Assembly: GCA_048886305.1 (NCBI GenBank)
Contig: JBHLKV010000001.1
Location: 13,039 to 77,038, forward strand
Source: Candidatus Hodarchaeota archaeon
GTDB lineage: Archaea > Asgardarchaeota > Lokiarchaeia > Sigyniarchaeales > SOKP01
Length of the DNA stretch: 64,000 nucleotides
Direction of reading: 5' to 3'
The notes beneath the pieces were generated by a model, which was not told the DNA's origin, ran no database searches, and saw only the letters and a list, made by a program, of their open reading frames with translations. The position numbers and the translations under genes are program-made. This document shows positions 1 to 64,000 of this stretch, one piece after another (the first letter of the stretch is position 1; the number at the start of each line of letters is the position of its first letter).

Positions 1-855
1 GATATTCAAAGAATTGCCCAGACAATATCAAAGGAGCGTCCATTTATGGTTGTCGCCGTTCCTGCACACTATACAAGATTGCTTCAAATGGATATTCCAA
101 AAGCTCCTATATTCTACGTTTCTGGTGCTGCACCTCTAGCCCCGGAACTTGCTACTGAATTTGCAAATAAAACAGGCGTAGAAATGAGTGAAGGTTATGG
201 GGCGACAGAAACTACCACAGTCTCTAGTGTTAATATATCGGCAATATCAAAAGTTACTGGATTTGTAGCAAAAGTAAAGAGAGGTGTTGGAATACCACTC
301 CCTGATGTAGAAATTAAAATAGTTGATCCCGAAACAGGTGAAGAAGTCCCAATAGGGGAAACTGGGGAGATTTGGGTTCGTGGTCCTCATTTAATGAAAG
401 GATATTGGCCAACTCCAGGTAAAGGCTTAACTGATGATGGTTGGCTTCCTATGGGTGATATTGGAAAAATGGATGAGGATGGTTATATGTATATCGTTGA
501 TCGCATTAAAGATATGATTAATGTATCAGGGATGAAAGTATATTCAAGGGTGATTGATGATATATTACATGAACACCCTGCTGTTGGAGTTGCAGGAGTT
601 ATAGGAATCCCAGATACTGAGCGTCCAGGAAGTGAAAGAATAAAAGCATTTATATCATTAAAACCAGAATATGAGGGCAAAGTTTCTGAACAAGATATAA
701 TTGATTATTTAAAAGATAAAGTTAAGCCATATGCAGTACCGAAATTCGTTGAATTTAGACCGAATTTGCCATTAACTATGGTCATGAAATTATTTAAGAA
801 AAAACTAAGAGAAGAAGAAATAGCAAAAATGAAAGAGAGAGGCGAAATTAAGTAA
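1..855 (+). CDS. AMP-forming acyl-CoA synthetase (fatty-acid--CoA ligase family), C-terminal part; 5' end lies outside the window
   Basis: Frame 1 is open from base 1 to the TAA at 853-855. Adenylate-forming enzyme motifs are visible: SEGYGATETT, GEIWVRGPHLMKGYW, GDIGKMDEDGYMYIVDRIKDMI and the C-terminal PKFVEF..LPLT. Confidence 0.85.
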   Translation, partial: DIQRIAQTISKERPFMVVAVPAHYTRLLQMDIPKAPIFYVSGAAPLAPELATEFANKTGVEMSEGYGATETTTVSSVNISAISKVTGFVAKVKRGVGIPLPDVEIKIVDPETGEEVPIGETGEIWVRGPHLMKGYWPTPGKGLTDDGWLPMGDIGKMDEDGYMYIVDRIKDMINVSGMKVYSRVIDDILHEHPAVGVAGVIGIPDTERPGSERIKAFISLKPEYEGKVSEQDIIDYLKDKVKPYAVPKFVEFRPNLPLTMVMKLFKKKLREEEIAKMKERGEIK

Positions 856-960
856 ATTAATTACGAAAGATTTATTTTTTTCTAATTAAAATTAAATTTT
901 TTTTAAATTTAAAATATATATAAAATATTAAAACAAATAGAAATTTTAGAGTGGTAAAAA

Positions 961-1383
961 ATGAAATTTGGAACCCCAGAGTGGGCAGAAGCTTTTATGA
1001 AGGCTGTCAATGAAAATTCTAATTATAGAGATGCAGCTGGACCGGACGGATTTCCCCCTGACGGATGGGAAGGTGATTTCCTCTTTATAGTTGAACCTTC
1101 GGGTAACTTAGACCATGAAATAAAAATGTTTGTAGGTTTATATCATGGTGAATGTACAGGATGTAGAGTCTTAAAAGAAGGAGAGGAAGTAGAAACTGAA
1201 TATATTTATGCCGGACCTTATGACGCTTGGGTACAAGTCTTAAAAAAAGAATTAGATCCTATCCGTGGGCTGTTAGCGGGTAAGTTTAAGCTAAAAGGTG
1301 ACATGTCAAAAATTTTAAAGGCAACACGAGCAGCCCAAGAGCTAGTAGTTAGCACTACTATGTTTGATACAGAATTTTATTAA
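961..1383 (+). CDS. SCP2 (sterol-carrier-protein-2) domain protein
   Basis: 140 aa, the size of a single SCP2 alpha/beta domain. The C-terminal LAGKFKLKGDMSKILK matches the classic GKLKIxGDM signature. It lies directly downstream of the acyl-CoA ligase. Confidence 0.7.
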   Translation: MKFGTPEWAEAFMKAVNENSNYRDAAGPDGFPPDGWEGDFLFIVEPSGNLDHEIKMFVGLYHGECTGCRVLKEGEEVETEYIYAGPYDAWVQVLKKELDPIRGLLAGKFKLKGDMSKILKATRAAQELVVSTTMFDTEFY

Positions 1384-1450
1384 ATTTAAGAAATCTTTTT
1401 TACTTTTTTTTTCTTTATCTTTTGTATATCAAACAATTTTAATATTTAAA

Positions 1451-2254
1451 ATGCCTAATCACGATAATAACTTATCTGAATTAACAGAAAAACTAGTTTA
1501 CTTTTTTGATTTAGATGGTACTATCTATCTAGGGGATAAATTATTCGAAGGTGTTCTTGATTTAATCGAAATATTAAGAACTAAGAAAAAAAAATTTTAT
1601 TTCCTCTCGAATAATTCGAGCAAATCTACCACTGATTATCTAAAAAAATTAAATAATTTTAATCTCGATGTTTCGCACGATGATCTCATTTTATCACAGC
1701 ATCCTACAATGGATTATTTAAAAAAAAATAATTATAAAAAGATTTTTTTATTGGGTACTCAATCTCTCAAAGAAGAATTTAAAAATGAGGGATTTATTTT
1801 AACCGAAGAAGATCCAGAAATTTTAGTACTTGCTTTTGATCAAGAATTAACTTATGATCGTTTAGTTAAAGCATCACATTTACTTCAGAAAGAAGAATTT
1901 CCTTATATTGCAACACACCTAGATAATAAATGTCCCACCGAAGAAGGTTTTATTCCAGATGCAGGTGGTATAGCTGCTCTTTTATATAGAGCAACAGAAC
2001 GATCACCTAGAGTTTTCGGAAAACCAAATAAAGAAATGCTATTGTTTAAGTTGGAGCAATTAGGAATTTCTCCTGAGAATGCCGTGATGTTTGGGGATAG
2101 ATTGTATACAGATATAATAATGGGAATAAAAGCAGGTGTTACAACCTGTTGTGTTTTATCTGGTGAAATGACAATGGATATGATAAATAAAAGTGAATTT
2201 AAACCAGATTTTGTAATTAATGGAATCTGGGAGCTATTAAATGAATTCAAATAA
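1451..2254 (+). CDS. HAD-superfamily hydrolase, subfamily IIA (NagD/PGP-like sugar or p-nitrophenyl phosphatase)
   Basis: HAD motifs FFDLDGTIYLG, LSNNSS, GKP and GDRLYTDI. The ATG at 1451 is preferred. The track start at 1364 is a TTG that overlaps the previous gene and adds a 29-aa low-complexity leader. Confidence 0.8.
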   Translation: MPNHDNNLSELTEKLVYFFDLDGTIYLGDKLFEGVLDLIEILRTKKKKFYFLSNNSSKSTTDYLKKLNNFNLDVSHDDLILSQHPTMDYLKKNNYKKIFLLGTQSLKEEFKNEGFILTEEDPEILVLAFDQELTYDRLVKASHLLQKEEFPYIATHLDNKCPTEEGFIPDAGGIAALLYRATERSPRVFGKPNKEMLLFKLEQLGISPENAVMFGDRLYTDIIMGIKAGVTTCCVLSGEMTMDMINKSEFKPDFVINGIWELLNEFK

Positions 2255-2406
2255 GTTTTAATCTAATACTTTTCGAAAATTTTAATTCTTAAATGAGACT
2301 AAAATAATTATCTAAATATTGAAGTTATTTACGTAAAATATAAAAGTTAATTGCTTTGTTTTAATGATAACTAAAACTGATGATTAAAGTTTTTTGGTAA
2401 TCAATC

Positions 2407-5106
2407 ATGACAATCACTGAAAATAAAAAATTTATCTATGACTTTAATGAAGGAAATAAAGATTTAAAAGGTCTACTTGGCGGAAAAGGAGCTAACCTTG
2501 CAGAAATGACAAATCTAGGTTTTAATATACCTCCAGGTTTTACAATTACAACAGAAGCTTGTTTACTATATTTTAATAATCCCAAAAAAGTAATGGATGA
2601 CCTAAAACCTGATGTCATCGAGCATCTAAAGATTTTAGAAAAAAATACAGGAAAAAATTTTGGGGATATTAAAAACCCCCTTCTTGTATCAGTTCGCTCC
2701 GGAGCACCACAAAGCATGCCTGGTATGATGGATACAGTCCTAAATCTAGGTCTCAATGACCGGAGTGTACAAGGCTTGGGTGAACAGACAAATAATCTTC
2801 GTTTTGCTTATGATTCTTATAGAAGATTTATTCAAATGTTTGGCGATGTTGTCATGGGTATTGGGGATGAGAAGTTTGAAAGGATTTTGAATAAATATAA
2901 AAGATTAATTTCCCGTGATGCTCAAGATACTGATTTAGATGTGAAAGATCTACAAAAAATAATAGCTGACTATAAAGCATTATATGAAAAAGAAATTAGA
3001 TCACCTTTTCCTCAAGATCCCTTTGAACAGCTCTTTCTTGCTATAGAAGCAGTCTTTAAATCGTGGAATAATAGGAGAGCAATAACATACCGAAGAATAA
3101 ATAATATTCCCGATTTTGGAACAGCAGTAAATATTCAAACAATGGTATTTGGTAATAAAGGATGGAAATCAGCAACAGGTGTTGCTTTTACAAGAGATCC
3201 ATCAACTGGAGAGAATAAAAAATTTGGTGAATATTTAACAAATGCTCAAGGTGAGGATGTAGTTGCTGGAATTCGTACACCAAAGAAACTAGATGAAATG
3301 AAAGAAGAATTTCCTAAAATATATAAAGAATTAATTAATACAATGGAAAAGCTAGAAAATCATTATAGAGACATGCAAGATATTGAATTTACAATCGAAG
3401 ATGGCAAGTTAAATATATTACAAACTCGTAACGGAAAACGAACTCCTTCTGCTGCTGTAAAAATTGCTGTTGATATGGTTAAAGAAGGTTTACTTACAAA
3501 AGAAGAAGCTATAATGAGTGTAGATCCAAAAAGAATATCAAAATTGTTATTTAAAAGCATCGATGAAAATTCAATAGTACATGTTTTAGCACATGGTATT
3601 AATGCCTCTCCTGGGGCTGTTTCGGGTATTGCAGTCTTCGATCCAGATAGAGCAGAAGAATTAGCAAATCAAGAGGACACAGAAGTTATCTTGGTCCGCC
3701 CACAAACAAAACCGGATGACGTTCATGGTTTATATGCTTCCAGTGGGGTTTTAACCCAATTTGGTGGAAAAACATCCCACGCCGCAGTGGTTGCTAGAGG
3801 TATGGGTAAACCTGCTGTTGTTGGTGCCCAAGATGTTGAAATTGATGAGGAAAAGAGAGAATTTAGAGTGGGGGATATGGTTGTGAGTGAAGGTGACTAC
3901 GTAACTATTGATGGAACAACAGGTAGGGTAATAGAAGGAAAAGTACCTTTAGTTGATCCTGAAATAAAAGGGGAATTTTTAGAATTATTAGATATGTGTG
4001 ACACTGTAAAACGACTTGGTGTCCGTGCAAACGCAGATACTCCTACTGATGCTCGAAAAGCTATAGAATTTGGAGCTGATGGAATAGGGCTCACAAGAAC
4101 AGAGCATATGTTTATGGCACAAGATCGTCTGCCAACAGTCCAAAAAATGATTATAGCTCGTACTACTGAGGATCGTCAGGACGCTTTAAACAAGATTTTA
4201 CCTTGGCAAAAACAGGATTTTTATGAAATTTTTAAAATAATGGAAGGAAAACCAGTTACCATTAGATTATTAGATCCACCTTTACATGAGTTTTTACCTG
4301 ATCTGGCTACGGTTCTGCTTGAAAGTCAAGAACTTAAGATGACAAATGCATTATCAAACTCTTTGTTAAATATTGAACCATTAAAAGCTCAAATCAAAAA
4401 AAAAAGCAAAGTTATTAGCCTTATTCGTTCACTCTCCGAGGAAAATCCCATGATGGGGTTAAGAGGCTGTAGATTGGGAATTGTCTGGCCAGAGATCAAT
4501 GAGATGCAAGTAAAGGCGATCTTCGAGGCAGCCTGTGAACTTAAACTTCAAGGAATTAATGTAATCCCCGAAGTTATGATTCCATTAATAGGAATGCTTT
4601 CAGAATTGCAATATGTTAAATCACAATTACTCACAATAGCTGAAGAAACAATTAAAGATTATGGTGTAGAATTGGATTATAAATTTGGTACAATGATTGA
4701 AATACCAAGAGCTGCATTAACTGCTGATGAAATTGCTATCGAAGCTGAATTTTTCTCTTTTGGAACTAATGATTTGACTCAAATGACTTATGGATTCTCA
4801 CGAGATGATGCCGAAGGAAAATTTCTTCCAATTTACCTCAATAAGGAAATTTTAGAGAATAATCCTTTTGAAATATTGGATCAAGATGGTGTAGGTAAAT
4901 TAATGAAGATGGCTATTAAGTTAGGTAGAAAAACGAGATCAGATTTGAAATGTGGTATATGTGGAGAACATGGTGGTGAGCCAAGCTCGATTAAATTTGC
5001 TCATTCTATTGGACTAGATTATGTGTCATGTTCGCCATATAGAATTCCCGTGGCAAGAATAGCAGCAGCACAAGCTGCAATAACGGAAAAGAAAGGAAAA
5101 AAATAA
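2407..5106 (+). CDS. ppdK: pyruvate, phosphate dikinase
   Basis: 899 aa. N-terminal ATP-grasp motif GGKGANLAEM, phospho-His swivel motif GGKTSHAAVVARGMGKP, and a C-terminal PEP/pyruvate barrel with FFSFGTNDLTQ and CGEHGG. Confidence 0.95.
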   Translation: MTITENKKFIYDFNEGNKDLKGLLGGKGANLAEMTNLGFNIPPGFTITTEACLLYFNNPKKVMDDLKPDVIEHLKILEKNTGKNFGDIKNPLLVSVRSGAPQSMPGMMDTVLNLGLNDRSVQGLGEQTNNLRFAYDSYRRFIQMFGDVVMGIGDEKFERILNKYKRLISRDAQDTDLDVKDLQKIIADYKALYEKEIRSPFPQDPFEQLFLAIEAVFKSWNNRRAITYRRINNIPDFGTAVNIQTMVFGNKGWKSATGVAFTRDPSTGENKKFGEYLTNAQGEDVVAGIRTPKKLDEMKEEFPKIYKELINTMEKLENHYRDMQDIEFTIEDGKLNILQTRNGKRTPSAAVKIAVDMVKEGLLTKEEAIMSVDPKRISKLLFKSIDENSIVHVLAHGINASPGAVSGIAVFDPDRAEELANQEDTEVILVRPQTKPDDVHGLYASSGVLTQFGGKTSHAAVVARGMGKPAVVGAQDVEIDEEKREFRVGDMVVSEGDYVTIDGTTGRVIEGKVPLVDPEIKGEFLELLDMCDTVKRLGVRANADTPTDARKAIEFGADGIGLTRTEHMFMAQDRLPTVQKMIIARTTEDRQDALNKILPWQKQDFYEIFKIMEGKPVTIRLLDPPLHEFLPDLATVLLESQELKMTNALSNSLLNIEPLKAQIKKKSKVISLIRSLSEENPMMGLRGCRLGIVWPEINEMQVKAIFEAACELKLQGINVIPEVMIPLIGMLSELQYVKSQLLTIAEETIKDYGVELDYKFGTMIEIPRAALTADEIAIEAEFFSFGTNDLTQMTYGFSRDDAEGKFLPIYLNKEILENNPFEILDQDGVGKLMKMAIKLGRKTRSDLKCGICGEHGGEPSSIKFAHSIGLDYVSCSPYRIPVARIAAAQAAITEKKGKK

Positions 5107-5217
5107 ATTCTCTTTTTCAATCAATTGTTCTCATTGCGAGAATTGCCATTATTCAAGTAAAAGTAATAAATTAATTCATCAATAAAATAATTAAACCTTG
5201 AAAATTTATGTTTAACA

Positions 5218-6354
5218 ATGGATATTAAAGAAAAATTTGAATTAATAATAAAAGGTACAGAAGAAGTCCTTACTGAGGATGATTTAAAGCTTTATATTGA
5301 AACTGAGATACCTTTAAATCACTATATTGGTTTTGAGATTTCAGGTAAAATTCATTTAGGAACAGGACTTATTTGCATGTCTAAAATTAAAGATTTCTTG
5401 GATGCTGGAGTAAAATGCTCAATATTTTTAGCTGATTGGCATAGCTGGATAAATGATAAATTAGGAGGAGATATGGATAAAATCCAGAAAATTGGAGTTG
5501 GTTATTTCAAAGAAGGGCTTAAAGCATGTCTTAGTTGTGTAGGTGCAGATCCTGAGAAAGTTAAATTTTCACTTGGTACAGACCTTTACCATAACAATGA
5601 TAATTATTGGGAAACGCTAATAGATGTTTGCAAAAGCACTACTTTAAACAGAATGCAAAGAAGTATAACAATTATGGGCCGAAAAATGGGAGAAAATGTT
5701 GATTTTGCAAAATTATTATATCCCGCAATGCAAGTTGCCGATATTTTTTCCCAAAATGTCAATTTTGCCCATGCGGGGTATGATCAAAGAAAAGCTCATG
5801 TAATTGCGAGGGATGTTGCTTTAAAAATGAAGAAAAATAATCTAACAAATACATCTGGAGAGAAAATTAAACCAATTTGCGTTCACCATCATTTAATTCT
5901 AGGATTAGTAAAACCATCTATTTGGCCTATTAGTGATGAATCACAACTTCAAGAAATGTGGTCTGATATGAAGATGAGCAAATCAATACCTAATTCAGCT
6001 GTGTTTATTAATGATACACCAGAGGAGATAAAAAATAAGGTAAAATCAGCATTTTGCCCTGAAGGAAACGTATCTTTCAATCCAATTCTAGACTGGGTGA
6101 AATACCTTATCTTTAAAGACAAAAAATCAACTCTTTTAATAGAAAGAACTCCAAAGTTTGGTGGTGATATTGAATATCATTCTTATAAAGATGTGGAACA
6201 AGCTTTCTTAAAAAAAGAATTACATCCACTTGACCTAAAGATGGGAGTAGCAAACAAGATTATTAATGTTTTAGAACCTGTTCGAAAGCATTTTGAGCAG
6301 CCTAAAATAAAAAAGATGAAGAAAGAATTAGAAGAATTAATAATAACTCGTTAG
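5218..6354 (+). CDS. tyrS: tyrosyl-tRNA synthetase, archaeal/eukaryal type
   Basis: Collinear by eye with Methanocaldococcus jannaschii TyrRS (from memory): YIGFEISGKIHLG, YPAMQVADI, DQRKAHVIARD, KMSKS, PEEIKNKVKSAFCP, PKFGGDIEYHSY..ELHPLDLK. It is about 70 aa longer, with an insert before KMSKS and a basic C-terminal tail. Confidence 0.9.
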   Translation: MDIKEKFELIIKGTEEVLTEDDLKLYIETEIPLNHYIGFEISGKIHLGTGLICMSKIKDFLDAGVKCSIFLADWHSWINDKLGGDMDKIQKIGVGYFKEGLKACLSCVGADPEKVKFSLGTDLYHNNDNYWETLIDVCKSTTLNRMQRSITIMGRKMGENVDFAKLLYPAMQVADIFSQNVNFAHAGYDQRKAHVIARDVALKMKKNNLTNTSGEKIKPICVHHHLILGLVKPSIWPISDESQLQEMWSDMKMSKSIPNSAVFINDTPEEIKNKVKSAFCPEGNVSFNPILDWVKYLIFKDKKSTLLIERTPKFGGDIEYHSYKDVEQAFLKKELHPLDLKMGVANKIINVLEPVRKHFEQPKIKKMKKELEELIITR

Positions 6355-6400
6355 TTATTTTATAGATATATCTTTACCTCTAAAAATAAGAAATATAATT

Positions 6401-7027
6401 ATGCTAAAATTATTAGCTATTGGAGACTCTCATATCCCACGTAGAGCTAAAAGGATCCCTGATAAAATAATTGAAAAATTAAATCAATTAACTGAAACAG
6501 AATTATTTAAACTCACCTTTTTTACGGGGGATCTAATACAGGCTCCAAAATTTTTAAATTTTCTAAATTTGAAAACAAAAGGGGAATTATTAATAGTTAT
6601 TGGTAATATGGATCATTTTGGAGGAAATCGAGATGCTCCAATGTTTCAAAAAAGTGATTTAACATTTTCAGATAAAGAAGTAATAACCATTGGATTGACT
6701 CACGGTCACCAAATATCTCCAAGAGGCGATCTTAAGCAATTAGAACTACTTGCTATCGAAAAAGAATTCAACATTTTAATATCTGGTCATACCCATAAAG
6801 AAGAAGTATTCCTTACTGAAAAAGGGATTTTGTTATTAAATCCTGGAAGTGTTACTGGGGCTTGGTCATTTATAGCAAGTAATAATCCCTCTTTTATTAC
6901 TCTAAATTTTTCTCTAAAAACACAAGAAATCGATGTTAATTTATTTCAATTGGATATTAGATCCTCCAAACTAAACAATTTACGTTCTCATTTTATTTTT
7001 CAAAATAATCGGATTAAGTATAAATAA
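6401..7027 (+). CDS. VPS29-like calcineurin-fold metallophosphoesterase (Metallophos_2 / MJ0936 superfamily)
   Basis: Motifs GDSHIP, TGD, GNMD, GLTHGHQISPRGD, ILISGHTHK, NPGSVTGAW and PSFITL. By eye these are collinear with human VPS29 (GDLHIPHR, GLIHGHQVIPWGD, ILISGHTHK, NPGSATGAY, PSFVLM). Confidence 0.75.
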   Translation: MLKLLAIGDSHIPRRAKRIPDKIIEKLNQLTETELFKLTFFTGDLIQAPKFLNFLNLKTKGELLIVIGNMDHFGGNRDAPMFQKSDLTFSDKEVITIGLTHGHQISPRGDLKQLELLAIEKEFNILISGHTHKEEVFLTEKGILLLNPGSVTGAWSFIASNNPSFITLNFSLKTQEIDVNLFQLDIRSSKLNNLRSHFIFQNNRIKYK

Positions 7028-7081
7028 TTAAAACATCATATTGATTTTACAAATAAAATAAAAAGAAGTTATTTTTTAGTT

Positions 7082-7489
7082 CTAATCCAAAACAAGTAAT
7101 TTAGATAGCTTTAATAGTATCCCAAGATTGCGTTTTCCACTTGAGCTTCTTGAAAATCTTAATTTTTTATATCCAAACCTATTCTTTTTAAACATCATAT
7201 GGACAGTTGAATTTTCTCCATTTGAAAAAAACATTAAATCTTCTGGAGCCGACATTAGTTCTAAGTCATATTCATCTAATTTACCTCTATTCAAGTTAAA
7301 ATCTCCATCCTTTGCTATTAAATTTAGCCAAAAATAGAAATCTTGCTCAATTTGTAATCCTAAGTTAATTTTTGCTTCGAAATTATTAAGGAGTTTTAAA
7401 TTCTTAGGATTTTTTCGTTTATCCTTTATGATACTCTCAATTACTTGTTGAAATGTTATAAATAAATTCTCTTTCTCAGATTCTTCCAT
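7082..7489 (-). CDS. hypothetical protein, SCP2-like fold (tentative)
   Basis: 135 aa. The pattern INLGLQIEQDFYFWLNLIAKDGDFNLNRGKL..DLELMSAPEDLMFF..G....GKRNLGILLKLSKLL follows the SCP2 strand/helix layout. There are no catalytic motifs. Confidence 0.4.
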   Translation of the reverse strand: MEESEKENLFITFQQVIESIIKDKRKNPKNLKLLNNFEAKINLGLQIEQDFYFWLNLIAKDGDFNLNRGKLDEYDLELMSAPEDLMFFSNGENSTVHMMFKKNRFGYKKLRFSRSSSGKRNLGILLKLSKLLVLD

Positions 7490-7649
7490 ATAAAAGCCTC
7501 CTAATTAAATGGTTTTTTAGAAATTACTAAAACTAAATTTAAGTATTAAATAATTAATTAAGTTTAATAAAATTCTATGTATTAATATTTAAATTATATA
7601 TTTTGAAATAGAAATAAAATAAAAACAATAGAAAAATTAAAGGTGAAAA

Positions 7650-8855
7650 TTGTTAATGTGGCATTTTTATTCCCCTAATATAATATATGGCGAGGATGCT
7701 TTAAATTATATAGAAAATATAAAAGGAACAAAGTGTTTTATTGTCACTGATAAATTAATTGAAGAATTAGGTTATCTAAAAATCCTTACAGATAAACTTG
7801 AAAAATTAGGTAAAAATTTTTCAGTATTTACTGATGTAGTACCAGATCCTCATGAAGAAAATGTAATGAAAGGAAAGGAGAAATGCAATGCCTATGAACC
7901 TGATTTAATAATAGCCTTGGGAGGTGGATCTGTAATGGATTCAGCAAAAGCTATTTGGGCCATGTACGAATATCCTGAATATACATTGGATAATATTCAG
8001 GTTTTTAACGAACAATTGCATGATTTTGCAAATAAAGCAAAAATGATCGCTATTCCTACTACTTCTGGAACCGGAGCTGAGACAACTTGGGCAATAGTTA
8101 TCTCTAGATTTCAAAATGGGGTTTGGAGAAAAGAAGCAACTAACCATCCTTCATTAATCCCTACATATGCTATAGTTGATCCTATCTTTCCGAGGGGTAT
8201 GCCTCAAAAATTAACTGTTAATACTGCTTTTGATGCGTTAGCACATGCTATGGAAGGAATGGTATCTAGTTGGAAAAATGAATTTTCTGATGCTATGGGA
8301 TTAAAGGCAATTGAATTAATCTTTAAATACTTGCCTGTTGCTTTTAAAGACGGAGATAATATGGAAGCAAGAGATTATTTACATCAAGCAGCAAGTATGG
8401 CAGGTTTAGCTTTTGGGAATAGTCAAGCTCATATTGGACATGCTATGGGGCATAGTTTTAGTACTATTTTCCATACACATCATGGACAATCAGTTGGTCT
8501 TTTTCTTCCATATGTCATCCAATTTTGCTTGAATGATCCAGGTGAAACCAATGAATCAATTATGACGAATTCAAATCTTGCAAAAAAGTTAGGATGGGCA
8601 AATTGGGATGAGGATGATAAGAAAGCTGCTTATAATGTAGTAAAGAAGCTAAAGGAACTTCAAAATAAAGTGGGTTTTATATCGAACCTTAAAGATTTAG
8701 GAATAGATAAAGAGGAGTTAGAGAATAATTTAGGTAAGTTAGTCAGTTTATGTTTTCAAGATATATGTAATACAATGACCCCAAGACTCCCAAATAAAGA
8801 AGAGTATATAAAAATTTATACTTATGCCTATGAAGGAAAAGATGTTGACTTTTAA
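7650..8855 (+). CDS. iron-containing (group III) alcohol dehydrogenase
   Basis: GGGSVMDSAKA nucleotide-binding motif and metal-ligand His clusters (ALAHAMEG, AHIGHAMGHS). AGGTGA lies 4 nt upstream of the TTG at 7650. The ATG at 7656 is an equally plausible start. Confidence 0.85.
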   Translation: MLMWHFYSPNIIYGEDALNYIENIKGTKCFIVTDKLIEELGYLKILTDKLEKLGKNFSVFTDVVPDPHEENVMKGKEKCNAYEPDLIIALGGGSVMDSAKAIWAMYEYPEYTLDNIQVFNEQLHDFANKAKMIAIPTTSGTGAETTWAIVISRFQNGVWRKEATNHPSLIPTYAIVDPIFPRGMPQKLTVNTAFDALAHAMEGMVSSWKNEFSDAMGLKAIELIFKYLPVAFKDGDNMEARDYLHQAASMAGLAFGNSQAHIGHAMGHSFSTIFHTHHGQSVGLFLPYVIQFCLNDPGETNESIMTNSNLAKKLGWANWDEDDKKAAYNVVKKLKELQNKVGFISNLKDLGIDKEELENNLGKLVSLCFQDICNTMTPRLPNKEEYIKIYTYAYEGKDVDF

Positions 8856-9024
8856 TTCAGTTTTTTATAACTTTTTTTTAATAATTTAAATTTATTGATT
8901 GAATTTTCCCCTAAAATCGTTATTTTTCTAAAATGTTAAACATAAATATAACGAGTTTATATTATTTTTTTAAAGCTATCTTTGTATAATTTCCATAAAA
9001 TTTTTTACTCAATAGAATAAAATT

Positions 9025-10761
9025 ATGCCACTTACAGATAAAGAAAAAGAAGTATTACAATCCTTAGAAAAGTTAATAGATAAACCAATTCCAGAAGTTT
9101 CAGAATTAGAACGCTATTCCTTTGGATATTATGTAGAAAAGGACCATATAAAGGGTTTAAGTCTTTTTTCATGCGGATTATCAATAATTCCGCAAGAAAT
9201 TGAGCTACTATCTTCACTTAAGGAAATTCATTTAAGAGGAAATAATTTAGCTACTTTACCTGAACAATTAAGTTCGCTTATATCTCTCGAGATATTAGAT
9301 TTAAGTGAAAATAGGTTAACAGAACTACCATCATCTATCATTACTCTTTCTTCATTAAAAGAATTACATTTAGAATCTAACCATTTAGTCAATCTACCTG
9401 AAAATATTGGTGACCTACATGATCTGGAACTTTTGGATCTTAGTGAGAATAAATTAATCTATATACCGGTCTCTTTAGGGTCATTATCAAGTCTAAAAAC
9501 TTTAGATTTAAGTGGTAATGAGATAGATAACCTTCCAGAGTCAATAGGTTTCCTGACTTCTTTAGAAATACTTTATCTTGGCAATAATAAATTAATTACA
9601 ATCCCAGAATCTTTTAGCTCGCTTATTTCACTAAAGCGATTAAATTTGAGAAATAATAAATTAAAGAAACTCCCGGAGACTATAGGTAATTTATCGTCAT
9701 TATCATCTCTTTTCTTAAGAGGAAATTGTTTAGAAAATTTGCCGAAGTCCATTGGGTTATTAAATAATTTAATATATTTAGGAATAGCTTCAAATAAGAT
9801 AACATCACTTCCTGATCCTGAAATTGGTTTACTTTCTTCATTAGAAAATTTGAATTTATCATCTAATAATTTAGAGTTGCTTCCTAATTCAATAGGGAAT
9901 CTTAAAAATTTACTTAGACTTGAAATTTCAGACAATAAGCTAAGATCTCTTCCAGAATCAATTGGAGGATTATCATCGCTTAAAATTTTAAGATGTGATA
10001 GGAATAATTTAACAGAACTCCCTGAATCAATTGGAAACTTAACTTCATTAGAATCTTTAAAAATTGATATCAATAATTTACATGAACTTCCTTCATCTAT
10101 AGGGCAATTAAAGTATTTAAAAGAACTTAATTTATATGATAATAAATTAGAGGGATTACCTGAATATATAGGTTCTTTATCATCACTCGAAATATTAGAT
10201 CTGAGTAAAAATGAGTTAAAAAGCCTTCCCTCATCAATTAGTTCTTTAAATAGCTTATTAGAGTTAGATTTATCAACCAATAAATTAGAAAATCTTGTTT
10301 CTTCAATAGGATCTTTATCCCAACTAAAAAATCTTATTTTAGGATTTAATCGTTTAAAAGAAATTCCGAAAACAATTGGATTCCTCACTTCATTGGAAGT
10401 TCTAGATTTAGGGAAAAACCATTTAAAATCAATTCCAGAATCAATTGGATCATTAACTTCACTTAAACACTTATATTTATATTTTAACGAGTTGGAAACT
10501 GTACCAGATTCTATTGGGTCATTGCAGTCTCTAAAATACTTATATTTAGGTAATAACAATCTAAATGCACTTCCTGAATCTATAGGGTTCTTAAAAAATT
10601 TGAAATATTTATTTGTGAGGGCAAATAATTTGACTACATTACCAAATTCATTGGATTCCTTAACATCACTTAAATATTTAAACATAGAAAAAAATAGCTT
10701 AAAAAGTTATTTAGATTTGTTAGATAAATTAGAATTACGTGGTATCAAGATTTTTAAATGA
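9025..10761 (+). CDS. leucine-rich-repeat protein (23 consecutive 23-residue LRRs, no other domain)
   Basis: From residue ~43 to ~571 I count 23 units of consensus LxxLxxLxLxxNxLxxLPxSIGxLxS. Only a ~40-aa N-terminal leader and a short C-terminal cap lie outside the repeats. Confidence 0.9.
   Translation: MPLTDKEKEVLQSLEKLIDKPIPEVSELERYSFGYYVEKDHIKGLSLFSCGLSIIPQEIELLSSLKEIHLRGNNLATLPEQLSSLISLEILDLSENRLTELPSSIITLSSLKELHLESNHLVNLPENIGDLHDLELLDLSENKLIYIPVSLGSLSSLKTLDLSGNEIDNLPESIGFLTSLEILYLGNNKLITIPESFSSLISLKRLNLRNNKLKKLPETIGNLSSLSSLFLRGNCLENLPKSIGLLNNLIYLGIASNKITSLPDPEIGLLSSLENLNLSSNNLELLPNSIGNLKNLLRLEISDNKLRSLPESIGGLSSLKILRCDRNNLTELPESIGNLTSLESLKIDINNLHELPSSIGQLKYLKELNLYDNKLEGLPEYIGSLSSLEILDLSKNELKSLPSSISSLNSLLELDLSTNKLENLVSSIGSLSQLKNLILGFNRLKEIPKTIGFLTSLEVLDLGKNHLKSIPESIGSLTSLKHLYLYFNELETVPDSIGSLQSLKYLYLGNNNLNALPESIGFLKNLKYLFVRANNLTTLPNSLDSLTSLKYLNIEKNSLKSYLDLLDKLELRGIKIFK
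9151..10738 (+). repeat. tandem 69-nt coding repeats (LRR units) inside the LRR gene
   Basis: The 23-codon periodicity is visible in the protein. The DNA copies have diverged (no long identical stretches), so this is protein-level repetition rather than recent duplication. Confidence 0.8.
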
Positions 10762-10900
10762 CATAACTGGTAAAAACAAGAACTAATTTTACAAAAATTT
10801 GTTTATAATGTTAAAAGGTAAAATAGCCATCTTATTGATTTCTACTCCTTTAACCATTTAGAGTTTTAGAACTCTAAAAATCATATAATTTAAATATTAA

Positions 10901-12940
10901 ATGAAGTTAGTTAAAAATATGGATATTTCAAAAGCCATGAAAATTAAATTGCCTAAGGAGCTCCCACCATATCCCAAATTCGTTGAGGGAATAAGACGTG
11001 CACCTTCAAGAGGTTATGCACTTAATCAAACCCAAACAAAACTAGCTTTAAAGAATGCTCTCAGATATATCCATCCATCCTTACATGAAAAGATTGCTTC
11101 AGAATTTCTGGAAGAATTGATTACACGAGGAAGAATATATGGTTACAGATTCAGACCCGAAGGAAATATAAAAGCAAAACCTATAGATGAATATAGGGCC
11201 AATATTCTTGAAGGGAAAGCTTTACAAGTTATGATAGATAATAATCTCGATTTTGATGTGGCTCTTTACCCTTATGAGTTAGTTACTTATGGGGAAAGTG
11301 GGCAAGTTTTTCAAAATTGGATGCAATACCGTCTTGTAAAAATGTATCTTGAACATATCACGGATAAACAAACTTTAATTATTTCATCTGGACATCCAGT
11401 TGGACTTTTTCCAACTTCACCCTTAGCTCCTAGAGTAATTTCCACTAATGGATTAATGGTTGGTTTATTCGACAACCCAAATGATTTTGCGATAGCAGCT
11501 GCTCTAGGTGTAGCAAATTATGGTCAGATGACGGCAGGAGGATGGATGTATATTGGTCCACAAGGAATAGTCCATGGTACATATATTACATTATTGAACG
11601 CTGGTAGGTTATATCTTAATATTCCTCAAGATAAAGATTTAAGGGGTATTTTATATGTAACATCTGGTCTTGGTGGTATGAGTGGTGCCCAAGCTAAAGC
11701 AATAGAAATTGCTGGGGGGATAGGTGTTATTGCTGAAGTTGATGAATCAAGGATTAAAACAAGGTATGAGCAAGGATGGGTTTCAAAGATATCTGATAAT
11801 TTAGATGAAATTTTTACTTGGGTTGAGGATGCTAGAAATTCTGGTAGAGCACTGTCTATTGCATATAATGGGAATGTTGTTAATTTATGGAAATATATAG
11901 TAGACAATAATATTCAAGTAGAACTTGCTTCAGATCAAACATCTTGCCATGCTGTCTATGAGGGAGGTTATACTCCATATCAAATAAGCTTTAAAGAAGG
12001 AAGGATCCTAATTAAATCAGATATTGATAGATTTAAGCAATTAGTAGATGATTCCTTAAGGGAGCAGTTTAAACACATTAAAACTATGACAGAAAGGGGT
12101 ACTCACTTTTGGGATTATGGTAATTCTTTTATGAAAGCTGTGTTTGATGCTGGCGTAAAAGAAATCGCAAAAAATGAAGATGATATTTCTGAAGGATTTG
12201 TTTTTCCATCATATGTTGAAGATATTATGGGTCCTATATGTTTTGATTTTGGATATGGTCCTTTTCGATGGGTGTGCCTTTCAGGAAAAGATGAAGATTT
12301 AGATAAAACTGATCAAACCGCAATGAGCTGTATAAATCCTGAATTGCGAGCTCAAGATAGAGATAATTATGCTTGGATTCGAGATGCTAAAAAAAATCAG
12401 CTTGTTGTTGGATCAAAAGCAAGAATATTGTATGCTGATGCTAAAGAGCGAATTGCTATTGCTCTAAAATTTAATGATTTAGTAAAGAAAGGGGAAATTG
12501 GACCAATAATGTTAGGTAGAGATCATCATGATGTGTCAGGAACTGATTCACCTTTTAGAGAAACTTCCAATATTAAAGATGGTAGTAATGTAATGGCAGA
12601 AATGGCAATCCATTCATTTGCAGGTAATGCAATTAGGGGTATGACATATGTTGTACTCTCTAATGGTGGAGGAGTTGGAATTGGGAAGTGTTTCAATGGG
12701 GGGTTTGGTCTAGTATTAGATGGCTCTGAAAGAATAGAAAATATAATTAAAAATGCTATGGAATGGGATGTAATAGGGGGAATAGCTCGAAGAAGTTGGG
12801 CTAGGAATCCAAATGCTTTTGAAACAGCTTATAATTGGAATATTGAAAATGAAGAAAAAGGGCATATAACATTACCATTTATAGCAGAAGATAAGTTTTT
12901 AGATAATATTGTAGATAATTATTTGAAAAAGATTGAATAA
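10901..12940 (+). CDS. hutU: urocanate hydratase (urocanase), long ~680-aa form
   Basis: Collinear by eye with human UROC1 (from memory), including the N-terminal LALKNALRYIHP..EF.EEL...GRIYGYRFRP, YGQMTAGGWMYIGPQGIVHGT, SGLGGMSGAQAKA, GRDHHDVSGTDSPFRETSNI and GGGVGIG. The internal ATG at 10919 is an alternative start. Confidence 0.95.
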   Translation: MKLVKNMDISKAMKIKLPKELPPYPKFVEGIRRAPSRGYALNQTQTKLALKNALRYIHPSLHEKIASEFLEELITRGRIYGYRFRPEGNIKAKPIDEYRANILEGKALQVMIDNNLDFDVALYPYELVTYGESGQVFQNWMQYRLVKMYLEHITDKQTLIISSGHPVGLFPTSPLAPRVISTNGLMVGLFDNPNDFAIAAALGVANYGQMTAGGWMYIGPQGIVHGTYITLLNAGRLYLNIPQDKDLRGILYVTSGLGGMSGAQAKAIEIAGGIGVIAEVDESRIKTRYEQGWVSKISDNLDEIFTWVEDARNSGRALSIAYNGNVVNLWKYIVDNNIQVELASDQTSCHAVYEGGYTPYQISFKEGRILIKSDIDRFKQLVDDSLREQFKHIKTMTERGTHFWDYGNSFMKAVFDAGVKEIAKNEDDISEGFVFPSYVEDIMGPICFDFGYGPFRWVCLSGKDEDLDKTDQTAMSCINPELRAQDRDNYAWIRDAKKNQLVVGSKARILYADAKERIAIALKFNDLVKKGEIGPIMLGRDHHDVSGTDSPFRETSNIKDGSNVMAEMAIHSFAGNAIRGMTYVVLSNGGGVGIGKCFNGGFGLVLDGSERIENIIKNAMEWDVIGGIARRSWARNPNAFETAYNWNIENEEKGHITLPFIAEDKFLDNIVDNYLKKIE

Positions 12941-12966
12941 TATAAAATTTAGAGGAATGATTCAAT

Positions 12967-14493
12967 ATGAATAATAATTTTAGATATGGTTTAGATAAAT
13001 TAACAATTGATATAGCTTTAGACTTAGCTAGAGATAACATAAAAGGGATAATAGTAGATGATATAAAAACTAAAATTCTAAAAAGTTTTAATACTGTTCA
13101 GTCTATTTCAAAAGGAGACAAGTTAGTTTATGGGATAAATACTGGAATTGGGTCATTGTGCACCACTAAAATTTCAACTGAAGAAACTGGAAAATTACAG
13201 GAAAATCTTCTCAAAAGTCATAGTGTAGGTGTAGGTTCACCAATTGATCAAGAAATAGCCAAGTTAATGCTTATTCTTAAAGTTCATACATTATGTAAAG
13301 GATATTCTGGAGTATCATTAGATGTGATTGAAAGGATTTGTTGGCATATTGAGAATAATTATATCCCTCTTGTGCCTGAACAAGGTTCAGTAGGCGCCTC
13401 TGGAGACCTTGCTCCCCTCGCACATTTATTTTTACCTTTAATTGGATTAGGATATGTTTCTAAAGACGGTAAAAATTATATATCTATGAAAGAAGTTTTG
13501 ATTAAGAACAACATAAAACCGCTTAAATTGCATGCAAAAGAAGGTATTGCATTAATTAATGGTACACAATTTATAACTGCTCATGCAATCAAGGTTTCTG
13601 AAAAACTTTTTAATTGTTTAGAGCATGCTGATCTAATTGGTGCTTTAACTTTAGAAGCTTATTTAGGTTCACCACAACCTTTTGATAAAAGATTAATTAT
13701 GTTAAGACCTCATAAAGGAGCTACAATTGTAGCCGATAGATTTAGGAAATTTTTAAAAAACTCTCAATATGTCGAATCTCATAAAGATTGTGGACGTGTT
13801 CAAGATCCATATTCAATTCGGTGCATACCACAAGTTCATGGTGCTTCTAGAGATGCGTTATCTCATCTAAATGAGAAATTGTCATGTGAATTAAATTCTG
13901 TTACCGATAATCCCATAATTTTTAGCGAAAATGATACTGTGAGTGGAGGAAATTTTCATGGTCAACCATTAGCTTTACCTTTAGATTATATAAGCTTAGC
14001 TGCCTCTGAGTTAGGAAATATTTCTGATCGCAGGACATATCTCCTATTAGAAGGAAAATGGGGTTTACCAGAATATCTTATTGAAAGTTCTGGACTAAAC
14101 TCAGGTTTTATGCTTGCTCAGTATTGTTCAGCGGCTCTTGTAAGTGAAAATAAATCATTTTGTTTCCCAGCTAGTGCAGATAGTATACCCACATCTATGG
14201 GTCAAGAAGATCACGTAAGTATGGGTCCAATTAGTGCCAGAAAAGCCCTTCAAATTATTGAAAATCTTGAAAAAATCCTTTCTATTGAATTGATATGTGC
14301 TGCTCAAGCTTTTGATTTTAGAAGACCATTAAAATCGAGTCGAGTGTTAGAGGTTTGTCATAAATTTATACGTTCAAAAATACAACATTTAACTGAAGAT
14401 ATGGTTTTATCTAAATTTATTGAATCAGCTCACGCAATAATTAAAAGTAAGGAATTAATAAAAATAATCCAAAGTCAAATAAAGGAGATTTGA
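12967..14493 (+). CDS. hutH: histidine ammonia-lyase
   Basis: 508 aa. The MIO-forming triad context GSVGASGDLAPLAHL is present, along with QDPYSIRC and NFHGQP. Confidence 0.95.
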   Translation: MNNNFRYGLDKLTIDIALDLARDNIKGIIVDDIKTKILKSFNTVQSISKGDKLVYGINTGIGSLCTTKISTEETGKLQENLLKSHSVGVGSPIDQEIAKLMLILKVHTLCKGYSGVSLDVIERICWHIENNYIPLVPEQGSVGASGDLAPLAHLFLPLIGLGYVSKDGKNYISMKEVLIKNNIKPLKLHAKEGIALINGTQFITAHAIKVSEKLFNCLEHADLIGALTLEAYLGSPQPFDKRLIMLRPHKGATIVADRFRKFLKNSQYVESHKDCGRVQDPYSIRCIPQVHGASRDALSHLNEKLSCELNSVTDNPIIFSENDTVSGGNFHGQPLALPLDYISLAASELGNISDRRTYLLLEGKWGLPEYLIESSGLNSGFMLAQYCSAALVSENKSFCFPASADSIPTSMGQEDHVSMGPISARKALQIIENLEKILSIELICAAQAFDFRRPLKSSRVLEVCHKFIRSKIQHLTEDMVLSKFIESAHAIIKSKELIKIIQSQIKEI

Positions 14494-14494
14494 T

Positions 14495-15802
14495 TTGTTT
14501 GTATCATCAACTTATAAAAAAAAATTAATCAAACAAGAAGATAATCCAGATCTGGTGATATTTAATGCTAACGAACTTATTACAATGAATACTAAATATG
14601 GTGCTCCAAGAATTGGTAAAAATATGTCTGAGTTATCAATCATTGATAATGGGGCAATAGGAATAAAAGATGACAGAATTATGTATGTGGGTTCTACTGA
14701 TGAATTAATATCTAAATTTTCTCTTAATGAAGTTAAAATAACAATTGATGCTACAAATAAATTAGTTACACCTGGATTTGTAGATCCTCATACACATTTG
14801 ATTTTTGATGGTTCAAGAGAAAATGAATTACAAATGAAACTTGAAGGAAAGTCTTACCTTGAAATACTCCAATCGGGAGGTGGCATATTAAGAACTGTTC
14901 GCGAAACTAGAAAAGCTTCTTTAGAAAAACTTGTAGAAAATGGTAAAAAAATATTAGATAAGATGATGAATTACGGCACAACGACAGTTGAAGCTAAGTC
15001 TGGTTATGGTTTGAATACTGAAAGTGAATTAAAGATATTAAAAGCATTAAAGATATTAAATGAAGAGCATCCTTTAGATATTATATCAACGTTTTTAGGT
15101 GCTCATGCAATCCCCTTAGAATATAAAGATAAACCTGAAGATTATGTTGAGTTAATCATTTCAGATATGATACCTAAAATAGTTAAAGAAGGTCTTGCTG
15201 AATTTTGTGATGTTTTTTGTGAAAAGGGAATCTTTTCAATTGAACAATCAAGAAAAATTTTAAAAACTGCATTGAGATATGGCTTAAAACCTCAAATTCA
15301 TATTGATGAAATTGTTGACACTAATGGTGCCTTACTTGCCGCAGAATTAAGAGCAATTCAAACAGGTCATTTGTTAAAATCAAATGATAGAGGATTAAAA
15401 GCAATGGCAGAAGCAGGAGTTATTGCTACACTTTTGCCAGGAACTCCTTTTTGTTTAATGTTAAAAGAATATGCGCCAGCAAGAAAAATGATTGATTTTG
15501 AGATACCTATAGCTCTTGCGACTGATCTTAACCCAAATTGCTGGACTGAATCAATGCAAATGATTATAACATTAGCCTGTTATAATATGAAACTATCCCC
15601 TGCAGAAGCTCTGACAGCAGCTACAATTAATAGTGCTTGTGCAATTGATAGACAAGATGAAATAGGAAGTCTTGAAGTTGGGAAAAAAGCCGATATAGTA
15701 ATTTTTGATGTTCCAAATTATAATTTTTTACCCTATCAATTTGGGGTAAATTTAGTATCTAAAGTAATTAAAAATGGCAAAATTTTAATTAATAATGATT
15801 AA
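14495..15802 (+). CDS. hutI: imidazolonepropionase
   Basis: Amidohydrolase metal motif PGFVDPHTHL, then GGGI, KSGYGL and ATDLNP. The TTG start at 14495 is preceded by AAAGGAG 8 nt upstream and follows the hutH stop by 1 nt. Confidence 0.9.
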   Translation: MFVSSTYKKKLIKQEDNPDLVIFNANELITMNTKYGAPRIGKNMSELSIIDNGAIGIKDDRIMYVGSTDELISKFSLNEVKITIDATNKLVTPGFVDPHTHLIFDGSRENELQMKLEGKSYLEILQSGGGILRTVRETRKASLEKLVENGKKILDKMMNYGTTTVEAKSGYGLNTESELKILKALKILNEEHPLDIISTFLGAHAIPLEYKDKPEDYVELIISDMIPKIVKEGLAEFCDVFCEKGIFSIEQSRKILKTALRYGLKPQIHIDEIVDTNGALLAAELRAIQTGHLLKSNDRGLKAMAEAGVIATLLPGTPFCLMLKEYAPARKMIDFEIPIALATDLNPNCWTESMQMIITLACYNMKLSPAEALTAATINSACAIDRQDEIGSLEVGKKADIVIFDVPNYNFLPYQFGVNLVSKVIKNGKILINND

Positions 15803-15808
15803 CTACGT

Positions 15809-16726
15809 TTAAAAATCAAAATAATGCTCTAATAGATGTTTTTCTTCTAACTTTTCTGGTTTTTCTAATTGTAGGTAATATTCTAAAGAGTTTAGTACAG
15901 CATCTAATGGTAAGACACCAATTAATTCAGATCCTATTATAGGAACTCCATATCTAGCAGCTTCGATTCTTACAAGTTCAATTTGTCTATAAAGTGGTGT
16001 TTTTCTATAATTAATATTACTAATACCTATTTGTACATAATCTTTTTCTGCTAATTCAGTACCCATTGCTTTAATATTAACTAGTCCGCCTGAACGTAAA
16101 TGAATTGCTTTTGCCACTTTTTTAGCAACTTTAATATCATTTGTTCCAAGATTAATATTAAAGCTAATCAATGGATATCTAGCACCTGTTATTAATGCTC
16201 CAGCTGTTGGATGTAATTCAGAAGGACCAAAATCAGGTTTACGATCTGGATTAACTTTAATCGCTTCTTTTAATCCTTCATATTCACCAATTCGAATATT
16301 ATCGATGTTTTTTCTTTCCATTTTACGAGCTGATTCTTCATAAAGATACACTGGGAGGCCTTCTTTTGCCATAGCTTCACCAAATTTTATTGAGAGCTCA
16401 ATACATTCTTCAATTGACACATTTTGGGCAGGAACAAAAGGTACAACATCAATAGCTCCAATTCGAGGATGTTGTCCTTTATGGGTGTTCATATCAATTA
16501 GAGTAATAGCTTTTTTTGCAGCAGCAATATTTGCTTCTAGAACAGCTTCTGGTGTTCCAACAAAGGTAATGACGGCTCTATTGTAATCAGAATCATATTG
16601 AATATCCACAATTCGAGTGTTCTGTGTATTTTTAATTTCGGAAACAATTTGCTCGATTTTTTTTCCATCTGTCCCTTCACTATAATTAGGAACAGATTCC
16701 ACAATTTTCTTTTTGCTTTTTTCCAT
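15809..16726 (-). CDS. ftcD: glutamate formimidoyltransferase (FTCD formiminotransferase domain only)
   Basis: 305 aa. The N-terminal VPNYSEG corresponds to the family ECVPNFSEGR motif. The two-subdomain FT_N/FT_C length fits. It is convergent with hutI, with a 6-nt gap. Confidence 0.9.
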   Translation of the reverse strand: MEKSKKKIVESVPNYSEGTDGKKIEQIVSEIKNTQNTRIVDIQYDSDYNRAVITFVGTPEAVLEANIAAAKKAITLIDMNTHKGQHPRIGAIDVVPFVPAQNVSIEECIELSIKFGEAMAKEGLPVYLYEESARKMERKNIDNIRIGEYEGLKEAIKVNPDRKPDFGPSELHPTAGALITGARYPLISFNINLGTNDIKVAKKVAKAIHLRSGGLVNIKAMGTELAEKDYVQIGISNINYRKTPLYRQIELVRIEAARYGVPIIGSELIGVLPLDAVLNSLEYYLQLEKPEKLEEKHLLEHYFDF

Positions 16727-16922
16727 AAAAAATTACCTTAATTACTATGTTCTAATTTGAATGAAAAATGTGTAAATATAATTATATATTTATGAAAGTG
16801 CCAAATTAAACTTTTTTTTAAAATTTTATTGTAACTTATATATTTTATGTCCCTCTTTGGCTTATCTTGTGTTCTTTTTTTAAAAAACTTTAAGAAAAAG
16901 TAATAATTTTGATTTTTAATTT

Positions 16923-17990
16923 ATGTCTGAAGTAGAACCTAATAAAGTAATATTGTTTTTAAAAAAGAGAAAGCGTATCCTTATCGGTATAATCACAATA
17001 TTATTAGTAATTTTAATGCTTTTTATTGTAGATTTTCCCAAAATTATATTAAAGATTAGGTTAATTGGCTTTTGGGGTACAATTTTATTTGTTTTAGCTT
17101 ATTCATTAGCTTTCCTATTTAGATCTTTAAAATTGAAGTTAACATTTAAAGGAATTGATAAGAACATTAATTTTAGCACATCATATTTTTCTACTGGTGC
17201 GAGTTTTGTAATAAATGACTTTACTCCTGGTAAATTGGGTGATGTAGTAAAAATTTTTATTATTAAAGATCAAGAAAAACTACTATTAAGTGAATCTGTT
17301 GCTGGAATTGCTATAGAGAGAATATTAGATTTAATTTTTTTATTTATTATCAGTTGTGGGTCTTTAATTTATCTTTATATAAGTAGTATTGAAGGAACAG
17401 AAAATGTAGAAGTTTTAGGTCAAGATATTCAATTTTATTTAATATTAGGAGCGATATTAATAATTGGATTTGTTATTATCCTAATTCTTGTACTATATAA
17501 GACTGAAAGTATATTAAAAATAATTAAAAAAATATCAGCTAGAATGGCAAACTATATTGAAAGGTTCTTAGGTAATTTTAAAAGAGGAATGAAGAATTTC
17601 AAAGATCATAAAAAAGAATTCTTATACGTGGTTCTGTTAGGATTCCCAACTTGGATTATTGATGCTCTCATAATTTCAATATTTTTCTATATATTAGGAT
17701 ATCACCTGAATATACTCTTATTGGTTCTAGCTATGATATTATTGTTTTTTAGTAAGACCTTTCCTATAACGCCTGGAGGTTGGGGAATTTCTGAAAATAT
17801 TGGAGCATTATTTATTTTCATTTTTTATCCATCTTATCCACCATATGCTGGTGATATATGGTATACTGAAATCTTATCGATATTTATTATTGAACATTTA
17901 TTTAGAAGTGCATATCTCTTTTTTTATGGTGGTTTTTCTATACTTCATTATAATGTTAAAATAAAAAACCTTGATTTAATTACAACATAA
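16923..17990 (+). CDS. flippase-like / lysyl-phosphatidylglycerol-synthase-TM-region family (UPF0104) integral membrane protein
   Basis: 355 aa with about 8 hydrophobic helices and a basic N-terminus. The layout is typical of UPF0104 proteins that accompany GT2 genes. The family call is tentative. Confidence 0.55.
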   Translation: MSEVEPNKVILFLKKRKRILIGIITILLVILMLFIVDFPKIILKIRLIGFWGTILFVLAYSLAFLFRSLKLKLTFKGIDKNINFSTSYFSTGASFVINDFTPGKLGDVVKIFIIKDQEKLLLSESVAGIAIERILDLIFLFIISCGSLIYLYISSIEGTENVEVLGQDIQFYLILGAILIIGFVIILILVLYKTESILKIIKKISARMANYIERFLGNFKRGMKNFKDHKKEFLYVVLLGFPTWIIDALIISIFFYILGYHLNILLLVLAMILLFFSKTFPITPGGWGISENIGALFIFIFYPSYPPYAGDIWYTEILSIFIIEHLFRSAYLFFYGGFSILHYNVKIKNLDLITT

Positions 17991-18039
17991 ATTTATTCAT
18001 TAATCAAATTTGGAAAAAATATCATTATGAGTTATAGAT

Positions 18040-19095
18040 ATGGAAGAAATAGAGAATAAAATAGAGACTAAGTTAGAAAAAAACGTCTTAGAAAAAATAT
18101 TAGATCATAAAGCATTGATCTTTATCATTGCTGGTATCCTAGCTCGAATTTTAATGTTATTTTATTATTATTACTCTCATATAAAATTCCCTAGCCGCAC
18201 TTGGGGAGATGTAGAACTTAACTTTAACCAAAGTATTTACTACCCCCCTCTGGGTACAGCAATGTTAGATCTGTTTAGATTTATATCATTTGGATTTATT
18301 GAAGTTTTTGCTTTTTGGGCTTTTCTCTGGGATTTGGGAACAACATTGATGTTTTATTTTGTATTAAAAAATTTTCATATAAAAAATATCTTTTATGCAT
18401 TTGGATTGTTTTTGGTTAATCCTTTTTATTTCTTACATAATTCATTTAGTTTAGAAAATTGTGGATATCATATCACCGATGCTTTCTTTTTCTTTTTCCT
18501 ATTCATGGCATTGATCTTTTATCCAAGAAAAGAAAATTATGCAAGATATCTATTCTATATATTTTTAGGTATTTCAATGTGTGTAAAATATTATACATTA
18601 CCTGCATTAGGATTTTTCTTTTTAAAATATCTCTTTGAAAAGGATTGGAAGGAGTTAAAGCGTTTTATGTTATGTCTTGTGCCAATTTTGACAGTCTTTT
18701 TAATTGTACCAATATTGTTTATAGAACCATATTTAAGTGATTTACTAGAATGGTATTCAATAGGAGGGGGAACTCCATTATACCTGAGAATAATCCCTAT
18801 TGGATTAATAGCACTACTTTTTATAATTTTTAGGTTGAGAAAATCAGATGGTTTTGAAATTGTCATTATTTCGATTATTGCAATGGCCTCATTTATGGTT
18901 TTTAGTTATCGTTATTTAAGATGGTTTCAATCAATTATCTTTTATGGGATTTTAGTAGAAAGAGATTTCTTCAAATTTGATTTAAACCTTGGGATTGTTA
19001 AAAGAACAATAAATGTAAATAATCACATTTTAACATTTTATTTGTCTTTTATTGGAGTATTTCTGTCTTACTTATTTATCTTGTATGTCATTTAG
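18040..19095 (+). CDS. polytopic membrane protein, GT-C-type glycosyltransferase-like (tentative)
   Basis: 351 aa with more than 9 aromatic-rich predicted TM helices, located between a flippase-like gene and a GT2 gene. There is no soluble domain. Confidence 0.45.
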   Translation: MEEIENKIETKLEKNVLEKILDHKALIFIIAGILARILMLFYYYYSHIKFPSRTWGDVELNFNQSIYYPPLGTAMLDLFRFISFGFIEVFAFWAFLWDLGTTLMFYFVLKNFHIKNIFYAFGLFLVNPFYFLHNSFSLENCGYHITDAFFFFFLFMALIFYPRKENYARYLFYIFLGISMCVKYYTLPALGFFFLKYLFEKDWKELKRFMLCLVPILTVFLIVPILFIEPYLSDLLEWYSIGGGTPLYLRIIPIGLIALLFIIFRLRKSDGFEIVIISIIAMASFMVFSYRYLRWFQSIIFYGILVERDFFKFDLNLGIVKRTINVNNHILTFYLSFIGVFLSYLFILYVI

Positions 19096-19117
19096 AGTTA
19101 CGTATAGTGAAATCTAT

Positions 19118-19888
19118 CTAAATTGGAATTTTTTTCTGTATCTTTTTTATAATCTTTTTGAAATGAAATTTATAGACGTTATATATAAATTGGTATAATT
19201 TTGAATCACCAAATAATCTATATTTTAATAATACTAAAGCACCTTCAATTCCATCAAAGTAATTTATTTTAGCAAATCCATATCGACGAATATTATATCT
19301 TATTGGACATTCTTTTATTTGGTAACCTTTTAATATAATTTGTGCTGTGATTTCTGGTTCTAATTCAAATTCTCTCGCATTAAGTTTTAAATCATCTAAG
19401 ACTTTTTTAGTGAATAATTTATAACCTGTTTCCATGTCCGTTAAGTTCACATGAAATAGAAAATTTGTCAATTTAGTGAGTAAAATGTTTCCTAATAAGT
19501 GAGATTTTGACATTATTTTAGGTTTTGTACTAAATCTAGTACCATAAACTACTTCAAACTCTTTTGATAAAATAGGTTCTAAAAGTTTAGGAATATCTAA
19601 AGGATCGTACTCAAAATCTGCATCTTGGATGATAAAAATATTTCCATCTGCATATTTTAATCCGACTCTGATAGCAACGCCTTTTCCTTGATTTTCTGGT
19701 AATCTAATAAACTTTATTTTTTTAGTAATTATCTCTTCTAAGATTATTTCTTTATGATTTATTCTTGAACCATCATCTACAACTATTATCTCACGATCGA
19801 TGGGAAAATCTACTCTTAAAAGGGATTTAATCAATGGTTTAAGAGTTTTTTCTTCATTATAACAAGGAATAATAATGCTTAGTTTCAA
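19118..19888 (-). CDS. family 2 glycosyltransferase (dolichyl-phosphate hexose synthase-like)
   Basis: LSIIIPCYNEE, VVDDGS and the QDADFEYDP (DxD) motifs. The start codon is TTG, and no in-frame ATG is nearby. Confidence 0.85.
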   Translation of the reverse strand: MKLSIIIPCYNEEKTLKPLIKSLLRVDFPIDREIIVVDDGSRINHKEIILEEIITKKIKFIRLPENQGKGVAIRVGLKYADGNIFIIQDADFEYDPLDIPKLLEPILSKEFEVVYGTRFSTKPKIMSKSHLLGNILLTKLTNFLFHVNLTDMETGYKLFTKKVLDDLKLNAREFELEPEITAQIILKGYQIKECPIRYNIRRYGFAKINYFDGIEGALVLLKYRLFGDSKLYQFIYNVYKFHFKKIIKKIQKKIPI

Positions 19889-20037
19889 GTTTATGTCAAA
19901 TAATTTTATATTTCTCTCTTTATTTAGAAATTAAAAAAGATTTTAAATTTTTATTGATTATGAACTTAATTTGCTTTTAATAAAGTTAAATATTGATTAT
20001 TTTATATGTTTTAAAATAAATTAAATCATGAAATGTT

Positions 20038-20499
20038 ATGAATTACGAAAATAAAAATAGAATTTCTAAGGATGATTACTTTATGAGAATTGCTGAAGTC
20101 GTATCACTAAGATCTACTTGTATAAAGAGGAAAGTAGGAGCTGTTTTAGTGAAGGATTCTCATATTTTATCTACGGGTTACAATGGGGCACCAGCAGGTC
20201 TTAAACATTGCAATCCAGAAACATGTGTTAGAAAGAATTTAAAAAGTGGTGAAAAACCAGAATTATGCAGGGGCGTACATGCTGAAATCAATTGTATTAT
20301 TCAAGCGGCTATTCATGGAACTTCAATACAAGGGGAGACAACAATATTTAGTACAACATTTCCTTGTATGAGCTGTTTAAAATTGTTAATTAATGCTGGG
20401 GTTAATAGATTAGTATATAAGGAGGGCTATGCTATGGAAAATAAAGTAAAAGAAGATCTATTGAAGGAATCTAATTTGATCGTACTGAAATTTCAATAA
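20038..20499 (+). CDS. deoxycytidylate (dCMP) deaminase
   Basis: CDA-fold zinc motifs HAEINCI and PCMSCLKLL, with the ComEB/dCMP deaminase size of 153 aa. Confidence 0.9.
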   Translation: MNYENKNRISKDDYFMRIAEVVSLRSTCIKRKVGAVLVKDSHILSTGYNGAPAGLKHCNPETCVRKNLKSGEKPELCRGVHAEINCIIQAAIHGTSIQGETTIFSTTFPCMSCLKLLINAGVNRLVYKEGYAMENKVKEDLLKESNLIVLKFQ

Positions 20500-20521
20500 A
20501 TCTTTAAAGAATTTTAATTTT

Positions 20522-21751
20522 TTAAGAGTGCCACGTTTCTTTAGCTAACCTTTCTCTAATTCTTTCTCGCTGTTCAGGTCCAATTTTATCTCGAAGTGCA
20601 TCATTACAAATTTGCTTTCCAATGTTGACTTTGGGATTATTTGCCCAATTCACATCAATTAACAAGCAAAGATAATATACAGAAGATAAAATGAACGATA
20701 TCAGGTGCCCCATACTTTTTTCTGAAGGATTATCAATAGAGACCTTTGCTGTTGGCACTCTTTGTTGAATTAAAGCTTGAAATGTAGCATCTGCTTGATA
20801 ATTAATAATGGTTTGAGCACTTTGTTCATTAATAAATGGAATAGTTGAGTTTAAAACTAGATCAGGATTCTCATTTTTTACAGTCCATAGCGTAGGTATC
20901 ACAATACCTTTACTTCCACCTAATAAAAATTCTAATACAGAATGTTGACAGATTGGCGCTGATTGATATGTTCCGATCATACCTCTTTCATCCTTTCCTG
21001 TACTCTCAGATACTCCTTGAACCCATAATCCAACACTTCCTTCAAGGTTCTTTGAATATGGCATTGAAAATACAACTCGATATCTTTTCCTATATAAATC
21101 AAAAAGGAAGGCTGCAAGTTCTAACGCAGGATTATCATCATAATTCGAAAAATTAGTATACCCCTCTTCTAATCCTTTTAGAAAATTCTCAATATTTATA
21201 CCAGAAATATATGCAGGAACAATACCAACATTTGTAACTGAACCTGCATAACGACCAGAAAGATCTGGAACATCCAAAATAGGACATCCTATTTCTCTCA
21301 ATATATTATTCATAGTTCCCATTGATGAAATCCCTAAGAATTTATACCCTCTCCTAACAAAAATTCCAATTGTAGAATTAATATCTAAAGTTTCTCCGCC
21401 TCTTGATATTGGTATTACAACAGAATTTTCAGGTGAAGTCTTTTCCAAACATCCTTTCAATTCCACTGCTCTTGAACTTGGAACTGGATATATTTTTTTT
21501 TTAGATAAGTGCTTAAGTGCTAATAGTGTTTGTATTGAGCCACCAGTACCTAATACAATTACATTTTTGATATTCTCACTTAAGAATGGTTCAGTTATTG
21601 TTTTTATCTTATCTATATCTATATAGGATTTGGTATCGAAGAAAAATGGAGAATCCCACTTCTCTTTGTTTTTTCTGATTATCTCTATTGCTTCTTTTAA
21701 AAGTCTTTCACTTAATTTTGGGTAATATTCTAATTTTAAATTTAACATCAT
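20522..21751 (-). CDS. pgi: glucose-6-phosphate isomerase (short archaeal/Bacillus-type PGI)
   Basis: Double SIS-domain layout: LGTGGSIQT, ISRGGETLD (the SKSGTTxET equivalent), SGRYAGSVTNVGIVPA and WVQGVSESTGK. Confidence 0.85.
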   Translation of the reverse strand: MMLNLKLEYYPKLSERLLKEAIEIIRKNKEKWDSPFFFDTKSYIDIDKIKTITEPFLSENIKNVIVLGTGGSIQTLLALKHLSKKKIYPVPSSRAVELKGCLEKTSPENSVVIPISRGGETLDINSTIGIFVRRGYKFLGISSMGTMNNILREIGCPILDVPDLSGRYAGSVTNVGIVPAYISGINIENFLKGLEEGYTNFSNYDDNPALELAAFLFDLYRKRYRVVFSMPYSKNLEGSVGLWVQGVSESTGKDERGMIGTYQSAPICQHSVLEFLLGGSKGIVIPTLWTVKNENPDLVLNSTIPFINEQSAQTIINYQADATFQALIQQRVPTAKVSIDNPSEKSMGHLISFILSSVYYLCLLIDVNWANNPKVNIGKQICNDALRDKIGPEQRERIRERLAKETWHS

Positions 21752-22020
21752 AAATATTTCACCAGCAACTTTAATAGATTGCTAATAAAATTATATAATC
21801 CTATTTTATTTTTATTATTTTATTTTAGAGATTAGAATATAATGTGATCATATTTTATTTTTCCTAATTATTGTCGTACATTACACCTAAGTTCTCAAAA
21901 TGAAAATTTAAAAATCAGAACTCTATTTTGCTTAAAATATCGAGCTATATAACTTAACTTAAATAAGACTTATCTATAAAAATTACACTAAAATTTTTTT
22001 TCTCTTTTACGTGATTTATT

Positions 22021-23259
22021 ATGGCAAAGGCTAGAGAAATAAAAAATGGAAATGGAAATGGAAATGGCATTGAAATTGAAATGCCTTATTATTGTACTGA
22101 ATGCAAACGTAATCATACAAAAGGCAAAATATATAAAGAACATTTAAAGTATGCAAATTCTGAGAGTGAAAATGAAGAAATTATTGATAATGAGAATTTT
22201 GAATCAGATTTTGAGAATTATGATGATGAAGCAGAAATCATCGAGGCCTTTAGTGAATTAGAAGAAGAAATCAATTCTGATGGTGAGAATTTCTATACTA
22301 ATGAGAATGATATAAATAATTGTGTTGAAGAAGTAAAAAAACTTCCCGGAGTAGGAGAATCTACTCTTAACAAACTAATTAAAGCAGGTTTTAATTCATT
22401 AGAATCAATAGCTTTTACACCTCCCACTATAATTCAGGAAGAAAGTGGTTTAGGAGAAAAGACAACAGCAAAACTAATTAAAGCATCTATGGAAAAACTT
22501 AATATAGGATTTAAATCTGCTGAAGTTGTATGGGAACATCGAAAAAGCATTGCTCGAATTTCTACTGGTAGTCAAGAATTAGATGATTTATTAGGTGGAG
22601 GGGTCGAAACAGGTAGTGTTATTGAATTTTTTGGGGAATTTAGAACAGGAAAAACTCAAATTATGCACCAATTATGTGTAAATGTTCAATTACCTAGAGA
22701 AAAAGGAGGTCTTGAGGGAAATGCGCTATACATAGATACAGAAGGTACATTTCGACCTGAAAGAATAATACAAATGGCAGAAGCTTTAGATCTCGATCAT
22801 AAAAAAGTTTTAAAGAATATAGTGTTTGGTCGTGCTTATAATTCAGATCATCAAATACTTTTAATTAAAGAAGCAGCAAATCTAATTAAAGAAAAGAATA
22901 TAAAATTAATTGTAGTAGACTCTTTAATAGGTCACTTTAGGAGTGAATATATTGGTAGAGGGACCTTAGCAACTCGACAACAAACAATCAATTCACACCT
23001 ACATGATCTCTTAAGAATATGTGATATATATCCTGAATTAGGAGTTGTAGTAACAAATCAAGTTCAAGCCAAACCAGATGTTTTTTATGGAAATCCATTA
23101 CGTGCAGCTGGAGGAAATGTCGTAGCACATGGATCAACCATTAGGGTTTATTTAAGAAAAGGAAAAGGTGAACAAAGAATAGCGAAAGTGGTAGATGCCC
23201 CCCATTTGCCAGAAGGGGAAGCTGTCTTCAGTATTACTGGAAGTGGAATAACAGATTAA
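22021..23259 (+). CDS. radA: DNA repair and recombination protein RadA with a ~100-aa N-terminal extension
   Basis: HhH domain [17 protein letters not shown], Walker [10 protein letters not shown], Walker B LIVVDS and the C-terminal [20 protein letters not shown]. Residues 1-100 are extra: a GN repeat, [13 protein letters not shown], then an acidic tract. Confidence 0.95.
22045..22068 (+). repeat. hexanucleotide microsatellite (AATGGA/C) x4 inside the radA 5' extension, followed by (ATTGAA) x2
   Basis: Read directly: aatgga aatgga aatgga aatggc attgaa attgaa. It encodes [12 protein letters not shown]. Confidence 0.9.
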
Positions 23260-23277
23260 TTAATAAAAGCAAGTTTT

Positions 23278-23724
23278 TTATATTTTTATTTTCCACCCTT
23301 CTTTCTGAGTGAATTGTATTTTATCTTCTTTATCCATTTGATTAATTAGAAGAGATATCATTTTTTCAGATACAGTTATTTTTTCATCAACCGCTCTCTC
23401 TAAAACTTTATCAATTAATAATTTTAATGATTTCACAGATTTCTCCTTATAAAGGATAAAAAAGATTGTTTTTTCAATATACTCCCTTATTTTCACAGGG
23501 ATAGTTAAAGCTTCTTTTTTTTTTGGTATAGGAGGTGTCTTAATAATATCATCTGAAGGTTTTCTATGCTCAACAACAATAGTTTTTACGCTTACTCTTT
23601 TTGTACTTTTTTGTACATCATCAAATTTTATTGGTGCTTTTACTTCTTTTTCTGAAATCCCAATTTCAACATTAGGTTTGGTTGTTTTTGAGGGTTCTGC
23701 AGTCGAGACTTCATCTTTTTTCAA
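23278..23724 (-). CDS. hypothetical protein with C-terminal winged-helix-like domain
   Basis: 148 aa from a TTG start. It has a Lys/Pro-rich linker, then helix-helix-wing-like sequence (..LLINQMDKEDKIQFTQKEGWKIKI). The frame stays open for 39 more codons upstream and encodes a hydrophobic helix with no canonical start (see findings). Confidence 0.4.
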   Translation of the reverse strand: MKKDEVSTAEPSKTTKPNVEIGISEKEVKAPIKFDDVQKSTKRVSVKTIVVEHRKPSDDIIKTPPIPKKKEALTIPVKIREYIEKTIFFILYKEKSVKSLKLLIDKVLERAVDEKITVSEKMISLLINQMDKEDKIQFTQKEGWKIKI

Positions 23725-24029
23725 TTTCTTTTCTTTTTTGCCTTTCCATTTTCTTAAAAAGTTAACAATAACTATATTGATAATAAGAGAAATCTCAATT
23801 AAAATTGGAAATGAAAGTTGTAGAAAGATTGCTATTTCACCTTATTGTAATTTTGAAAACAAAATTTTAACTTATCTTGGATAAATAATGAAGATATTTT
23901 AAAAGATTTGTGTATATATAAAATAAAGAATTTTATCTTAATTAAAATTTAGAATATGGGTATAAAACTAATATTAATCAAGCTTTTGTGATAAAGTATT
24001 TAAAATAGAAAAAGTTGTAAAAAAAATTT

Positions 24030-27000
24030 TTATATTAATTTTTCATATTCCTTAGATTTATTCGATAATCTTTTAACTTCCTTTGTCATTTCAGTTACGC
24101 CTAATTTAAAGATTTCAGATGCTACTCTTGAAGCCATTCGAAACTTTTGTGCAGCTTCAGAGTAACGCCCTTCTTTAGCTGCTAATTTAGCTCCATTCTC
24201 TAATTCCTTTAGTTTTGCTTTATAATCTATTATTTTTGTCGTGCGGATAAGATCTTCGAGTTCTTCAAATTCTTTTTGTATTTCCCAATTTGTAGCAATC
24301 ATTAAAGCATTCTGGCAAATCGTAATAGCTTTATCGTAATCATTCTCTTTTCTCGCTAAAGCAGCATTCTTCTTTAGGTTTTTAATCTCCTTTTTCGCTG
24401 ATTTTAGATCTTCTATTTTTACTACTCCCACTTTCATGGGTGCAGATACAATTTCCTGGCTTTCTACTATACTGGCAAAGTAAGCTTCTCTTTCAGCAGG
24501 ACCCATTTGAGCTAGATCATTTACAAGTTTTTGTTTTTCTTCGGGGCTTAAGCTAACTAATCCCGCGACTTTTTGGCTAATAAGATTCAATTCTTGTTGA
24601 GAAATTGGCTGGGCTTCAATGGTGGAGATCTCTATTGGCATTAAGATTTTTTTATCTCTTAATTCCTTAATACCACTAAAAATTTCCGCTGTATCTTTCT
24701 TAGTTCTTTCTGTAGCTTCTTTCAAAAGAGTTGCTATAAAGAAGAAATCTCTTTCTGCCTCTTCGCAGCAACTATGAGCAACTTTTAATACATCTTTTGA
24801 ATGGGGTGTTTTAAGAGTTTTTGCCTCTGAAAATTCATATGTAATCTTATGAGGTAAAATTATTGAAGTATTGAAGACATCATCAATAATTACCCCTGAA
24901 TTTCTGAAAACATTTAATTGCCCTCTCCACCTAGGAAGTTCATTTTCATAAATTTTCTCAAAAGCTGCAATAAATTCAGTTAGATGTTTACGTAAAATAA
25001 TTGAAGCTTTCTTACTTAACACTAAGGCAACCCTACTATATTCGCCATCAGCTAATAAGAGCATCTTATCTCCATATGTTATTTCATTTAATGCTTTCTG
25101 AGCTACCATCTCTTTTCCAAATGAAGAGACCGCAGAAATGAAACCACTGATTAATTCAGGATCAATTGCCTCAGATCCAAAAGATTTAAAGAAAACACAT
25201 GTTCCTGTTCCCTTATACAAAACTAAAATGTGTTCTAGATTAATAGCGTCATCAAAAATAGTCCTAACTTCAGTTAAAGCCCTTTTCTTTTCACGTTTTT
25301 TAGGAACAACTAATCCTCGATAAGCAGCAATCGAACCAACCCCTACTGCTGCTGCGGCTCCAACAATTATGAAATAAGGTATTAAATCCTCAAAAGCGAA
25401 CGGAGCCGGACCTTCTGCTCTTTCGGTTAATGTTAGATTAAATGAAAATGATTGAATTTCATAATTAACCAATTCAATTGATATCGTAATTGTATAGTTA
25501 CCTTCTTCAGTAATAGATGATAAATCTATATTTCCTCTATAAAAAGTTGCAGCATACCTAATAAAGATGAGAGTTCCACTAGATGGTGTACCAGATGTTT
25601 TGTTGTATGTGACTGTTATTATCGCTGCTGAACCAGAATCTAAAACTAAATTATTACCATAATCAAGGTCAGTAATATTAAATTGAACATCAATATCACT
25701 TCCAAGAGTAGCGTTATAATAGTTATACAAACCTATTGGTAATAGCTCTATACCATCTACTTCAATAGTTTCTAGATTTGATTGAGAACTATTCCCTAAT
25801 AACCTAAATGTTACCGGACTTGTGTTAAAGTTGTATATTGGATATTTAGAAATGTTCAAAGTAATCGTATATTCTCCAGAATCTAATCCACTTGTACTTA
25901 CATTAAGAATATAATAATCCTCAGCTGGTACAGGTATTAATGTCCAATTATGATCTCCCCTTAACCATAAGGAACCGACATCATCATATACTTTAACATC
26001 ATCAGTTGTGAGATCAGGAATAGGTAAACCATCTAATGTGCTATTGAAATATAAATATATTGTTTGATTGAGCCCCGTTAATCTTTTAATTGTTGGAACA
26101 GAGGAAATAATTTCGATAACAGTATTTAACAATATCACTTCTATAGATAGAATAACTTTTTGAGGTTCTTTACCTAATTTTGATATAGTAAAATTACACA
26201 GATATGGATTTACTCTTGAAGGAACATTGTTTACCTCTATATTAACTGTATAGGTACCATTTCCATAAGTATCACTATAAAAAATAAATCCGGAATCTAA
26301 TTCTATATCTGAGAAAGAAGCTCCAATAATAGGATTATTACCGAAATCAGTATCTGTATAATTAAACGTGTATGTAACGTTTACACCATTAGTAGATTGA
26401 AAACTCTTTGTTATATCTTCAATAAAAGTATGATTCACTAAATTAAATATAAACTGAAGTGAATCATTGTTATAATATTGTAATAATGTTCTTATATCTA
26501 CGGTATTTGGACCATAGTTAGCAGAACTTGGATCTATTGTAATATTATAAAAACCAGAAGTACCATTATTAACAGATGTAGAATCCCATGTTCCACCATT
26601 AATACTATATTCAATAGTCCCATCAACAGGTATATTTTGACCTGTATCATTTATATAAACAGTTATATTGAAATCAGGAGATGAAGGATAATAATATTCA
26701 TTGTCTGGTGGTGATATATGAGACAAATCAGTTTCACCATAAATGGTAAGTAATTCTTCTCTAAATCCAGCAGCAGTTTCATTATTCCAAAAAACTTGTA
26801 CACGAAAAACACCATAACTAACGACTGTACTACTTATATCCCAATCAATAAAATTGATATCTGAATTAGCGCTAAGTGTGGTATTATCAGTTGTAAAATT
26901 TAAAAAATCATTAATCAATATTGGACTATAAATACTTAGATTTACTCCATTGGTTCCAGGAATAACATCTTCAAAAAATTCAGCTACAAATGAGACTGTA

Positions 27001-28421
27001 TCCGAATAATTTGCTTCAGTTATTGGATTTAATCCTTTATTCATACCAATTGATTGAAGTAGATTATCGGATTGTCCTGTAATATACCAATTGGTTCCAT
27101 TATCAGCATTAGATATTTTAAGATCTTTAAATCTGTTAATTATCGGACCTATCGTAATATCTGAAGTTTTATCGATAGATCCATTATATGCATTAAAATT
27201 TCTCCATGTGTCAGGTACAGTAAAATTTATATAAAAGTTGCTTAATCTTGAATCAAAATCATCAATCTCCTCAGTTGGGAGAGCCATCCAATTAACATCT
27301 GCAGCATTTTTAGTTAATGTAAAATTTGAAGCTGCTGTTATATCACTTTTTGTGTAATTTGCTTGTACTTCACTGATTTGGCAGGTAACATCCCACCATT
27401 CTGCTGAAATTTCAAAGTTTAAACTATTGGTAACTACTTCAAATGATGCATCTAAATCCCAAGTCCCCTGATTAGCAAAACTATTATAGTTATCTACAGC
27501 ACTACCATTGATCTTTAAACTTACTTGATTAGGCGTTGGAGTATTATTAAGAGGAAGTAAATGGAGGATAAGTGAAGGATCAATACCAGCCACAGGTTGC
27601 CATCCACCATCATCTATCCATACTTTTGAATCATCGCTTGAACCGTCATTTTCATCATGAAATTGTACATTAGCTAATGAAGAGGAGGTAGTTTGAGTCA
27701 TCCAGATATAAAATAAGTTATTTTCTGTTTGTGAGACATCCAATTGAATATCCAAATCTGTAAAATTATACCATATTCTATTTGTATCATTATATATTGT
27801 AACACTATTTTGTATTGTATCTAAATAGGTGTCTGGTCCATAATCGCTAAAAACACCATTCCATGATGCACTCCATAGCTCCAAGTTTATTGATCCATCA
27901 AAATCATCAAGTAAATCTGATTCTGAGAAGCACATAGTGAAATTATCTAAAATACCATCACCAGGTACCTGAAAAGAAACTGCATGGTCATAATTACGAA
28001 TTGAGGTTGATAAAGTTGTTCCTGTTTCAATTACAAGTGTTTTATTTGGTGCAACTATATCCATAACCTCGATGCTTATATTTTTCGCAAAAAAATTATT
28101 GTTACCTGGAGAAGCTATGTTAAATGTATTATTATTTGAATCTGAAGCATTCAAATTCCAGTTAAATGATTCATTAAAATAAGATTGATGTAATGTAACA
28201 TTAACATTTTCACCAGTATTGCTTAAATCATTTGTATAACCTGCAGCTTTAAGATTATCATCAAAAAAATCGAATTCATCATAATTAAATTTTGTCTCTT
28301 CCTCAATTGCTCTATTTAGTAAATTTGTTTGTGAAACATTCAAGCTTACAAACATTGTACCAAGAAATAAAAATAGAATGCTGATACTTTTTAGTTTTCT
28401 TTTGTTTTTCGATTTAAACAT
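24030..28421 (-). CDS. giant type-I surface glycoprotein-like protein: signal/anchor, ~1,000-aa beta-rich ectodomain, single TM, ~430-aa cytosolic tail (longin/roadblock-like module plus helical TPR/MIT-like end)
   Basis: N-terminal KSKNKRKLKSISILFLFLGTMFV signal. I count more than 40 N-x-S/T sequons by eye in the ectodomain, with recurring G.YT(I/V).I strands. The TM helix is IPYFIIVGAAAAVGVGSIAAY followed by KKREKKR (nt ~25320-25390). The ATG at 28421 is preferred over the TTG at 28430. Confidence 0.85.
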   Translation of the reverse strand: MFKSKNKRKLKSISILFLFLGTMFVSLNVSQTNLLNRAIEEETKFNYDEFDFFDDNLKAAGYTNDLSNTGENVNVTLHQSYFNESFNWNLNASDSNNNTFNIASPGNNNFFAKNISIEVMDIVAPNKTLVIETGTTLSTSIRNYDHAVSFQVPGDGILDNFTMCFSESDLLDDFDGSINLELWSASWNGVFSDYGPDTYLDTIQNSVTIYNDTNRIWYNFTDLDIQLDVSQTENNLFYIWMTQTTSSSLANVQFHDENDGSSDDSKVWIDDGGWQPVAGIDPSLILHLLPLNNTPTPNQVSLKINGSAVDNYNSFANQGTWDLDASFEVVTNSLNFEISAEWWDVTCQISEVQANYTKSDITAASNFTLTKNAADVNWMALPTEEIDDFDSRLSNFYINFTVPDTWRNFNAYNGSIDKTSDITIGPIINRFKDLKISNADNGTNWYITGQSDNLLQSIGMNKGLNPITEANYSDTVSFVAEFFEDVIPGTNGVNLSIYSPILINDFLNFTTDNTTLSANSDINFIDWDISSTVVSYGVFRVQVFWNNETAAGFREELLTIYGETDLSHISPPDNEYYYPSSPDFNITVYINDTGQNIPVDGTIEYSINGGTWDSTSVNNGTSGFYNITIDPSSANYGPNTVDIRTLLQYYNNDSLQFIFNLVNHTFIEDITKSFQSTNGVNVTYTFNYTDTDFGNNPIIGASFSDIELDSGFIFYSDTYGNGTYTVNIEVNNVPSRVNPYLCNFTISKLGKEPQKVILSIEVILLNTVIEIISSVPTIKRLTGLNQTIYLYFNSTLDGLPIPDLTTDDVKVYDDVGSLWLRGDHNWTLIPVPAEDYYILNVSTSGLDSGEYTITLNISKYPIYNFNTSPVTFRLLGNSSQSNLETIEVDGIELLPIGLYNYYNATLGSDIDVQFNITDLDYGNNLVLDSGSAAIITVTYNKTSGTPSSGTLIFIRYAATFYRGNIDLSSITEEGNYTITISIELVNYEIQSFSFNLTLTERAEGPAPFAFEDLIPYFIIVGAAAAVGVGSIAAYRGLVVPKKREKKRALTEVRTIFDDAINLEHILVLYKGTGTCVFFKSFGSEAIDPELISGFISAVSSFGKEMVAQKALNEITYGDKMLLLADGEYSRVALVLSKKASIILRKHLTEFIAAFEKIYENELPRWRGQLNVFRNSGVIIDDVFNTSIILPHKITYEFSEAKTLKTPHSKDVLKVAHSCCEEAERDFFFIATLLKEATERTKKDTAEIFSGIKELRDKKILMPIEISTIEAQPISQQELNLISQKVAGLVSLSPEEKQKLVNDLAQMGPAEREAYFASIVESQEIVSAPMKVGVVKIEDLKSAKKEIKNLKKNAALARKENDYDKAITICQNALMIATNWEIQKEFEELEDLIRTTKIIDYKAKLKELENGAKLAAKEGRYSEAAQKFRMASRVASEIFKLGVTEMTKEVKRLSNKSKEYEKLI

Positions 28422-28671
28422 TGTAATCAATTAATAATTTCTATTTGGATTTAAATACTATTAGTATATTATTTAAAATCTTTTATTTTAAGATTAAATA
28501 GTTTTTTTATTAATTATCTAATTAATCAAATCATAACAATTTCTTAATTTATACTTTTTCAAAACAAATCAGATCATTTCATCTTTAAAGAAGAAAATAG
28601 TAATTTATGAATAACATAAAAATCGAAATAATGTAAATTTTTTAAAGAATGATAAAGATTGAATTATTACA

Positions 28672-29358
28672 TTATTTCTTCTTTAGGATTATCCTTGCAT
28701 CTACGCAAATTAATCCATTTTCATAAATAAAAACAGGATTTAAATCCATTTCGTTAATTTCCTCATGTTTAATAACAAGTTCTGAGATTTTTAATAATGT
28801 ATTAACTATCGCATTTATATCTGCTTTAGGTTTACCTCGGTATCCATCTAGGATGGGAAATCCCTTAATTTCATGTATCATCTCATTTGCATCATATTCT
28901 GTAATTGGAGCAATTCTAAAACTGACATCTTCCAATAGTTCTACAAGTATACCTCCAATACCGAACATTAAAGCAGGGCCAAATTGCGCATCGGTAGTCA
29001 TTCCAATAATCAGTTCCGTTATTGGTTCGTCTGCCATTTTTTGAACTGAGATTTTTTTTTCCTTTTGAGAAGGGAGGTTCATTAAATCTTCATAAGCTGC
29101 TTCTAACTCCTCTTTATTTTTGATATTTAACTTTACAGCTCCAGTATCGGATTTATGTACGATATCTTCAGCAATAAGTTTTAATACCAGAGGGAAACCA
29201 ATTTCTTCAGCTGCGCCTCTGGTCTCATCTATTGAAGTAGTTAGTTTTTGAGAAGGAATCGATATGCCAATTTCTTTTATTAATTCCTTAGATTCAAATT
29301 CAGTTAGAACCATCTGATTAGATTCAATTTTATCCTTTAAAAATTCAGAAATATTCAT
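28672..29358 (-). CDS. acdB: ADP-forming acetyl-CoA synthetase, beta (ATP-grasp) subunit
   Basis: 228 aa, collinear by eye with Pyrococcus AcdB (from memory): GFPLVLKL...HKSDTGAVKLNI, DAQFGPALMFGIGGILVELLEDVSFRIAPIT, GYRGKP, MDLNPVF. No alpha subunit lies in the window. Confidence 0.8.
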   Translation of the reverse strand: MNISEFLKDKIESNQMVLTEFESKELIKEIGISIPSQKLTTSIDETRGAAEEIGFPLVLKLIAEDIVHKSDTGAVKLNIKNKEELEAAYEDLMNLPSQKEKKISVQKMADEPITELIIGMTTDAQFGPALMFGIGGILVELLEDVSFRIAPITEYDANEMIHEIKGFPILDGYRGKPKADINAIVNTLLKISELVIKHEEINEMDLNPVFIYENGLICVDARIILKKK

Positions 29359-29434
29359 TGTAATATTCTCTTTAATAATTTAGAACTTAAAACTTATAAT
29401 GATTTAATAAAATTATAATAAAGATTTAAAATTA

Positions 29435-30607
29435 ATGAATACACTAATAAAACAGAAATCAAAATTAAAATCAAAAATTTTTTTCCATGAAAAGATAGTT
29501 ATGACAAGTGAAAAAGAAAGAAATATTTCGATTTTATTAAAGAATCTCATAAATTCTCATCAAGATTTAGAAATAGCTTTTCTTTATTCGAGAGAAGGAC
29601 TTTTGATTTCTAAGTATGGAAGGTTGGAAGATCAAGACGAATCTGAGACAGAAAATGAACTAGAAGTGATCTATGGAGCAATTACTACCATAGCAGAGAA
29701 TTTATTAAATAGGATTAGTAATGAATATAAGATAGGACATTTTGGTAGTGGATCTTTTGAAACTCCTGACCATAGAATAATTTTTCTCGAAGCTGGTTCT
29801 GAAGCTATATTAATTCTATTTTGTAATTATGAAATAAACTTAAATAAGCTTTTTCCAGTTGCTTACCTAGTAGCTGAAAAAATAGCACAATTAATTGAAG
29901 AAAGTTTTGATTTCAAGTATAATTCTTTAGATATTCCAGAATTAAGTTTCCATGACAATTTTTCCTTAAAATTGGATCAATATCGTTCTGCAGGTGAAAT
30001 AAAGCCTGAAATGGAAAATATTTCAATGAAATATCATATAAAGAAATCTAAAGACGTCAAAAATGCATTTAAATTGATAATATTAGGTTCTGCTGCTGTT
30101 GGAAAAACTACATTAGTGAGAAGCTTTTTGAAGAAGGAACAAACCCAAGATTATCGAGCAACGATTGGAATTGCCATAAGCTCTAAAAAGTTTTATATTC
30201 AAGGTTTTAAGGATGAAAAAATCAATTTTCTTATCTACGATTTAGCAGGTCAAGAATTTTTCAAACGAATTCGGAAGGAATATTATAAAGGAGCGAATTG
30301 TGCTTTTGTTGTTTATGATATAACACGAAGAGAGACTTTTGATGAAGGGATAGATTATTGGTTTAAAGATGCTAGAGAGGAATTAGGAAATGTACCATTT
30401 GTATTAATAGGTAATAAGGTTGACTTAGAAGACCAAAGACAAGTGTCAAAAGAAGAAGGACTGAAAAAGGCAGCAGAACTGAAAAGTTTCTTTATCGAAA
30501 CTTCGGCATTACACAATATTAATGTTCAAGATACTTTTAAACTCATCGGAATTGGCTTATTTTTCAAATCTGAAGATGAATTAACAAATAAGGATACATT
30601 ATTTTAA
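29435..30607 (+). CDS. Roadblock/LC7 (MglB-like) domain fused to a C-terminal Rab/Ras-like small GTPase
   Basis: Residues ~28-155 are roadblock-like (ISILLKNL..DLEIAFLYSREGLLIS...HRIIFLEAGSEAILILFC..). Residues ~211-375 carry G1 GSAAVGKT, switch I TIGIA, G3 DLAGQE, G4 NKVD and G5 ETSAL. The ATG at 29501 is an alternative start. Confidence 0.9.
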   Translation: MNTLIKQKSKLKSKIFFHEKIVMTSEKERNISILLKNLINSHQDLEIAFLYSREGLLISKYGRLEDQDESETENELEVIYGAITTIAENLLNRISNEYKIGHFGSGSFETPDHRIIFLEAGSEAILILFCNYEINLNKLFPVAYLVAEKIAQLIEESFDFKYNSLDIPELSFHDNFSLKLDQYRSAGEIKPEMENISMKYHIKKSKDVKNAFKLIILGSAAVGKTTLVRSFLKKEQTQDYRATIGIAISSKKFYIQGFKDEKINFLIYDLAGQEFFKRIRKEYYKGANCAFVVYDITRRETFDEGIDYWFKDAREELGNVPFVLIGNKVDLEDQRQVSKEEGLKKAAELKSFFIETSALHNINVQDTFKLIGIGLFFKSEDELTNKDTLF

Positions 30608-30634
30608 TTTTGATAAAAAATAAAAAAAATTAAT

Positions 30635-33448
30635 TTATTTGCGTATTGTCAATCCTCTTTTCCTTCTAATATTCCACTTTCTTATTTCATCCATAACAGA
30701 TACACTAAAAGCTCCAAGTAATAGTGCAATCCAATAATAGGGATGATATAAAGGAACAACATGAAATGCTAATCTTATTGGTGTAAAGAGAATTAATAAT
30801 TGTAGCCCTAACGATAAACCTGTAGCCCAAAATAGATGTTTATTTGGAAAGAGATAAAATGGTTTTATGTTGGAAGTACAAGTATAAACAAACATTAATT
30901 CACATAACACTAGATTCGTAAATAGAATAGTTTGTGCTAATTGTGCTGCGTATAGAGAATCGACAGCTGTTAACTTTGGATCAATTCCTGCGTCTACCCA
31001 TGCTGGGATTAATACAGACCATAGAAGTAAATAGAGTGTTATATCTGTTATTGAAGTATATATTCCAAGGAGTAAAACAGGTCCCTTTATTTCTGGAAGC
31101 AAAGTAAATCCTTTTCGCGGTTTATCTTTCATTACATCAGGATCTGTTGGCGTAAGTCCTAAAACCATAGCTGGAATTCCATCTGTAGCTATATTGAGCC
31201 AGAGAATCTGAATTGGTACCACAGGAATTGCGAGAAACACATTTGCAAACAGTTTCATAACAATATATGCTGTAAGAATTAAAAATATTTCGTCAAAGTT
31301 GGTACTCAGCATGTATCTGAAGAAACCTTTAGTAGTTTCAAAAATACCTCTACCTTCTTCTATAGCATTAACAATTGTGGCATAATTATCATCAATTAAT
31401 ATCATTTCTGAAGCTTCTTGAGTAACTTCAGTTCCTTTAAGCCCCATCGCTACACCTACATGAGCACTTTTTACAGCCGGAGCATCATTTACTCCATCAC
31501 CTGTCATAGAAACTACTAAATCTAATTCTTTTAATCTTCTTAGAATTCTTAATTTATGTGCTGAAGTAACTCTGGCAAAAATGTCAACTGATTTTACTTT
31601 TTCTCGTAGTTCATCATCACTCATTACTTCCAAATCAGCTCCCGTTATTGCTTCCTCTGATTCAGTTAAACCTATTTCATGAGCAATTGCTATCGCAGTG
31701 ATTTTATGATCTCCTGTAATCATAATGGTCCTAATTCCAGCCATCCTAGCTTCTTCTATTGCATCTTTAACTTCGTCTCTTGCAGGATCAATGATTCCTG
31801 CTAAGCCAAGATAAATATAGTCCTTCTCTATTTCTTCTTCCTTATATCCTTCATTTAATTGTTTATAAGCAACACCTAATACTCTCAAAGCATTTCTTGC
31901 AAAATCCTCATTTTTTTCAAGGATTTCATCTTTTACTTCCTCAATTGGTTTTACTTGATTATCATAAACTGCATGACGAGCATTATGCAATAAAACATCT
32001 GGTGCTCCTTTAATTAAGGAATATAAGGTATTATTAATTTTTACCACCACTGACATCATTTTTCTATCAGAACTAAATGGAATTTCATCAATTTTCTCTG
32101 CTTTCGTATCTAACTCCATTTTCATTGCTAAGACTTTCATTGAAATTTCAGTTGGATCTCCCACCACATCAGTATCGTTTGTTCCATCATTTTTAGGTGA
32201 AACATTTGAATTATTACAAAACATACATACTTCTAAGTATCTCCTTAAATTATCTGCTATTTGAACCTGTTCACCTTTTTCATTAATAATTTTACCTTCA
32301 AGGGCATAACCTACCCCCTCTACGACATATTCTTTACCACCTATGAAGACTTTTACAACAGTCATCTCATTTTTTGTTAGAGTACCTGTTTTATCTGAAC
32401 ATATAACGTTCACACGTCCAAGTGTCTCTACAGCAGTTAATTTCCTTACTAATGCGTTTCTATCTGCCATTTTTCTCATTCCAATACTCATAACTACGGT
32501 AATTACAACAATAAGTCCTTCAGGAACTGCTGACACTGCTAGACTTATTGATATTTCAAAAGCTTCAACAAGTTCATCAATATCAAATTCTGTGATTAAT
32601 AATATCAAAAATTCAACAAGGAAAACGGCGGCACAAATTAACAATATGATTATTCCTAAGAGTTTACCAAATCGGTTCACCTCTTTTTGAAATGGAGAAA
32701 GCTCTATCTCTTCTTCTTGTAAGCTCTCAGCAATTTTCCCGATCTCAGTTTTCATTCCTGTACCAATAACAATTCCCTCTCCATTTCCTCTTGTAATTAT
32801 TGTATTCATGTATCCAAGATTAGTCCTATCAGCTAAAATCATTTTCTCTTCAACAGGGTTTAATTGTTTCTTAACTGGTTTTGATTCTCCCGTTAGAATT
32901 GCCTCATCAACATAAAGTGAAAACTCTTTATAAAGTCTTAAATCAGCCGGAAATTTATCTCCCTCTTCAAATAATACAATATCTCCAGGAACCACATCTT
33001 CTACACCAATTTCTAAAACCCTTCCTTCTCGACGTATTTTTGCAAAATGTGGCGCTAGTTTCTTTAAACTTTCAAGTGATTTCTCTGCTTGATATTCCTG
33101 ATAGAACCCTAAAATTGCATTAACAATTAATATTGCTGCAATAACTATTGCGTCAGTATATTCCGTCGACCAGGCTTCAGCTCCCTCTTGAGATCCCTCC
33201 CAAATCCCAATAATAATAGAAATAACTATAGCAAACATTAGTAAGTAGATAAGAAAGTCTTTAAATTGCCCTATAAATATTTGCCAAGCGGTCTTTCCTT
33301 TTTCTTTGATTAATTCATTTTTACCATATAACTCAATCCTTTTTTGAGCTTCTGATTCAGTTAAACCATTTTCTATCGAAGTATTTAGTTTTTTTTCTAC
33401 ATTTTCAAATGACGTTGAATGAGCATGAATTTCTTTTATTTCAACCAT
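30635..33448 (-). CDS. P-type ATPase, type IIA (SERCA/PMCA-like Ca2+ or cation pump)
   Basis: LTGES, VPEGL, CSDKTGTLT, KGAPD, DPARDE, MITGDH and TGDGVNDAPAVK. The ATG at 33448 (MVEIKEIHAHS..) is preferred. The track start at 33550 adds 34 implausible residues. Confidence 0.95.
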   Translation of the reverse strand: MVEIKEIHAHSTSFENVEKKLNTSIENGLTESEAQKRIELYGKNELIKEKGKTAWQIFIGQFKDFLIYLLMFAIVISIIIGIWEGSQEGAEAWSTEYTDAIVIAAILIVNAILGFYQEYQAEKSLESLKKLAPHFAKIRREGRVLEIGVEDVVPGDIVLFEEGDKFPADLRLYKEFSLYVDEAILTGESKPVKKQLNPVEEKMILADRTNLGYMNTIITRGNGEGIVIGTGMKTEIGKIAESLQEEEIELSPFQKEVNRFGKLLGIIILLICAAVFLVEFLILLITEFDIDELVEAFEISISLAVSAVPEGLIVVITVVMSIGMRKMADRNALVRKLTAVETLGRVNVICSDKTGTLTKNEMTVVKVFIGGKEYVVEGVGYALEGKIINEKGEQVQIADNLRRYLEVCMFCNNSNVSPKNDGTNDTDVVGDPTEISMKVLAMKMELDTKAEKIDEIPFSSDRKMMSVVVKINNTLYSLIKGAPDVLLHNARHAVYDNQVKPIEEVKDEILEKNEDFARNALRVLGVAYKQLNEGYKEEEIEKDYIYLGLAGIIDPARDEVKDAIEEARMAGIRTIMITGDHKITAIAIAHEIGLTESEEAITGADLEVMSDDELREKVKSVDIFARVTSAHKLRILRRLKELDLVVSMTGDGVNDAPAVKSAHVGVAMGLKGTEVTQEASEMILIDDNYATIVNAIEEGRGIFETTKGFFRYMLSTNFDEIFLILTAYIVMKLFANVFLAIPVVPIQILWLNIATDGIPAMVLGLTPTDPDVMKDKPRKGFTLLPEIKGPVLLLGIYTSITDITLYLLLWSVLIPAWVDAGIDPKLTAVDSLYAAQLAQTILFTNLVLCELMFVYTCTSNIKPFYLFPNKHLFWATGLSLGLQLLILFTPIRLAFHVVPLYHPYYWIALLLGAFSVSVMDEIRKWNIRRKRGLTIRK

Positions 33449-33626
33449 GATAATCTTAATTTTTTTTTTTAGTATTAAAAAATTATAATAATAAATTATA
33501 ATCCAAATATTGGAATTATTAAATTTAAATTCATTTATAGATATTAGCAAATTAGAATCGTTAAAAAATAAATTTGGTGATTTCTGTTTAAGATAAATTT
33601 TTCAAATTCAGCATTGGATTATATTT

Positions 33627-33937
33627 ATGAACAACAAGAAAATGATTCCAGAAAACTTGTTATTGCTATTTTTTTCTATTCCTCTTCAACGTGAACACTG
33701 TCCTTTTGTGGTAATGTTATTGAATTAATTGAAAAACAGAAAGTTATTAACGATGGAGAATTCATTGAATGGACCCATTTGGATAAAAAACTTAATATTA
33801 ATGTTTTCATTGAAAAAAACTTGCTCCCAGAATTAGAATTAAAAGATCAAATACTCATTGATGTCGCAATTGGGGAGGTAAAAGGTGTAAAAATAGGTAT
33901 GTTGTTTATAAAAAAATCTCAGGATGTTTATGGCTAA
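33627..33937 (+). pseudogene. possible frameshifted small ORF (two overlapping frames joined at the T-run 33704-33707)
   Basis: ATG 33627 opens a 34-codon frame that stops at 33726. The -1 frame is stop-free from 33695 to the TAA at 33935-33937 (81 codons) but has no start near its 5' end. Joining them at CCTTTTG gives ..QREHCPFCGNVIEL... Confidence 0.3.
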
Positions 33938-34129
33938 TAAAATGAACTAATCTTAAAAATGCTAGAAGATTGGTGATTAGCGGTTGTGTCCGTTTATTTT
34001 CAAAATAATACAAATTCTAAAAAAAATAAAATATAAATTTTATAAGCATGATTATTGTTATAAGATAAAACTTAATTTTATCAATAAAATTTAGTTTTTC
34101 AAATATAACATACAACTATATTGATTATC

Positions 34130-34711
34130 ATGAGACCATCACGAGTTTTTAGATGGATAATTAGAATCTTAATACTTGTTTTAACACTTTCAGTTACAGC
34201 AGTTTCTCTTTTAGGGGGATATTCTGCTATTTTGATACTTTCTGATCAAGATAATATTGGAATTGATACTGATAATGCTGATTTTAATTTGGATTATAAT
34301 GAAACAACTGGAGTTGTAAATGATATCAATTTTACTTTACCATTTAATATAACTAACGCAGGTTTCTTTGATCTAGAAGATCTTACATTAGGACTTCAAA
34401 TAGGTCTTGAATATTGGCATGTTAATTTAACTGGTCCAGGTATAAATGATACTCAAACAGTAAAGATTTTTGAAAAAAGTACATCTTATCCAACAATCAA
34501 AAAAGGGAGTACATTGTATGGTAATTACACAGGAGTATATTCCGATTTTGTTCCATATTTAGGAAATCTTCCAGATATTGCGGATATAGACCTTTTTAAA
34601 GTTCCTATATTTAGATTCTTTGCTAATTTTACAATCAGTCTGACATATTCCTTGGGATTACATTCTATTACTTTAGGAGTTAATAACATTACAATAGGGG
34701 AATATCCTTAG
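34130..34711 (+). CDS. single-pass membrane protein with beta-rich, sequon-bearing ectodomain (LEA_2/NHL-like, tentative)
   Basis: N-terminal RVFRWIIRILILVLTLSVTAVSLLGG anchor, followed by a ~150-aa domain with several N-x-T/S sites. It is the first of three tightly spaced same-strand genes. Confidence 0.5.
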   Translation: MRPSRVFRWIIRILILVLTLSVTAVSLLGGYSAILILSDQDNIGIDTDNADFNLDYNETTGVVNDINFTLPFNITNAGFFDLEDLTLGLQIGLEYWHVNLTGPGINDTQTVKIFEKSTSYPTIKKGSTLYGNYTGVYSDFVPYLGNLPDIADIDLFKVPIFRFFANFTISLTYSLGLHSITLGVNNITIGEYP

Positions 34712-34724
34712 GAGGTTTAAGAAA

Positions 34725-35213
34725 ATGGGGCCAACTATGAACATAGTAAAAGGTACTATTTTTGCTATCGTATATGTATGTTTTACAATTATAATACCGG
34801 TAGTCACATTTTCTTTACTAAGAGAATATGTTGTTCAGGGATTACCATTAGATTTCACACAGGAAGATTTAAACAATATTGTTTTTTGGGTTACTGCGTT
34901 TGGATTAGTCATAAGTGGATGTGCCTTCTTCACACATTCTTCGCCTAAACAATCGATAAGAAGAGGTACTTTTGCTTTGATCCAAGTATTGGTTAATTGT
35001 CTATACTTATGGAGTTATAAATTCTCAGGAGCAACTGAAATAATATTTAATTTAGAATTTGAGGATACTTCAGGATTTCTGAGCTTAAATCTACAACAGA
35101 TGGTATTAGTTTTTTTGGGAATTTATTTTCTAACTATAATTCTAAAAGTATATGATGTTATTGATTTTACAATTAATAGAGAGAAAATTCGAAACGATAG
35201 GATGAAAGAATAA
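34725..35213 (+). CDS. four-helix integral membrane protein, unknown function
   Basis: GGAGGT lies 9 nt upstream of the ATG. Four hydrophobic segments are present. The gene starts 13 nt after the previous one ends. Confidence 0.55.
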   Translation: MGPTMNIVKGTIFAIVYVCFTIIIPVVTFSLLREYVVQGLPLDFTQEDLNNIVFWVTAFGLVISGCAFFTHSSPKQSIRRGTFALIQVLVNCLYLWSYKFSGATEIIFNLEFEDTSGFLSLNLQQMVLVFLGIYFLTIILKVYDVIDFTINREKIRNDRMKE

Positions 35214-35228
35214 AGGAGTTGATAAATA

Positions 35229-35615
35229 GTGGTTTTGCAAACTATGGGATTTTTAGAACTATTAGCTGATATTTTTGGGGCAATTTTAACTTTCTTAAAA
35301 CCAATAGTAGTACCTATTGGTGAATGGATGGTTGATTGGATCACGGCATCAATGGATTTTTTGAAACAAAACTTTAGCAGTGAACTAACTATCTATATTG
35401 TTATTTTTATCATTCTGATTGTATCTGGTGTTATTGTAAACATCATCTGGCCCGGTGATCGCCCGGGAACAATATTCTCTAAAGGTATAGATAAAATAGA
35501 AGAAAAATTCGAAGAAAAATTGGCCATTCCAGATGAAATAAGGAGATGTAAGGATTGTGGTAATCCAATTGGAGATTCTAGAGTTTGTCCTTTATGTGGG
35601 GCTGAAAATGATTAA
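35229..35615 (+). CDS. membrane protein with C-terminal cytosolic zinc ribbon
   Basis: Hydrophobic N-terminus plus a TM helix (IYIVIFIILIVSGVIVNII), then CKDCG-x10-CPLCG. AAGGAG lies ~11 nt upstream of the GTG at 35229. The ATG at 35244 is an alternative start. Confidence 0.6.
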   Translation: MVLQTMGFLELLADIFGAILTFLKPIVVPIGEWMVDWITASMDFLKQNFSSELTIYIVIFIILIVSGVIVNIIWPGDRPGTIFSKGIDKIEEKFEEKLAIPDEIRRCKDCGNPIGDSRVCPLCGAEND

Positions 35616-35811
35616 AAAAATTTTGTATTTTTAACTTTTTTTATTAATTTTTATTACTAAATATGCAAAGGATTTTATGCCTTCAATAGCTTGATCGATA
35701 ATGTAATTACATCTTTAATTCTTTCTCGGCGACCCAACTATTCGAGTTATTTTCATATTAATATTAAATTTTAATATTAACTTAAGTAATTTTTATACCC
35801 ATAAGAATACA

Positions 35812-36588
35812 ATGTTAATTTCAAAAATAAATAAAATGAAACTGATTAAAGATAAAGTGGAATATCAAAAAGTTAAGAAAAGTTTATTAGACGATTTAAA
35901 GTACTATAATCAGTTTATTACAAAAAAAGTTGAGGTTAATGATTTAAATTCCGCATTAAATAAAGCCAAATCAGCTATTACATTAATAGAAGAATATCAG
36001 GACGATTTCAATTTAACTAATGAATTATTGGAATTTAAAAAACTAATTCAAAAAATTGATTTAGAAGTAAGAGAAAGAAGGAGATTCTATTTAAGGAAAT
36101 ATAATAATCTTTTAAAAGAGAAGTTAAATGAATCCAATTTGGAAAGTTTCATGAAATTATTAGCTATGTTAAAGAATGAAATAGATAAGAACTTAAACAA
36201 GTTTAATCTTGAAGATATCCATAATAATATTAATAAATACTTTGTTTATATAAAACGGGTATACGAGATCCTAAGTTGTTGCGATATTTTAAATTATTTT
36301 GATGTTTCTGAAAAAATCCTTAACTTTGTTAATGATTTAAAATCTGAAAACTTTCCAAATTTAAAGTATTTTGTTTCTTCGATTTATAAAGATTTGATCA
36401 CTAAGAGAATGTTAGAATATTCTAAAGAGTATAACATAATTTCAATCTCTACTCTCTCTAAGAGAATGGCAGTTAAACAGGAATTTTTGATCAGACTTAT
36501 TGATTCAATGAAAAAACAACCTAAAAAACCAATTATAGACTATAATCCTTCTGTACAAGTAGTAATTTTCAAAAAACCAAGCATATAA
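35812..36588 (+). CDS. helical-repeat protein with C-terminal PCI-like winged helix (tentative)
   Basis: 258 aa, all-helical for the first ~190 aa. The tail YNIISISTLSKRMAVKQEFLIRLIDSMKKQPKKPIIDYNPSVQVVIF fits the PCI WH pattern Y..IS...L......S.......L..MI......G.ID.....V.F. Confidence 0.5.
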   Translation: MLISKINKMKLIKDKVEYQKVKKSLLDDLKYYNQFITKKVEVNDLNSALNKAKSAITLIEEYQDDFNLTNELLEFKKLIQKIDLEVRERRRFYLRKYNNLLKEKLNESNLESFMKLLAMLKNEIDKNLNKFNLEDIHNNINKYFVYIKRVYEILSCCDILNYFDVSEKILNFVNDLKSENFPNLKYFVSSIYKDLITKRMLEYSKEYNIISISTLSKRMAVKQEFLIRLIDSMKKQPKKPIIDYNPSVQVVIFKKPSI

Positions 36589-36593
36589 AACTC

Positions 36594-37517
36594 TTATAAG
36601 GCTCGAAAAAAATCTGGTCTTAATACTTCAGTATGAGTTAATCCATAATTAATTACTTCTAAAATCTTTTGTTTCTCTCGATCTAAAATCCCTCGTAAAG
36701 GAAGATAATTACTTGCATGATTCGAGCGAAAAACACAGTTTGCATTTTTATTTGAGAATTCAATATGTTTAATGAAAGTTTTCAATTCCTGTAATATTTC
36801 GATTTGATTCATTTCCAAAAATTCTCCATTGATCTTTCTTCTAAATATCTCTGTTCCAGGGGGTACAATAAGTGTCAAAAAAGCAACATACCAAATTCTG
36901 TTGTCTGCAGGGCAAATTTTATTAACTAAATCAGCAGATTCTATTGCATGTTTTTCAGAAATATCTGGATTACTTCCCCCTCCAAGGCCATTTATAAAGG
37001 TTGCAGAAAGTGTAATATCTGCGTCCATTAACTTTTTTGATGCTTCAATGTAATCCTGTTTTGTTGCATTCTTATTTACATTTTTTAGTAAAATATCATA
37101 ACCTGATTCAAACCCTACATAAGCAATCTTTAATCCTGCTTCTGATAAGGCACTCAATTGTTCATCCGATTTCTTCAGAATATCTTTAGCGTGAGCATAA
37201 ACTCCAACCCTTTCTAAATTCGGAAATATTTTCATAGCATAATTAGTGAGTTTTAAAAGTTTTTCGGCAGGTGTAACCATTGCATTTCCGTCTAAAAAGA
37301 AAACTTTGCGAATATGAGAACTATATTGTTTTTTAGCTACGTTTAAATCCCTTTTAACATCCTCTAATTCTCTAATTTTAAATTGCTTTTGAAGATTTGA
37401 CATACAAAAATCACATTTAAAAGAGCAACCTTCAGTCAATTGGATCAATAAAGAAGCATGCTCTGATGGAGGACGGAATACGGGTTTACAGTAGTATATC
37501 TTATCTCTATTTGACAT
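36594..37517 (-). CDS. radical SAM protein (canonical CxxxCxxC)
   Basis: IQLTEGCSFKCDFCMS cluster motif and TIM-barrel-length body. It is a paralogue of 46370-47278 (shared RPP.E..S.LI..T.GCS leader). Confidence 0.85.
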   Translation of the reverse strand: MSNRDKIYYCKPVFRPPSEHASLLIQLTEGCSFKCDFCMSNLQKQFKIRELEDVKRDLNVAKKQYSSHIRKVFFLDGNAMVTPAEKLLKLTNYAMKIFPNLERVGVYAHAKDILKKSDEQLSALSEAGLKIAYVGFESGYDILLKNVNKNATKQDYIEASKKLMDADITLSATFINGLGGGSNPDISEKHAIESADLVNKICPADNRIWYVAFLTLIVPPGTEIFRRKINGEFLEMNQIEILQELKTFIKHIEFSNKNANCVFRSNHASNYLPLRGILDREKQKILEVINYGLTHTEVLRPDFFRAL

Positions 37518-37593
37518 ATACAATTTAGAAAAGGATAATATAATTTTATTGGTTTTTAAATGATAGAATATAATTTATTTTAAGCTTCTTTCC

Positions 37594-38274
37594 TTATTCC
37601 TCTTCTTTATCAGCATCTTCAGGTCTATTAGGACAAGATGTTAAATGGCGCCCTAGTCTAACAAATTCCTTCCCACAATAAGGACATTTTTGTTTCTCTT
37701 TTGGAACAACTTCACCTGACTCTTCTGTAGTAGGTTTTTTCTTTCTTTTCTTTTTTGCTCTTGCTGGTATAATATCTTCAATACTAGCATCATCAGGAGC
37801 AAATTCGCAAGATTGAATGTGTGAAGCCAAATCTTCGAATAATTCACCACAAAACGGGCATTCAATCTCCCCAAATTCTTCGGAATCTTCTATATCTGCT
37901 TTCCCAGCTTTTCTCTTCTCGAATTTTAAAGGAATTTCTTCATCTTCTTCCTCGAATTCATCAATAGATAAATCTATTTCCTCATCTGCTTTTATTTCAG
38001 CTATCTCAAATTCTTCTAATTCAATTTTTTTATCTTTAATTTTCTTTTCAGCCACTTTTCTGCTATCATCATATATTTCTGATATCTTTTTATTTGTTTG
38101 AGAATATAAAGCACATACTTGGCAAACATATGCTCTTGTTCCGAGCACTAGATCCCTTTCTGGACAGAAACATAAAGGTTGTAAGCTATTAGAAATGTCA
38201 CCTTTAGGAGTGAGGTATTTACAAGCTAATTTCCTTGAATATTTAATTTTTTGTTTTCTACGAGGTATTTTCAT
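37594..38274 (-). CDS. acidic multi-zinc-finger protein (N-terminal Cys cluster plus two C2HC fingers)
   Basis: The N-terminal Cys cluster is CFCPE..x15..CQVC. Two fingers follow, CPFCGELFEDLASHIQSC and CPYCGKEFVRLGRHLTSC (C-x2-C-x9-H-x3-C), separated by Glu/Asp-rich and Lys-rich tracts. The ATG at 38274 is preferred. Confidence 0.7.
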   Translation of the reverse strand: MKIPRRKQKIKYSRKLACKYLTPKGDISNSLQPLCFCPERDLVLGTRAYVCQVCALYSQTNKKISEIYDDSRKVAEKKIKDKKIELEEFEIAEIKADEEIDLSIDEFEEEDEEIPLKFEKRKAGKADIEDSEEFGEIECPFCGELFEDLASHIQSCEFAPDDASIEDIIPARAKKKRKKKPTTEESGEVVPKEKQKCPYCGKEFVRLGRHLTSCPNRPEDADKEEE

Positions 38275-38409
38275 CACCAAAAGAAGTATATAAAATAATT
38301 AATCTTAAAATTTAATTTTTTTGTTTAGAAAATCTGTATTAAGAGAAAAAAATGCATGAACTTTATTGAAAATAATTGAACTTTAGAAAATAATTATATT
38401 GAGATAAGG

Positions 38410-39909
38410 TTAAAAATTGAACTTTATTGAATTTAGATCATGTTTAATTTTATTCTGGATATCTTTATTCTCCAGTTTTGGTAATAATTCTTCGATTAAA
38501 TCTTTTAAATCTAGAGATTTTTGGGAGAGTATTTCTGGTTTACTCCAATTGGATTTTCTTAGTGGGTGATTTCTTATTATTGCTTTATTATAATTTTCAA
38601 TAGCCTCTCTATAAAATAAGCAAGCACTCTCCAAATTATTTAATCTAGAATGATAAATTGTACCTATTTTATTAAAACAAATACCTGCTCCTGCAAAATC
38701 ATTTATTTTCTCGAATTCTATAGCCGCATCTCTTATCGTATTTAAAGCTTCTTTTAAGACATTGTTTTCTCCTGTTTTAAGAAGAATATATCCAATAATA
38801 TACTTAGACTCTCCTAAGAAAAAAGAATTTTTTTCCTTTTTAGCGGTTTTGTTTAAATCATTTGCAAATTCCTCAGCAAAAACCAAATGATTATTGGATA
38901 TACATTTTTTTGATAAATCTCTTAATAACTCTAAAACTTTTTCAATGTTATGGAGTTCTTTATACTTTTCTATTCCCTGTCTGTATTTCTCAATACCTGT
39001 AAAAGCATCTTTTTTCTTAAAAGCCTGGTTTCCTTCAAAAATTAGTTGTTCGGCACTCTCTTTTATTTGTAATTCTTTTTGTTTTTTGTCGAAATCTCCA
39101 TAAAAGAAAGTATCAACATCAAAAATCATATCCTCCGACATAGGGATTTCTGTCAATAAATCATTGTTTGGTCTAATTTTTTTATTCTCATTAAACTTGT
39201 TTTTATCTTGAAATTTAGAATTGACTTCTTCTCCATAGGCTGATTGTAAAGGTTTCCCTGCTGAAGCTAATGCTGACAATTCAGATAATACATTAGCAAA
39301 AAAATATTTGCTTAATCCATCAACAACATAATCCACTTTGTGGTAGTTATTATCATACTCTGGATCGTTAACATCCATATTTACGTCGGTAAGTCGATAA
39401 ATTTCAAATCCAGTATCATATTTAGTAATTGTATGTTCTGAACCTTCAACTTTTTCCTTTTTTTTCTTTCCTAATAGAGTATGATCAAAAACTAAACCAC
39501 AAAAATCATCATTTTTTGCCTGAAATCCTAATTGATTAATAAGATCTATATATGAAAAAAAGAGTCCTAATCCGGGATGAGAGTGAAACCATCCAATCAT
39601 ATAGAATCCTTTACTATTCTTATCCAATTTTTCTTGGATTTCTTCTATAAAACCATAATGTCTTTCATCTAATTGAACATCTGTTGCATGCCCAAATGTG
39701 AGTGCTTCAGCATCTTCTATATATACAAAATCATCATCAGAATAACCTATTAAAATTCCATATATTTCTTTCCATTCCTCAGCGGGAATAGATTTATTAG
39801 CATATCTGCTAGCATATAAGATAATTGTTTTATAAGCTTCTGCTCTTACAACAACAGGCTTTTTAATTTTCTCTTTTGATTCCTCATTTGAGTTTTGTTC
39901 TTTTGACAT
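38410..39909 (-). CDS. JAB1/MPN/Mov34 (JAMM, MPN+) metalloprotease fused to C-terminal TPR-like repeats
   Basis: The JAMM motif is complete: the upstream Glu (WKEIYGILIGY) and GWFHSHPGLGLFFSYID (HxH-x7-S-xx-D). GW(F/Y)HSHPG and the following insert resemble the Rpn11/CSN5/AMSH style. Residues ~290-499 are helical TPR-like. Confidence 0.9.
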   Translation of the reverse strand: MSKEQNSNEESKEKIKKPVVVRAEAYKTIILYASRYANKSIPAEEWKEIYGILIGYSDDDFVYIEDAEALTFGHATDVQLDERHYGFIEEIQEKLDKNSKGFYMIGWFHSHPGLGLFFSYIDLINQLGFQAKNDDFCGLVFDHTLLGKKKKEKVEGSEHTITKYDTGFEIYRLTDVNMDVNDPEYDNNYHKVDYVVDGLSKYFFANVLSELSALASAGKPLQSAYGEEVNSKFQDKNKFNENKKIRPNNDLLTEIPMSEDMIFDVDTFFYGDFDKKQKELQIKESAEQLIFEGNQAFKKKDAFTGIEKYRQGIEKYKELHNIEKVLELLRDLSKKCISNNHLVFAEEFANDLNKTAKKEKNSFFLGESKYIIGYILLKTGENNVLKEALNTIRDAAIEFEKINDFAGAGICFNKIGTIYHSRLNNLESACLFYREAIENYNKAIIRNHPLRKSNWSKPEILSQKSLDLKDLIEELLPKLENKDIQNKIKHDLNSIKFNF

Positions 39910-40042
39910 GCTTTTTTCTTTCTGAATATAATTTTGTATTAAATTGCTATTCTAGAATTATAATAGGGCTATTATTAATTAAAATTATTTATATTTGAGA
40001 TGTAATAAAAATAAATTTGAAAAATTAAGTTTTCTTTTAAGA

Positions 40043-40597
40043 TTATTTTAAAACTAAATCCATAAATCTTTCTTTGATTTCTTCTGGTAGGAGTGGAATA
40101 TTTTCTACTTGTTCGCTTCCAGGCATCGTTTTAATTAACACTAGATGACAACCCCCTCCTATCTCTCTTAATATCGAAGAAATTTCATGTCTTTCTTCAA
40201 TCACAAATATAGATTCAAATCCTGCGCCTTGAGCTATTATTTCTAATTTTGTTTTTCGGCGTGTATAAGACATCTGGTCTCCTGTAGAGCCATAAGAACC
40301 ATTATCTATAATTATTAAAGTCAAATTTCTTGGAGCATTATTTGCGATTGTACTTAAACTACCTAAGTTCATAAGTATTGAACCATCGCCATCAATACAC
40401 CATACTCTTCTTTTAGATTGGGATATCGCTAACCCAAATGCAATTGAAGAAGATAGTCCCATGGAACCCATCATGTAGAAATTCTCTAATCTATCTTTGA
40501 TATTATATAGCTCTCTTGACGGATCTCCAAGATTACATACTACTAACTCGTCTGTTAATATTTCAGAAATTTCTTTTAATGCCTCATATCTTCTCAT
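40043..40597 (-). CDS. comE: thiamine-diphosphate-dependent decarboxylase, beta subunit (sulfopyruvate/phosphonopyruvate decarboxylase ComE-like)
   Basis: 184 aa TPP-binding C-terminal module with GSMGLSS and IDGDGS..MNLGSL..IIIDNGSYGSTG. It starts 1 nt after the alpha-subunit stop. Confidence 0.75.
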   Translation of the reverse strand: MRRYEALKEISEILTDELVVCNLGDPSRELYNIKDRLENFYMMGSMGLSSSIAFGLAISQSKRRVWCIDGDGSILMNLGSLSTIANNAPRNLTLIIIDNGSYGSTGDQMSYTRRKTKLEIIAQGAGFESIFVIEERHEISSILREIGGGCHLVLIKTMPGSEQVENIPLLPEEIKERFMDLVLK

Positions 40598-40598
40598 T

Positions 40599-41093
40599 TT
40601 AGCTTACCCACAAAGTTCTTTTAAGAATAATAGCTACTGGTTTTTTAGTTTTCTTAGCTTTATCAACTACTTTTGTAATCTCCTTAATATTTTCAGAAGA
40701 ACTTAAAATAAGTGTCTCAATTGATATAAGTTTTAAAAGATCAATTGTGACTTGACCCATTGGCATCTGTGCAATAATTTTTTCTCCTTCTGCTCCTCGA
40801 TGACTCATAATAAAAATAACTGGTATCTTATATAATTCGAGCAGAGATTTTATAGCATTTATAGAATTACCTAATCCAGAATTTTGCATTAAAATAGCTG
40901 GAATCTTACCCCCGAGGTAAGCTCCTGCTGCAATTCCTACACCTTCCTCTTCTCGAGTCACTTGAATATGTTCAATCTCATTTTTTTCATCAATAAGTTT
41001 TAATAAATTTTTAAGCATGATGCAAGGTACCGACAACAAGAGGTTTATTCCAGTACTTTTAATTGTTTCATATAATTTTAGATCTATACTCAT
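40599..41093 (-). CDS. comD: thiamine-diphosphate-dependent decarboxylase, alpha subunit (ComD-like)
   Basis: 164 aa pyrimidine-binding module. VTREEEGVGIAAGAYLGG and LMQNSGLGNSINA match M. jannaschii ComD (from memory). Confidence 0.75.
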   Translation of the reverse strand: MSIDLKLYETIKSTGINLLLSVPCIMLKNLLKLIDEKNEIEHIQVTREEEGVGIAAGAYLGGKIPAILMQNSGLGNSINAIKSLLELYKIPVIFIMSHRGAEGEKIIAQMPMGQVTIDLLKLISIETLILSSSENIKEITKVVDKAKKTKKPVAIILKRTLWVS

Positions 41094-41156
41094 AAATCTT
41101 CTTTTTTCATATTCCTAATAATTATTGAAATAGTTTTGTTCAAACTAAATTTATGC

Positions 41157-42371
41157 TTAAATAATACCTTTTCTTTTAAAATTACTTATATCATCATCAT
41201 TATAATTAAGTGATTTTAATATCTCTTTAGTATGTTGACCTATTTTCGGAGCCAAATTTCTTATTGTTAAGGGTGTTCTTGAATATTTAATTGGAGTACC
41301 CACATTTTGAATCCTTCCAAATTTGGGATGGTTCATCTCAACAACCATTTTACGAGCTCTAATTTGAGGATCTTCACATGCCTCTGCAAATGAGTTTATT
41401 GGCATGACACATGCATCTAAATCTTTAAAAATTTCCGTCCATTCTTTTTGAGTTTTCTTTATGAATTCTTTTTGAAGTTCATGAAATACCCATTCTTTTT
41501 CTTCTCCTTGTACAGTCTGTTTTAATTTTAAATCTTCACGACCAAGACCATCACATAAATCTCGCCAAAATTTAACTTCAATAACCCCGACAGATACAAA
41601 TTTGTTATCTTTTGTTTTATAAACGGAATAAAATGGAGAATCACCATGTAAAGGATTTTGGGTTTTTATACCTTCATTTAAATCTTTAGAAAAATGATAA
41701 GCTGCTGCCATTGGCATAAAGGAAAATACTGAATCGGTCATTGAAATATCAATAAACTGACCTCTTTTTTCAGGATTATTGTCTCTTTCAATAATCGCAC
41801 CTAAAATACTGATAGTTGAAACTAAACCACCTCCAATATCAGCAGCTTGTATGCCAGGAACTATAGGGAATCTATCTTTGTCCTCACGACCTATAATTCT
41901 TCTTTCCTTATTTAAATGTAAAATGCCACAGATTCCAATATAATTAAGATCATGACCCGCTATTTGTTCATACGGTCCATTTTGCCCATAACCTGTTAAA
42001 GAGCAGCAAATTATTGACGGATTAATTGAAGAAAGGGTATCATAATCAATTTTTAATTTAATTGTTACTTTTGGTCTAAAAGTATCAAGCACAACATCAG
42101 CGGTTTTAACTAACTCATAAAAAATTTCTCTTGCTTTCTCTTTTTTCAAATTGAGAGTAATTGATTTTTTATTTCTCATGAGAATTGAATTGAAAGCACT
42201 TTCACGATACCTACCTTTCTGAAAAAAGGGAGGTGGATTAGCATAGGGATATTTAGGATCTTCTACTCGGATAACTTCTGCACCAAGATCAGCTAGTATC
42301 ATAGAACAATATGGACCTGGTAACATTCTCGTAAGATCAAGAACGACTTTTCCTTCTAATGGTAATGACAT
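41157..42371 (-). CDS. family III CoA-transferase (CaiB/BaiF; alpha-methylacyl-CoA racemase-like)
   Basis: N-terminal PLEGKVVLDLTRMLPGPYCSMILADLGAEVIRVE and AGHDLNYIG (AMACR-type GHDxNY). Confidence 0.85.
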   Translation of the reverse strand: MSLPLEGKVVLDLTRMLPGPYCSMILADLGAEVIRVEDPKYPYANPPPFFQKGRYRESAFNSILMRNKKSITLNLKKEKAREIFYELVKTADVVLDTFRPKVTIKLKIDYDTLSSINPSIICCSLTGYGQNGPYEQIAGHDLNYIGICGILHLNKERRIIGREDKDRFPIVPGIQAADIGGGLVSTISILGAIIERDNNPEKRGQFIDISMTDSVFSFMPMAAAYHFSKDLNEGIKTQNPLHGDSPFYSVYKTKDNKFVSVGVIEVKFWRDLCDGLGREDLKLKQTVQGEEKEWVFHELQKEFIKKTQKEWTEIFKDLDACVMPINSFAEACEDPQIRARKMVVEMNHPKFGRIQNVGTPIKYSRTPLTIRNLAPKIGQHTKEILKSLNYNDDDISNFKRKGII

Positions 42372-42445
42372 AATAATAAAAAAATTAGATTACATAAAAG
42401 GTTTCAAAATTTTGAAAAAAAAAGAAAAAAAATAAGAAAATCCCC

Positions 42446-43612
42446 CTACCTATCAATTAAAGATTCTGAATTAATCAAAGGCTCAGTATTTTTTATATCT
42501 ATTATTTTTAAATGCTTAAGCTTTCTAATATTTTTGTCTTCTGTGATTTTGTTGAATCCTAAGTATATATTCTGCAACTTTTTTAATCTTTCTATCCCTT
42601 TTATTTTAGTAAAGTTAATATCCCGCAAATCAAGAAATTTTAATCTTTTGAGTCTTTCCAATCCTTTAATTTCTTTAATTTTATTGTGGCTAAGATCTAA
42701 GAATTCTAATTTAGTTAAATTTCTTAATCCTTTTATTTCGGTAATATTATTACTGCTAAGATCTAATCTTTTTAAATTTTTAAGACTCTGTAGGCCTTTT
42801 ATTTCAGTAATTTGATTATTGCGAAGGTTTAAAATTTCTAATTGTGTCAAATTATTTAAATCATTTATTTCAGATATTTGGTTATCAAAAAGCAGTAAGG
42901 ATTTTAGATTACTAAGATTGCTAATTCCCCCAATTTCTGAAATCTCATTATTGTTAAGATAGAGGTATTCTAATTTTTTTAAATTTTTTAAACCATAGAT
43001 TTTTTTTATTCTATTACCTTGAATATGCAATGATTTTAAATTTGATAGTTTTTCCAGTCCGTTAATCTCCTCAATTTGATTAAAATTAAGATATATCTTT
43101 TTTAAATGAATAAGATTGTCTATTCCATTTACTTTTGATATATCATCAATATTTTTATAATTTAAATTTATGATGGGATATTTTCTTAAGGGGAAATAAA
43201 TATTATTATTGAAATTTACATACTTTATTAATTGTAGCAACGAGTTCAATTTAGGAATTGATGTTTTTTCCAATGCTTTTATTATTGAAATTAAGGATGA
43301 TTCTGATGATTCATGAATTAATGCCCACTTAATTGGTTCAAATGCTTTTTCGGGGAAGTTTTGAATAATCAATTTTGCAGCAAATCCTCTTACAGTATCA
43401 TTTAAATCTGAAATTAAAAGATTTTCCAAGAATCTAAATGTTTTTTCTCCTTTAAATCCAATTAAACCTAAAAAATTTAATCCTAAAATACAGGTATTAT
43501 AATCCTGATCAAGAGAATTTTCAATAAATATTATTAGTAGTTCAGAGGCTTCTTTTTTGTTTAATACCTTGTCTTGATAATCCTTATAGATTTTTTTAGG
43601 TGTTAAATTCAA
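42446..43612 (-). CDS. HEAT-like N-terminal domain plus SDS22-class leucine-rich repeats
   Basis: Residues ~165-380 form 9-10 units of 22 aa with consensus LxxLxxLxxLxLxxNxIxEIxG. The N-terminal ~150 aa are helical repeats (..DTVRGFAAKLI..). The start is TTG, with no in-frame ATG for more than 70 codons. Confidence 0.85.
   Translation of the reverse strand: MNLTPKKIYKDYQDKVLNKKEASELLIIFIENSLDQDYNTCILGLNFLGLIGFKGEKTFRFLENLLISDLNDTVRGFAAKLIIQNFPEKAFEPIKWALIHESSESSLISIIKALEKTSIPKLNSLLQLIKYVNFNNNIYFPLRKYPIINLNYKNIDDISKVNGIDNLIHLKKIYLNFNQIEEINGLEKLSNLKSLHIQGNRIKKIYGLKNLKKLEYLYLNNNEISEIGGISNLSNLKSLLLFDNQISEINDLNNLTQLEILNLRNNQITEIKGLQSLKNLKRLDLSSNNITEIKGLRNLTKLEFLDLSHNKIKEIKGLERLKRLKFLDLRDINFTKIKGIERLKKLQNIYLGFNKITEDKNIRKLKHLKIIDIKNTEPLINSESLIDR
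42472..43120 (-). repeat. tandem 66-nt coding repeats (22-residue LRR units)
   Basis: The periodicity is read from the translated sequence. It also generates the shadow ORF at 42534-42815 on the plus strand. Confidence 0.75.
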
Positions 43613-43741
43613 TATTCATTAACTTTTTGCTTATGAATCTAATCAAAAGTGAATCTTATATAATATTAATAATATATGAGTTAAATTAATTACTCTATTT
43701 ATGAAAAGCTAAATAAATTTTACAAAAAAAATAATATAAAA

Positions 43742-44248
43742 TTATAACTCAATAATCTCTGCTGCCATTTTATTTGTATCCACAATAGCAAATGTAGCCT
43801 TTCCTGTTAGATATCCACAGAGTTCACCTGGATTCACCACTAATACTCCATTTTCATATTTTTTATTCATTAAAGCATGAGTATGACCAAATAAAATAAT
43901 ATCAAACTTCCCTGAGGTAGCGATTGCATCAACAGTTTCTTGATTAGGCATATGTGATGCGAAAATTTTTTTTCCATCAAATTCTGAAATTAACTCCATT
44001 CCTACAAGATCACAGATCTGTCCTAAATTTTGATTTAAAAAAATCCTATCCCCATCATTGTTTCCATATACACCAAAAAACCTTTCTTTTATATTTTCAT
44101 TTAAACCATCAAACCATCTAACAACAAACGCAGAAATGTAATCTCCGCAATGGATTACTGCATCCACATCTTTTTTATTTATTTTGGATACAGCTTTTAT
44201 TATATTTTTCTTATGATCATGTGAATCTGATATAACTGCTATTCGCAT
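43742..44248 (-). CDS. MJ0936/YfcE-type metallophosphoesterase (phosphodiesterase)
   Basis: From the ATG at 44248, MRIAVISDSHDH, HCGD, GNNDGD, HMP and GHTH..NPGE are collinear with M. jannaschii MJ0936 (from memory). Confidence 0.85.
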   Translation of the reverse strand: MRIAVISDSHDHKKNIIKAVSKINKKDVDAVIHCGDYISAFVVRWFDGLNENIKERFFGVYGNNDGDRIFLNQNLGQICDLVGMELISEFDGKKIFASHMPNQETVDAIATSGKFDIILFGHTHALMNKKYENGVLVVNPGELCGYLTGKATFAIVDTNKMAAEIIEL

Positions 44249-44378
44249 TTTTTCCAACTCATAATATCCTAAAATAGTTAATAATGAGAATTTATAAAAA
44301 GATTCTTAACATAAAAAGATATATTATTTAGTTGTATAAATTAATAAATGTAATAAATGAGTATGATTTGATTTTCGT

Positions 44379-45452
44379 ATGATTGAGGATTTCTTTAAAA
44401 GAGAAAAAACAGTTATAGATGAAGAGTTAGAAGATTATTTTGCTAAATTGAATAGAGATGAAAAAGATATACTTCTAAAAGATTTTACTTCCCAACTCGA
44501 GGAATTTATATTAAATCCAAAAGCTAAAAGAATTCATCCTATTTTATTAATTGCTTCCTTTACAGGAATAATAAATCCAATGTATTTAGAAGATCAAATA
44601 AATCAAATTCGAAAAGTATCATTAGCTGTAGAATTATTACATAGTGGATATTTAATCCATGATGATCTCATAGATAATGATAATATAAGAAGAGGGAAAC
44701 CTACTTTTCATATTCAATTGAAAAATGAGATAAATAAAATATTTAAAGGAATAAATGTCACGAATAAAGATAAATTGATAGAAAACTTTTCACGTGATAT
44801 TTCAATAATGGGAGGCCTTCAAGGCTATCTGCTAGGATTAAATATTTTAAAATCTTCAAAATTCCCTGATAATCTAAAATTATTAGCTATAAACGAATAT
44901 ACAATGGCTATGGATTATTTAATGAAAGGACAAATAATTGAAGAATATATGGATTACCATAAAATAACCATGTCCTTAGAACAGTATTTAAATATCGCTG
45001 AGCTACAACGAGCTAGCCTCTTTGAGATTTCAACCAAGATTGGAGCAATTTTAGCAAAGGGAAATTTACTTTATCAAATTAAACCCTTATCAGAAGCAAT
45101 GGCTAGAATTGGTCAAGCATACGCTATTCGAGATGATATTCTTGATTTAAAAGATGATATCAAAAGAAAGAAAAAGAAAATTATTTATATTTTAGCTATC
45201 CAAAATAGTGACGAGGTCCAATCAAAAACATTAAATGAAATATTTAATAAAGAGAGTTTATCTAACAACGATGTTAAATTAGTAGAAGAAATCTTTAGTG
45301 AAACAAACGCAATTATTATAGCAGAACATTTCTCGAAAAACTTGATTTCTCAGGCTAAAAATTTCTTAAAAGATATTTATCCTGATTTAAATAAAGAACA
45401 AAAAATCTTTTTTAATGAATTCTCAGATTATATTTATATGAGAGAATTTTAA
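44379..45452 (+). CDS. trans-polyprenyl diphosphate synthase (GGPP synthase-like)
   Basis: First Asp-rich motif LIHDDLIDNDNIRRG and second Asp-rich motif AIRDDILD. Confidence 0.9.
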   Translation: MIEDFFKREKTVIDEELEDYFAKLNRDEKDILLKDFTSQLEEFILNPKAKRIHPILLIASFTGIINPMYLEDQINQIRKVSLAVELLHSGYLIHDDLIDNDNIRRGKPTFHIQLKNEINKIFKGINVTNKDKLIENFSRDISIMGGLQGYLLGLNILKSSKFPDNLKLLAINEYTMAMDYLMKGQIIEEYMDYHKITMSLEQYLNIAELQRASLFEISTKIGAILAKGNLLYQIKPLSEAMARIGQAYAIRDDILDLKDDIKRKKKKIIYILAIQNSDEVQSKTLNEIFNKESLSNNDVKLVEEIFSETNAIIIAEHFSKNLISQAKNFLKDIYPDLNKEQKIFFNEFSDYIYMREF

Positions 45453-45469
45453 ACATCTTCTATTTTGTT

Positions 45470-46066
45470 TTATAATACAATATATGGTTTATTTTGTTTT
45501 TTAAACATCAAATTATTTAACTCTTTAAAGACTTTTAATACATTATAATTTTCTAAGGCAGAGGTTTTGTAAAAGCCATCTAAATGTTTCTCGTCAACAT
45601 ATTCAAGAATTATATCATCAGGGATGATTGCGGTATTAGCTGTTTTGTCTAGTAAATCACTTTTGCTTCCTACTAAAATAATGGGAATTTGAGAATCTAC
45701 AGCATACTTAATTAAATTATCATACCAAAAGTCTAATTGCTCAAAAGATGAGTAATTAATTAAATCAAATACTAATAGAGCTCCATTAGCTCCTTCTATA
45801 AACTTAGGTATTAAAGGTTTAAACCTTTCCTGACCTCCAAAATCAAAAATAGAATTTAACACAAAATTTTCTTTTGAGTCATTTAAATGGTCTTTCTTAT
45901 GAATTCCCAAGTAAATCGAGTGAAAATTTATTCCTATTGTGAGTGATGTGTCTATATTAAATGAGTTAAAACAAATTCTGTTAAATAAGCAGGTTTTTCC
46001 AACACTAGCAGGACCACAAATCGTAACTTTATAGTTATATAATGCTTCTTTATCGCTAGATACCAT
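45470..46066 (-). CDS. stand-alone Rab/Ras-like small GTPase
   Basis: G1 GPASVGKT, Rab-like switch I TIGINF, G3 DFGGQERF, G4 variant GSKSD and G5 TSAL. There is no C-terminal Cys lipidation motif. Confidence 0.9.
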   Translation of the reverse strand: MVSSDKEALYNYKVTICGPASVGKTCLFNRICFNSFNIDTSLTIGINFHSIYLGIHKKDHLNDSKENFVLNSIFDFGGQERFKPLIPKFIEGANGALLVFDLINYSSFEQLDFWYDNLIKYAVDSQIPIILVGSKSDLLDKTANTAIIPDDIILEYVDEKHLDGFYKTSALENYNVLKVFKELNNLMFKKQNKPYIVL

Positions 46067-46369
46067 AATTGAAAAAACCCTAAATTAAATAAAAATACTC
46101 AATAATATTTGTACAAATGTAATTTAGAAAATAATTTTAAATTTAAATACTTAATTCTTCTAATTTAGCTTGCCCTTTCCTTTAAAAACAGGAAACTGAC
46201 AACCAATTATTGAGTCAGAGTATTCTTTTTATTTTGTTTAAAAGAAACTAATTGTCCAAATAAGGTCTTCTTAAGATAATATTATTATTTTATAATAATA
46301 ATATCTAAAAATCCCTTTTCCTTTATAATGATAGTAAATATAATTATTTCAATTCTTTAATAATCATTT

Positions 46370-47278
46370 ATGATTACAAAAATACCCCCTGAACAAATTG
46401 TTATTAGACCTCCAGTAGAAGCATATTCAGTTTTAATACCTGTAACTGGTGGATGTTCATGGAATAAATGCCGTTTCTGTGGAACTTATAAAGGCATTTA
46501 TGGAGTTTCTCAGGATTATGCTATAAGAAATATAGACGATGTAAAAAAAGATATAGATAAATTTGCTGAGAGAAATTATCATGGTTTTCCTGTATTTTTA
46601 GCTGGAGGAAATCCTACATCCGCACCAACGGAGTATCTAATTGAAATAGTTAAGTATGTAAGAGTTAGGCTTAGAAATGTACAACGGATTAGCTGTTATG
46701 CTAAAGCACTAGATATTTTAAGAAAATCAGAAGAGGAATTAAAGAAGCTTGCAGAAGCAGGATTAGATATTGTGTATATGGGATTAGAGAGCGGAAGTAG
46801 CAAAATCTTAAGGATAATGAAAAAAGGGACTAATGCAGAGTCAATAATTAAGGCTGGGAAAAAGATTTTAAGTGCTGGCATTAAACTTAGCCTATATATT
46901 ATTCTTGGTTTAGGAAGCCATAAATATTCCGAAGAACATGTAAAAGAAACCGCAAGTGTATTGACTGAAATAAATCCAACGATTTTTAGATTTAGAACTC
47001 TTAATGTAATGCCTGGTACTCCTCTTTGGGATGAATGGAAAGCAGGTGAATTTGAATTATTGTCTCCAGTAGAAAATCTAAAAGAAGAAAGAGATATCAT
47101 AGCAAATTTAGGCGATAATGTGACTTCCCAGGTTTTTAATGACCATGTTAGTAATTATTGTGATCTTGAATCAAAAAACATTAAGCAGGATAAGGATATG
47201 TTTTTGAGATATTTGGATTCTTTAATTAATGATCCCCGAATTCAATATCTACCGCGAAGAAACCTAATTCGCATGTAA
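46370..47278 (+). CDS. radical SAM protein, paralogue with a Cx4Cx2C cluster spacing
   Basis: The cluster motif VTGGCSWNKCRFCGTY has four residues between the first two Cys. The rest aligns by eye with 36594-37517 (GLESGS vs GFESGY, etc.). Confidence 0.8.
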   Translation: MITKIPPEQIVIRPPVEAYSVLIPVTGGCSWNKCRFCGTYKGIYGVSQDYAIRNIDDVKKDIDKFAERNYHGFPVFLAGGNPTSAPTEYLIEIVKYVRVRLRNVQRISCYAKALDILRKSEEELKKLAEAGLDIVYMGLESGSSKILRIMKKGTNAESIIKAGKKILSAGIKLSLYIILGLGSHKYSEEHVKETASVLTEINPTIFRFRTLNVMPGTPLWDEWKAGEFELLSPVENLKEERDIIANLGDNVTSQVFNDHVSNYCDLESKNIKQDKDMFLRYLDSLINDPRIQYLPRRNLIRM

Positions 47279-47280
47279 TT

Positions 47281-47790
47281 TTATTTCTTCTCTTGAGATT
47301 TCAAATTGTTAATAATTTCTAATGATTCTTTATATAATGGCATTAGAGGTTGTATGACATTAATTAAGTCATACATTCCTTTAAATCCCTTAAATTCTTT
47401 ATATTGTTTTTTATCTTTCTCTAATTCATATTTAATCCTAGTTAACTCATTTTCCCATTTTAATAAATTATTTATGACACTCTTATTGAAATTCATAAAT
47501 CCTTTTGGTACAGAGTTCATACTATAATTAATTTGTCCAGATTCGGAAGTTTCCGTGATTTCTATGATTTTATTCTCTAGCATTTTTTGAATTTCCTGAG
47601 ATATTGTCCCTGCTGATAAACCTGTTAATTCTTTAAGATCATTCTGAGTAAGAGATTTCCGAGTAATAAAGAATGATAAAATTTTAATGAGTAAGGGTTT
47701 AAGTTTTACCAACAACTTGGATTTAATTAAGAAATTCATAATTTCTTTTTCTATTTCTACAATTTCAGGATCAAATTCTGTTTTATTCAT
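47281..47790 (-). CDS. MarR/GbsR-like (COG1510-type) winged-HTH regulator
   Basis: LTQNDLKELTGLSAGTISQEIQKMLENKIIE HTH plus a C-terminal coiled coil. Its ATG shares one base with the stop of the upstream paralogue (TAATG). Confidence 0.7.
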   Translation of the reverse strand: MNKTEFDPEIVEIEKEIMNFLIKSKLLVKLKPLLIKILSFFITRKSLTQNDLKELTGLSAGTISQEIQKMLENKIIEITETSESGQINYSMNSVPKGFMNFNKSVINNLLKWENELTRIKYELEKDKKQYKEFKGFKGMYDLINVIQPLMPLYKESLEIINNLKSQEKK

Positions 47791-48284
47791 TATGATCCCT
47801 CTTGTTTTTTTAATTTCAAAAAAGGAGAAAAGATTGTTTGTATCATAGTTAAATAATCAATGAATTCTTCTATTCTACCCTTTAAGAATTTAGCACCTTT
47901 TTTGTCTTTCAATTCATCTAGCTTTGCTTTTATTCCCTGAAAAAATTGTTCTGCTTCTGCCTTAGCATTTAATGCAATATCAACGCCTGACGAGGCATAA
48001 GCTTTTGGTTTAAGTATAAATGAATAAGTATATTTGTGAGTTCCAGGAATCAAATTCTTTTCAATCAACCCCAAACTAATCATGGCATTTAAATGAGTTG
48101 ATATGGTCCCTATTGAAAAATTAGTTAGCTTTTTTAATTCTTTCTGCGTTAAACTTTCATACAAAAATAAATAAAAGTTGATAATTGTAATTTTTTCACT
48201 ACTACGGCGCTGTCCAATTTCTAGAGCATAATCTAACAACGTTTTTTCTAAATTTCTAAATTTCTGGTTGAAATTGCTGCTCAT
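47790..48284 (-). CDS. MarR/GbsR-like (COG1510-type) winged-HTH regulator, paralogue
   Basis: LTQKELKKLTNFSIGTISTHLNAMISLGLIEK HTH. It is divergent from the ABC exporter operon. Confidence 0.7.
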   Translation of the reverse strand: MSSNFNQKFRNLEKTLLDYALEIGQRRSSEKITIINFYLFLYESLTQKELKKLTNFSIGTISTHLNAMISLGLIEKNLIPGTHKYTYSFILKPKAYASSGVDIALNAKAEAEQFFQGIKAKLDELKDKKGAKFLKGRIEEFIDYLTMIQTIFSPFLKLKKQEGS

Positions 48285-48355
48285 TTTTGTAAGTTTTATA
48301 GTTTGGCATTTTAATATATATTAATAGGGAGTAACTAATATTTAAATATTTTCCT

Positions 48356-48374
48356 AAATTTCAAATTTTATGAA
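48356..48374. promoter_or_regulatory. copy 1 of a 19-bp exact direct repeat AAATTTCAAATTTTATGAA (candidate operator)
   Basis: Read directly. It lies in the 148-168 bp divergent spacer (length depends on the ABC start) between the regulator pair and the ABC operon. Confidence 0.45.
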
Positions 48375-48417
48375 AACATTTAAATAGGTAAGTTGCATAA
48401 TTATTATTGCAATTCTC

Positions 48418-48436
48418 AAATTTCAAATTTTATGAA
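48418..48436. promoter_or_regulatory. copy 2 of the 19-bp direct repeat (62 bp downstream of copy 1)
   Basis: Identical 19-mer. It ends 17 nt before the ATG at 48453 and contains the alternative ATG at 48432. Confidence 0.45.
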
Positions 48437-48452
48437 TGGAGAATCAAAAAAA

Positions 48453-49412
48453 ATGTCCAAAAATTTAATTGTAGAAACAAAAAATTTAACAAAATATTAT
48501 GGTAAATCACGAGGAATTGAAAACCTTAACCTTGAGATTTATAAAGGTGAGATATTTGGATTACTAGGACCTAATGGAGCTGGAAAAACTACTACAATTC
48601 GAGTATTATTGGATTTAATCCGCCGTACTTCTGGTGAAGCAAAGGTTTTTGGTTTGGACACTAATTTAAATTCTGTTGCTATTCGTCAACGACTAGCTTA
48701 TTTGCCCGGGGAGTTAGGGTTATATCCAGAAAAAACAGGACTTCAGAATCTTGAATATCTACTAGGACAATATAAAAACCATATTTCTAAACGCCGAATC
48801 AAGGATTTAGCTCATCGTTTGAACCTTGATCTGAATAGAAAAATAAAAGAACTGAGCAAAGGTAATAAACAAAAAGTAGGAATCATTCTTGCTCTCGCAC
48901 CTGAAGTAGAGCTCTTAATCCTTGATGAACCAACTTCAGGATTAGATCCTCTTATTACAAATGATTTCTATAAAATGCTCCACGACCAACAAGAAGAAAC
49001 AGGTTCAACTGTCCTATTAAGTTCTCATTTACTTCAAGAAGTTGAAAAAGTGGCTCATCGCGTAGGTGTTATCAGAGAAGGGGCACTTATTGAAGTAGCT
49101 ACTATTCAGCAGTTAAAACGTATGGCCCTAAAGGAAGTTAAAGTAGAATTTGCAAATGTCGAAGAACTTAAGAAATATTCAGATCAAATTCCTAGAGAAC
49201 TAGCAGAAAATATAGTCTTAAATGAAACTCATATATCGTTTACCATATCAAGAGATAATTTACCTAAAGCTTTAGAATTCTTGTCCCAAATGCCGATTGT
49301 TGATTTAGACATTGAAAGTCCCGATCTTGAAGATATCTTTATAAAATATTATCAAACAGGGGATAAGGGATTAGTTGATAAATCAAAAAAAGAAATTATG
49401 GAGGTGGAATAA
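48453..49412 (+). CDS. ABC transporter ATP-binding protein (ABC-2/DrrA-like)
   Basis: Walker A GPNGAGKTT, signature LSKGNKQK, Walker B LLILDEPTSGLD and H-loop SSH. The start at ATG 48453 gives the usual short leader before the first beta-strand. ATG 48432 and TTG 48393 are alternatives. Confidence 0.9.
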   Translation: MSKNLIVETKNLTKYYGKSRGIENLNLEIYKGEIFGLLGPNGAGKTTTIRVLLDLIRRTSGEAKVFGLDTNLNSVAIRQRLAYLPGELGLYPEKTGLQNLEYLLGQYKNHISKRRIKDLAHRLNLDLNRKIKELSKGNKQKVGIILALAPEVELLILDEPTSGLDPLITNDFYKMLHDQQEETGSTVLLSSHLLQEVEKVAHRVGVIREGALIEVATIQQLKRMALKEVKVEFANVEELKKYSDQIPRELAENIVLNETHISFTISRDNLPKALEFLSQMPIVDLDIESPDLEDIFIKYYQTGDKGLVDKSKKEIMEVE

Positions 49413-50234
49413 ATGAAGCGTTTCATAAAATCAGTTAAAATATCCCTCCTAGAAAAAAAGTATATATTATTAATTCTTGGTGGAGTTATTGGATTACTTA
49501 GTTACTTTATCATATATATGGTAGAAGATATGGATCTTTCAGCAATAGAAGATATTATTGCAGCGTGGCCAGAGGGGATGTTAGAATTTTTTGGAGATGT
49601 TGAAATATTTACAAATCCATATGGATTTTGGGGTTTAGAGTTATTATCCTTTATGTGGCTATACGGAGGGATCTATATTATCTATATGGCTAGTGGCCTT
49701 TTATCCCAAGAGGTTGAACAGAAGACTATAGATCTTTCCCTCTCGAAACCAGTCACTCGAGATCAATTTTTAGGCAGTAAAATAGCATTCCTTTACATAT
49801 TCATTATGGCTACAATGGGTATCTTTTTCCTAATTACGATGGGTGGCATGGCATCTTCCTCGGTATTCCAAAAAGAAGGACTTTATTTTGATCGATTATG
49901 GTTAACATATATAATCGTTGTACTTTTTCTTGGGGCATTGGCAATGTTTGCCAAGTTTTTTTCCACAATTTTCCTTAACTCAAGAAAATCAATGGCCTTA
50001 GGAGTGATGGTTTTATTTTTAATGTTCTTTTTGGGTGAGTTCTATATATATATGGACAAGGCAGTGCAAGATATAAAATATATTTCTGTTTTCTACTACT
50101 TCAATCCTTCTGATTATTTAGTGCACGAAGATTTCGGGCTTTTCATACGGGACTTCATTGCTTTATATTTCATCAATGTTACTCTAATTTTTGCTAGCCT
50201 TGTTGTTTTCGATAGAAAAGATATTCCTATATAG
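49413..50234 (+). CDS. ABC-2 type transporter permease
   Basis: Six hydrophobic helices. It starts immediately after the ATPase stop (TAAATG), with GGAGGTGG just upstream. Confidence 0.7.
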   Translation: MKRFIKSVKISLLEKKYILLILGGVIGLLSYFIIYMVEDMDLSAIEDIIAAWPEGMLEFFGDVEIFTNPYGFWGLELLSFMWLYGGIYIIYMASGLLSQEVEQKTIDLSLSKPVTRDQFLGSKIAFLYIFIMATMGIFFLITMGGMASSSVFQKEGLYFDRLWLTYIIVVLFLGALAMFAKFFSTIFLNSRKSMALGVMVLFLMFFLGEFYIYMDKAVQDIKYISVFYYFNPSDYLVHEDFGLFIRDFIALYFINVTLIFASLVVFDRKDIPI

Positions 50235-50266
50235 ATTTTTTTTTTAATTTTTTTTGATGAGGTAGG

Positions 50267-50431
50267 ATGAAGAGAAGTTTTCTTAATACGAAAATGTGTC
50301 CTATTTGCAAGAAAAAGCTTTTTTATAATCATAATGGAAGGACGATTTGTAGAATTTGTAAAATCGAATGTATTTTTGATCCAGATACAGGTTCTATTAG
50401 ATTTATTGATTTCTATGGGAATAGAGATTAG
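50267..50431 (+). CDS. small (54 aa) zinc-ribbon protein, absent from the supplied ORF track (which lists nothing under 60 aa)
   Basis: The ATG is preceded by GAGGTAGG. It translates to MKRSFLNTKMCPICKKKLFYNHNGRTICRICKIECIFDPDTGSIRFIDFYGNRD, with a CPIC-x12-CRIC ribbon. Confidence 0.45.
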   Translation: MKRSFLNTKMCPICKKKLFYNHNGRTICRICKIECIFDPDTGSIRFIDFYGNRD

Positions 50432-50600
50432 TAAAAAACTTTATAGTAATTCTTTCAGAAATTTTATTACTTCAATAATTTAGCGCCATAACAAATTTTA
50501 TAAGCTAGGTTATCTTTATTATTAAAATTCAGAAATTTAAAATTTAATTTAGTCAATGTTAAATTAAATCTTACTAACCTTAAGATCGGTGATCTTAGAA

Positions 50601-52067
50601 ATGACAGATAATTATAGAAAAAAGGTCCATTACAACGACCTTATTGCAACTTTTGATGATGTATTGATTTTACCAGGTTTTACTAATTTTAATCCTGATG
50701 AAGTAGATATATCTTCAAATTTGGGAAAATATTATTTACATCTCCCTATTTTGTCCGCTGCCATGGATACGGTTACAGAGGAGGAAATGGCTATAAAAAT
50801 GGCTCTAAATGGTGGTTTAGGTGTGTTACATCGAAATATTCCATATGAAAGGCAATTAGAAATGTGTAGAATCGTAAAAAGGGCACGCTCGTTTGTAATA
50901 GATGATGTTGCTACTATTAATCCTAATGCTCCTTTAAGAAAAGCAAAATTTATGATGGATAACTATAATATAAGCGGAATTGTCGTTGTAAACGAAAATA
51001 AGAAAGTTTGTGGTATTTTCACTAAAAGAGATATTCCCTTTTTAGAACATGATATGAAAAATGGTGTTGTAAAGGATTACATGACTAAAGACGTCATTTC
51101 TATTAAACCAGGAGCCTCAAGAGAAGAAGCTTTAAAGATTCTGTACGAATCTCGAAAAGAGAAATTGCCAATTATAGATAAGGATGGTTATTTAAGAGGC
51201 TTAATCACAAAAAAGGATTTAGCTCCTGAATTTCCACTAGCATCAAAAGATGAAGAAGGCCATTTATTATGTGCTTTAGCATTATCTCCCAAATTTCCAG
51301 AATCTAGTCAAGCACAAAATTCATTAAAAGAAATCGAAAAATATGTGGATATATTTTTCATTGATGTTGCTGATTTTTATAAGAAGGGTGATATAGAAGG
51401 TACTGCAAAATTAATGGAATTTTTAGATTCTGATTTTGTATTAGGGAATATTGGGACATATAAGGCAGCAGAACATTTAATTACTAAATGTGATTTTAAT
51501 GAAGATAAATTTATTGGGTTAAAAGTTGGCATGGGATCAGGTTCAATTTGTACTACTTCATTACAAACAGGTGTAGGTGCACCTACGCTTTATGCTACTG
51601 CACAAGCCGCTGATGCTATACAAGATTATAATTCTAAATTATCATTAATAGCTGATGGAGGATTCAAGAATCCTGGAGATATTCCGAAGGCAATAGCCGC
51701 TGGAGCAGATTTAGTTATGTCAGGTCATTTCTTTGCTGGGTGTACTGAAAGTCCTGGATTATTAGATACAATACAAGGGCGTAAAGTAAAGGTATATAGA
51801 GGAATGGGAAGTACAGAAGCTCGAGCTAAAGGATATGTTTCAGATAGATATGGAGAGGGCTCGAAAATGCTAACTGAAGGCGTAAGTGATTATGTCCCCT
51901 ATACTGGTGATTTACTTGGTGTTTTGTCAACACTGAAAGAAGGATTAGTAAATGGTATGATATATGCGGGTGCTAAAAGCATCAAAGAGATGAGAAATGC
52001 AGAACTTGGTATTATTACTCCCATAGGTCAAAGAGAACAAAGACCACACGATCTTCTAGGCTATTAG
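50601..52067 (+). CDS. guaB: IMP dehydrogenase family protein with CBS pair (divergent)
   Basis: LPILSAAMDTVTE, a CBS pair, the catalytic loop GMGSGSICTT, ADGGF..GDI.KAIAAGAD, YRGMGS and EGVSDYVPYTG. The segment after the CBS pair (IDVADFYKKGD) departs from the usual DTAHGHS. Confidence 0.75.
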   Translation: MTDNYRKKVHYNDLIATFDDVLILPGFTNFNPDEVDISSNLGKYYLHLPILSAAMDTVTEEEMAIKMALNGGLGVLHRNIPYERQLEMCRIVKRARSFVIDDVATINPNAPLRKAKFMMDNYNISGIVVVNENKKVCGIFTKRDIPFLEHDMKNGVVKDYMTKDVISIKPGASREEALKILYESRKEKLPIIDKDGYLRGLITKKDLAPEFPLASKDEEGHLLCALALSPKFPESSQAQNSLKEIEKYVDIFFIDVADFYKKGDIEGTAKLMEFLDSDFVLGNIGTYKAAEHLITKCDFNEDKFIGLKVGMGSGSICTTSLQTGVGAPTLYATAQAADAIQDYNSKLSLIADGGFKNPGDIPKAIAAGADLVMSGHFFAGCTESPGLLDTIQGRKVKVYRGMGSTEARAKGYVSDRYGEGSKMLTEGVSDYVPYTGDLLGVLSTLKEGLVNGMIYAGAKSIKEMRNAELGIITPIGQREQRPHDLLGY

Positions 52068-52203
52068 GCTATAAGTTAACATACTTTATTTTTATTTTAA
52101 AATATTTAATAGAGATCTATTAATAAAATTTAACGAATATAAATTTTTTTTTATAATTGAAACTGCTATTATTTATAATAAATAAAGAATAAAGTGATTT
52201 TTT

Positions 52204-53808
52204 ATGAAAAAAATAGAGAGAGCGATTGTAAGCGTATTTGATAAAAGTGGCATTATAGATTTTGTAAAGGTTTTAAAAAATGAATTTGGTATTGAATTAT
52301 TATCAACGGGGGGAACTGGGATGTTATTAGAAGAACACCAAATTCAATTTACAAAAATTTCAGAATATACACAATCACCAGAAATTTTTGGTGGAAGAGT
52401 AAAAACATTACATCCTAAAATTGAAGGGGGAATACTTTATCGCAGAAATTTGGAAAATGATCTTAATGATGCCCTAAGATACGATATTAAACCAATAGAT
52501 ATGGTAGTTTGCAATTTATATCAATTTAAAGAAGCCTTAGAAAAACCAGGGATTAAACTTGAAGATGCATTAGAGATGATAGATATAGGGGGTCCAACAA
52601 TGATTAGAGCAGCAGCAAAAAATTTTCCTAATGTTATAGTAGTTCCTAGTCCAGACTATTATGATGAAATTATTAATGAGTTAAGAGAACACAAAGGTGC
52701 CATAACAGAGCAGACTCGTTTAATATTAGCTCAAGATGTTTTTACTATTATGGCAGATTATAATGCTGTCATTGCAAATTATTTACAAAATTATTATAAA
52801 CCCACATCTTTATTTCCGAATACAATTATTAAAGTTTATGATAAAATCCAAGAATGTAGATATGGAGAAAATTGGGATCAAGCAGCAGCTTATTATAAAG
52901 ATGCTTCATCAAAATTTGGTCTGCATAACTTAATTCAACTAAGTGGAAAAGAAATTTCATTTAATAACTATCTTGACATTGACACTTGTATGCAAATGCT
53001 TCTTGATTTCAATTCTGAAAATTATATTACAACAATTTTAAAACACACATCTCCAAATGGAGTGGCTATAGATAAAAAAAGTCAACTTGGATCCGTTCAA
53101 ATGGCGTTTAGATGTGATCCATTATCTGCTTTTGGGGGAATCTGGGGAATGAATAAAGAAATTACGGAAAAAGTCGCTGATTTTATTGTGAACAAAGAAA
53201 AGATATTTATAGAAGTAATAATGGCTCCTTCATTCGAATCAGAGGCTTTAGAAATCTTAAAAGGGAAGGAGAACATGATTATATTAGAATTTGGAGATCT
53301 TCTTAATACGAGAGATGAAATATATAAAAATCTAGAAATTCGAGGAGTAATAGGTGGGATTTTAATCCAAGAATATGATAGCAAAGATGTTATTAAAGAA
53401 TGGAATGTAGTTAGTAAAAAACAAGTAAATGAAAATGAAAAAGAAGCCTTAATATTTGCATATAAAGTTTCAAAGTGGGCTAAATCAAATTCAGCATGTT
53501 TTGCTCAAAGAAATAACACTGGAATTTATACCATCGGAATTGGAGCTGGACAACAAAGTAGAGTTCATGTAGTGAAACTAGCTGTTCAAAAAGCGGTGGA
53601 ATTTGGACATAAGGAAGATTTAAAGAATTCTGTTATGGGCACAGATTCCTTTTTTCCATTTCCTGATGGCTTAGAAGTTGCTTTTAATGCTGGAGCAAAA
53701 GCAATCATCAATCCAGGTGGATCGATTAGGGATAGTGCAGTAATTAAACGGGCAGATGAGTTAGGTTGTGCTTTAGTATTCTGTGGTAAAAGAGTATTTC
53801 GACATTAA
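52204..53808 (+). CDS. purH: bifunctional AICAR transformylase / IMP cyclohydrolase
   Basis: N-terminal MGS-like domain (AIVSVFDKSGI..LLSTGGTG..GGRVKTLHPKIEGGIL) and a full-length AICARFT domain ending ..GKRVFRH. Confidence 0.95.
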   Translation: MKKIERAIVSVFDKSGIIDFVKVLKNEFGIELLSTGGTGMLLEEHQIQFTKISEYTQSPEIFGGRVKTLHPKIEGGILYRRNLENDLNDALRYDIKPIDMVVCNLYQFKEALEKPGIKLEDALEMIDIGGPTMIRAAAKNFPNVIVVPSPDYYDEIINELREHKGAITEQTRLILAQDVFTIMADYNAVIANYLQNYYKPTSLFPNTIIKVYDKIQECRYGENWDQAAAYYKDASSKFGLHNLIQLSGKEISFNNYLDIDTCMQMLLDFNSENYITTILKHTSPNGVAIDKKSQLGSVQMAFRCDPLSAFGGIWGMNKEITEKVADFIVNKEKIFIEVIMAPSFESEALEILKGKENMIILEFGDLLNTRDEIYKNLEIRGVIGGILIQEYDSKDVIKEWNVVSKKQVNENEKEALIFAYKVSKWAKSNSACFAQRNNTGIYTIGIGAGQQSRVHVVKLAVQKAVEFGHKEDLKNSVMGTDSFFPFPDGLEVAFNAGAKAIINPGGSIRDSAVIKRADELGCALVFCGKRVFRH

Positions 53809-54052
53809 TCCTTATCTATAAAAATCGATTTTAATATAATTTTATCTAATGTAGCGTTATAATTTTTGACAAACTAAATCATTTAAGCAAATTCATCTTA
53901 AAAGAAAAAAAATTTATAAAGTTCTAAGCATAATTTTATAATACTCAAAAAATCATTTAATCTTTTAATTAATAATATTTTAAATGAGGAGAGTATTTGT
54001 AATATAAGTTAAATCACAAATAATTTCTTTAGTAGAGGGATCCTTTTTAAAC

Positions 54053-54340
54053 ATGGATTTTTTCTTAAAAAATTTGAAGGACACGCTTGATGCTATAAAT
54101 AGATTAATAGATAATAACGTGAACATTGTAAATACTAAGAAAATAAGAAGATGCTATAATATTAAATCTTCAAATCGTTCAAAGATTAATTTTATATGGA
54201 GATCACTGAATTACCTTGAAGAACAAGGAATCTTAGCGATTAACGGTGTAACAAACCCGAAAACTTATAAAATCACAGCAAATGAAAAGATTGATGTTGA
54301 AAAATTCCTTTCACAGATTGATAAGAATAAAAAAATTTAA
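54053..54340 (+). CDS. small winged-helix DNA-binding-like protein
   Basis: 95 aa. FIWRSLNYLEEQGILAINGVTNPKTYKI looks like a recognition helix plus wing. The call is weak. Confidence 0.4.
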   Translation: MDFFLKNLKDTLDAINRLIDNNVNIVNTKKIRRCYNIKSSNRSKINFIWRSLNYLEEQGILAINGVTNPKTYKITANEKIDVEKFLSQIDKNKKI

Positions 54341-54364
54341 ACTTAATTCAAATTTTAAAACTCT

Positions 54365-57097
54365 TTAGAGTAATTTTAAATCTACCAGTAATTCATGATA
54401 TTTTTTCATGGATTCATTGTCTTCAGAATTTTTTATGAATCTTTTTTGATAAAATATTATATTTGGATATTTAATTTCTAAATCATTAAATAATTTAATC
54501 CAGCCATAAAAAACTTTCATATGTTCATAAACTTCGATATCTTCCTCGAAAGCTTTAATTTCTTGTTTTTCTTTAACATCTTTTGGTAAACTCTTATATT
54601 TTTTAATGCTGTACCCTTGATCTCGTAGTAATTTTATATTTACTCTTCTAATAAAAGATTCTAACCCCTCTCTCCAAAATATATATTTTTCATTGATTCG
54701 ATCAATAGACTCTTCTACTGCTTTAATTTCTTTTGGGTAGATCGTTTCATCTTTTTTAGTTAAAATCTTTTTTATGTTTAGAAATTCTAAATCGAATTTT
54801 TGAATATAAGAATCTACCATCTTTGAAAATTCATGTAAATTTGTATTATAATCATTAGCAAATAATACTTCATCACTAGAAAATGTTAATGAACTTTCAT
54901 CAAAATTACCTCTTAATTTACGTTTTTTAACTAAATCATCAAAAATATCTCTTAATAATTTGATTTCTTCTTCGGATAAGTCCTTACCATAAAAAAGATC
55001 GTGAAAAGAAAAAAGAAAATTATTTTCTAGCATTAATTTCCGAATTCCTCTTTCAGTATAAAAAATTATTTCATCTTCATTATTATAAAATATCCCTTTT
55101 AATTTACCATCTTTAAGTAAATCGTTGATTAAATTTTCAACTAAATCTGACGTTATCTCAAAAGTTCCCAAAGAAATATAATCAGCAGATCTCGATCTAT
55201 CGATTAAAGTATATTTGATATCATTTTTAGCATCCTCAATTTTTAATGGATTAAAAATTAAAGTATCTCCTTTCTTTAAATAAGTTAATCCTAAATCATT
55301 TAAAAACTCGATAAACTTATCATTTTCCATCCCTGTCTTTTCAAGATATTCACTTATTTTTATTTGTTCTTTCTCTATGATTTCTTCCCCAATTAAACGA
55401 AGATTTTCATCAATCTTTGTTAATATATGATTTTCTTCTATATTCAACTCATTTGCTAATTCAAAAATTTGCACTTTTTTTTCCTGTTCTTCAGGAATTA
55501 AACTAATCTCATCAATCCGCTCTTTTAAATATTTTGAATAGTAGAAAATTTCCTTACTTTTATCCCAAATCCCACTTCTCAAATCAATATTATGCTCTAA
55601 GATATCCATTAGTAATGTTTTTTTAATCAAATATTTGTCTGATACCTTATTTATATTAAAAAATCCAACCAACTTTGAATTTTCAATTTCTTTTTTCAAT
55701 TTTAACAGACCTAAGTTAGTTAACCACTGCGTTCCCTTATGAAAGTTAGTTAAATATTCTTTTGGTAAATTTTGAATTAATTTGATAAACTCTTTATCTA
55801 ATAATCTTTCTCGATACGATTTTAAGTCAATAATAATATTTTTAGCTGCTTCTGAATTAATTTGGTCATTTATTTTTTTTAATGAATAATAGGCATTCTT
55901 GTTTTTTCCAAGTAACAATTGTTCTTTCAAAGATTTTGCTATGACTTGAATAAGATCATACATAAATTGAGGTGGTAGATAATTATAATTTTTTAAATTA
56001 ACCATTCCATTTAATCGAAAATTATGTATTAATTGCGATTTTAGATAATCATAAGGATAGAAATTACCTAAATTTGAATAAAATCCGTTTATAATTTTCA
56101 AGTTAAGTAGTGTTTTTATAAAAATTTTTAATTCTGAATCGGTTTCGATTATTTGAGAAAATTGTTTAAAGATTTTTTCATTAGATATTTTTCTATCTTC
56201 TTTAAAAAAGTTAAGAAGCTTTTGCTTTTCAATCTCATAAATACAAATTATATCATCCTTTGATTTAGTATAGAAATAAACTTTTTCATCTTTAAGTAAA
56301 GAATTTTTAAAAAAGTTCATAAAATCTTTCAAATTTATTTCCTTTTCCTTAGAAATGGCTGTAAAGTTGATTTTTTTCATTAAAAACTGATTATCCAACA
56401 AGTTAATTAATTCTTTAAGTTTTTGATTTTCAAGATCATATTCTTTCAGAAATGGGTAAAATTTTTTAATAAGCTTTAACAATTCAACAAAGATTTTAGA
56501 GTTTTTTTCATGAAAATGTGATTTTATTAATAATTTTGAAGCTAATCTAAACTTATAGAGTTGATCAAAATTTAATTCAACACAATGACTTAGTAATTTT
56601 AATAAAGAAATAACATTTTCATCGCTCTTTTCAACTAAAAGGCTCTCTATAAATAAGCTTTTATTTGAAATGACTATTTCTTTATCTCTTTTAACTAATT
56701 GTAATAAAAAATAATGAATATTATCTCTAATATCCTTAGATTCATCTAATAAAAATTTAATAAATTCAAGTGAGTATTTATTATAGTATTTACTCTCAGC
56801 CATAATAGCAAATCCAATTAAAATAATTGAATTTATTTTAAGTTTACTATTATCAGAGTGGAGAAACCTTCCAACATGTTCAATTAATCTTTCAGAAATT
56901 AATTCAAAGTTTTTCTCTGCCAAAATACTCAAGATATAAGTTATAGGTATAGCAAGCGACTCTTGATTGATTAATAAATCTTCTAATTCATCAATTAATT
57001 TTGATACTTTTGCTATCTTATTCTTCTTTAAATACTGATTTAATTTATCAACAATTAAAATGAGATTATTGTTATCAAATTCTTCCAGATTGAACAT
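54365..57097 (-). CDS. large (910 aa) alpha-solenoid protein with C-terminal tandem winged-helix-like modules; function unknown
   Basis: The frame is open across 2.7 kb of AT-rich DNA. The N-terminal ~230 aa are HEAT/ARM-like. C-terminal segments such as LINDLLKDGKLKGIFYNNEDEIIFY and IFDDLVKKRKLRGNFDESSLTFSS look like PCI/UFL1-style WH wings. There are no nucleotide-binding or metal motifs. The ATG at 57097 is preferred over the TTG at 57103. Confidence 0.7.
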   Translation of the reverse strand: MFNLEEFDNNNLILIVDKLNQYLKKNKIAKVSKLIDELEDLLINQESLAIPITYILSILAEKNFELISERLIEHVGRFLHSDNSKLKINSIILIGFAIMAESKYYNKYSLEFIKFLLDESKDIRDNIHYFLLQLVKRDKEIVISNKSLFIESLLVEKSDENVISLLKLLSHCVELNFDQLYKFRLASKLLIKSHFHEKNSKIFVELLKLIKKFYPFLKEYDLENQKLKELINLLDNQFLMKKINFTAISKEKEINLKDFMNFFKNSLLKDEKVYFYTKSKDDIICIYEIEKQKLLNFFKEDRKISNEKIFKQFSQIIETDSELKIFIKTLLNLKIINGFYSNLGNFYPYDYLKSQLIHNFRLNGMVNLKNYNYLPPQFMYDLIQVIAKSLKEQLLLGKNKNAYYSLKKINDQINSEAAKNIIIDLKSYRERLLDKEFIKLIQNLPKEYLTNFHKGTQWLTNLGLLKLKKEIENSKLVGFFNINKVSDKYLIKKTLLMDILEHNIDLRSGIWDKSKEIFYYSKYLKERIDEISLIPEEQEKKVQIFELANELNIEENHILTKIDENLRLIGEEIIEKEQIKISEYLEKTGMENDKFIEFLNDLGLTYLKKGDTLIFNPLKIEDAKNDIKYTLIDRSRSADYISLGTFEITSDLVENLINDLLKDGKLKGIFYNNEDEIIFYTERGIRKLMLENNFLFSFHDLFYGKDLSEEEIKLLRDIFDDLVKKRKLRGNFDESSLTFSSDEVLFANDYNTNLHEFSKMVDSYIQKFDLEFLNIKKILTKKDETIYPKEIKAVEESIDRINEKYIFWREGLESFIRRVNIKLLRDQGYSIKKYKSLPKDVKEKQEIKAFEEDIEVYEHMKVFYGWIKLFNDLEIKYPNIIFYQKRFIKNSEDNESMKKYHELLVDLKLL

Positions 57098-57116
57098 ATG
57101 CAAAAATCTTAAATGA

Positions 57117-57845
57117 TTAATGAATTAAGTATTTTTTGAATGTTTCAATTTCTAAAATGTTCTTAATATCTTGAAGAATAATCATTGGCTTGGATTTCTC
57201 TAAGTCGTTCTTATTACCATGACCAGAGAGTAAAGCAATACTATTCACTCCTGCATTTTTAGCACATTCAATATCAGGAGGTAAATCTCCAATATAAAAC
57301 ACATTTTCTTTATTTATCGAAGAAATTTTAAATTCTTTTTTAATTTTATTCAAAGCTACTATGATTGGATATGGGTTTGGTTTTCTATATAGAGAATTAT
57401 CTCGAGAAATGAAAACAGAAAAGAATTTATCTAAATTAAGTCTACTTCTAAAATTATTTAGCCTTTCTCTACTTGTATTTGATACAATTCCCATAGGGAT
57501 ACCTCTTTTTTTGAATTCAATTAAAATTTCTTCTAAATTTTGCGTTAATGTTTCATATTTTTCATATTTAGGATAAGATCGTCTGAATTTGATGAAAAAT
57601 AAAAATCTTCTCCATCTACTAGGGATATAATCCTTATATACCTTGTACACATTTATTAATGCTTTAATTCTATTTTTTGAATCAGCTTCTTCAAATAAAC
57701 GAGCTAAATCAATTAGCCTTAAATTTTCTATATTTTGCCACTTATAGAATTTTTTTCTTAAATATTTTAATGCTGTATACTCGAGAGCTTTTTGAGTTAT
57801 GATTACACCGTCAAAATCAAATAAAAGAATTGGAGGGTGAGACAT
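57117..57845 (-). CDS. HAD-superfamily hydrolase, subfamily IA (phosphoglycolate phosphatase-like)
   Basis: LLFDFDGVI, VSNTSRE, KP and GDLPPDIECAKNAG. Confidence 0.8.
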   Translation of the reverse strand: MSHPPILLFDFDGVIITQKALEYTALKYLRKKFYKWQNIENLRLIDLARLFEEADSKNRIKALINVYKVYKDYIPSRWRRFLFFIKFRRSYPKYEKYETLTQNLEEILIEFKKRGIPMGIVSNTSRERLNNFRSRLNLDKFFSVFISRDNSLYRKPNPYPIIVALNKIKKEFKISSINKENVFYIGDLPPDIECAKNAGVNSIALLSGHGNKNDLEKSKPMIILQDIKNILEIETFKKYLIH

Positions 57846-57995
57846 AATGTGTGTTTTAAAAGTCAGATTTTAAACTTAAATTTAATCATTATCATCATAT
57901 AAAATAGAATATTAAAAAAAAAAATAAAAAAAAACAAAACAATAAAAATAAAAAAGTAAATTTAAATTAATCATTGAGTTATTCAGAGATGAAAA

Positions 57996-58664
57996 TCATG
58001 AGTCTATCTCGTCGGGTTCAACACTAACATGAGATAACAGCCAATCGATTTGTTCTTCTTTTTTTTTGATATTAAGAACTGTTGGTAAATAAATAACTTC
58101 ATCTGCTCTTCCTGGCAATAAAGTCATTGAACCTGCTCTGAGTAAAAAATACTCAAAAACATCAGGAATTTCTTTTTTTAGACGTAGGCTTTTTACTGGA
58201 AATCTTTCAGCAGAGCTAAAAATACCAGATTTATGGTATATTTCGTTCCGTTCTAATTTCCAATAATCAAATCTTGCACTAAGCATAACGAATCCTAAAA
58301 TAAGTGCAAGGATTATTGTGGTAACAAGATAAAAGCCTTCAGTTAATCCTAGATTGAAATCTCCAAAATCTATATCCACAGCAAGATTGGGTAAAACAAA
58401 AAATGCTACGAGTAATAATCCAATGACTACTACCAGAATCAAGACAAAGAATTTAGTCGAAGAAAAGTCAAAAGCGGTTATGAATAGATTTGTGAAAAAT
58501 ACAATCATCCATACTGTTCCTAACCAACCGACAGGTTCGTCACTAAAAAGCTGAATTATCCACCAAAAAAATGAAACCACAAGTAACGGCCAAAAGAATA
58601 TAATTTTAGGATATGATCTTAGATAGATCTCAGTTGGGTATTTAGGTTTTTTTTTTTCAGACAT
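57996..58664 (-). CDS. membrane protein with C-terminal bacterial-PH (bPH_2/YdbS-like) domain
   Basis: Four TM helices, then YWKLERNEIYHKSGIFSSAERFPVKSL..IPDVFEY.. It is a paralogue of the next gene. Confidence 0.65.
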   Translation of the reverse strand: MSEKKKPKYPTEIYLRSYPKIIFFWPLLVVSFFWWIIQLFSDEPVGWLGTVWMIVFFTNLFITAFDFSSTKFFVLILVVVIGLLLVAFFVLPNLAVDIDFGDFNLGLTEGFYLVTTIILALILGFVMLSARFDYWKLERNEIYHKSGIFSSAERFPVKSLRLKKEIPDVFEYFLLRAGSMTLLPGRADEVIYLPTVLNIKKKEEQIDWLLSHVSVEPDEIDS

Positions 58665-58881
58665 AAATTTTCACTATTTTTTTAAAAGTTTTTAATTAAA
58701 ATAAAGGGATTATTAAAATAAAAGATAGATGTGTTATTTAAATATTGTTATCATTTTGATCTGACTTAAAAGCAATAATAATATCTTAATTACTAACCTA
58801 CTTTATCTATATATTTTAAATTAGGAAAGAACATACATATATTTTGACTGATAGATATCTGGATATCTTATTATTGAAGAC

Positions 58882-59562
58882 TTAATCAACTACAACTTGG
58901 AGATGACTTAAAAGATCATCAATTTGCTTAGTTTTTTTCTTAACGTTCAAGACTGTATTAAGAATAACGATTTTATTTTTCCATATCAAACTAATAGTAC
59001 CTGCTTTTAACATCATATATTCAAATAAATCTGGGATTTCTTTCTTGATCCTTAAACCTCTAACTGGAAATCGCTCAGTTGATAAAGAAAACATGCCTTT
59101 CTTATGATAAACTTCATTTCTCTCAATTTTATAGTAATCAAATCTAGTAGTAATAAAAATTAGTCCTAAAATCAACCCTAAAATTATGGTCATTATCATG
59201 TAGAACTCTGCTGGAAGTCCAAGATTAAATTCCTCCCCAAGAATTCCTTCTTGTTCCAAAATAGGAATTAAACTAAAAAAGATAACTAACAAAACAGCGA
59301 TAACAGTAATAAGAATTAGAATTAAGACCCTATATGATGGAAAATCTAATACAGTTACACTAAAATTCGAAAAAAATATAATTACCCAAATACCACCTAG
59401 CCACGGATTTAATTCCTTTAGAAATGCTTGAATTATCCAAAATAGTATCGATATTACAAACAAAGGTAAGAAAAATATTCCTTTTGAAAAATTTCTTAAA
59501 ACTATTGTTTCCTTTTCCAATAAACTATTACTTTTATTGTTAGTTTCTTCCATAATAATCAT
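58882..59562 (-). CDS. membrane protein with C-terminal bacterial-PH (bPH_2/YdbS-like) domain, paralogue
   Basis: Same architecture, with YYKIERNEVYHKKGMFSLSTERFPVRGL..IPDLFEY. Confidence 0.65.
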   Translation of the reverse strand: MIIMEETNNKSNSLLEKETIVLRNFSKGIFFLPLFVISILFWIIQAFLKELNPWLGGIWVIIFFSNFSVTVLDFPSYRVLILILITVIAVLLVIFFSLIPILEQEGILGEEFNLGLPAEFYMIMTIILGLILGLIFITTRFDYYKIERNEVYHKKGMFSLSTERFPVRGLRIKKEIPDLFEYMMLKAGTISLIWKNKIVILNTVLNVKKKTKQIDDLLSHLQVVVD

Positions 59563-59657
59563 ATTCTAATTTAAATTTTAAAATAATAGGGATTTAATTA
59601 AAAATCTATATAACACTTACATTAAAAAAAATTTCTATTTTTTAACTAAGAATTTTT

Positions 59658-60407
59658 TTAATAAAATGATCTAACTGATTGAACCATCCGATATGAAAGT
59701 TCTATTTGTTGATTTCCATTTTCGCTAATACCCATATGTCCAGGAAGTAGGTATTTTACATCCAAATTATTCACGAAATTTATTGATTCGACTAATTTAT
59801 TAAGGGATCCTCCAGGAAAATCATATCTCCCAAAACTCCCTCCTGTAAATACTAAATCTCCCGGTATCAATATTTTATGATTTGGATCATAATAACTTAT
59901 CGAACCAAGAGAATGTCCAGGAGTATAATGAATCTGAAAAGAAAAACCAGGAAAAATTTGAGTTTCAACTAAGCCAATAAGATTTATAATTTCTAATGGT
60001 TCTATTTTTATACCAAACATTTCAGGTCCAATTCCCCAATCTCCAGGGAAGATTTTAGATTCATTACCCTCCTTTAATATATTAGCAGTATCACCATAAG
60101 CGAATATTTTAGGAGGATTATCTTTCATTACTTCCAATATTTTATACACTCCTAGAACATGGTCAACATGTTCATGTGTGAGATATACCTTAGTTATATT
60201 ATTTGGATCTAAATTCAATTTTTTCATACCATCAAATAAACCTTTTAAACTTGCCCCATTGCCAGTATCAAATAAAGCAAGTTCATCAGATGTTTGATCG
60301 GCAATAATATATTGATTGCAATCGAGTATTTGGTTTTCTGGGAAATAATATAAATCATTAAAGACTTTTCTTCCTTCTTTAATTTTATTACTTCTAGGTA
60401 TATGCAT
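59658..60407 (-). CDS. metallo-beta-lactamase-fold hydrolase
   Basis: LTHEHVDHV (HxHxDH), HYTPGHS and GDLVF..G motifs. Confidence 0.85.
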   Translation of the reverse strand: MHIPRSNKIKEGRKVFNDLYYFPENQILDCNQYIIADQTSDELALFDTGNGASLKGLFDGMKKLNLDPNNITKVYLTHEHVDHVLGVYKILEVMKDNPPKIFAYGDTANILKEGNESKIFPGDWGIGPEMFGIKIEPLEIINLIGLVETQIFPGFSFQIHYTPGHSLGSISYYDPNHKILIPGDLVFTGGSFGRYDFPGGSLNKLVESINFVNNLDVKYLLPGHMGISENGNQQIELSYRMVQSVRSFY

Positions 60408-60513
60408 AAATTCAAACCATTAATTAATAAAAAATTAAAAATCTCCTAACTTTAATCTTTTTCTGTAAGAGATATAATAAAATAATTAAATAATCTAAAA
60501 ATAATTAATAATT

Positions 60514-60894
60514 ATGTCTAAAGAACCCAAAATTGAAGATTTAAAATCTAAAATACGCTTTGGTATTAAAATCTGGTTAGAATTCGAAAATAAAAGTATA
60601 TTGGGTTCAGGGTGGGCGAATTTGCTTCAGAATCTCGAAAAAAATAAAGAGGGGTCATTGACTCAAGCAGCAAAAGAGTGTAATTACTCATATAAGTATG
60701 CTTGGAATATATTAAAGAGGATTGAGAAGAGAACAGGTATGAGCCCTGTTGATACTAGTAAAGGTGGGAGTGGAGGAGGTGGTTGGGTAAAATTAAATGC
60801 ATGGGGGCGATACCTCTTAAAGAGCTATAATGAATATCTAGAAGAAATTAGAAAAGCTGAGAAGAGGCTCGGTGAAATGATGAAGATTAATTAA
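60514..60894 (+). CDS. ModE-N-terminal-type (LysR-like) winged-HTH protein
   Basis: GSLTQAAKECNYSYKYAWNILKRIE....G.SPVDTSKGGSGGGGWVKLNAWGRYLL parallels the ModE N-domain (GSISAAAR..MSYRRAW..GGKGGGGA.LT). There is no Mop domain. Confidence 0.65.
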   Translation: MSKEPKIEDLKSKIRFGIKIWLEFENKSILGSGWANLLQNLEKNKEGSLTQAAKECNYSYKYAWNILKRIEKRTGMSPVDTSKGGSGGGGWVKLNAWGRYLLKSYNEYLEEIRKAEKRLGEMMKIN

Positions 60895-60964
60895 TAATTA
60901 CATTTTAATTTTTAAATTGATTATTTCTAACAAAGGATTAGAATTAAATTACTAATTTAACAGA

Positions 60965-61393
60965 ATGGTAGAAGATCAATTAAATAATTTCGGAGAAGTT
61001 AAAGTATCTGAGATTATGGTAAAAAATCCACTTTACACGACTCCTAATGAAAAAATCAGTACAACAGAACTTTTAATGTTAAGAAAAAATATTGGTGGTC
61101 TTCCTGTTGTAAAAAATTCTACGAAAAAACAACTAGTTGGAATTATTACACAAAGAGACATCCGATTAGCTAGATTTGCTATGAGTTTAGAATCTCCAAA
61201 TAAAACTGTTAAAGATTTAATGACTCCAGAACCATTTATCGTTAAAAAGGATACCACTATAAAGCAGGCTTTAACGCTAATGTTTGATAAAAACATTGAA
61301 CGTTTACCAGTAGTAAATGAGAATAATGAACTAATTGGATTATTATTACAAACCAATATTCTCAAATCATTATTAGAACATCTAAAACTATAG
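60965..61393 (+). CDS. CBS-domain pair protein
   Basis: Two CBS repeats: GGLPVV..LVGIITQRDI and ERLPVVNENNELIGLL. Confidence 0.85.
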   Translation: MVEDQLNNFGEVKVSEIMVKNPLYTTPNEKISTTELLMLRKNIGGLPVVKNSTKKQLVGIITQRDIRLARFAMSLESPNKTVKDLMTPEPFIVKKDTTIKQALTLMFDKNIERLPVVNENNELIGLLLQTNILKSLLEHLKL

Positions 61394-61553
61394 TTCTATA
61401 AAATAAATATCATATCTCATTTTACGAAAAATTTCTGTGTAAAAAGAAATATAATTAAGAAAATTTTATTATTATAATATTATAATATCATTAGATTAAA
61501 GAAATATTAACGATTATTAGGAAATTAGAATAGAAAAACAATTTTGATCTAGG

Positions 61554-63083
61554 ATGGCAATACCTCTACCCGGAACACCAATTATAATTGACATTGGCTC
61601 AGCATATGTAAAAATAGGTTTTGCTGGAGAACCTAGTCCTAGATTTGTATTTCCATGCATTACTGGAACTGAAAAATATAAAGCAGTATTAGTCGACGTT
61701 GGAGCGCGCAATATATATGTTGGAAATGATGCAGAACGTATGCGGGGCGTTTTAAAAATAAAATATCCAATCCAGAGAGGGACAATTATGGATTGGGATA
61801 GTTACTATGAGATTTTAAACTATATCTTTTATACATTATTAAGAATTGACAATCTTTATGAATATCCTGTTTTTTATACTGAAGCGCCGTTTGTACAAAA
61901 AGAAACTAAAGAATATATTGCACGAGTTCTTTTTGAAACGCATAGAGTTAAAAGTTTAATGATGATGCCAACACCTTTATTATCTATATTTAGTGTTGGT
62001 CTCACATCAGGTTTGGTTATAGAAAGTGGTGATGGATTAACTTGGGTTGTTCCAGTTATTAATGGACAAATTGTTCATCAAGCAGTCCAACAAATAAAGC
62101 TTGCGGGTGTTGATGTTAATCAAAACCTAAAAAATCTATTAATGAGAGAAGGAATAAGTATAGCATCTTCAGCTGTTGATGAGATAATTCGAGAAATTAA
62201 GGAAAAAAATTGTCATTTTATTTTAGATCCTCAAAAATCTCCTACTGCAGGGGATAAATTAAGTTATAATATGCCTGATGGATCGAGTATAAAAATCCCT
62301 AGTCATATCCTCTATGAAGCTCCTGAAGTTTTATTTAACCCTGGTATGTTAGGATATGGGAATGTTGCAAGTATTCAAGACGCAGTTATTTCTTGTTTGA
62401 AAATTATGGATAAACAATATTGGAGTGAACTTTTATCTCATATAGTATTTTCGGGAGGGAATCTTTCATATAGTGGTTTTCAAGAAAGATTTGAATCAGA
62501 ATTAGATAATCTACTTCCTCAATTGGGACGTATTCCTAAACCAGTTACTCCAATGTCCGAAGTGAAAAGTGAATTAATAAAATTACAAGCAATGGAAATA
62601 AAAAAGAAAAGAGAAGATACATGTCCTCAATGCGGAGCTTACGTGGATTTAAGTACTGGAATAGAATATTGTCCCTCTTGCAATGCTCGTATGGTTGTAC
62701 CTGAAATAAAAATTGGTCCCGAACCAGAGAAAGATAAAAAAATGGAAGAAGGAGTTACAGTTAGATGTCCAAAATGTAAAAAAGAAATCACGGATCCTTC
62801 TTCGGTTTTCTGTCCTTATTGTGGAAGAGCCATCGAGGAATTAGAGAAAGTCGGTATTCCTGAAAAAGTTAGTAAAAAAACTGCTGCTAAAGAATTTTCT
62901 GAATTTTTTGAATCTGCAAATAAGCTTCTTAGATTTTTTGTTCCAGATAATCTTCATTATGCTATTTTCAATGGAGCAGCAATATTAGGTAGTCTCCCTA
63001 GTTTTTTACAACTTTTCATTACTCATGAACAATTCCAATCAGATAGAGCTTTATTATATCGAGATATCAGTGAAATCCTTTAA
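61554..63083 (+). CDS. actin-family (actin/ARP-like) protein with an inserted double zinc ribbon
   Basis: Phosphate-1 IIIDIGSAYVKIGFAGEPSPRFVFP, phosphate-2 LVIESGDGLTWVVPVINGQ and adenosine motif HIVFSGGNLSYSGFQERFESEL. The C-terminal YAIFNGAAILGSL parallels actin YSVWIGGSILASL. The insert carries CPQCG-x12-CPSC and CPKC-x13-CPYCG (nt 62622-62822). Confidence 0.9.
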   Translation: MAIPLPGTPIIIDIGSAYVKIGFAGEPSPRFVFPCITGTEKYKAVLVDVGARNIYVGNDAERMRGVLKIKYPIQRGTIMDWDSYYEILNYIFYTLLRIDNLYEYPVFYTEAPFVQKETKEYIARVLFETHRVKSLMMMPTPLLSIFSVGLTSGLVIESGDGLTWVVPVINGQIVHQAVQQIKLAGVDVNQNLKNLLMREGISIASSAVDEIIREIKEKNCHFILDPQKSPTAGDKLSYNMPDGSSIKIPSHILYEAPEVLFNPGMLGYGNVASIQDAVISCLKIMDKQYWSELLSHIVFSGGNLSYSGFQERFESELDNLLPQLGRIPKPVTPMSEVKSELIKLQAMEIKKKREDTCPQCGAYVDLSTGIEYCPSCNARMVVPEIKIGPEPEKDKKMEEGVTVRCPKCKKEITDPSSVFCPYCGRAIEELEKVGIPEKVSKKTAAKEFSEFFESANKLLRFFVPDNLHYAIFNGAAILGSLPSFLQLFITHEQFQSDRALLYRDISEIL

Positions 63084-63186
63084 ACTGAAAAATAGTTTTA
63101 ACAGATATTTTAATATAATTTATCTTACTCTATTTAACTTGAAATTACTATAGAATAAAAACAAAAAAAATTAGAGGATTTGGACG

Positions 63187-63660
63187 TTGAATATTAAACC
63201 TTTTGAAAACGTTAAAGATCAGATTGGATATTGTGGAATTTGGTGTGGCAGTTGTGTAGTGGGGAATGGAATTTTAAGGGAATTAACTAAAAGATATGAG
63301 GAAATCATTAAAAATTATGGTTTGGAAAATTGGGCTCCAAAAGGCTTTAATTTCAATGAATTTTTGGAGGGAATTGATTTGATAAGATCTATACCTTTAT
63401 GTCAAGGGTGCTTAGAGGGTGGAGGAAGGTCAGATTGTGAAATTAGAGGTTGTGCGGTGAATAAAAAATTAAATGATTGTAGTGAATGTAATCAATCTGC
63501 CACGTGTGAGAATTCTGAAATACTTAATTATATGAGGTCAGGTGCTCATGATGCAGGTCTTTTTATTAAAAATGAGAACGTGGATCGTCAAAACCTCATG
63601 AAAAAGTGGATTATTGAACTAAAAGGGAAATGGCCTTATTATATTTTGTTCTTACCGTAA
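63187..63660 (+). CDS. Cys-rich DUF3795-like protein
   Basis: CGIWCGSC...CQGC....CEIRGC......CSEC....C pattern. The TTG start is preceded by GAGGAT ~8 nt upstream. Confidence 0.65.
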   Translation: MNIKPFENVKDQIGYCGIWCGSCVVGNGILRELTKRYEEIIKNYGLENWAPKGFNFNEFLEGIDLIRSIPLCQGCLEGGGRSDCEIRGCAVNKKLNDCSECNQSATCENSEILNYMRSGAHDAGLFIKNENVDRQNLMKKWIIELKGKWPYYILFLP

Positions 63661-63855
63661 AAGAGTTATTTTTATTCTTCTATTTAAAATTTTTTTCATT
63701 TATGTCTTAATGATTAGGAGAAAAGGAAATTTACAATATTCTTTTATATTGAAATTTCAATACAAATTCAATTAAATATAGTTAATTTTTAATTCCAAGT
63801 TAAATTTTAGAAATTAAAATTTAGTAATACAGTATCATATTAAGGTTTTCTATAA

Positions 63856-64000
63856 GTGAAGAGTAAATATCTGAACCTAATTGTTATTGTTTTAGTGCTT
63901 TTATTTTTATTAAATGCGATTCCTGCAGTTTTAGGTAAATCCCGTAAAAGTTACTTAATCGATTTTATATATAGTAATGAAATTGAAGGTTTTGGATTTT
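63856..64000 (+). CDS. possible secreted/membrane protein, N-terminal fragment (runs off the window)
   Basis: The GTG start gives VKSKYLNLIVIVLVLLFLLNAIPAVLGKS.., a signal-peptide-like sequence. The frame is open to the window end, but only 48 codons are visible. Confidence 0.3.
   Translation, partial: MKSKYLNLIVIVLVLLFLLNAIPAVLGKSRKSYLIDFIYSNEIEGFGF

Follow-up and report, generated by a model that had tools for sequence, protein, structure and literature searches.

The gene described here lies in a 64,000-nucleotide stretch of DNA (the window) and comes from an Asgard archaeon of Lokiarchaeia type. It encodes a giant type I protein of the cell surface, in which a hypervariable, mosaic ectodomain is joined to a cytosolic tail that, judged from sequence comparison, evolves as slowly as RadA and housekeeping enzymes. 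The protein features a signal-like N-terminus, an all-beta ectodomain of ~980 aa, one transmembrane (TM) helix and a 430-aa cytosolic tail (Table 1). The start codon in the ORF list is TTG. An ATG three codons inside the ORF, at 28421, is where the original prediction had ended the gene, and the identical protein starting from this ATG is found at NCBI as MFX0041295.1 (1,463 aa), annotated 'hypothetical protein'. The original prediction of a giant sequon-rich surface protein was confirmed overall, and the peptides that it quoted were all found where it had placed them. Its interpretation held for the topology, the Ig-like and longin assignments and the C-terminal hairpins, and was not supported for the MIT assignment.

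Table 1. Features of the giant gene and its neighbours in the window
Feature	Position	Strand	Evidence
Whole gene, 1,466-aa type I membrane protein	24030..28430	(-)	ORF list; stop codon 24030..24032
N-terminal Sec-type signal-like segment, aa 1-34	28329..28430	(-)	Hydropathy peak aa 12-34
Ectodomain, aa 35-1015, tandem Ig-like sandwich domains, 43 sequons	25386..28328	(-)	Sequon enrichment, AF2, Foldseek
Single TM helix, aa ~1016-1038	25317..25385	(-)	Kyte-Doolittle peak 2.08, basic cluster after
Basic juxtamembrane stretch and helix, aa 1039-1064 (tail 6-31)	25239..25316	(-)	AF2 helix tail 11-31
Longin-fold domain, aa 1065-1160 (tail 32-127)	24951..25238	(-)	AF2 DSSP, Foldseek, hhalign
Connector, aa 1161-1208, short helices and strand motif TSIILPH	24807..24950	(-)	AF2 H139-158, E160-163
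Winged-helix-like domain, aa 1209-1271 (tail 176-238)	24618..24806	(-)	AF2 order H-E-H-H-E
Three-helix segment, aa 1272-1329 (tail 239-296)	24444..24617	(-)	AF2 helices 245-256, 263-274, 278-289
C-terminal TPR-like unit, aa 1342-1466, five helices	24033..24407	(-)	AF2 pLDDT 86-94
Context: unknown N-terminal domain and Ras-family GTPase gene	29435..30607	(+)	Pfam Ras 1.9e-44, aa 213-370
Context: small conserved downstream gene, 148 aa	23278..23724	(-), same strand as giant gene	Synteny

The N-terminus features a basic, Lys/Arg-rich n-region, KSKNKRKLK, ahead of the hydrophobic stretch at aa 12-34, and this pattern is also present in 38 of 47 full-length orthologues. Hydropathy identified aa ~1016-1038 as the only strong TM segment, which matches the one helix that had been claimed at ~25320-25390. 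This helix is followed by RGLVVPKKREKKR, in agreement with the positive-inside rule. A third hydropathy peak, at aa 757-781, coincides with beta strands in the predicted structure of the ectodomain and is not read as a TM helix. Hydropathy, sequon enrichment and the basic cluster support the predicted type I orientation, in which the large domain rich in sequons faces outwards.

The protein contains 46 N-x-S/T sequons. The ectodomain (aa 36-1012) accounts for 43, about twice the 20.7 ± 4.0 expected from composition-preserving shuffles (n = 2,000; shuffle maximum 35), and the tail contains 2 against 1.7 expected. This bears out an earlier count by eye of more than 40 in an ectodomain of ~1,000 aa. 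The recurring Ig-like strand motifs seen by the same reading correspond to five copies of G-x-[YF]-x-h-x-h, 86-127 aa apart (0.31 ± 0.55 expected). The AlphaFold2 model of the ectodomain (pLDDT 85.4) is all-beta with about 65 strands, and Foldseek against the PDB returned 427 matches at E<=1e-3; among the matches listed, all are Ig-like domain arrays. The best is an S-layer protein from Nitrosopumilus (N. maritimus), 8c8m_A (E 5e-14). Next come cadherins, contactins and an RTX adhesin, and the KIT ectodomain is also among the fold matches. As modelled, the ectodomain comprises about nine or ten consecutive Ig-like beta-sandwich domains with N-glycosylation sequons, which may be glycosylated, and its predicted construction resembles that of archaeal S-layer proteins and adhesins. 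Archaeal S-layer glycoproteins, whose N. maritimus (8c8m) and Haloferax volcanii (csg, 7ptp) members give the best fold matches, share with the window protein a secreted sequon-rich chain of Ig-like domains and a C-terminal membrane anchor; however, sequence identity is only ~9%, and a conserved cytosolic domain of large size is not known from them. Type I adhesion receptors of eukaryotes (cadherins, contactins, Ig-CAMs) also have a tandem Ig/cadherin-like ectodomain that is linked by one TM helix to a conserved tail, which recruits intracellular partners. This is a likeness in possible working and not homology, and the longin-winged-helix-TPR-like fold of the window protein's tail bears no relation to tails that bind catenins or carry kinases.

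Syntenic orthologues of the giant gene are present in the genomes of at least 92 species. Median identity is 69% for the tail, 76% for RadA, 69% for PGI and about 35-38% for the ectodomain, which is 32-58% identical to its orthologues. The ectodomain differs strongly, in mosaic fashion, even among close relatives, and in close orthologues identity rises from ~35% to ~98% exactly at the TM helix. Additionally, the identities of the two parts are incongruent: a tail identity of 97% occurs with an ectodomain identity of 57%, and one of 67% with 59%.

The tail was modelled with pLDDT 80 and pTM 0.65. Its juxtamembrane stretch features VPKKREK..L.EVKTIFDDAINLEH, which is conserved in alignment A1. 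The AlphaFold2 model reproduces the beta-beta-alpha-beta-beta-beta-alpha order that had been read by eye, and longin/sigma-adaptin Foldseek matches (probability ~1.0, TM 0.55-0.71) agree with the proposed longin module, so that the start of the tail has, as predicted by the model, a longin/sigma-adaptin fold. AP sigma subunits match with TM 0.62-0.71 and an rmsd of 2.9 A over ~125 columns, and the other matches include zeta-COP, the VAMP7 longin, TRAPP and LAMTOR as well as giant-virus longin SNAREs. The Foldseek E-values for the longin domain are modest (2.5e-3 to 4e-2, none <=1e-3). The predicted fold is that of the eukaryotic longin platforms (AP sigma, zeta-COP, VAMP7/Sec22, TRAPP Bet5/Trs23 (sybindin), Mon1-Ccz1, Fuzzy-Inturned), with TM 0.55-0.71 and an rmsd of ~3-4.5 A over ~120-130 columns, but sequence identity is 8-15%, and all Pfam longin and roadblock models stay below threshold for the window protein. 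Unlike the longin of the window protein, none of these platforms is known as the cytosolic part of a type I glycoprotein at the cell surface; in longin SNAREs the longin domain is N-terminal and the membrane anchor lies at the tail.

In the connector, all orthologues share S156, I157, I158, L159 and H161, and the Pro of TSIILPH does not vary even in A4, an alignment of diverse cassettes. The domain after the connector is winged-helix-like in its predicted topology and positional correspondence, without fold-search confirmation. It is the end point of the TM-longin-winged-helix (wH) cassette in most distant family members, and in a soluble relative, L112, Pfam assigns wHTH to a stretch whose beginning can be aligned with the post-longin segment of the cassette. 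A three-helix segment, conserved in orthologues, follows. Both elements, located between the longin domain and the TPR-like unit, had been overlooked. The C-terminal unit shows sub-threshold TPR_7/TPR_2 matches (E 4e-4) and weak Foldseek matches to TPR and SNAP proteins, and sequence reading finds this ~135-aa unit about three times in P0121, the sole longer relative read. The TPR half of the TPR/MIT-like assignment made for this region fits the helical hairpins and repeated sub-threshold matches, and MIT structures are absent from the listed Foldseek matches of the tail.

Surface proteins whose ectodomains are unrelated share the TM-longin-wH cassette, and this cassette marks them as a large Asgard family that is apparently undescribed so far. 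The cassette profile matches 3,788 clusters. A TM helix lies 11-25 residues upstream in 116 of 122 evaluable representatives and the N-terminal parts are sequon-rich, and both features hold in metagenome loci. Most members end right after the winged-helix-like domain, 200 residues from the membrane, and one cassette sits on an MFS transporter. Soluble relatives embed this longin type among PCI/UFL1-like winged helices. Relatives also show weak sequence matches to the Sybindin (TRAPP) and Fuz/Mon1 longin families (Fuz_longin_1), which are Rab-GEF platforms.

In eukaryotes the longin fold regulates small GTPases, but some longin domains, for instance in SNAREs and in the sigma subunits of adaptors, have no such role. 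Streptomyces conservons (CvnA, a membrane sensor; CvnB, roadblock/LC7; CvnC; CvnD, a Ras-like GTPase) resemble the window protein in the logic of a membrane sensor, a roadblock/longin-superfamily platform and a small GTPase; they are separate proteins of one operon with a histidine-kinase-like sensor, whereas the window protein is one polypeptide with no operon-linked GTPase. The tail's longin type is joined to a Ras-family domain (Pfam 1e-41) in soluble 330-aa Freyarchaeota/Sigynarchaeota proteins, named 'GTP-binding protein' (MEX2705490.1, MDO8090878.1), which begin directly with a longin strand and carry the GTPase in cis. Their N-terminal domain is homologous to the tail longin at the sequence-profile level (hhalign 98.7%, E 3.8e-16, 123 columns), and the match covers the signature helix LI(S/G)GFLxAIxxF and the W-x-G...F motif. 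In contrast, the window protein lacks a GTPase domain, and its longin lies 26 residues after the TM helix, beneath the ~980-aa ectodomain, and is followed by the wH and TPR-like parts. Lokiarchaeum longin-Arf-like fusions have also been noted (PMC4917890).

The 'Roadblock' label given to the neighbouring GTPase gene found no tool support, and no relation of its product's N-terminal domain to the tail longin was detectable. This gene occupies the same slot in 13 of the 30 loci covering it and is absent in 17, and an entire clade lacks it despite retaining the tail; these data do not support a linkage between it and the giant gene. Around family members, the density of GTPase genes (0.11-0.18 per 10 kb) shows no enrichment over the whole window (0.31). 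We infer that the receptor may be coupled to GTPases: the Ras-family GTPase fusions of its longin type elsewhere among Asgard archaea count for this, and the 13 of 30 loci and the lack of enrichment count against it. Longin/roadblock dimers are GTPase platforms, and Asgard GTPases generally lie outside the operons of their regulators (PMC10933270). A possible partner is the product of the 148-aa gene, which has no family match; its C-terminal ~80 aa are 45-77% identical and it lies directly downstream in 39 orthologous loci.

The favoured reading, with a probability of about 0.45, is a surface protein with a variable exterior whose invariant longin tail docks a partner, most probably a Ras-superfamily GTPase or a longin/roadblock protein. 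Counting against it, glycoproteomics of a cultured relative did not detect large surface glycoproteins (PMC11284389). Somewhat unlikely, but the best of the alternatives, is a purely structural coat, in which the Ig-like array would be a Lokiarchaeial S-layer/glycocalyx subunit and the tail would only anchor and space it, without a GTPase, through self-association (longin dimer, TPR-like unit) or binding to a sub-membrane scaffold. It is consistent with S-layer proteins of archaea and bacteria (8c8m_A, 7ptp_A, 8opr_A) as best ectodomain matches, with the single-copy, syntenic state of the gene, with the lack of GTPase-gene enrichment nearby, and with Lokiarchaeal cells having a single membrane and many surface proteins without an ordered S-layer (PMC9834061). 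However, the RadA-like conservation of the tail over its entire length suggests several specific contacts, and one cassette serves many unrelated ectodomains and the MFS transporter. S-layer proteins are not known to have a 430-aa folded cytosolic domain. Additionally, putative S-layer proteins were not detected by proteomics of P. syntrophicum (PMC11284389).

The closest structural matches of the tail longin, AP sigma and zeta-COP, could instead point to a self-adapting cargo or sorting module, in which the sigma-adaptin-like domain and helical repeats would recruit alpha-solenoid (adaptin-like) or ESCRT components and surface proteins would be sorted or concentrated into protrusions or vesicles. 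Asgard proteins joining longin with adaptin-appendage, Vps28-C, TPR and HTH/PCI domains (PMC10936438), like the soluble relatives with PCI/UFL1-like winged helices, agree with such a module. It is nevertheless improbable: the sigma-adaptin/longin/roadblock similarity is generic, adaptin, ESCRT and coat genes are absent from the seven conserved-block genes and ten further window ORFs, and internal vesicle traffic was not seen in cultured Lokiarchaeia (PMC10933270). Very improbable is a membrane-tethered transcription regulator whose winged helix binds DNA, possibly after ectodomain-triggered proteolytic release, which is suggested by the topology after the longin domain, the JGI name 'predicted DNA-binding protein' of one short member and the wHTH matches in L112, but no DNA-binding HTH family matches the cassette itself even at E<=1, conserved modules flank the winged-helix-like domain on both sides, most members stop right after it at 200 residues from the membrane, and no protease or cleavage motif was identified.

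For the docking of a conserved partner by the tail, we infer tail dimerisation, the partner's identity and the direction of signalling. The variable exterior would serve as a coat, adhesin or recognition surface, and the invariant membrane-tethered longin platform would dock its cytosolic partner probably as a dimer, since this is the usual mode of longin and roadblock domains. Through such docking, intracellular machinery may be coupled to where the surface protein sits or how it clusters.

The giant gene encodes 1,466 residues, and the same protein, starting from the ATG at 28421, is deposited at NCBI as MFX0041295.1 with the annotation 'hypothetical protein' from a MAG labelled Candidatus Hodarchaeota; the nearest genomes carry the label Promethearchaeota. 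All of the peptides quoted in the original prediction are found in this protein. Hydropathy analysis revealed a signal-like segment, preceded by a Lys/Arg-rich start, and a single strong transmembrane (TM) segment, which is followed by RGLVVPKKREKKR. These two features support the predicted type I topology with the large domain outside. A further hydropathy peak at residues 757–781 falls within predicted β strands of a confident model and was therefore not accepted as a TM helix. The whole protein features 46 N-x-S/T sequons. Residues 36–1012 contain 43 of them versus 20.7 ± 4.0 in shuffled sequences, which confirms that the ectodomain is sequon-rich, and the last 431 residues contain 2 versus 1.7 expected. 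The architecture described here is held with high confidence. The function is proposed more tentatively, with a probability of about 0.45: the giant protein would be a surface coat or adhesion protein whose variable, putatively glycosylated exterior is turned to partners, viruses or neighbours, and whose invariant, membrane-tethered and probably dimeric longin platform would dock a conserved cytosolic partner, for which a small GTPase or a further longin/roadblock protein is the most probable candidate.

Coordinates of features in the window, in the giant protein and its cytosolic tail, and at loci of relatives (H, helix; E, strand)
Feature	Coordinates	Strand	Basis
LPG_synthase_TM-family membrane protein	window 16923..17990	+	
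Family-2 glycosyltransferase	window 19118..19888	−	
RadA homologue	window 22021..23259	+	
148-aa gene	window 23278..23724	−	
Giant gene	window 24030..28430	−	
Ras-family GTPase gene with N-terminal domain	window 29435..30607	+	
Second small GTPase gene	window 45470..46066	−	
Signal-like segment	residues 12–34		hydropathy
TM segment	residues ~1016–1038 (window 25317..25385)		hydropathy
Helix	tail 11–31		AlphaFold2
ββαβββα (longin) domain	tail 32–127: E32–39, E45–50, H58–70, E82–86, E89–95, E99–105, H111–127		AlphaFold2, DSSP
Short helices and strand with invariant TSIILPH	tail 139–163		AlphaFold2
Helix-strand-helix-helix-strand unit, winged-helix topology	tail 176–232: H176–192, E196–198, H199–210, H214–226, E230–232		AlphaFold2
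Three helices	tail 245–289		AlphaFold2
Disordered linker between the three helices and the five-helix C-terminus			AlphaFold2
Five long helices	tail 309–432		AlphaFold2
Tandem cassette-bearing surface-protein genes	L089 989..7304; L096 304..4269		
MFS-like protein with longin	L121 2497..4140		
Soluble longin proteins	L111 5905..8139; L112 1217..3394		
Longin-Ras fusions	L117 3893..4933; L119 49..1197		

The AlphaFold2 model of residues 36–1012, based on 44 aligned sequences, is all-β with ~65 strands and a mean pLDDT of 85.4. A Foldseek search of the PDB with this model returned 427 matches at E ≤ 1e-3. The top match is the S-layer protein of Nitrosopumilus maritimus (8c8m_A, E 5e-14), and the next are the Haloferax S-layer protein, Bacillus EA1, an RTX adhesin, cadherins, contactins and complement Ig arrays. 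The strand motif G-x-[YF]-x-h-x-h is present in 5 copies with a spacing of 86–127 residues, versus 0.3 copies expected. The structural matches and the recurring motif show that the ectodomain was rightly read as Ig-like, and its length and strand count lead to an estimate of nine to ten predicted Ig-like domains. Like the archaeal S-layer glycoproteins, the giant protein is a secreted, sequon-rich Ig-like chain that is anchored at its C-terminus. This likeness speaks for a purely structural role as the anchor of an S-layer-like coat, which is considered less likely. Cryo-ET of a cultured Lokiarchaeon revealed no ordered S-layer (PMC9834061). In P. syntrophicum, proteomics detected no putative S-layer protein, and the few glycoproteins recovered by glycoproteomics include no large surface protein (PMC11284389). 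Separately, an LPG_synthase_TM-family protein and a family-2 glycosyltransferase are encoded 4–7 kb from the sequon-rich gene and may have a part in envelope glycan or lipid modification.

A search with the tail found 92 proteins, all from Asgard MAGs, and tail relatives are also present in at least 92 species-representative genomes. Full-length orthologues have 1,269–2,265 residues with 3.2–5.4 sequons per 100 ectodomain residues. The gene belongs to a conserved block that consists of a P-type ATPase, an optional GTPase gene, an ATP-grasp gene, the giant gene, the 148-aa gene, RadA and a 409-aa ORF, which was taken for a sugar-phosphate isomerase ('PGI', a putative label) and has no Pfam match at E ≤ 0.001. 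Median identity to the window proteins is 76% for RadA, 69% for 'PGI', 69% for the tail and 35% for the ectodomain. In the orthologue at locus L002, where the flanking genes are ~90% identical, the ectodomain is 24–66% identical per 50-residue block (mostly 30–46%) up to residue 1000, and 98–100% identity begins at the cytosolic face of the TM helix and continues through the tail. Amino-acid identity of ~90% in flanking genes implies that synonymous sites are saturated. The L005 orthologue is a mosaic, with 24–46% identity to the window protein at residues 1–450 and 52–90% at residues 451–1000, and the L002 and L004 proteins feature an additional membrane-proximal insertion of ~100 residues. 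Pairwise comparison of 45 sequences showed that tails of 88–97% identity are joined to ectodomains of 38% to 91% identity, and that some pairs with 66–67% identical tails have ectodomains that are 57–59% identical. These alignments suggest that ectodomain modules have been exchanged and rapidly diversified over a frozen tail. Such a mosaic exterior over a frozen interior suggests that viruses, partners or neighbours exert selection on the cell's outer side. A search for paralogues in the window and in the 10 kb around 80 orthologous loci found none.

Immediately downstream of the giant gene, and on its strand, is the 148-aa gene. Its product has no family match, and 39 orthologous loci encode its C-terminal ~80 residues at the same position with 45–77% identity. 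This conserved part resembles a winged helix by eye, and the protein could be a partner of the tail. At all loci examined, RadA is convergent to the giant gene, with the small gene between RadA and the tail. The window RadA homologue features a ~100-residue N-terminal extension before the recombinase core, which includes a GNGNGNG run, a Cys-x2-Cys and an acidic Asn/Glu-rich stretch. The related protein P0085 (264 aa, from a 792-bp marine sediment contig) combines 28% of the tail, at 74% identity, with a Pfam Rad51 match, which could reflect a chimeric contig or an artefact of gene calling.

The AlphaFold2 model of the last 433 residues has a pLDDT of 80.0 and a pTM of 0.65. It shows a helix that precedes a five-stranded antiparallel sheet with the ββαβββα(-α) order of longin domains, and the secondary-structure blocks of this domain have pLDDT values of mostly 75–90. 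Foldseek searches of the PDB superpose the domain on the solved longin folds of AP-1 σ3 (9ddt_B, TM 0.71, rmsd 2.9 Å), AP-2 σ (6owo_S, TM 0.62, 2.9 Å), the VAMP7 longin (4afi_A, TM 0.57, 3.6 Å), ζ-COP (5mc7_A, TM 0.56, 4.3 Å) and TRAPP (TM 0.44, 6.5 Å). These matches have probabilities of ~1.0, yet E-values of merely 2.5e-3 to 4e-2. The longin/sigma-adaptin module that had been predicted at the start of the tail is thus borne out by both topology and superposition. The roadblock fold, which had been offered alongside it, is not: Pfam Robl_LC7 has no match, and LAMTOR and Rag C-terminal (roadblock) domains fit worse than the sigma-adaptins (TM 0.43–0.57, rmsd 4.4–9.2 Å). The helix at tail 11–31 does come before the sheet, as the αββαβββ order of roadblock domains would have it. 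At E ≤ 1 the giant protein has no match to a Pfam longin or roadblock family. When the whole protein and the tail were scanned with Pfam and NCBIfam, nothing beyond sub-threshold TPR matches resulted, and PDB sequence searches with the tail and with the cassette profile gave no match. The sigma-adaptin likeness would also suit a self-adapting sorting module, which would recruit adaptin-like or ESCRT proteins; this is regarded as improbable. Internal membranes have not been seen in cultured Asgard strains (PMC10933270, PMC9834061).

The unit that follows the longin domain fits the order α1-β1-α2-α3-β2(-β3) in the AlphaFold2 model. The ~25 residues that immediately follow the longin domain of L112, a soluble relative, align with the cassette up to L112 residue 640, and these residues are contained in a stretch (611–655) that is a wHTH by Pfam. 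The unit is called winged-helix-like (wH) because of this predicted topology and this alignment. The listed fold matches for the tail include no wH structure, and no HTH Pfam family matches the cassette. A DNA-binding regulator tethered to the membrane would agree with the topology and is considered very improbable. The C-terminus, which was originally described as TPR/MIT-like hairpins, is modelled as five helices in hairpins, and its TPR matches are sub-threshold. The isolated C-terminus matches TPR_7/TPR_2 at E 4e-4 with 20.7–20.8 bits versus cut-offs of 27–27.9, with one repeat matched, and weak Foldseek matches include the Hip TPR, designed TPRs and gamma-SNAP. The MIT part of the description was not supported: MIT structures are absent among the listed 50 PDB and 50 viral matches of the whole tail model, and Pfam MIT has no match on the giant protein or the isolated C-terminus. 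The search of viral models (BFVD) with the tail again matched giant-virus synaptobrevin longin SNAREs; beyond these, the matches listed were weak TPR/SNAP ones, with no wH or MIT among them.

A profile of the longin-to-three-helix region was searched in 1.84 billion representative proteins and gave 3,788 matches at E ≤ 1e-3 (an upper bound for the membrane family, since soluble relatives are counted in), 967 at E ≤ 1e-10 and 180 at E ≤ 1e-30. Enough upstream sequence is available for 122 of the 138 best readable matches, and in 116 of these a TM helix ends 11–25 residues (median 15) before the cassette. In the upstream parts of these TM-bearing proteins, the median sequon density is 4.1 per 100 residues. 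Fifty-eight of the 138 end at most 30 residues past the wH-like domain and others have longer extensions; the one extension inspected closely, in the longer relative P0121, features ~3 copies of the TPR-like unit. All members with a source name are Asgard, from Promethearchaeota, Hel-, Thor-, Hermod-, Hod- and Odin-labelled MAGs and Harpocratesius, and some are annotated as 'Ig-like domain-containing protein'. One Helarchaeota MAG (locus-tag prefix ACTSRP) has at least 2 separate cassette loci, one with two adjacent called genes, and the tandem genes at L089 and L096 indicate local duplication within the family. The L121 protein carries the longin domain at its C-terminus and is read as MFS-like from a sub-threshold MFS_1 match (22.8 bits versus a cut-off of 33.4). 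The L111 and L112 proteins are soluble, have ~730 aa and place the longin domain among PCI, DDRGK and UFL1-like winged helices; the Pfam scan covered these two, and L113 and L114 resemble them in size and longin position. The presence of the cassette under many unrelated ectodomains and on the MFS-like protein argues for general intracellular docking and against a function that belongs to a single ectodomain.

Several results bear on a small GTPase as the docked partner. Soluble 330-aa proteins from Freyarchaeota/Sigynarchaeota feature an N-terminal domain homologous to the cassette longin (hhalign 98.7%, E 3.8e-16) and a C-terminal half that is a Ras-family GTPase (Pfam 1e-41), which may be taken as a classic domain-fusion hint of a GTPase link. 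Such fusions at L117 and L119, placed by exact protein look-up, are labelled just 'GTP-binding protein' at NCBI. One of 13 diverse cassettes matches Sybindin (9e-4), as does L121 (5e-4), and L122/L123 match Fuz_longin_1 (5e-3), all below gathering scores. Sybindin and Fuz/Mon1 longin families are Rab-GEF platforms, so these weak matches favour the GTPase link. Longin and roadblock dimers are described as conserved GTPase platforms (PMC10933270).

The nearby 29435..30607 gene encodes a Ras-family GTPase domain (aa 213–370) and a 200-residue N-terminal domain that matches nothing in Pfam or the PDB. Against the link, the gene fills its slot at only 13 of 30 loci, and one entire clade lacks it although the tails there are 70–73% identical. 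Its earlier label 'Roadblock' was not sustained by any Pfam or PDB match, and the pattern is compatible by eye; a relationship of the N-terminal domain to the tail longin was rejected (hhalign probability 0.6%), which also counts against the link. Across orthologues, the identity of this protein rises and falls with that of the tail. The second small GTPase of the window is stand-alone, has 198 aa and is 31% identical to the 29435..30607 G domain. Likewise against the link, GTPase genes number 0.11–0.18 per 10 kb around family members versus 0.31 in the window. Lokiarchaeum has 109 GTPases in 5,381 genes, so that at ~2% of genes a GTPase neighbour within 10 kb is unremarkable (PMC4917890). In P. 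syntrophicum, GTPase genes are generally outside the operons of their presumed regulators, and missing operon linkage is therefore weak evidence against a GTPase link (PMC10933270).

Asgard longin domains, longin-GTPase fusions and multidomain longin proteins are already known (bioRxiv 10.1101/2020.10.19.343400; PMC4917890; PMC10936438; PMC10933270). No description of a TM-anchored longin family in Asgard archaea was found in the literature, where the word 'transmembrane' is absent from PMC10933270; asCOG may already count the domain as 'longin'. Likewise, no description was found of type I surface proteins with a cytosolic longin-wH cassette, of the family size or of how sharply ectodomain and tail differ. 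By its size, the family could be a major feature of the Asgard cell surface, and it is a candidate identity for the 'complex surface proteins' of cryo-tomography. The conserved tail offers a handle for antibodies, pull-downs and multimer prediction. Asgard archaea have scores of small GTPases and of longin and roadblock domains, and a longin platform on the inner membrane face under a variable, putatively glycosylated surface array would be a concrete site where these switches could work. Asgard cells are thought to be similar to the host of eukaryogenesis. A possible but doubtful extension is that the TM-longin-wH cassette is a general Asgard outside-in coupler, which would connect hundreds to thousands of surface proteins with interchangeable, fast-evolving Ig-like ectodomains to small-GTPase switches through one invariant membrane-tethered longin platform common to all. 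If this is true, eukaryotic adhesion-receptor-to-GTPase signalling would have a prokaryotic forerunner in the cassette, and so would membrane-acting longin-based GEF/GAP platforms.

Follow-up and report, generated by a model that had tools for sequence, protein, structure and literature searches.

A gene for a JAMM-type protease, a gene for a small zinc-finger protein and a radical SAM gene follow one another on the minus strand of an Asgard (Lokiarchaeia) genome, and the question raised by this locus is whether their products act together. The first-pass annotation of the window (the whole 64,000-nucleotide stretch analysed here) had proposed that they may form a module for deconjugation or recognition of ubiquitin-like (Ubl) modifiers. 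The layout of the three minus-strand reading frames was as it described. With ATG starts, JAMM-TPR encodes 499 aa (38410..39909, minus strand), ZnF, an acidic/basic zinc-finger protein, 226 aa (37594..38274, minus strand) and rSAM, the radical SAM protein, 307 aa (36594..37517, minus strand), with intergenic gaps of 135 bp (JAMM-TPR/ZnF) and 76 bp (ZnF/rSAM). Alternative TTG starts would give 228 aa for ZnF (37594..38280) and 309 aa for rSAM (36594..37523). For each of the three proteins, full-length homologues number in the hundreds, with identities of 55-93%.

JAMM-TPR combines an Rpn11/CSN5-class JAMM domain with a TPR tail

JAMM-TPR scored 47.7 bits against the Pfam JAB profile (PF01398, cut-off 22.5, residues 19-131), and its distant relatives also exceeded this cut-off. 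In the same scan the Prok-JAB profile reached 19.3 bits, under its cut-off of 25, and RadC gave no match, ruling out assignment to the prokaryotic JAB, RadC or phage-tail JAB proteins. The best match in a sequence search of the PDB was Rpn11 of Caldiarchaeum subterraneum (CsRpn11; PDB 6FJV, 6FNN; PMC6043591; E = 1.6e-12), next were CSN5 (2.7e-8) and eukaryotic Rpn11 (PSMD14; 1e-7), followed by BRCC36, with AMSH far behind (0.3). AlphaFold2 modelled the JAMM/MPN+ domain and its C-terminal extension (residues 17-216; 39262..39861, minus strand) in an MPN fold, and the Foldseek ranking agreed with the sequence search: the top matches were Rpn11, CSN5, CsRpn11 and BRCC36 (E ~5e-9, probability 1.00), with a TM of up to 0.82 on the target for CsRpn11. 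The Rpn11/CSN5 style recognised at first reading, as opposed to RadC or phage-tail JAB, is thus upheld by profiles, PDB search and Foldseek; within the Rpn11/CSN5/AMSH-type grouping suggested there, the first two stood, and similarity to AMSH was weak.

The translation reads E48 ... G106-WFHSHPGLGLFFSYID-122, with E48 as the catalytic glutamate and the motif GWFHSHPGLGLFFSYID (H109, H111, S119 and D122; 39544..39594, minus strand) aligning with the CsRpn11 active site. This is the E ... HxH-x7-S-x2-D arrangement of JAMM/MPN+ metalloproteases, and E48, H109, S110, H111, S119 and D122 are invariant in alignments with 57 close and with 20 diverse homologues, in agreement with the complete MPN+ motif first reported. 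The Ins-1 region is similar in length to that of CsRpn11 and aligns with it with a single 3-residue gap; in CsRpn11 this segment positions the ubiquitin tail (PMC6043591). Sequence and model support the assignment of JAMM-TPR as an Rpn11/CSN5-class MPN+ enzyme with an intact active site, and it is a probable Ubl isopeptidase, an activity and a substrate class that we infer from these similarities.

Downstream of the JAMM domain, a predicted disordered linker (residues 217-271; 39097..39261, minus strand; AlphaFold2 pLDDT <50) starts with a conserved GKPLQxAYGE motif, in which P220, L221, Y225 and E227 are invariant among the 20 diverse homologues. It leads into the TPR domain (residues 272-494; 38428..39096, minus strand), modelled as ten helices spanning residues 273-494, mostly at pLDDT >90. 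A profile search with this tail matched consensus TPR proteins (E = 1.5e-17), then Sti1/Hop, alpha-SNAP and NASP. Single Pfam TPR models stayed below cut-off on the window protein itself, a relative (P0284) exceeded the TPR_12 cut-off (56.4 bits versus 30.1), and homology of the tail extends to relatives with as little as 21% identity. The model and the profile match confirm that the tail, noted earlier as TPR-like and of ~200 aa, is by prediction a true TPR domain. Full-length homologues of JAMM-TPR (>120, 61-92% identity) all came from Promethearchaeota/Lokiarchaeia MAGs, so that among the matches listed the protein is so far confined to Lokiarchaeia-type Asgard archaea.

Like JAMM-TPR, CsRpn11 is a soluble archaeal enzyme, but it consists of the JAMM domain alone (about 200 aa), and its gene belongs to a Ub/E1/E2/RING operon (PMC6043591), whereas JAMM-TPR adds the post-JAMM extension, the linker and the TPR domain and has no ubiquitin-system gene nearby. 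A Pfam scan of the 58 window ORFs found no ubiquitin, E1 or E2 domain, as the first reading had stated; no ATG-started ORF of 55-130 aa in the window has GG in its last ten residues, and none of the related loci listed carries a ubiquitin, Ubl, E1 or E2 gene. Eukaryotic Rpn11 and CSN5 function only as parts of large PCI/MPN complexes, beside an MPN- partner, and their C-terminal helices form a helical bundle. They share the MPN+ fold and catalytic motif with JAMM-TPR; however, no MPN- gene lies in the window, and the TPR domain replaces the bundle helices. The likeness of the neighbouring orf258 to PCI is weak and unproven (18-21 bits, cut-off 22). The absence of an MPN- gene and the TPR C-terminus led us to reject JAMM-TPR as an Rpn11/CSN5 orthologue, that is, as a lid or signalosome subunit. 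With AMSH and AMSH-LP it shares a design logic, a helical docking module (MIT in AMSH) tethered to a JAMM isopeptidase, but the domain order is reversed, the sequence similarity is weak and no ESCRT gene lies in the neighbourhood of JAMM-TPR.

ZnF carries two CCHC fingers that lack the hallmarks of ubiquitin readers

ZnF has 409 homologues (62-93% identity among the 120 matches listed), and no family in Pfam or NCBIfam reached its cut-off. Judged from these comparisons, it defines what appears to be an uncharacterised, Asgard-only zinc-finger family. Its N-terminal module (residues 4-57; 38104..38265, minus strand) has invariant residues and conserved cysteines (C18, C35/C37, C51 and C54). Both C-x2-C-x9-H-x3-C fingers of the earlier description are present in the translation, with invariant ligands: finger 1 lies in an acidic context (C139-x2-C142-x9-H152-x3-C156, CPFC-GELFEDLAS-H-IQS-C; 37807..37860, minus strand), and finger 2 is basic (C197-x2-C200-x9-H210-x3-C214, CPYC-GKEFVRLGR-H-LTS-C; 37633..37686, minus strand), with an invariant RLGRH. 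In L015, L016 and L021 the deep orthologues keep the N-terminal module and carry one finger, finger 2, and lack finger 1; of the two, the ancestral one is the basic C-terminal finger, and finger 1 is a recent addition.

The CCHC ligands and the predicted beta-beta-alpha fold (finger 1 modelled at pLDDT about 78) are those of UBZ4/UBZ3 fingers such as Rad18, WRNIP1, FAAP20 and Pol eta. The UBZ finger of Rad18 has a spacing of x11. That of FAAP20 is x15 (PMC4267625), and the ZnF fingers have x9. The D(-4)-A(0)-L(+3) motif, which contacts ubiquitin on the helix of the FAAP20 and Pol eta UBZ (PMC4267625), is absent from finger 1 (A150/Q154/E157) and finger 2 (G208/T212/P215). The Pfam scan returned no UBZ match to ZnF, a ZnF profile found nothing in the PDB, and Rad18 UBZ appeared among the Foldseek matches at rank 38 with E = 6.5. 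Aligned ZnF homologues revealed no conserved Gly-Gly-type cleavage site, and a search for JAMM-ZnF fusion proteins found none.

The radical SAM gene is a facultative companion

The rSAM protein scored 61.2 bits against Radical_SAM (PF04055, cut-off 29.5) and carries the cluster-binding motif CSFKCDFC (37404..37427, minus strand), making it the canonical CxxxCxxC protein first described. Its profile score, like that of JAMM-TPR against JAB, is well above anything that chance would give. No named subfamily (HpnJ, PhpK, BchE, MiaB, SkfB, MnmL and others) exceeded its NCBIfam cut-off, the best score being 54.7 bits against 577.6. The closest, yet weak, matches to the radical SAM core were class B (cobalamin-dependent) enzymes (HpnJ, PhpK, BchE, GDGT-MAS/Tes; E = 1e-14 to 1e-5; 53-55 bits versus cut-offs of 578-600), from which the ~307-aa window protein differs in having no N-terminal cobalamin (B12)-binding domain; a SPASM/twitch or peptide-recognition domain was not found either. 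Across 60 related loci the gene was full-length in 50, decayed in 3 and absent from 7. Because it is missing or decayed in 10/60 loci, we regard rSAM as facultative, which bears out the earlier caution that its link to the other two genes may be positional.

JAMM-TPR and ZnF stay together while their surroundings change

ZnF follows JAMM-TPR downstream on the same strand, less than 500 bp away, in every related locus compared (79 of 79), and two lookups that started from ZnF gave the same arrangement. The immediate flanks of the pair turn over (comDE, CoA-transferase, orf258 and ADH genes), and in L014 and L103 the trio is intact despite wholly different flanks. At greater distance (about 38-49% identity), the three genes lie within 5 kb of each other in 3/4 testable lineages (L015, L016 and L021), clustered in new orders and orientations after inversions and insertions; ZnF and rSAM adjoin in L015 and L021. 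In the fourth, L018, neither ZnF nor rSAM lies within 8 kb of JAMM-TPR. The flank genes of the close group are no longer detected in these deep lineages except a phosphodiesterase and, in L016, orf162, an unrelated membrane-protein gene still beside rSAM. Adjacency thus extends beyond flanking synteny, and the neighbourhood conservation by which the first-pass annotation wished its proposal to be judged is present. The pairing of JAMM-TPR with ZnF is real and undescribed, with no mention of the family in the literature searched. Within the close group, 15 kb around the locus is syntenic; since so much of the surrounding region is retained there, the linkage could in part stem from gene order inherited from a common ancestor.

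A conserved, putative promoter element, ATAATTTTAATTAA ... TATTATAATTCTAGAA, lies upstream of JAMM-TPR (39951..39990, minus strand), and a CATAATTTTAATTAAG-type motif occurs there in 72/84 loci regardless of the upstream gene. A T-run follows JAMM-TPR. Upstream of ZnF, a second promoter-like element, AAAATTAAATTTTAAG (38304..38319, minus strand), stands 45 nt before the ATG, succeeded by an SD-like GGTGAT; no second exact copy of the element occurs in the window. The element recurs ~42 nt upstream of ZnF in 66/87 loci, and these sites make up 66 of its 96 occurrences in 1.72 Mb. With a conserved promoter-like motif in front of JAMM-TPR and another in front of ZnF, the locus is probably not one simple operon; the separate elements, if they act as promoters, argue against obligatory co-expression. 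The ZnF-to-rSAM spacers in the close group are short (6-103 bp) and unconserved, and from its layout this pair looks like a co-transcribed unit.

The most persistent neighbour of JAMM-TPR in distant lineages is a loosely associated YfcE-type phosphodiesterase (43742..44257, minus strand; TIGR00040, 103.5 bits, cut-off 56.25) with intact catalytic motifs, which adjoins JAMM-TPR directly in L015-L019 and in the close group is found 0.3-6.7 kb upstream of it. This gene, the promoter-like elements and the apparent ZnF-rSAM unit had escaped the first-pass annotation.

Discussion

We tentatively favour the explanation that JAMM-TPR is a Ubl isopeptidase of the Rpn11/CSN5/CsRpn11 class, with ZnF as a conserved partner and rSAM as a facultative accessory. 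JAMM-TPR would be a catalytically competent, zinc-dependent isopeptidase, in which the Ins-1 segment would hold a ubiquitin-like modifier by its extended C-terminal tail and the JAMM domain would cut the bond after the modifier's terminal glycine, while the flexible 55-residue linker would tether a TPR domain to which a substrate or partner docks. Genes for the modifier and for the enzymes that conjugate it would lie elsewhere in the genome. ZnF, presumably transcribed from its own promoter and not recognisable as a ubiquitin-binding UBZ protein, would be a conserved genomic partner and would most likely serve either as a subunit that targets or regulates the protease or as its preferred client, and rSAM would probably be co-transcribed with ZnF. 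Physical or functional coupling of JAMM-TPR with ZnF is what we infer.

The adjacency could also be inherited gene order, with JAMM-TPR acting alone as a housekeeping deubiquitinase and its two neighbours, ZnF and rSAM, functionally unrelated to it, perhaps a unit of their own. The synteny of the close group, the separate promoter-like motifs, the lack of ZnF and rSAM near JAMM-TPR in L018, the persistence of the unrelated orf162 in L016 and the loss of rSAM from 10/60 loci all suit this account; yet the pair is kept in 79/79 loci while its flanks turn over, and the trio remains clustered after rearrangement in lineages where most other flank genes are undetected, and we consider it rather unlikely. 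Very unlikely, in our estimate, is the model first put forward, in which the two fingers are UBZ-like readers that deliver conjugates to the protease. Their modelled fold class, the constant proximity of ZnF to an Rpn11-like enzyme and the low-ranking Rad18 match speak for it, but the lack of significant similarity to any UBZ, the x9 spacing, the missing D-A-L contacts and the recent origin of finger 1 leave a ubiquitin-reader role unsupported, and the invariant basic RLGRH of finger 2 is no less suited to an acidic ligand or a nucleic acid.

Prokaryotic JAMM enzymes such as Mec+, acting on CysO, and Cap3 have non-ubiquitin substrates, and ZnF might itself be the object of its neighbours: rSAM would modify it or mature a metal site in its Cys-rich N-terminal module, and JAMM-TPR would process or regulate it independently of ubiquitin. 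The close spacing of ZnF and rSAM and the four or five conserved cysteines of the N-terminal module fit such a scheme. We nevertheless hold it to be highly improbable, given that 17% of loci dispense with rSAM while ZnF stays intact, that ZnF has no conserved Gly-Gly-type site, and that rSAM has no SPASM/twitch/peptide-recognition domain and resembles no protein-modifying subfamily above cut-off.

A further reading, in which JAMM-TPR and ZnF would form an Asgard-specific deubiquitinase module whose small zinc-finger subunit targets or activates the protease, seems distinctly unlikely at present. It would liken ZnF to Sgf11/Sgf73 acting on Ubp8 in SAGA, or to the PCI subunits acting on Rpn11 and CSN5, and the weakly PCI-like orf258 might be an optional scaffold. 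We know of no multi-subunit JAMM complex from archaea. PCI complexes, too, are not known in archaea (PMC6043591). If the module exists, the multi-subunit JAMM complexes of eukaryotes would have in it either a prokaryotic forerunner or an analogue that arose independently.

The locus also defines an Asgard-only zinc-finger family, for which the radical SAM gene is a facultative companion. Should the coupling be purely positional, the family would still be a good target for studying the Ubl choice of an Asgard JAMM paralogue outside the ubiquitin operon. JAMM-TPR bears on the question of how the eukaryotic Rpn11/CSN5 complexes arose from free archaeal JAMM enzymes: it is highly conserved, already possesses a TPR docking domain and has an orphan gene as its fixed partner, which makes it a concrete candidate for an intermediate stage, and one that can be cloned.

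A JAMM protease of the Rpn11/CSN5 kind with a TPR tail

The three co-directional minus-strand genes described in the first-pass annotation are present as ORFs: JAMM-TPR (38410..39909, 499 aa), encoding the putative metalloprotease; ZnF (37594..38280, ATG at 38274), encoding an acidic/basic zinc-finger protein; and rSAM (36594..37523, ATG at 37517), a radical SAM gene. With the ATG starts, the gaps between them are again 135 and 76 bp. All quoted motifs were found, namely GWFHSHPGLGLFFSYID with the upstream E48 in JAMM-TPR, two C-x2-C-x9-H-x3-C fingers in ZnF, and CSFKCDFC in rSAM. Pfam assigned JAB to JAMM-TPR (47.7 bits, cut-off 22.5) and Radical_SAM to rSAM (61.2 bits, cut-off 29.5). The window has a G+C content of ~29%, and its nearest relatives, at 92-93% protein identity, are MAGs of Promethearchaeota/Lokiarchaeia.

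The top PDB sequence match to JAMM-TPR was the Caldiarchaeum Rpn11 homologue (1.6e-12), followed by CSN5 (2.7e-8), Rpn11 (1e-7) and BRCC36 (3e-5), with AMSH and Rpn8 close to noise level. In an AlphaFold2 model built from 57 homologues (mean pLDDT 77.8), residues 19-216 form the JAMM domain, enlarged by a beta-rich extension and a helix; a disordered linker covers 217-271, and residues 273-494 fold into ten helices modelled with confidence. Searched against the PDB with Foldseek, this model retrieved Rpn11, CSN5, CsRpn11 and BRCC36 (E ~5e-9). Residues E48, H109, H111, S119 and D122 are invariant in close and diverse homologues, down to 33% identity. JAMM-TPR also resembles CsRpn11, whose Ins-1 segment folds onto the ubiquitin tail (PMC6043591), in that its Ins-1 region aligns with a single 3-residue gap. 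Prok-JAB fell under its Pfam cut-off. The structural and sequence rankings, the invariant catalytic residues and the Ins-1 alignment therefore identify JAMM-TPR as an enzyme of the Rpn11/CSN5 kind, as first proposed, and not a RadC or phage-tail JAB protein.

A profile of the tail alone matched consensus TPR proteins at 1.5e-17, then Sti1/Hop, alpha-SNAP, NASP, Rap and Pins; together with the ten modelled helices, this establishes the TPR-like tail as a genuine TPR domain without a specific affiliation. The predicted linker opens with a GKPLQxAYGE motif (39232..39261, minus strand; residues 218-227), in which P220, L221, Y225 and E227 are invariant in 20 homologues down to 33% identity and which may act as a short motif for docking or regulation. 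Docking of the acidic ZnF tail in an EEVD-type carboxylate clamp of the TPR domain would be speculation and was set aside: the GN motif is present, but on inspection of the sequence the Lys four residues earlier is Ile290.

Searched exhaustively, 1.84 billion representative proteins yielded 425 relatives at E <=1e-3, only 38 of them at E <=1e-30. Full-length relatives reach down to ~28% identity, and all that are named come from Promethearchaeota or Lokiarchaeia MAGs; Helarchaeota proteins occur among the JAMM-only relatives. Databases label the family "hypothetical protein" or "proteasome lid subunit RPN8/RPN11", and a literature search found no published description of the Asgard JAMM-TPR, the ZnF family or the trio.

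Conservation of the gene neighbourhood

We gathered 101 related loci and mapped the window proteins onto them, taking as the close group those with JAMM-TPR at least 55% identical; L102 and L103, where the lookup started from ZnF, were left out of the locus counts. ZnF lies no more than 500 bp downstream of JAMM-TPR on the same strand in 79/79 close loci whose sequence extends at least 900 bp downstream. Where it extends at least 1900 bp (60 loci), a full-length rSAM orthologue comes next in 50; in the other ten, rSAM is reduced to remnants of 47-81 aa (three loci: L003, L033, L046) or is missing, with the next gene directly after ZnF (seven loci). These counts overstate the independent observations because some loci are near-duplicates. 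Two lookups that took a ZnF homologue as their starting point both gave JAMM upstream and rSAM downstream of it. Conservation of the trio in related genomes thus holds for the JAMM-ZnF pair and fails for rSAM in 10/60 loci. Since the pair is kept where rSAM is lost (~1/6 of loci), it does not require rSAM; the gene is facultative, in keeping with the early caution that its link might be only positional.

The immediate flanks of the trio vary, comDE and orf258 (a weakly PCI-like gene beside rSAM) each being present or absent, and L103 has two alcohol-dehydrogenase genes upstream. In the window, comE/comD-type sulfopyruvate decarboxylase subunits (40043..41093, minus strand), both above NCBIfam equivalog cut-offs, lie directly upstream of the JAMM gene; such genes are found in some related loci and missing from others.

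Gene adjacency could also be explained by pure inherited synteny, the main rival to a functional linkage and in our judgement a less likely one. Deep lineages, with JAMM-TPR 38-49% identical, bear on this question; they were reached via single lookups, genome and metagenome scans having yielded mainly close relatives. In L021, JAMM-TPR is followed by a 314-aa ZnF orthologue and then a convergent rSAM at 52% identity. L015 carries rSAM and then a 366-aa ZnF orthologue 3 kb from JAMM-TPR on the opposite strand. In L016, ZnF is split into two ORFs that lie 1.3 kb downstream, and rSAM is found on the opposite strand at a distance of 3.8 kb. Neither ZnF nor rSAM was found within 8 kb of JAMM-TPR in L018, and the sequences of L017 and L019 end too early for either to be scored. 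L020, a 26% identity relative, has no partner genes and was left out of the counts as a probable paralogue. The trio genes are clustered in rearranged deep loci, and the cluster thus outlives rearrangement where the other genes flanking it in the close group can no longer be detected, which argues against synteny by descent; on the other side, one unrelated membrane-protein gene also stays beside rSAM in L016. Deep-lineage clustering is better evidence of functional linkage than close-group synteny alone, though not proof.

The most persistent neighbour of the protease, absent from the first-pass annotation, is a YfcE-family phosphodiesterase. It directly adjoins JAMM-TPR in all five of L015-L019 and lies 0.3-6.7 kb upstream across the close group. 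The window copy (43742..44257, minus strand) has intact catalytic motifs and sits ~3.8 kb upstream of JAMM-TPR, with a leucine-rich-repeat gene, a CoA-transferase and comDE in between. In one deep lineage, a conserved 167-236 aa protein of no known family follows JAMM-TPR instead of ZnF (L015 4018..4728, L017 6935..7438), and a 557-561 aa protein weakly matching Sec23_BS is encoded upstream of the phosphodiesterase (L015 143..1816, L017 3072..4757). An aromatic-lyase gene lies between ZnF and rSAM in L016; the window itself carries a histidine-utilisation-like set (10901..16726) of urocanase, aromatic amino-acid (histidine) ammonia-lyase, amidohydrolase and formiminotransferase.

Predicted transcription units

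The JAMM-to-ZnF spacer measures ~80-160 bp in all loci and contains AAAAAATTAAATTTTAAG, sharply conserved ~42 nt ahead of the ZnF start and followed by ACTTCTTTTGGTGAT. The motif occurs at this position in 66/87 loci, accounting for 66 of its 96 occurrences in 1.72 Mb, and the copy at 38304..38319 (minus strand) is the sole exact one in the window. The A-rich stretch, TATA-like box and SD-like GGTGAT appear to resemble an archaeal promoter and leader. A conserved motif also precedes JAMM in 72/84 loci, irrespective of the preceding gene, and only 6-103 bp of unconserved sequence separate ZnF from rSAM. From these sequence features, the layout is likely two units, [JAMM-TPR] and [ZnF-rSAM], and not one operon. 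The 13-nt TCAATAAAGTTCA at the 3' end of the JAMM gene recurs ~50 nt downstream, ahead of a T7 run (38360..38430, minus strand), and may be a terminator region or a chance repeat. A two-unit layout would place a start site ~20-25 nt downstream of AAAATTAAATTTTAAG and end the JAMM transcript at the T-run. A near-copy of the ZnF-type motif with 2 mismatches (35760..35775, plus strand) precedes the orf258 start by 37 nt, which fits a general TATA-type promoter in this genome.

rSAM, orf258 and other window genes

rSAM has the canonical cluster motif and no cobalamin domain. Its core weakly matches HpnJ, PhpK and BchE (cobalamin-dependent) and GDGT-MAS, all far under family cut-offs; no subfamily name was adopted, as no NCBIfam cut-off was met and the best PDB match was GDGT-MAS at 8e-5. 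A second radical SAM gene, a 35%-identical paralogue (46370..47278, plus strand), sits beside a Ras/Roc/Arf-like small GTPase (45470..46066, minus strand) and a polyprenyl synthase (44379..45452, plus strand), an arrangement repeated in L012 and L014.

orf258 (35812..36588, plus strand; 258 aa) is convergent with rSAM and has no Pfam match itself. Two homologues score 18-21 bits for PCI (PF01399) against a cut-off of 22, suggestive yet sub-threshold, and the weak PDB matches (E = 0.1-0.5) repeatedly include eIF3c and a proteasome PCI subunit. It may encode a PCI-like winged helix beside the MPN+ gene; it is missing from some close loci and every deep locus. Elsewhere in the window are a 509-aa actin-family protein fused to C-terminal zinc ribbons (61554..63083, plus strand; Pfam Actin 230 bits), a 390-aa protein (29435..30607, plus strand) with a Ras/Roc-type GTPase domain in its C-terminal half and no Pfam match in its N-terminal 200 aa, and two very large minus-strand ORFs without a Pfam match at E <=0.001 (24030..28430, 1466 aa; 54365..57103, 912 aa), the latter also without an NCBIfam match.

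The zinc-finger protein and the proposed modifier

ZnF is 62-93% identical among the 120 homologues listed. From its basic N-terminus the protein runs through a module with cysteines C18, C35/C37, C51 and C54, then a long helix and acidic tracts. An invariant KFEKRK segment comes next; finger 1 lies in an acidic context and is separated by a lysine tract from finger 2, which contains the invariant RLGRH, and the tail is acidic. Of these parts, deep orthologues retain just the module near the N-terminus, the acidic and the basic tracts, and one C-terminal finger; finger 1 was therefore added later. AlphaFold2 modelled the fingers as beta-beta-alpha (pLDDT ~80) and little else. The family could not be named: Pfam gave sub-threshold zinc-ribbon noise on ZnF and no domain in any orthologue, NCBIfam added nothing, the PDB profile search was empty, and the best Foldseek match had E = 0.58, with the Rad18 UBZ at rank 38 (E = 6.5). 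PF28519 (MTNAP1_ZnF) was likewise rejected, its precomputed matches being flagged faint.

The fingers had been proposed as ubiquitin readers. Rad18-type UBZ4 domains have x11 spacing and an Asp immediately before the His ligand, a position held by Ser or Arg in ZnF. In the FAAP20/Pol eta UBZ (ligands C147, C150, H166, C170), D(-4)-A(0)-L(+3) on the finger helix touch ubiquitin (PMC4267625); the ZnF equivalents differ, being A150/Q154/E157 and G208/T212/P215. With no UBZ profile or fold match and this contact motif (PMC4267625) missing, a UBZ identity was rejected, and the ubiquitin-reader idea is thus left with no positive support from sequence or model. Among ~340 relatives, none was found with JAMM fused to CCHC fingers or to the N-terminal module of ZnF. 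In line with the first-pass annotation, no ubiquitin, ThiF/E1 or UQ_con/E2 domain occurs in the 58 window ORFs scanned, and the window has no ATG-started ORF of 55-130 aa with GG in the last ten residues; the modifier, if one exists, is encoded outside the window.

In summary, the original observation is confirmed and its interpretation supported in part: this archaeon encodes a protease of the Rpn11/CSN5 class that carries a true TPR domain and has an orphan gene as a very stable partner. The most likely role, which we put forward tentatively, would be deconjugation or processing of a ubiquitin-like modifier, in which the TPR domain would serve as the docking module and ZnF would be a conserved partner or client.

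Follow-up and report, generated by a model that had tools for sequence, protein, structure and literature searches.

In the INO80 complex, Arp5 and Arp8 consist of an actin-fold scaffold in which a large loop insertion serves as a ligand-binding surface. Among archaeal actins, lokiactin reportedly shares about 58% identity with rabbit actin (PMC12050087) and is reported to form F-actin-like filaments (PMC9834061). The latter study also describes three non-lokiactin homologues in Ca. Lokiarchaeum ossiferum, which cluster with actin-related proteins (ARPs) and not with lokiactin, and which were expressed below lokiactin in culture (PMC9834061); its text, as searched, contains no mention of a zinc-ribbon insert or of the gene pairing described below.

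Actin-family identity and the zinc-ribbon insert

The window analyzed here, a stretch of 64,000 nucleotides, contains a gene for an actin-fold protein that carries two zinc ribbons in a loop. The gene and the parts of its product are located as follows (positions in the window):

61554..63083, + strand: zinc-ribbon ARP gene, an ORF of 509 aa plus stop
61554..62522, + strand: N-terminal part of the actin core, aa 1-323 (subdomains 1, 2, 4 and the greater part of 3, as far as alphaK); aligns to actin 6-327
62523..62612, + strand: first part of the insert, aa 324-353, with the conserved LG-IPKP exit followed by a linker/helix rich in Lys; mean net charge +5
62613..62705, + strand: zinc ribbon 1, aa 354-384, with C357, C360, C373 and C376; mean net charge -3
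62706..62759, + strand: variable linker rich in Lys, aa 385-402; 13-18 aa long, with a top-residue frequency of 0.38
62760..62834, + strand: zinc ribbon 2, aa 403-427, with C405, C408, C420 and C423; Zn_ribbon_3 match at 402-424
62835..62924, + strand: variable linker (aa 428-444), then the acidic 'EF' helix (aa 445-457), which is conserved and re-enters the fold; defined by conservation and a predicted helix
62925..63080, + strand: C-terminal part of the actin core, aa 458-509 (strand beta15 and C-terminal helices); aligns to actin 353-392

In profile searches aa 9-323 of the protein matched the Pfam Actin family (PF00022) with an E-value of 3.5e-68 (230.5 bits, cut-off 27), and the core was found to have only two small gaps relative to actin 6-327. 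The sequence-only reading of this DNA had noticed all three actin ATPase signatures and a C-terminal actin-like part, and both were recovered: the protein has the phosphate-1 (DIGSAYVKIGFAG), phosphate-2 (VIESGDG) and adenosine (SGGNLSYSGF) motifs, with DIGSAYVK, VIESGDG and SGGNLSY corresponding to actin residues 11-18, 152-158 and 300-306, and aa 458-497 form a second actin-matching stretch, which pairs with actin 353-392. The solved structures that matched best by sequence were actins (E about 1e-67 to 1e-71). An AlphaFold model computed from 121 sequences (pLDDT 86.2; a run with 67 close orthologues was poor, with a pLDDT of 65.5, and was discarded) has the four-subdomain actin fold, and the top 50 Foldseek matches of this model were all actin, with target-normalized TM scores of 0.87-0.92.

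None of the family profiles of Hsp70, FtsA, MreB or sugar kinases scored above threshold. Identification as MamK (21.4 bits, cut-off 400) or crenactin (19.3 bits, cut-off 630) was also rejected. NCBI names some relatives 'rod shape-determining protein', which the MamK and crenactin scores do not back; this name, 'zinc ribbon domain-containing protein' and 'centractin' are flagged here as wrong database names.

The protein had been judged to have diverged further than would be expected of a canonical Asgard actin, and its identity to rabbit actin is indeed 35%, compared with 58% for lokiactin (PMC12050087). It combines an actin fold with divergence and a loop insertion, and is a paralogue beside the canonical actin of the lineage, as expected of an ARP in the broad sense. 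The product of 61554-63083 can be classed as a genuine actin-related protein of Loki-type Asgard archaea.

Full-length orthologues are encoded in more than 120 protein clusters, and relatives were found in 117 species genomes; orthologues of 60-93% identity occur in at least 80 species genomes. Neither Ca. L. ossiferum nor P. syntrophicum is among the 80 loci listed. The earlier description of the protein as ARP-like is supported by the profile, the solved-structure matches and the predicted fold. In a neighbor-joining tree of 362 insert-trimmed core columns, with Arp1, Arp2 and Arp3 as the eukaryotic ARPs, the zinc-ribbon clade was monophyletic in 100 of 100 bootstraps, and Arp1, Arp2 or Arp3 joined it in none of the 100, so that orthology to any of these three eukaryotic proteins was rejected. 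The zinc-ribbon ARPs form a conserved Asgard-specific clade, apart from Arp1-3.

The insert comprises aa 324-457 (about 130 aa net) and is located in the alphaK/beta15 loop of subdomain 3. The sequence-only reading, which had given it about 110 aa, was correct about the insert and its two ribbons but underestimated the length. The positions of the eight ribbon cysteines (nt 62622-62822) had been read exactly, as had the spacing of the first ribbon, CPQC-x12-CPSC; the second is CPKC-x11-CPYC and not, as had been stated, x13. Each of the eight cysteines is invariant across the 67 orthologues aligned, which takes the ribbons far beyond chance. Three zinc-ribbon Pfam families matched past their cut-offs: Zn_ribbon_3 (E=1e-9, 37.9 bits, cut-off 27), DUF7575 (4.2e-8, 32.8 bits, cut-off 28.5) and DZR (2.9e-7, 31.0 bits, cut-off 27.3). 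The insert contains two predicted C4 zinc ribbons.

In the orthologue alignment the conservation of the ribbons (0.78 and 0.70) comes close to that of the core (0.83), and the linkers are variable. The two ribbons are homologous to each other (hhalign probability 96%). In the wider Asgard clade (Loki, Sigyn) one or two ribbons occupy the same site; ribbon 1 is present in every member, ribbon 2 is missing from the single-ribbon subfamilies, and insert-free members were not found. The ribbon module is one ribbon, doubled to two in the family of the window protein. In the 'EF' helix E447 and F448 are near-invariant, and the wider clade retains the A-x-EF motif throughout.

In the AlphaFold model the pLDDT is mostly above 90 in the core, above 90 in its C-terminal part, about 85-92 in both ribbons, and below 50 in the linker aa 385-402; helices are predicted in the insert at 334-342 (with low confidence) and 446-455. 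The model supports an arrangement in which flexible linkers would carry the ribbons and the insert would leave the actin core intact, in line with the expectation that the fold is undisturbed.

An unusual architecture could arise from an assembly chimera or from a functionless mobile or selfish (intein-like) insertion, and the architecture is all that speaks for such an origin. Full-length orthologues come from more than 100 independent assemblies, the ribbon cysteines are invariant, and the DNA of the insert is collinear in three independent assemblies, with mostly synonymous changes; G+C content is even along the gene, and the profile search detected no intein or transposase signature. These observations refute an artefactual or selfish origin, the probability of which we regard as negligible, and settle the suspicion of chimerism raised earlier. 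The sequence-only reading had named two findings that would speak against it, placement outside the actin family, and orthologues lacking the insert together with reads showing a mis-join at its borders; neither holds, since the profiles place the protein in the actin family and its orthologues retain the insert. A homology search with the insert alone returned just two fragments of the same family and no donor protein.

The neighboring surface-protein gene

The following features surround the ARP gene:

60514..61393, + strand: upstream genes for an HTH protein (126 aa) and a CBS-pair protein (142 aa); syntenic within the main family only
63187..63660, + strand: gene for a Cys-rich DUF3795 protein, which in this genome separates the ARP gene from its usual neighbor; Pfam DUF3795, 2e-9
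63775..63850, + strand: conserved AT-rich element upstream of the partner gene; consensus of 77 distinct intergenic sequences
63856..64000, + strand: start (signal peptide) of the partner gene, for a prenyltransferase-like alpha/alpha-toroid surface protein; runs off the window; identified by its match to the neighbor in L007

The start of the partner gene translates to VKSKYLNLIVIVLVLLFLLNAIPAVLGKSRKSYLIDF..., matching the neighbor in the closest relative, L007, and the orthologous neighbors matched PF00432 with E-values of 1e-15 to 1e-20. A gene of this type lies directly downstream of the zinc-ribbon ARP gene, on the same strand, in 90 of 91 loci (39-93% identity). When the search was started from the partner gene, the zinc-ribbon ARP was directly upstream in 29 of 30 loci; this reverse metagenome scan used a four-sequence neighbor alignment and covered close relatives, an eight-sequence alignment being too divergent. 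Full-text literature searches found no description of the zinc-ribbon ARP or of its gene pair, and the near-constant pairing is new here.

The partner protein consists of a signal peptide, the PF00432 domain and a C-terminal transmembrane helix followed by a fixed basic tail of five residues ending in I, L or V, which is present in all 79 distinct proteins (conserved form RKRRI-COOH, general form [RK]4[ILV]-COOH). It is probably glycosylated, and is predicted to be anchored by the C-terminal helix with just the five-residue tail in the cytoplasm. The succession of VEFNY, transmembrane helix and basic tail resembles cleavable sorting signals. No known C-terminal sorting signal was matched in NCBIfam, and the basic tail would not persist if the signal were cleaved. 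The tail may reflect the positive-inside rule only.

The DUF3795 gene is absent from this spot in L007 and in almost all other loci, and probably lies outside the ARP/partner system. The 21-mer of the AT-rich element has a single occurrence in the window, at 63779, and the element is probably the promoter or operator of the partner gene; an RNA element was rejected, there being no structure signal (z=0.39) and no Rfam match. The partner gene has a conserved upstream element of its own, which weighs against taking co-transcription with the ARP gene for granted. The HTH and CBS-pair genes are not found upstream in the divergent subfamilies. An ESCRT link was not adopted: some subfamilies have such genes 2-5 kb upstream, but the main family and the window do not. 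The sole conserved partner of the zinc-ribbon ARP gene is an extracellular membrane protein, and this adjacency may point to a connection of the archaeal actin skeleton with the cell envelope.

The ribbons could also place the protein among nucleic-acid-associated ARPs like the nuclear Arp4/5/8, acting on DNA or RNA, on the ribosome or on RNA polymerase. The linkers are Lys-rich, and the profile searches and a comparison of the insert with solved structures gave ribbon likenesses to eL43, RNA polymerase subunit P, NOB1 and YacG, all marginal (E 0.007-0.5). The best of them, ribbon 1 against the eL43 ribbon (E=0.007), is not taken as a sign of RNA binding, such matches being treated as generic. 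Nucleic-acid binding gains little support: ribbon 1 is net acidic (-3), ribbon 2 is about neutral, the protein is acidic overall, the subfamilies share no neighboring gene for replication, transcription or translation, and the one conserved partner is the membrane protein. Taken together, a role on nucleic acids appears rather improbable.

MreB and FtsA bind membranes through loops and helices, and the insert might similarly be a module that targets anionic lipids directly, the adjacency to the surface-protein gene then being mere co-regulation. Such a function would suit the Lys-rich segments on either side of ribbon 1 (mean charges +5 and +2) and the membrane protein encoded next door. However, a conserved hydrophobic or amphipathic insertion loop was not seen, and the insert tails of other subfamilies in the wider clade are long, acidic or mixed Lys/Glu, a poor fit for lipid binding, so that we give direct membrane targeting little credence, less than a role on nucleic acids.

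Catalytic residues, filament faces and a possible role

Three residues of actin are replaced: Q137 by T140, H161 by W164 and D154 by E157. In the family T140 is near-invariant and W164 invariant, whereas Q137 is retained by actin, by Arp1-3 and by the remaining archaeal actins of the alignment, and H161 by the same set except P0335, an insert-free actin homologue. In the alignment the nucleotide-binding loops are kept, and the ATP-hydrolyzing residues of actin, Q137 and H161, are swapped for T and W.

The filament faces were compared at 34 and 45 residues, which we take to be those of published contact lists. In three clade members the identity to actin was 0.35-0.44 on the pointed face and 0.20-0.29 on the barbed face, an asymmetry that does not reach significance when the window protein is taken by itself; in Arp1, Arp3 and P0335, and marginally in Arp2, the barbed face is the more actin-like.

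These data bear on the possibility that the protein is a self-polymerizing actin paralogue, which would form its own filaments and use outward-pointing ribbons to bundle them or to recruit factors. The core matches actin in length and shows hardly any indels, neither the D-loop nor the hydrophobic plug differs in length from its counterpart in actin, identity to actin is 57% in the nucleotide-contact set compared with 34% overall, and long flexible linkers could swing the ribbons clear of the longitudinal contact. Against this, Q137 and H161 are replaced, the lateral (0.22) and barbed-face (0.27) contacts of the window protein fall below the average of 0.34, and the insert replaces loop 322-325, one of the three longitudinal contacts of the Holmes filament model. 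We consider filaments of its own unlikely.

The reading that we prefer, tentatively and at somewhat less than even confidence, is that of a non-canonical ARP whose ribbon module acts as an adaptor between the actin cytoskeleton and a component of the cell surface. The protein would bind ATP without being a treadmilling polymer, and its relatively actin-like pointed face (D-loop and subdomain 4) would dock on lokiactin. Carried by long flexible linkers on the remodeled barbed side of subdomain 3, the ribbon module would be a protein-binding adaptor, the likeliest client of which is the co-encoded envelope protein, with acidic ribbon 1 set against the polybasic tail and the Lys-rich linkers lying near the membrane. 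In this way the ARP and its partner could couple the actin cytoskeleton to the cell surface. Of the ligands proposed earlier for the ribbons, a membrane protein tail is the only one to receive circumstantial support, which comes from the nearly invariable proximity of a gene for a single-pass surface protein ending in RKRRI-COOH. Arp2 and Arp3 accept actin at their barbed ends in the Arp2/3 branch junction; because they do so with inserts in the same alphaK/beta15 loop, the insert alone would not block the barbed face.

A more specific version, which is speculative and which we think doubtful, makes the ARP and the alpha/alpha-toroid glycoprotein a two-component transmembrane link from lokiactin to the cell surface, in which the pointed face would sit on a filament barbed end or on a subunit and the acidic ribbon would grip RKRRI-COOH. 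If true, this would be an ARP-built prokaryotic counterpart of eukaryotic cortex-to-adhesion linkers, and a possible organizer of the surface structures and protrusions of Lokiarchaeia. The ARP clade of 117 species-level genomes in any event has a predicted metal-binding adaptor inside the actin fold and is genetically locked to an envelope protein, which makes the zinc-ribbon ARP a concrete, testable candidate for connecting the archaeal actin cytoskeleton to the membrane or cell surface.

Comparison with known systems

With DZR (PF12773) and Zn_ribbon_3 (PF13248) modules the insert shares two tandem CPxC...CPxCG ribbons; those modules, of unknown function, are usually free-standing or terminal, whereas here they are nested in a loop of the actin fold. 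Lokiactin resembles the zinc-ribbon ARP in fold, nucleotide-binding motifs, host lineage and nearly equal core length. The zinc-ribbon ARP differs from it in the lower identity to rabbit actin (35%), the absence of Q137 and H161, the 130-aa ribbon insert and its position in a separate clade; identification as lokiactin or bona fide actin was rejected on identity (about 58% in lokiactin), the large insertion and the two replaced residues.

Arp5 and Arp8 share with the zinc-ribbon ARP the principle of an insertion on an actin scaffold, and differ in the sites and content of their insertions, which are not known to include zinc ribbons. Nothing pointed to a chromatin link for the zinc-ribbon ARP.

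Arp2 and Arp3 (sequences validated against 1k8k) are ARPs that carry their insertion in the very same loop, alphaK/beta15. Their inserts, of about 11 and 19 aa and without a metal site, are unrelated in length and content, they keep Q137 and H161, and they are 28% and 23% identical to the zinc-ribbon ARP. The barbed face is more actin-like than the pointed face in Arp3, and marginally in Arp2; in the zinc-ribbon clade this order is reversed. The shared site indicates that ARP diversification by domain insertion at the Arp2/Arp3 loop has also taken place outside eukaryotes.

Actin fold and zinc-ribbon insert

61554..63083, forward strand: zinc-ribbon ARP gene, an ORF of 509 aa
62523-62924, forward strand: insert of the zinc-ribbon ARP (aa 324-457, ~130 aa net), borders taken from the actin alignment

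Residues 9-323 of the zinc-ribbon ARP match the Pfam Actin profile PF00022 (E=3.5e-68), and several zinc-ribbon Pfam models score above their curated cut-offs in aa 357-426. The top solved-structure match was 'HC1 actin' (9wc4, 1.8e-71), with yeast and muscle actins at ~1e-67. In every top structure match a second short stretch, aa 458-497, was aligned to actin 353-392, which indicates that the chain exits the actin fold past helix alphaK and rejoins it at strand beta15. The sequence-only reading had also placed the insert between a helix and a strand, with a somewhat shorter length (~110 aa). It had also located both ribbons at nt 62622-62822, exactly where the eight cysteines lie. Ribbon 1 (cysteines 357/360/373/376) has the predicted CxxC-x12-CxxC spacing; in ribbon 2 (405/408/420/423) the spacing is CxxC-x11-CxxC, not x13. 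Outside the insert only two small gaps separate the protein from rabbit actin (35% identity). For lokiactin, 58% identity has been reported (PMC12050087).

In the AlphaFold model, obtained with a diverse 121-sequence alignment (mean pLDDT 86.2, pTM 0.76), pLDDT is mostly >90 in the actin core, 87-92 in ribbon 1, ~85 in ribbon 2 and <50 in linkers 387-399 and 431-443; helices are predicted in the insert at 334-342 (low confidence) and 446-455. All of the top 50 Foldseek matches were actin (target-normalised TM 0.87-0.92), so the insert leaves the actin fold undisturbed in the model. Profile, solved structures and Foldseek all place the protein in the actin family and none points to a non-actin fold.

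Conservation and the wider clade

A search of ~5.8 billion proteins yielded >120 related clusters at 63-93% identity, with query coverage of 100% or close and, in nearly all, a length of 502-510 aa; all pair PF00022 with zinc-ribbon Pfam domains. The eight cysteines are invariant in 67/67 aligned family members, and the insert is flanked by a conserved LG-IPKP exit motif and a near-invariant E447-F448. Conservation is modular: the top-residue frequency is 0.83 in the core, 0.78 in ribbon 1, 0.70 in ribbon 2, and 0.38 and 0.49 in the two insert linkers. When one genome per species was scanned, relatives were found in 117 species; among the best 80, nearly all were full-length with at least 60% identity, and almost all carried the label Promethearchaeota or Promethearchaeia, under which NCBI lists the Loki lineage. 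Across three independent assemblies the insert DNA is collinear and differs mainly at synonymous positions, and G+C is even along the gene. The conserved family, the collinear DNA and the even G+C refute a mis-join or other artefact, to which we assign practically no probability.

Orthologues that share 60-73% identity with the window protein and are followed by the usual partner gene also occur in MAGs labelled Hod-, Hermod-, Odin- or Thorarchaeota (loci L012, L023, L026, L027, L034, L035, L046, L056, L063, L071, L077, L083, L086), interspersed among Loki-labelled genomes. Another lies on a contig labelled 'Nanopelagicaceae bacterium' (L072). These labels likely reflect mislabelling or mis-binning.

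When 1.84 billion representatives were searched exhaustively with HMMER, every relative closer than ~40% identity, including P0123-P0129, carried a ribbon-bearing insert at the same site; ordinary actins came next, at 35-36% identity. A profile search added >60 clusters, 480-630 aa in length, and the names of some point to Sigynarchaeota. Aligned clade members have either two ribbons or a single one that corresponds to ribbon 1, then tails of widely differing length, and always an A-x-EF motif ahead of the fold re-entry. The two ribbons are homologous (hhalign probability 96%, E=3.9e-9), so the two-ribbon state is the product of a tandem duplication. In a distance tree (NJ, 362 insert-free core columns), built without Arp4-10 and crenactin and with deeper placement outside its scope, the clade was monophyletic in 100/100 bootstraps and joined Arp1, Arp2 or Arp3 in none; its nearest sampled relatives were insert-free archaeal actin homologues retaining Q137 and H161.

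Several zinc-ribbon ARPs, most of them from the single-ribbon subfamily (P0290, P0304, P0317, P0318, P0320, P0321), are named 'rod shape-determining protein' (MreB) at NCBI because of a weak PF06723 match; the actin profile is far stronger, making this a misannotation. The names given to clade proteins ('zinc ribbon domain-containing protein', 'rod shape-determining protein', 'centractin') are uninformative or wrong. Neither full-text literature searches nor the relevant papers turned up an Asgard ARP that contains a zinc ribbon, or the gene pairing described below. Three ARP-like homologues are reported from Ca. L. ossiferum (PMC9834061), their architecture not being remarked on in the passages searched. 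The family is already present, unrecognised, in public data.

The downstream partner and other surroundings

63187-63660, forward strand: DUF3795 gene, Cys-rich, 157 aa, between the ARP and partner genes
63775-63850, forward strand: AT-rich element, ~70 nt, conserved intergenic consensus just upstream of the partner gene
63856-64000, forward strand: start of the partner gene, which runs off the window end

In eight loci, which represent subfamilies with identities of about 40-72%, the next gene downstream lies on the ARP strand and encodes a 365-386-aa PF00432 (prenyltransferase alpha/alpha toroid) protein, split over two ORFs in L091; the other neighbours vary between subfamilies. An HMM of this neighbour found it downstream of the ARP in 90/91 loci, the exception being truncated, and the reverse test in metagenome contigs placed an ARP 131-194 nt upstream of the neighbour in 29/30 informative loci. 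The closest relative checked (L007, ARP 93% identical) has no DUF3795 gene at this place, so in the window this gene is a recent local insertion interrupting the pair.

The neighbour protein begins with a signal peptide and contains about six N-x-S/T sequons; it resembles the farnesyltransferase beta subunit only weakly (E about 1e-3). A C-terminal VEFNY motif is followed by a TM helix and a cytoplasmic tail of, in most cases, exactly five residues ([RK][RK][RKT][RK][ILV]-COOH); the final residue is I, L or V in every one of the 79 distinct proteins. This C-terminus (RKRRI-COOH in L007:4721-5833 and orthologous neighbours) looks sortase- or archaeosortase-type; the NCBIfam C-terminal sorting models gave no match, and an Asgard sorting signal that has not yet been described is a possibility.

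The AT-rich element (consensus aTATaGTTAATTTTTAATTTCAAG.TAaATTTAAAAAATTAAAaTTTA...AGGTtTT plus an imperfect palindrome) occupies the equivalent place in L001, L005, L008-L086 and others. Its conservation extends over 77 distinct intergenic sequences, although the proteins encoded on either side are just 45-93% identical, and a 21-mer of it occurs once in the 64-kb window. As it gave neither an RNA-fold signal nor an Rfam match, its probable role is that of a promoter/operator. The divergent subfamilies (L087-L091) lack it. Some of these subfamilies have ESCRT genes, either Vps4 plus ESCRT-II or two Snf7, at a distance of 2-5 kb upstream of the ARP (L087:2024-4248, L091:1286-3487, L088:1581-2937); none lie upstream in the main family or the window, and the proximity may be coincidence.

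57996-58664 and 58882-59562, reverse strand: adjacent paralogous membrane-protein genes, ~225 aa each, no Pfam match
24030-28430, reverse strand: large ORF, 1466 aa, no Pfam match at the thresholds used
54365-57103, reverse strand: large ORF, 912 aa, no Pfam match at the thresholds used

The paralogues have the C-terminal motif RFPV..LR.KKEIPD.FEY in common, and one copy is kept in the synteny block of related genomes. The 912-aa ORF is also syntenic in related genomes (886-911 aa).

Possible function and comparison with Arp2 and Arp3

Q137 is retained in actin, Arp1-3 (sequences identical to the PDB chains), P0335 (an insert-free actin homologue) and korarchaeal actin, and H161 in all but P0335. 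In the zinc-ribbon ARP they are replaced by T140 (near-invariant in the family) and W164 (invariant), and D154 by E157; the nucleotide-contact set of the window protein is 57% identical to actin versus 34% overall. These residues suggest ATP binding with altered or lost hydrolysis.

At the filament contacts, which we take to be those of the Holmes-type lists, identity to actin in three clade members is higher for the pointed face (0.35-0.44) than for the barbed face (0.20-0.29). The order is reversed in Arp1, Arp3 and P0335, and in Arp2 the two faces are about equal; identity at the lateral contacts of the window protein is 0.22. The pattern fits, weakly because the residue sets are small, docking on the barbed face of actin by a protein whose own barbed face is not canonical. 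That the ARP builds filaments of its own, as a separate self-polymerising system, seems to us unlikely. Our tentative proposal, possible rather than probable, is that the zinc-ribbon ARP does not treadmill, and that its ribbon module would act as an adaptor between lokiactin and another protein, most likely the envelope protein encoded alongside. Ribbon 1 is acidic (net charge -3) and its flanking linkers are basic, a combination that might match a polybasic tail close to an anionic membrane. The acidity of the ribbon and a gene context that offers no support weaken the case for association with nucleic acid or the ribosome, which we consider distinctly unlikely; direct binding of the module to lipid is improbable.

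As regards the barbed face, Arp2 and Arp3 tolerate inserts at the alphaK/beta15 loop without losing the ability to template the addition of actin, so an insert is not in itself proof of a blocked end. In the alignment, actin, Arp1, P0335 and korarchaeal actin have no insert at this loop. Its use in Arp2 and Arp3 makes the site a known hot spot of ARP diversification, shared by the zinc-ribbon ARP; their inserts, however, are short (~11 and ~19 aa, respectively), compared with ~130 aa here.
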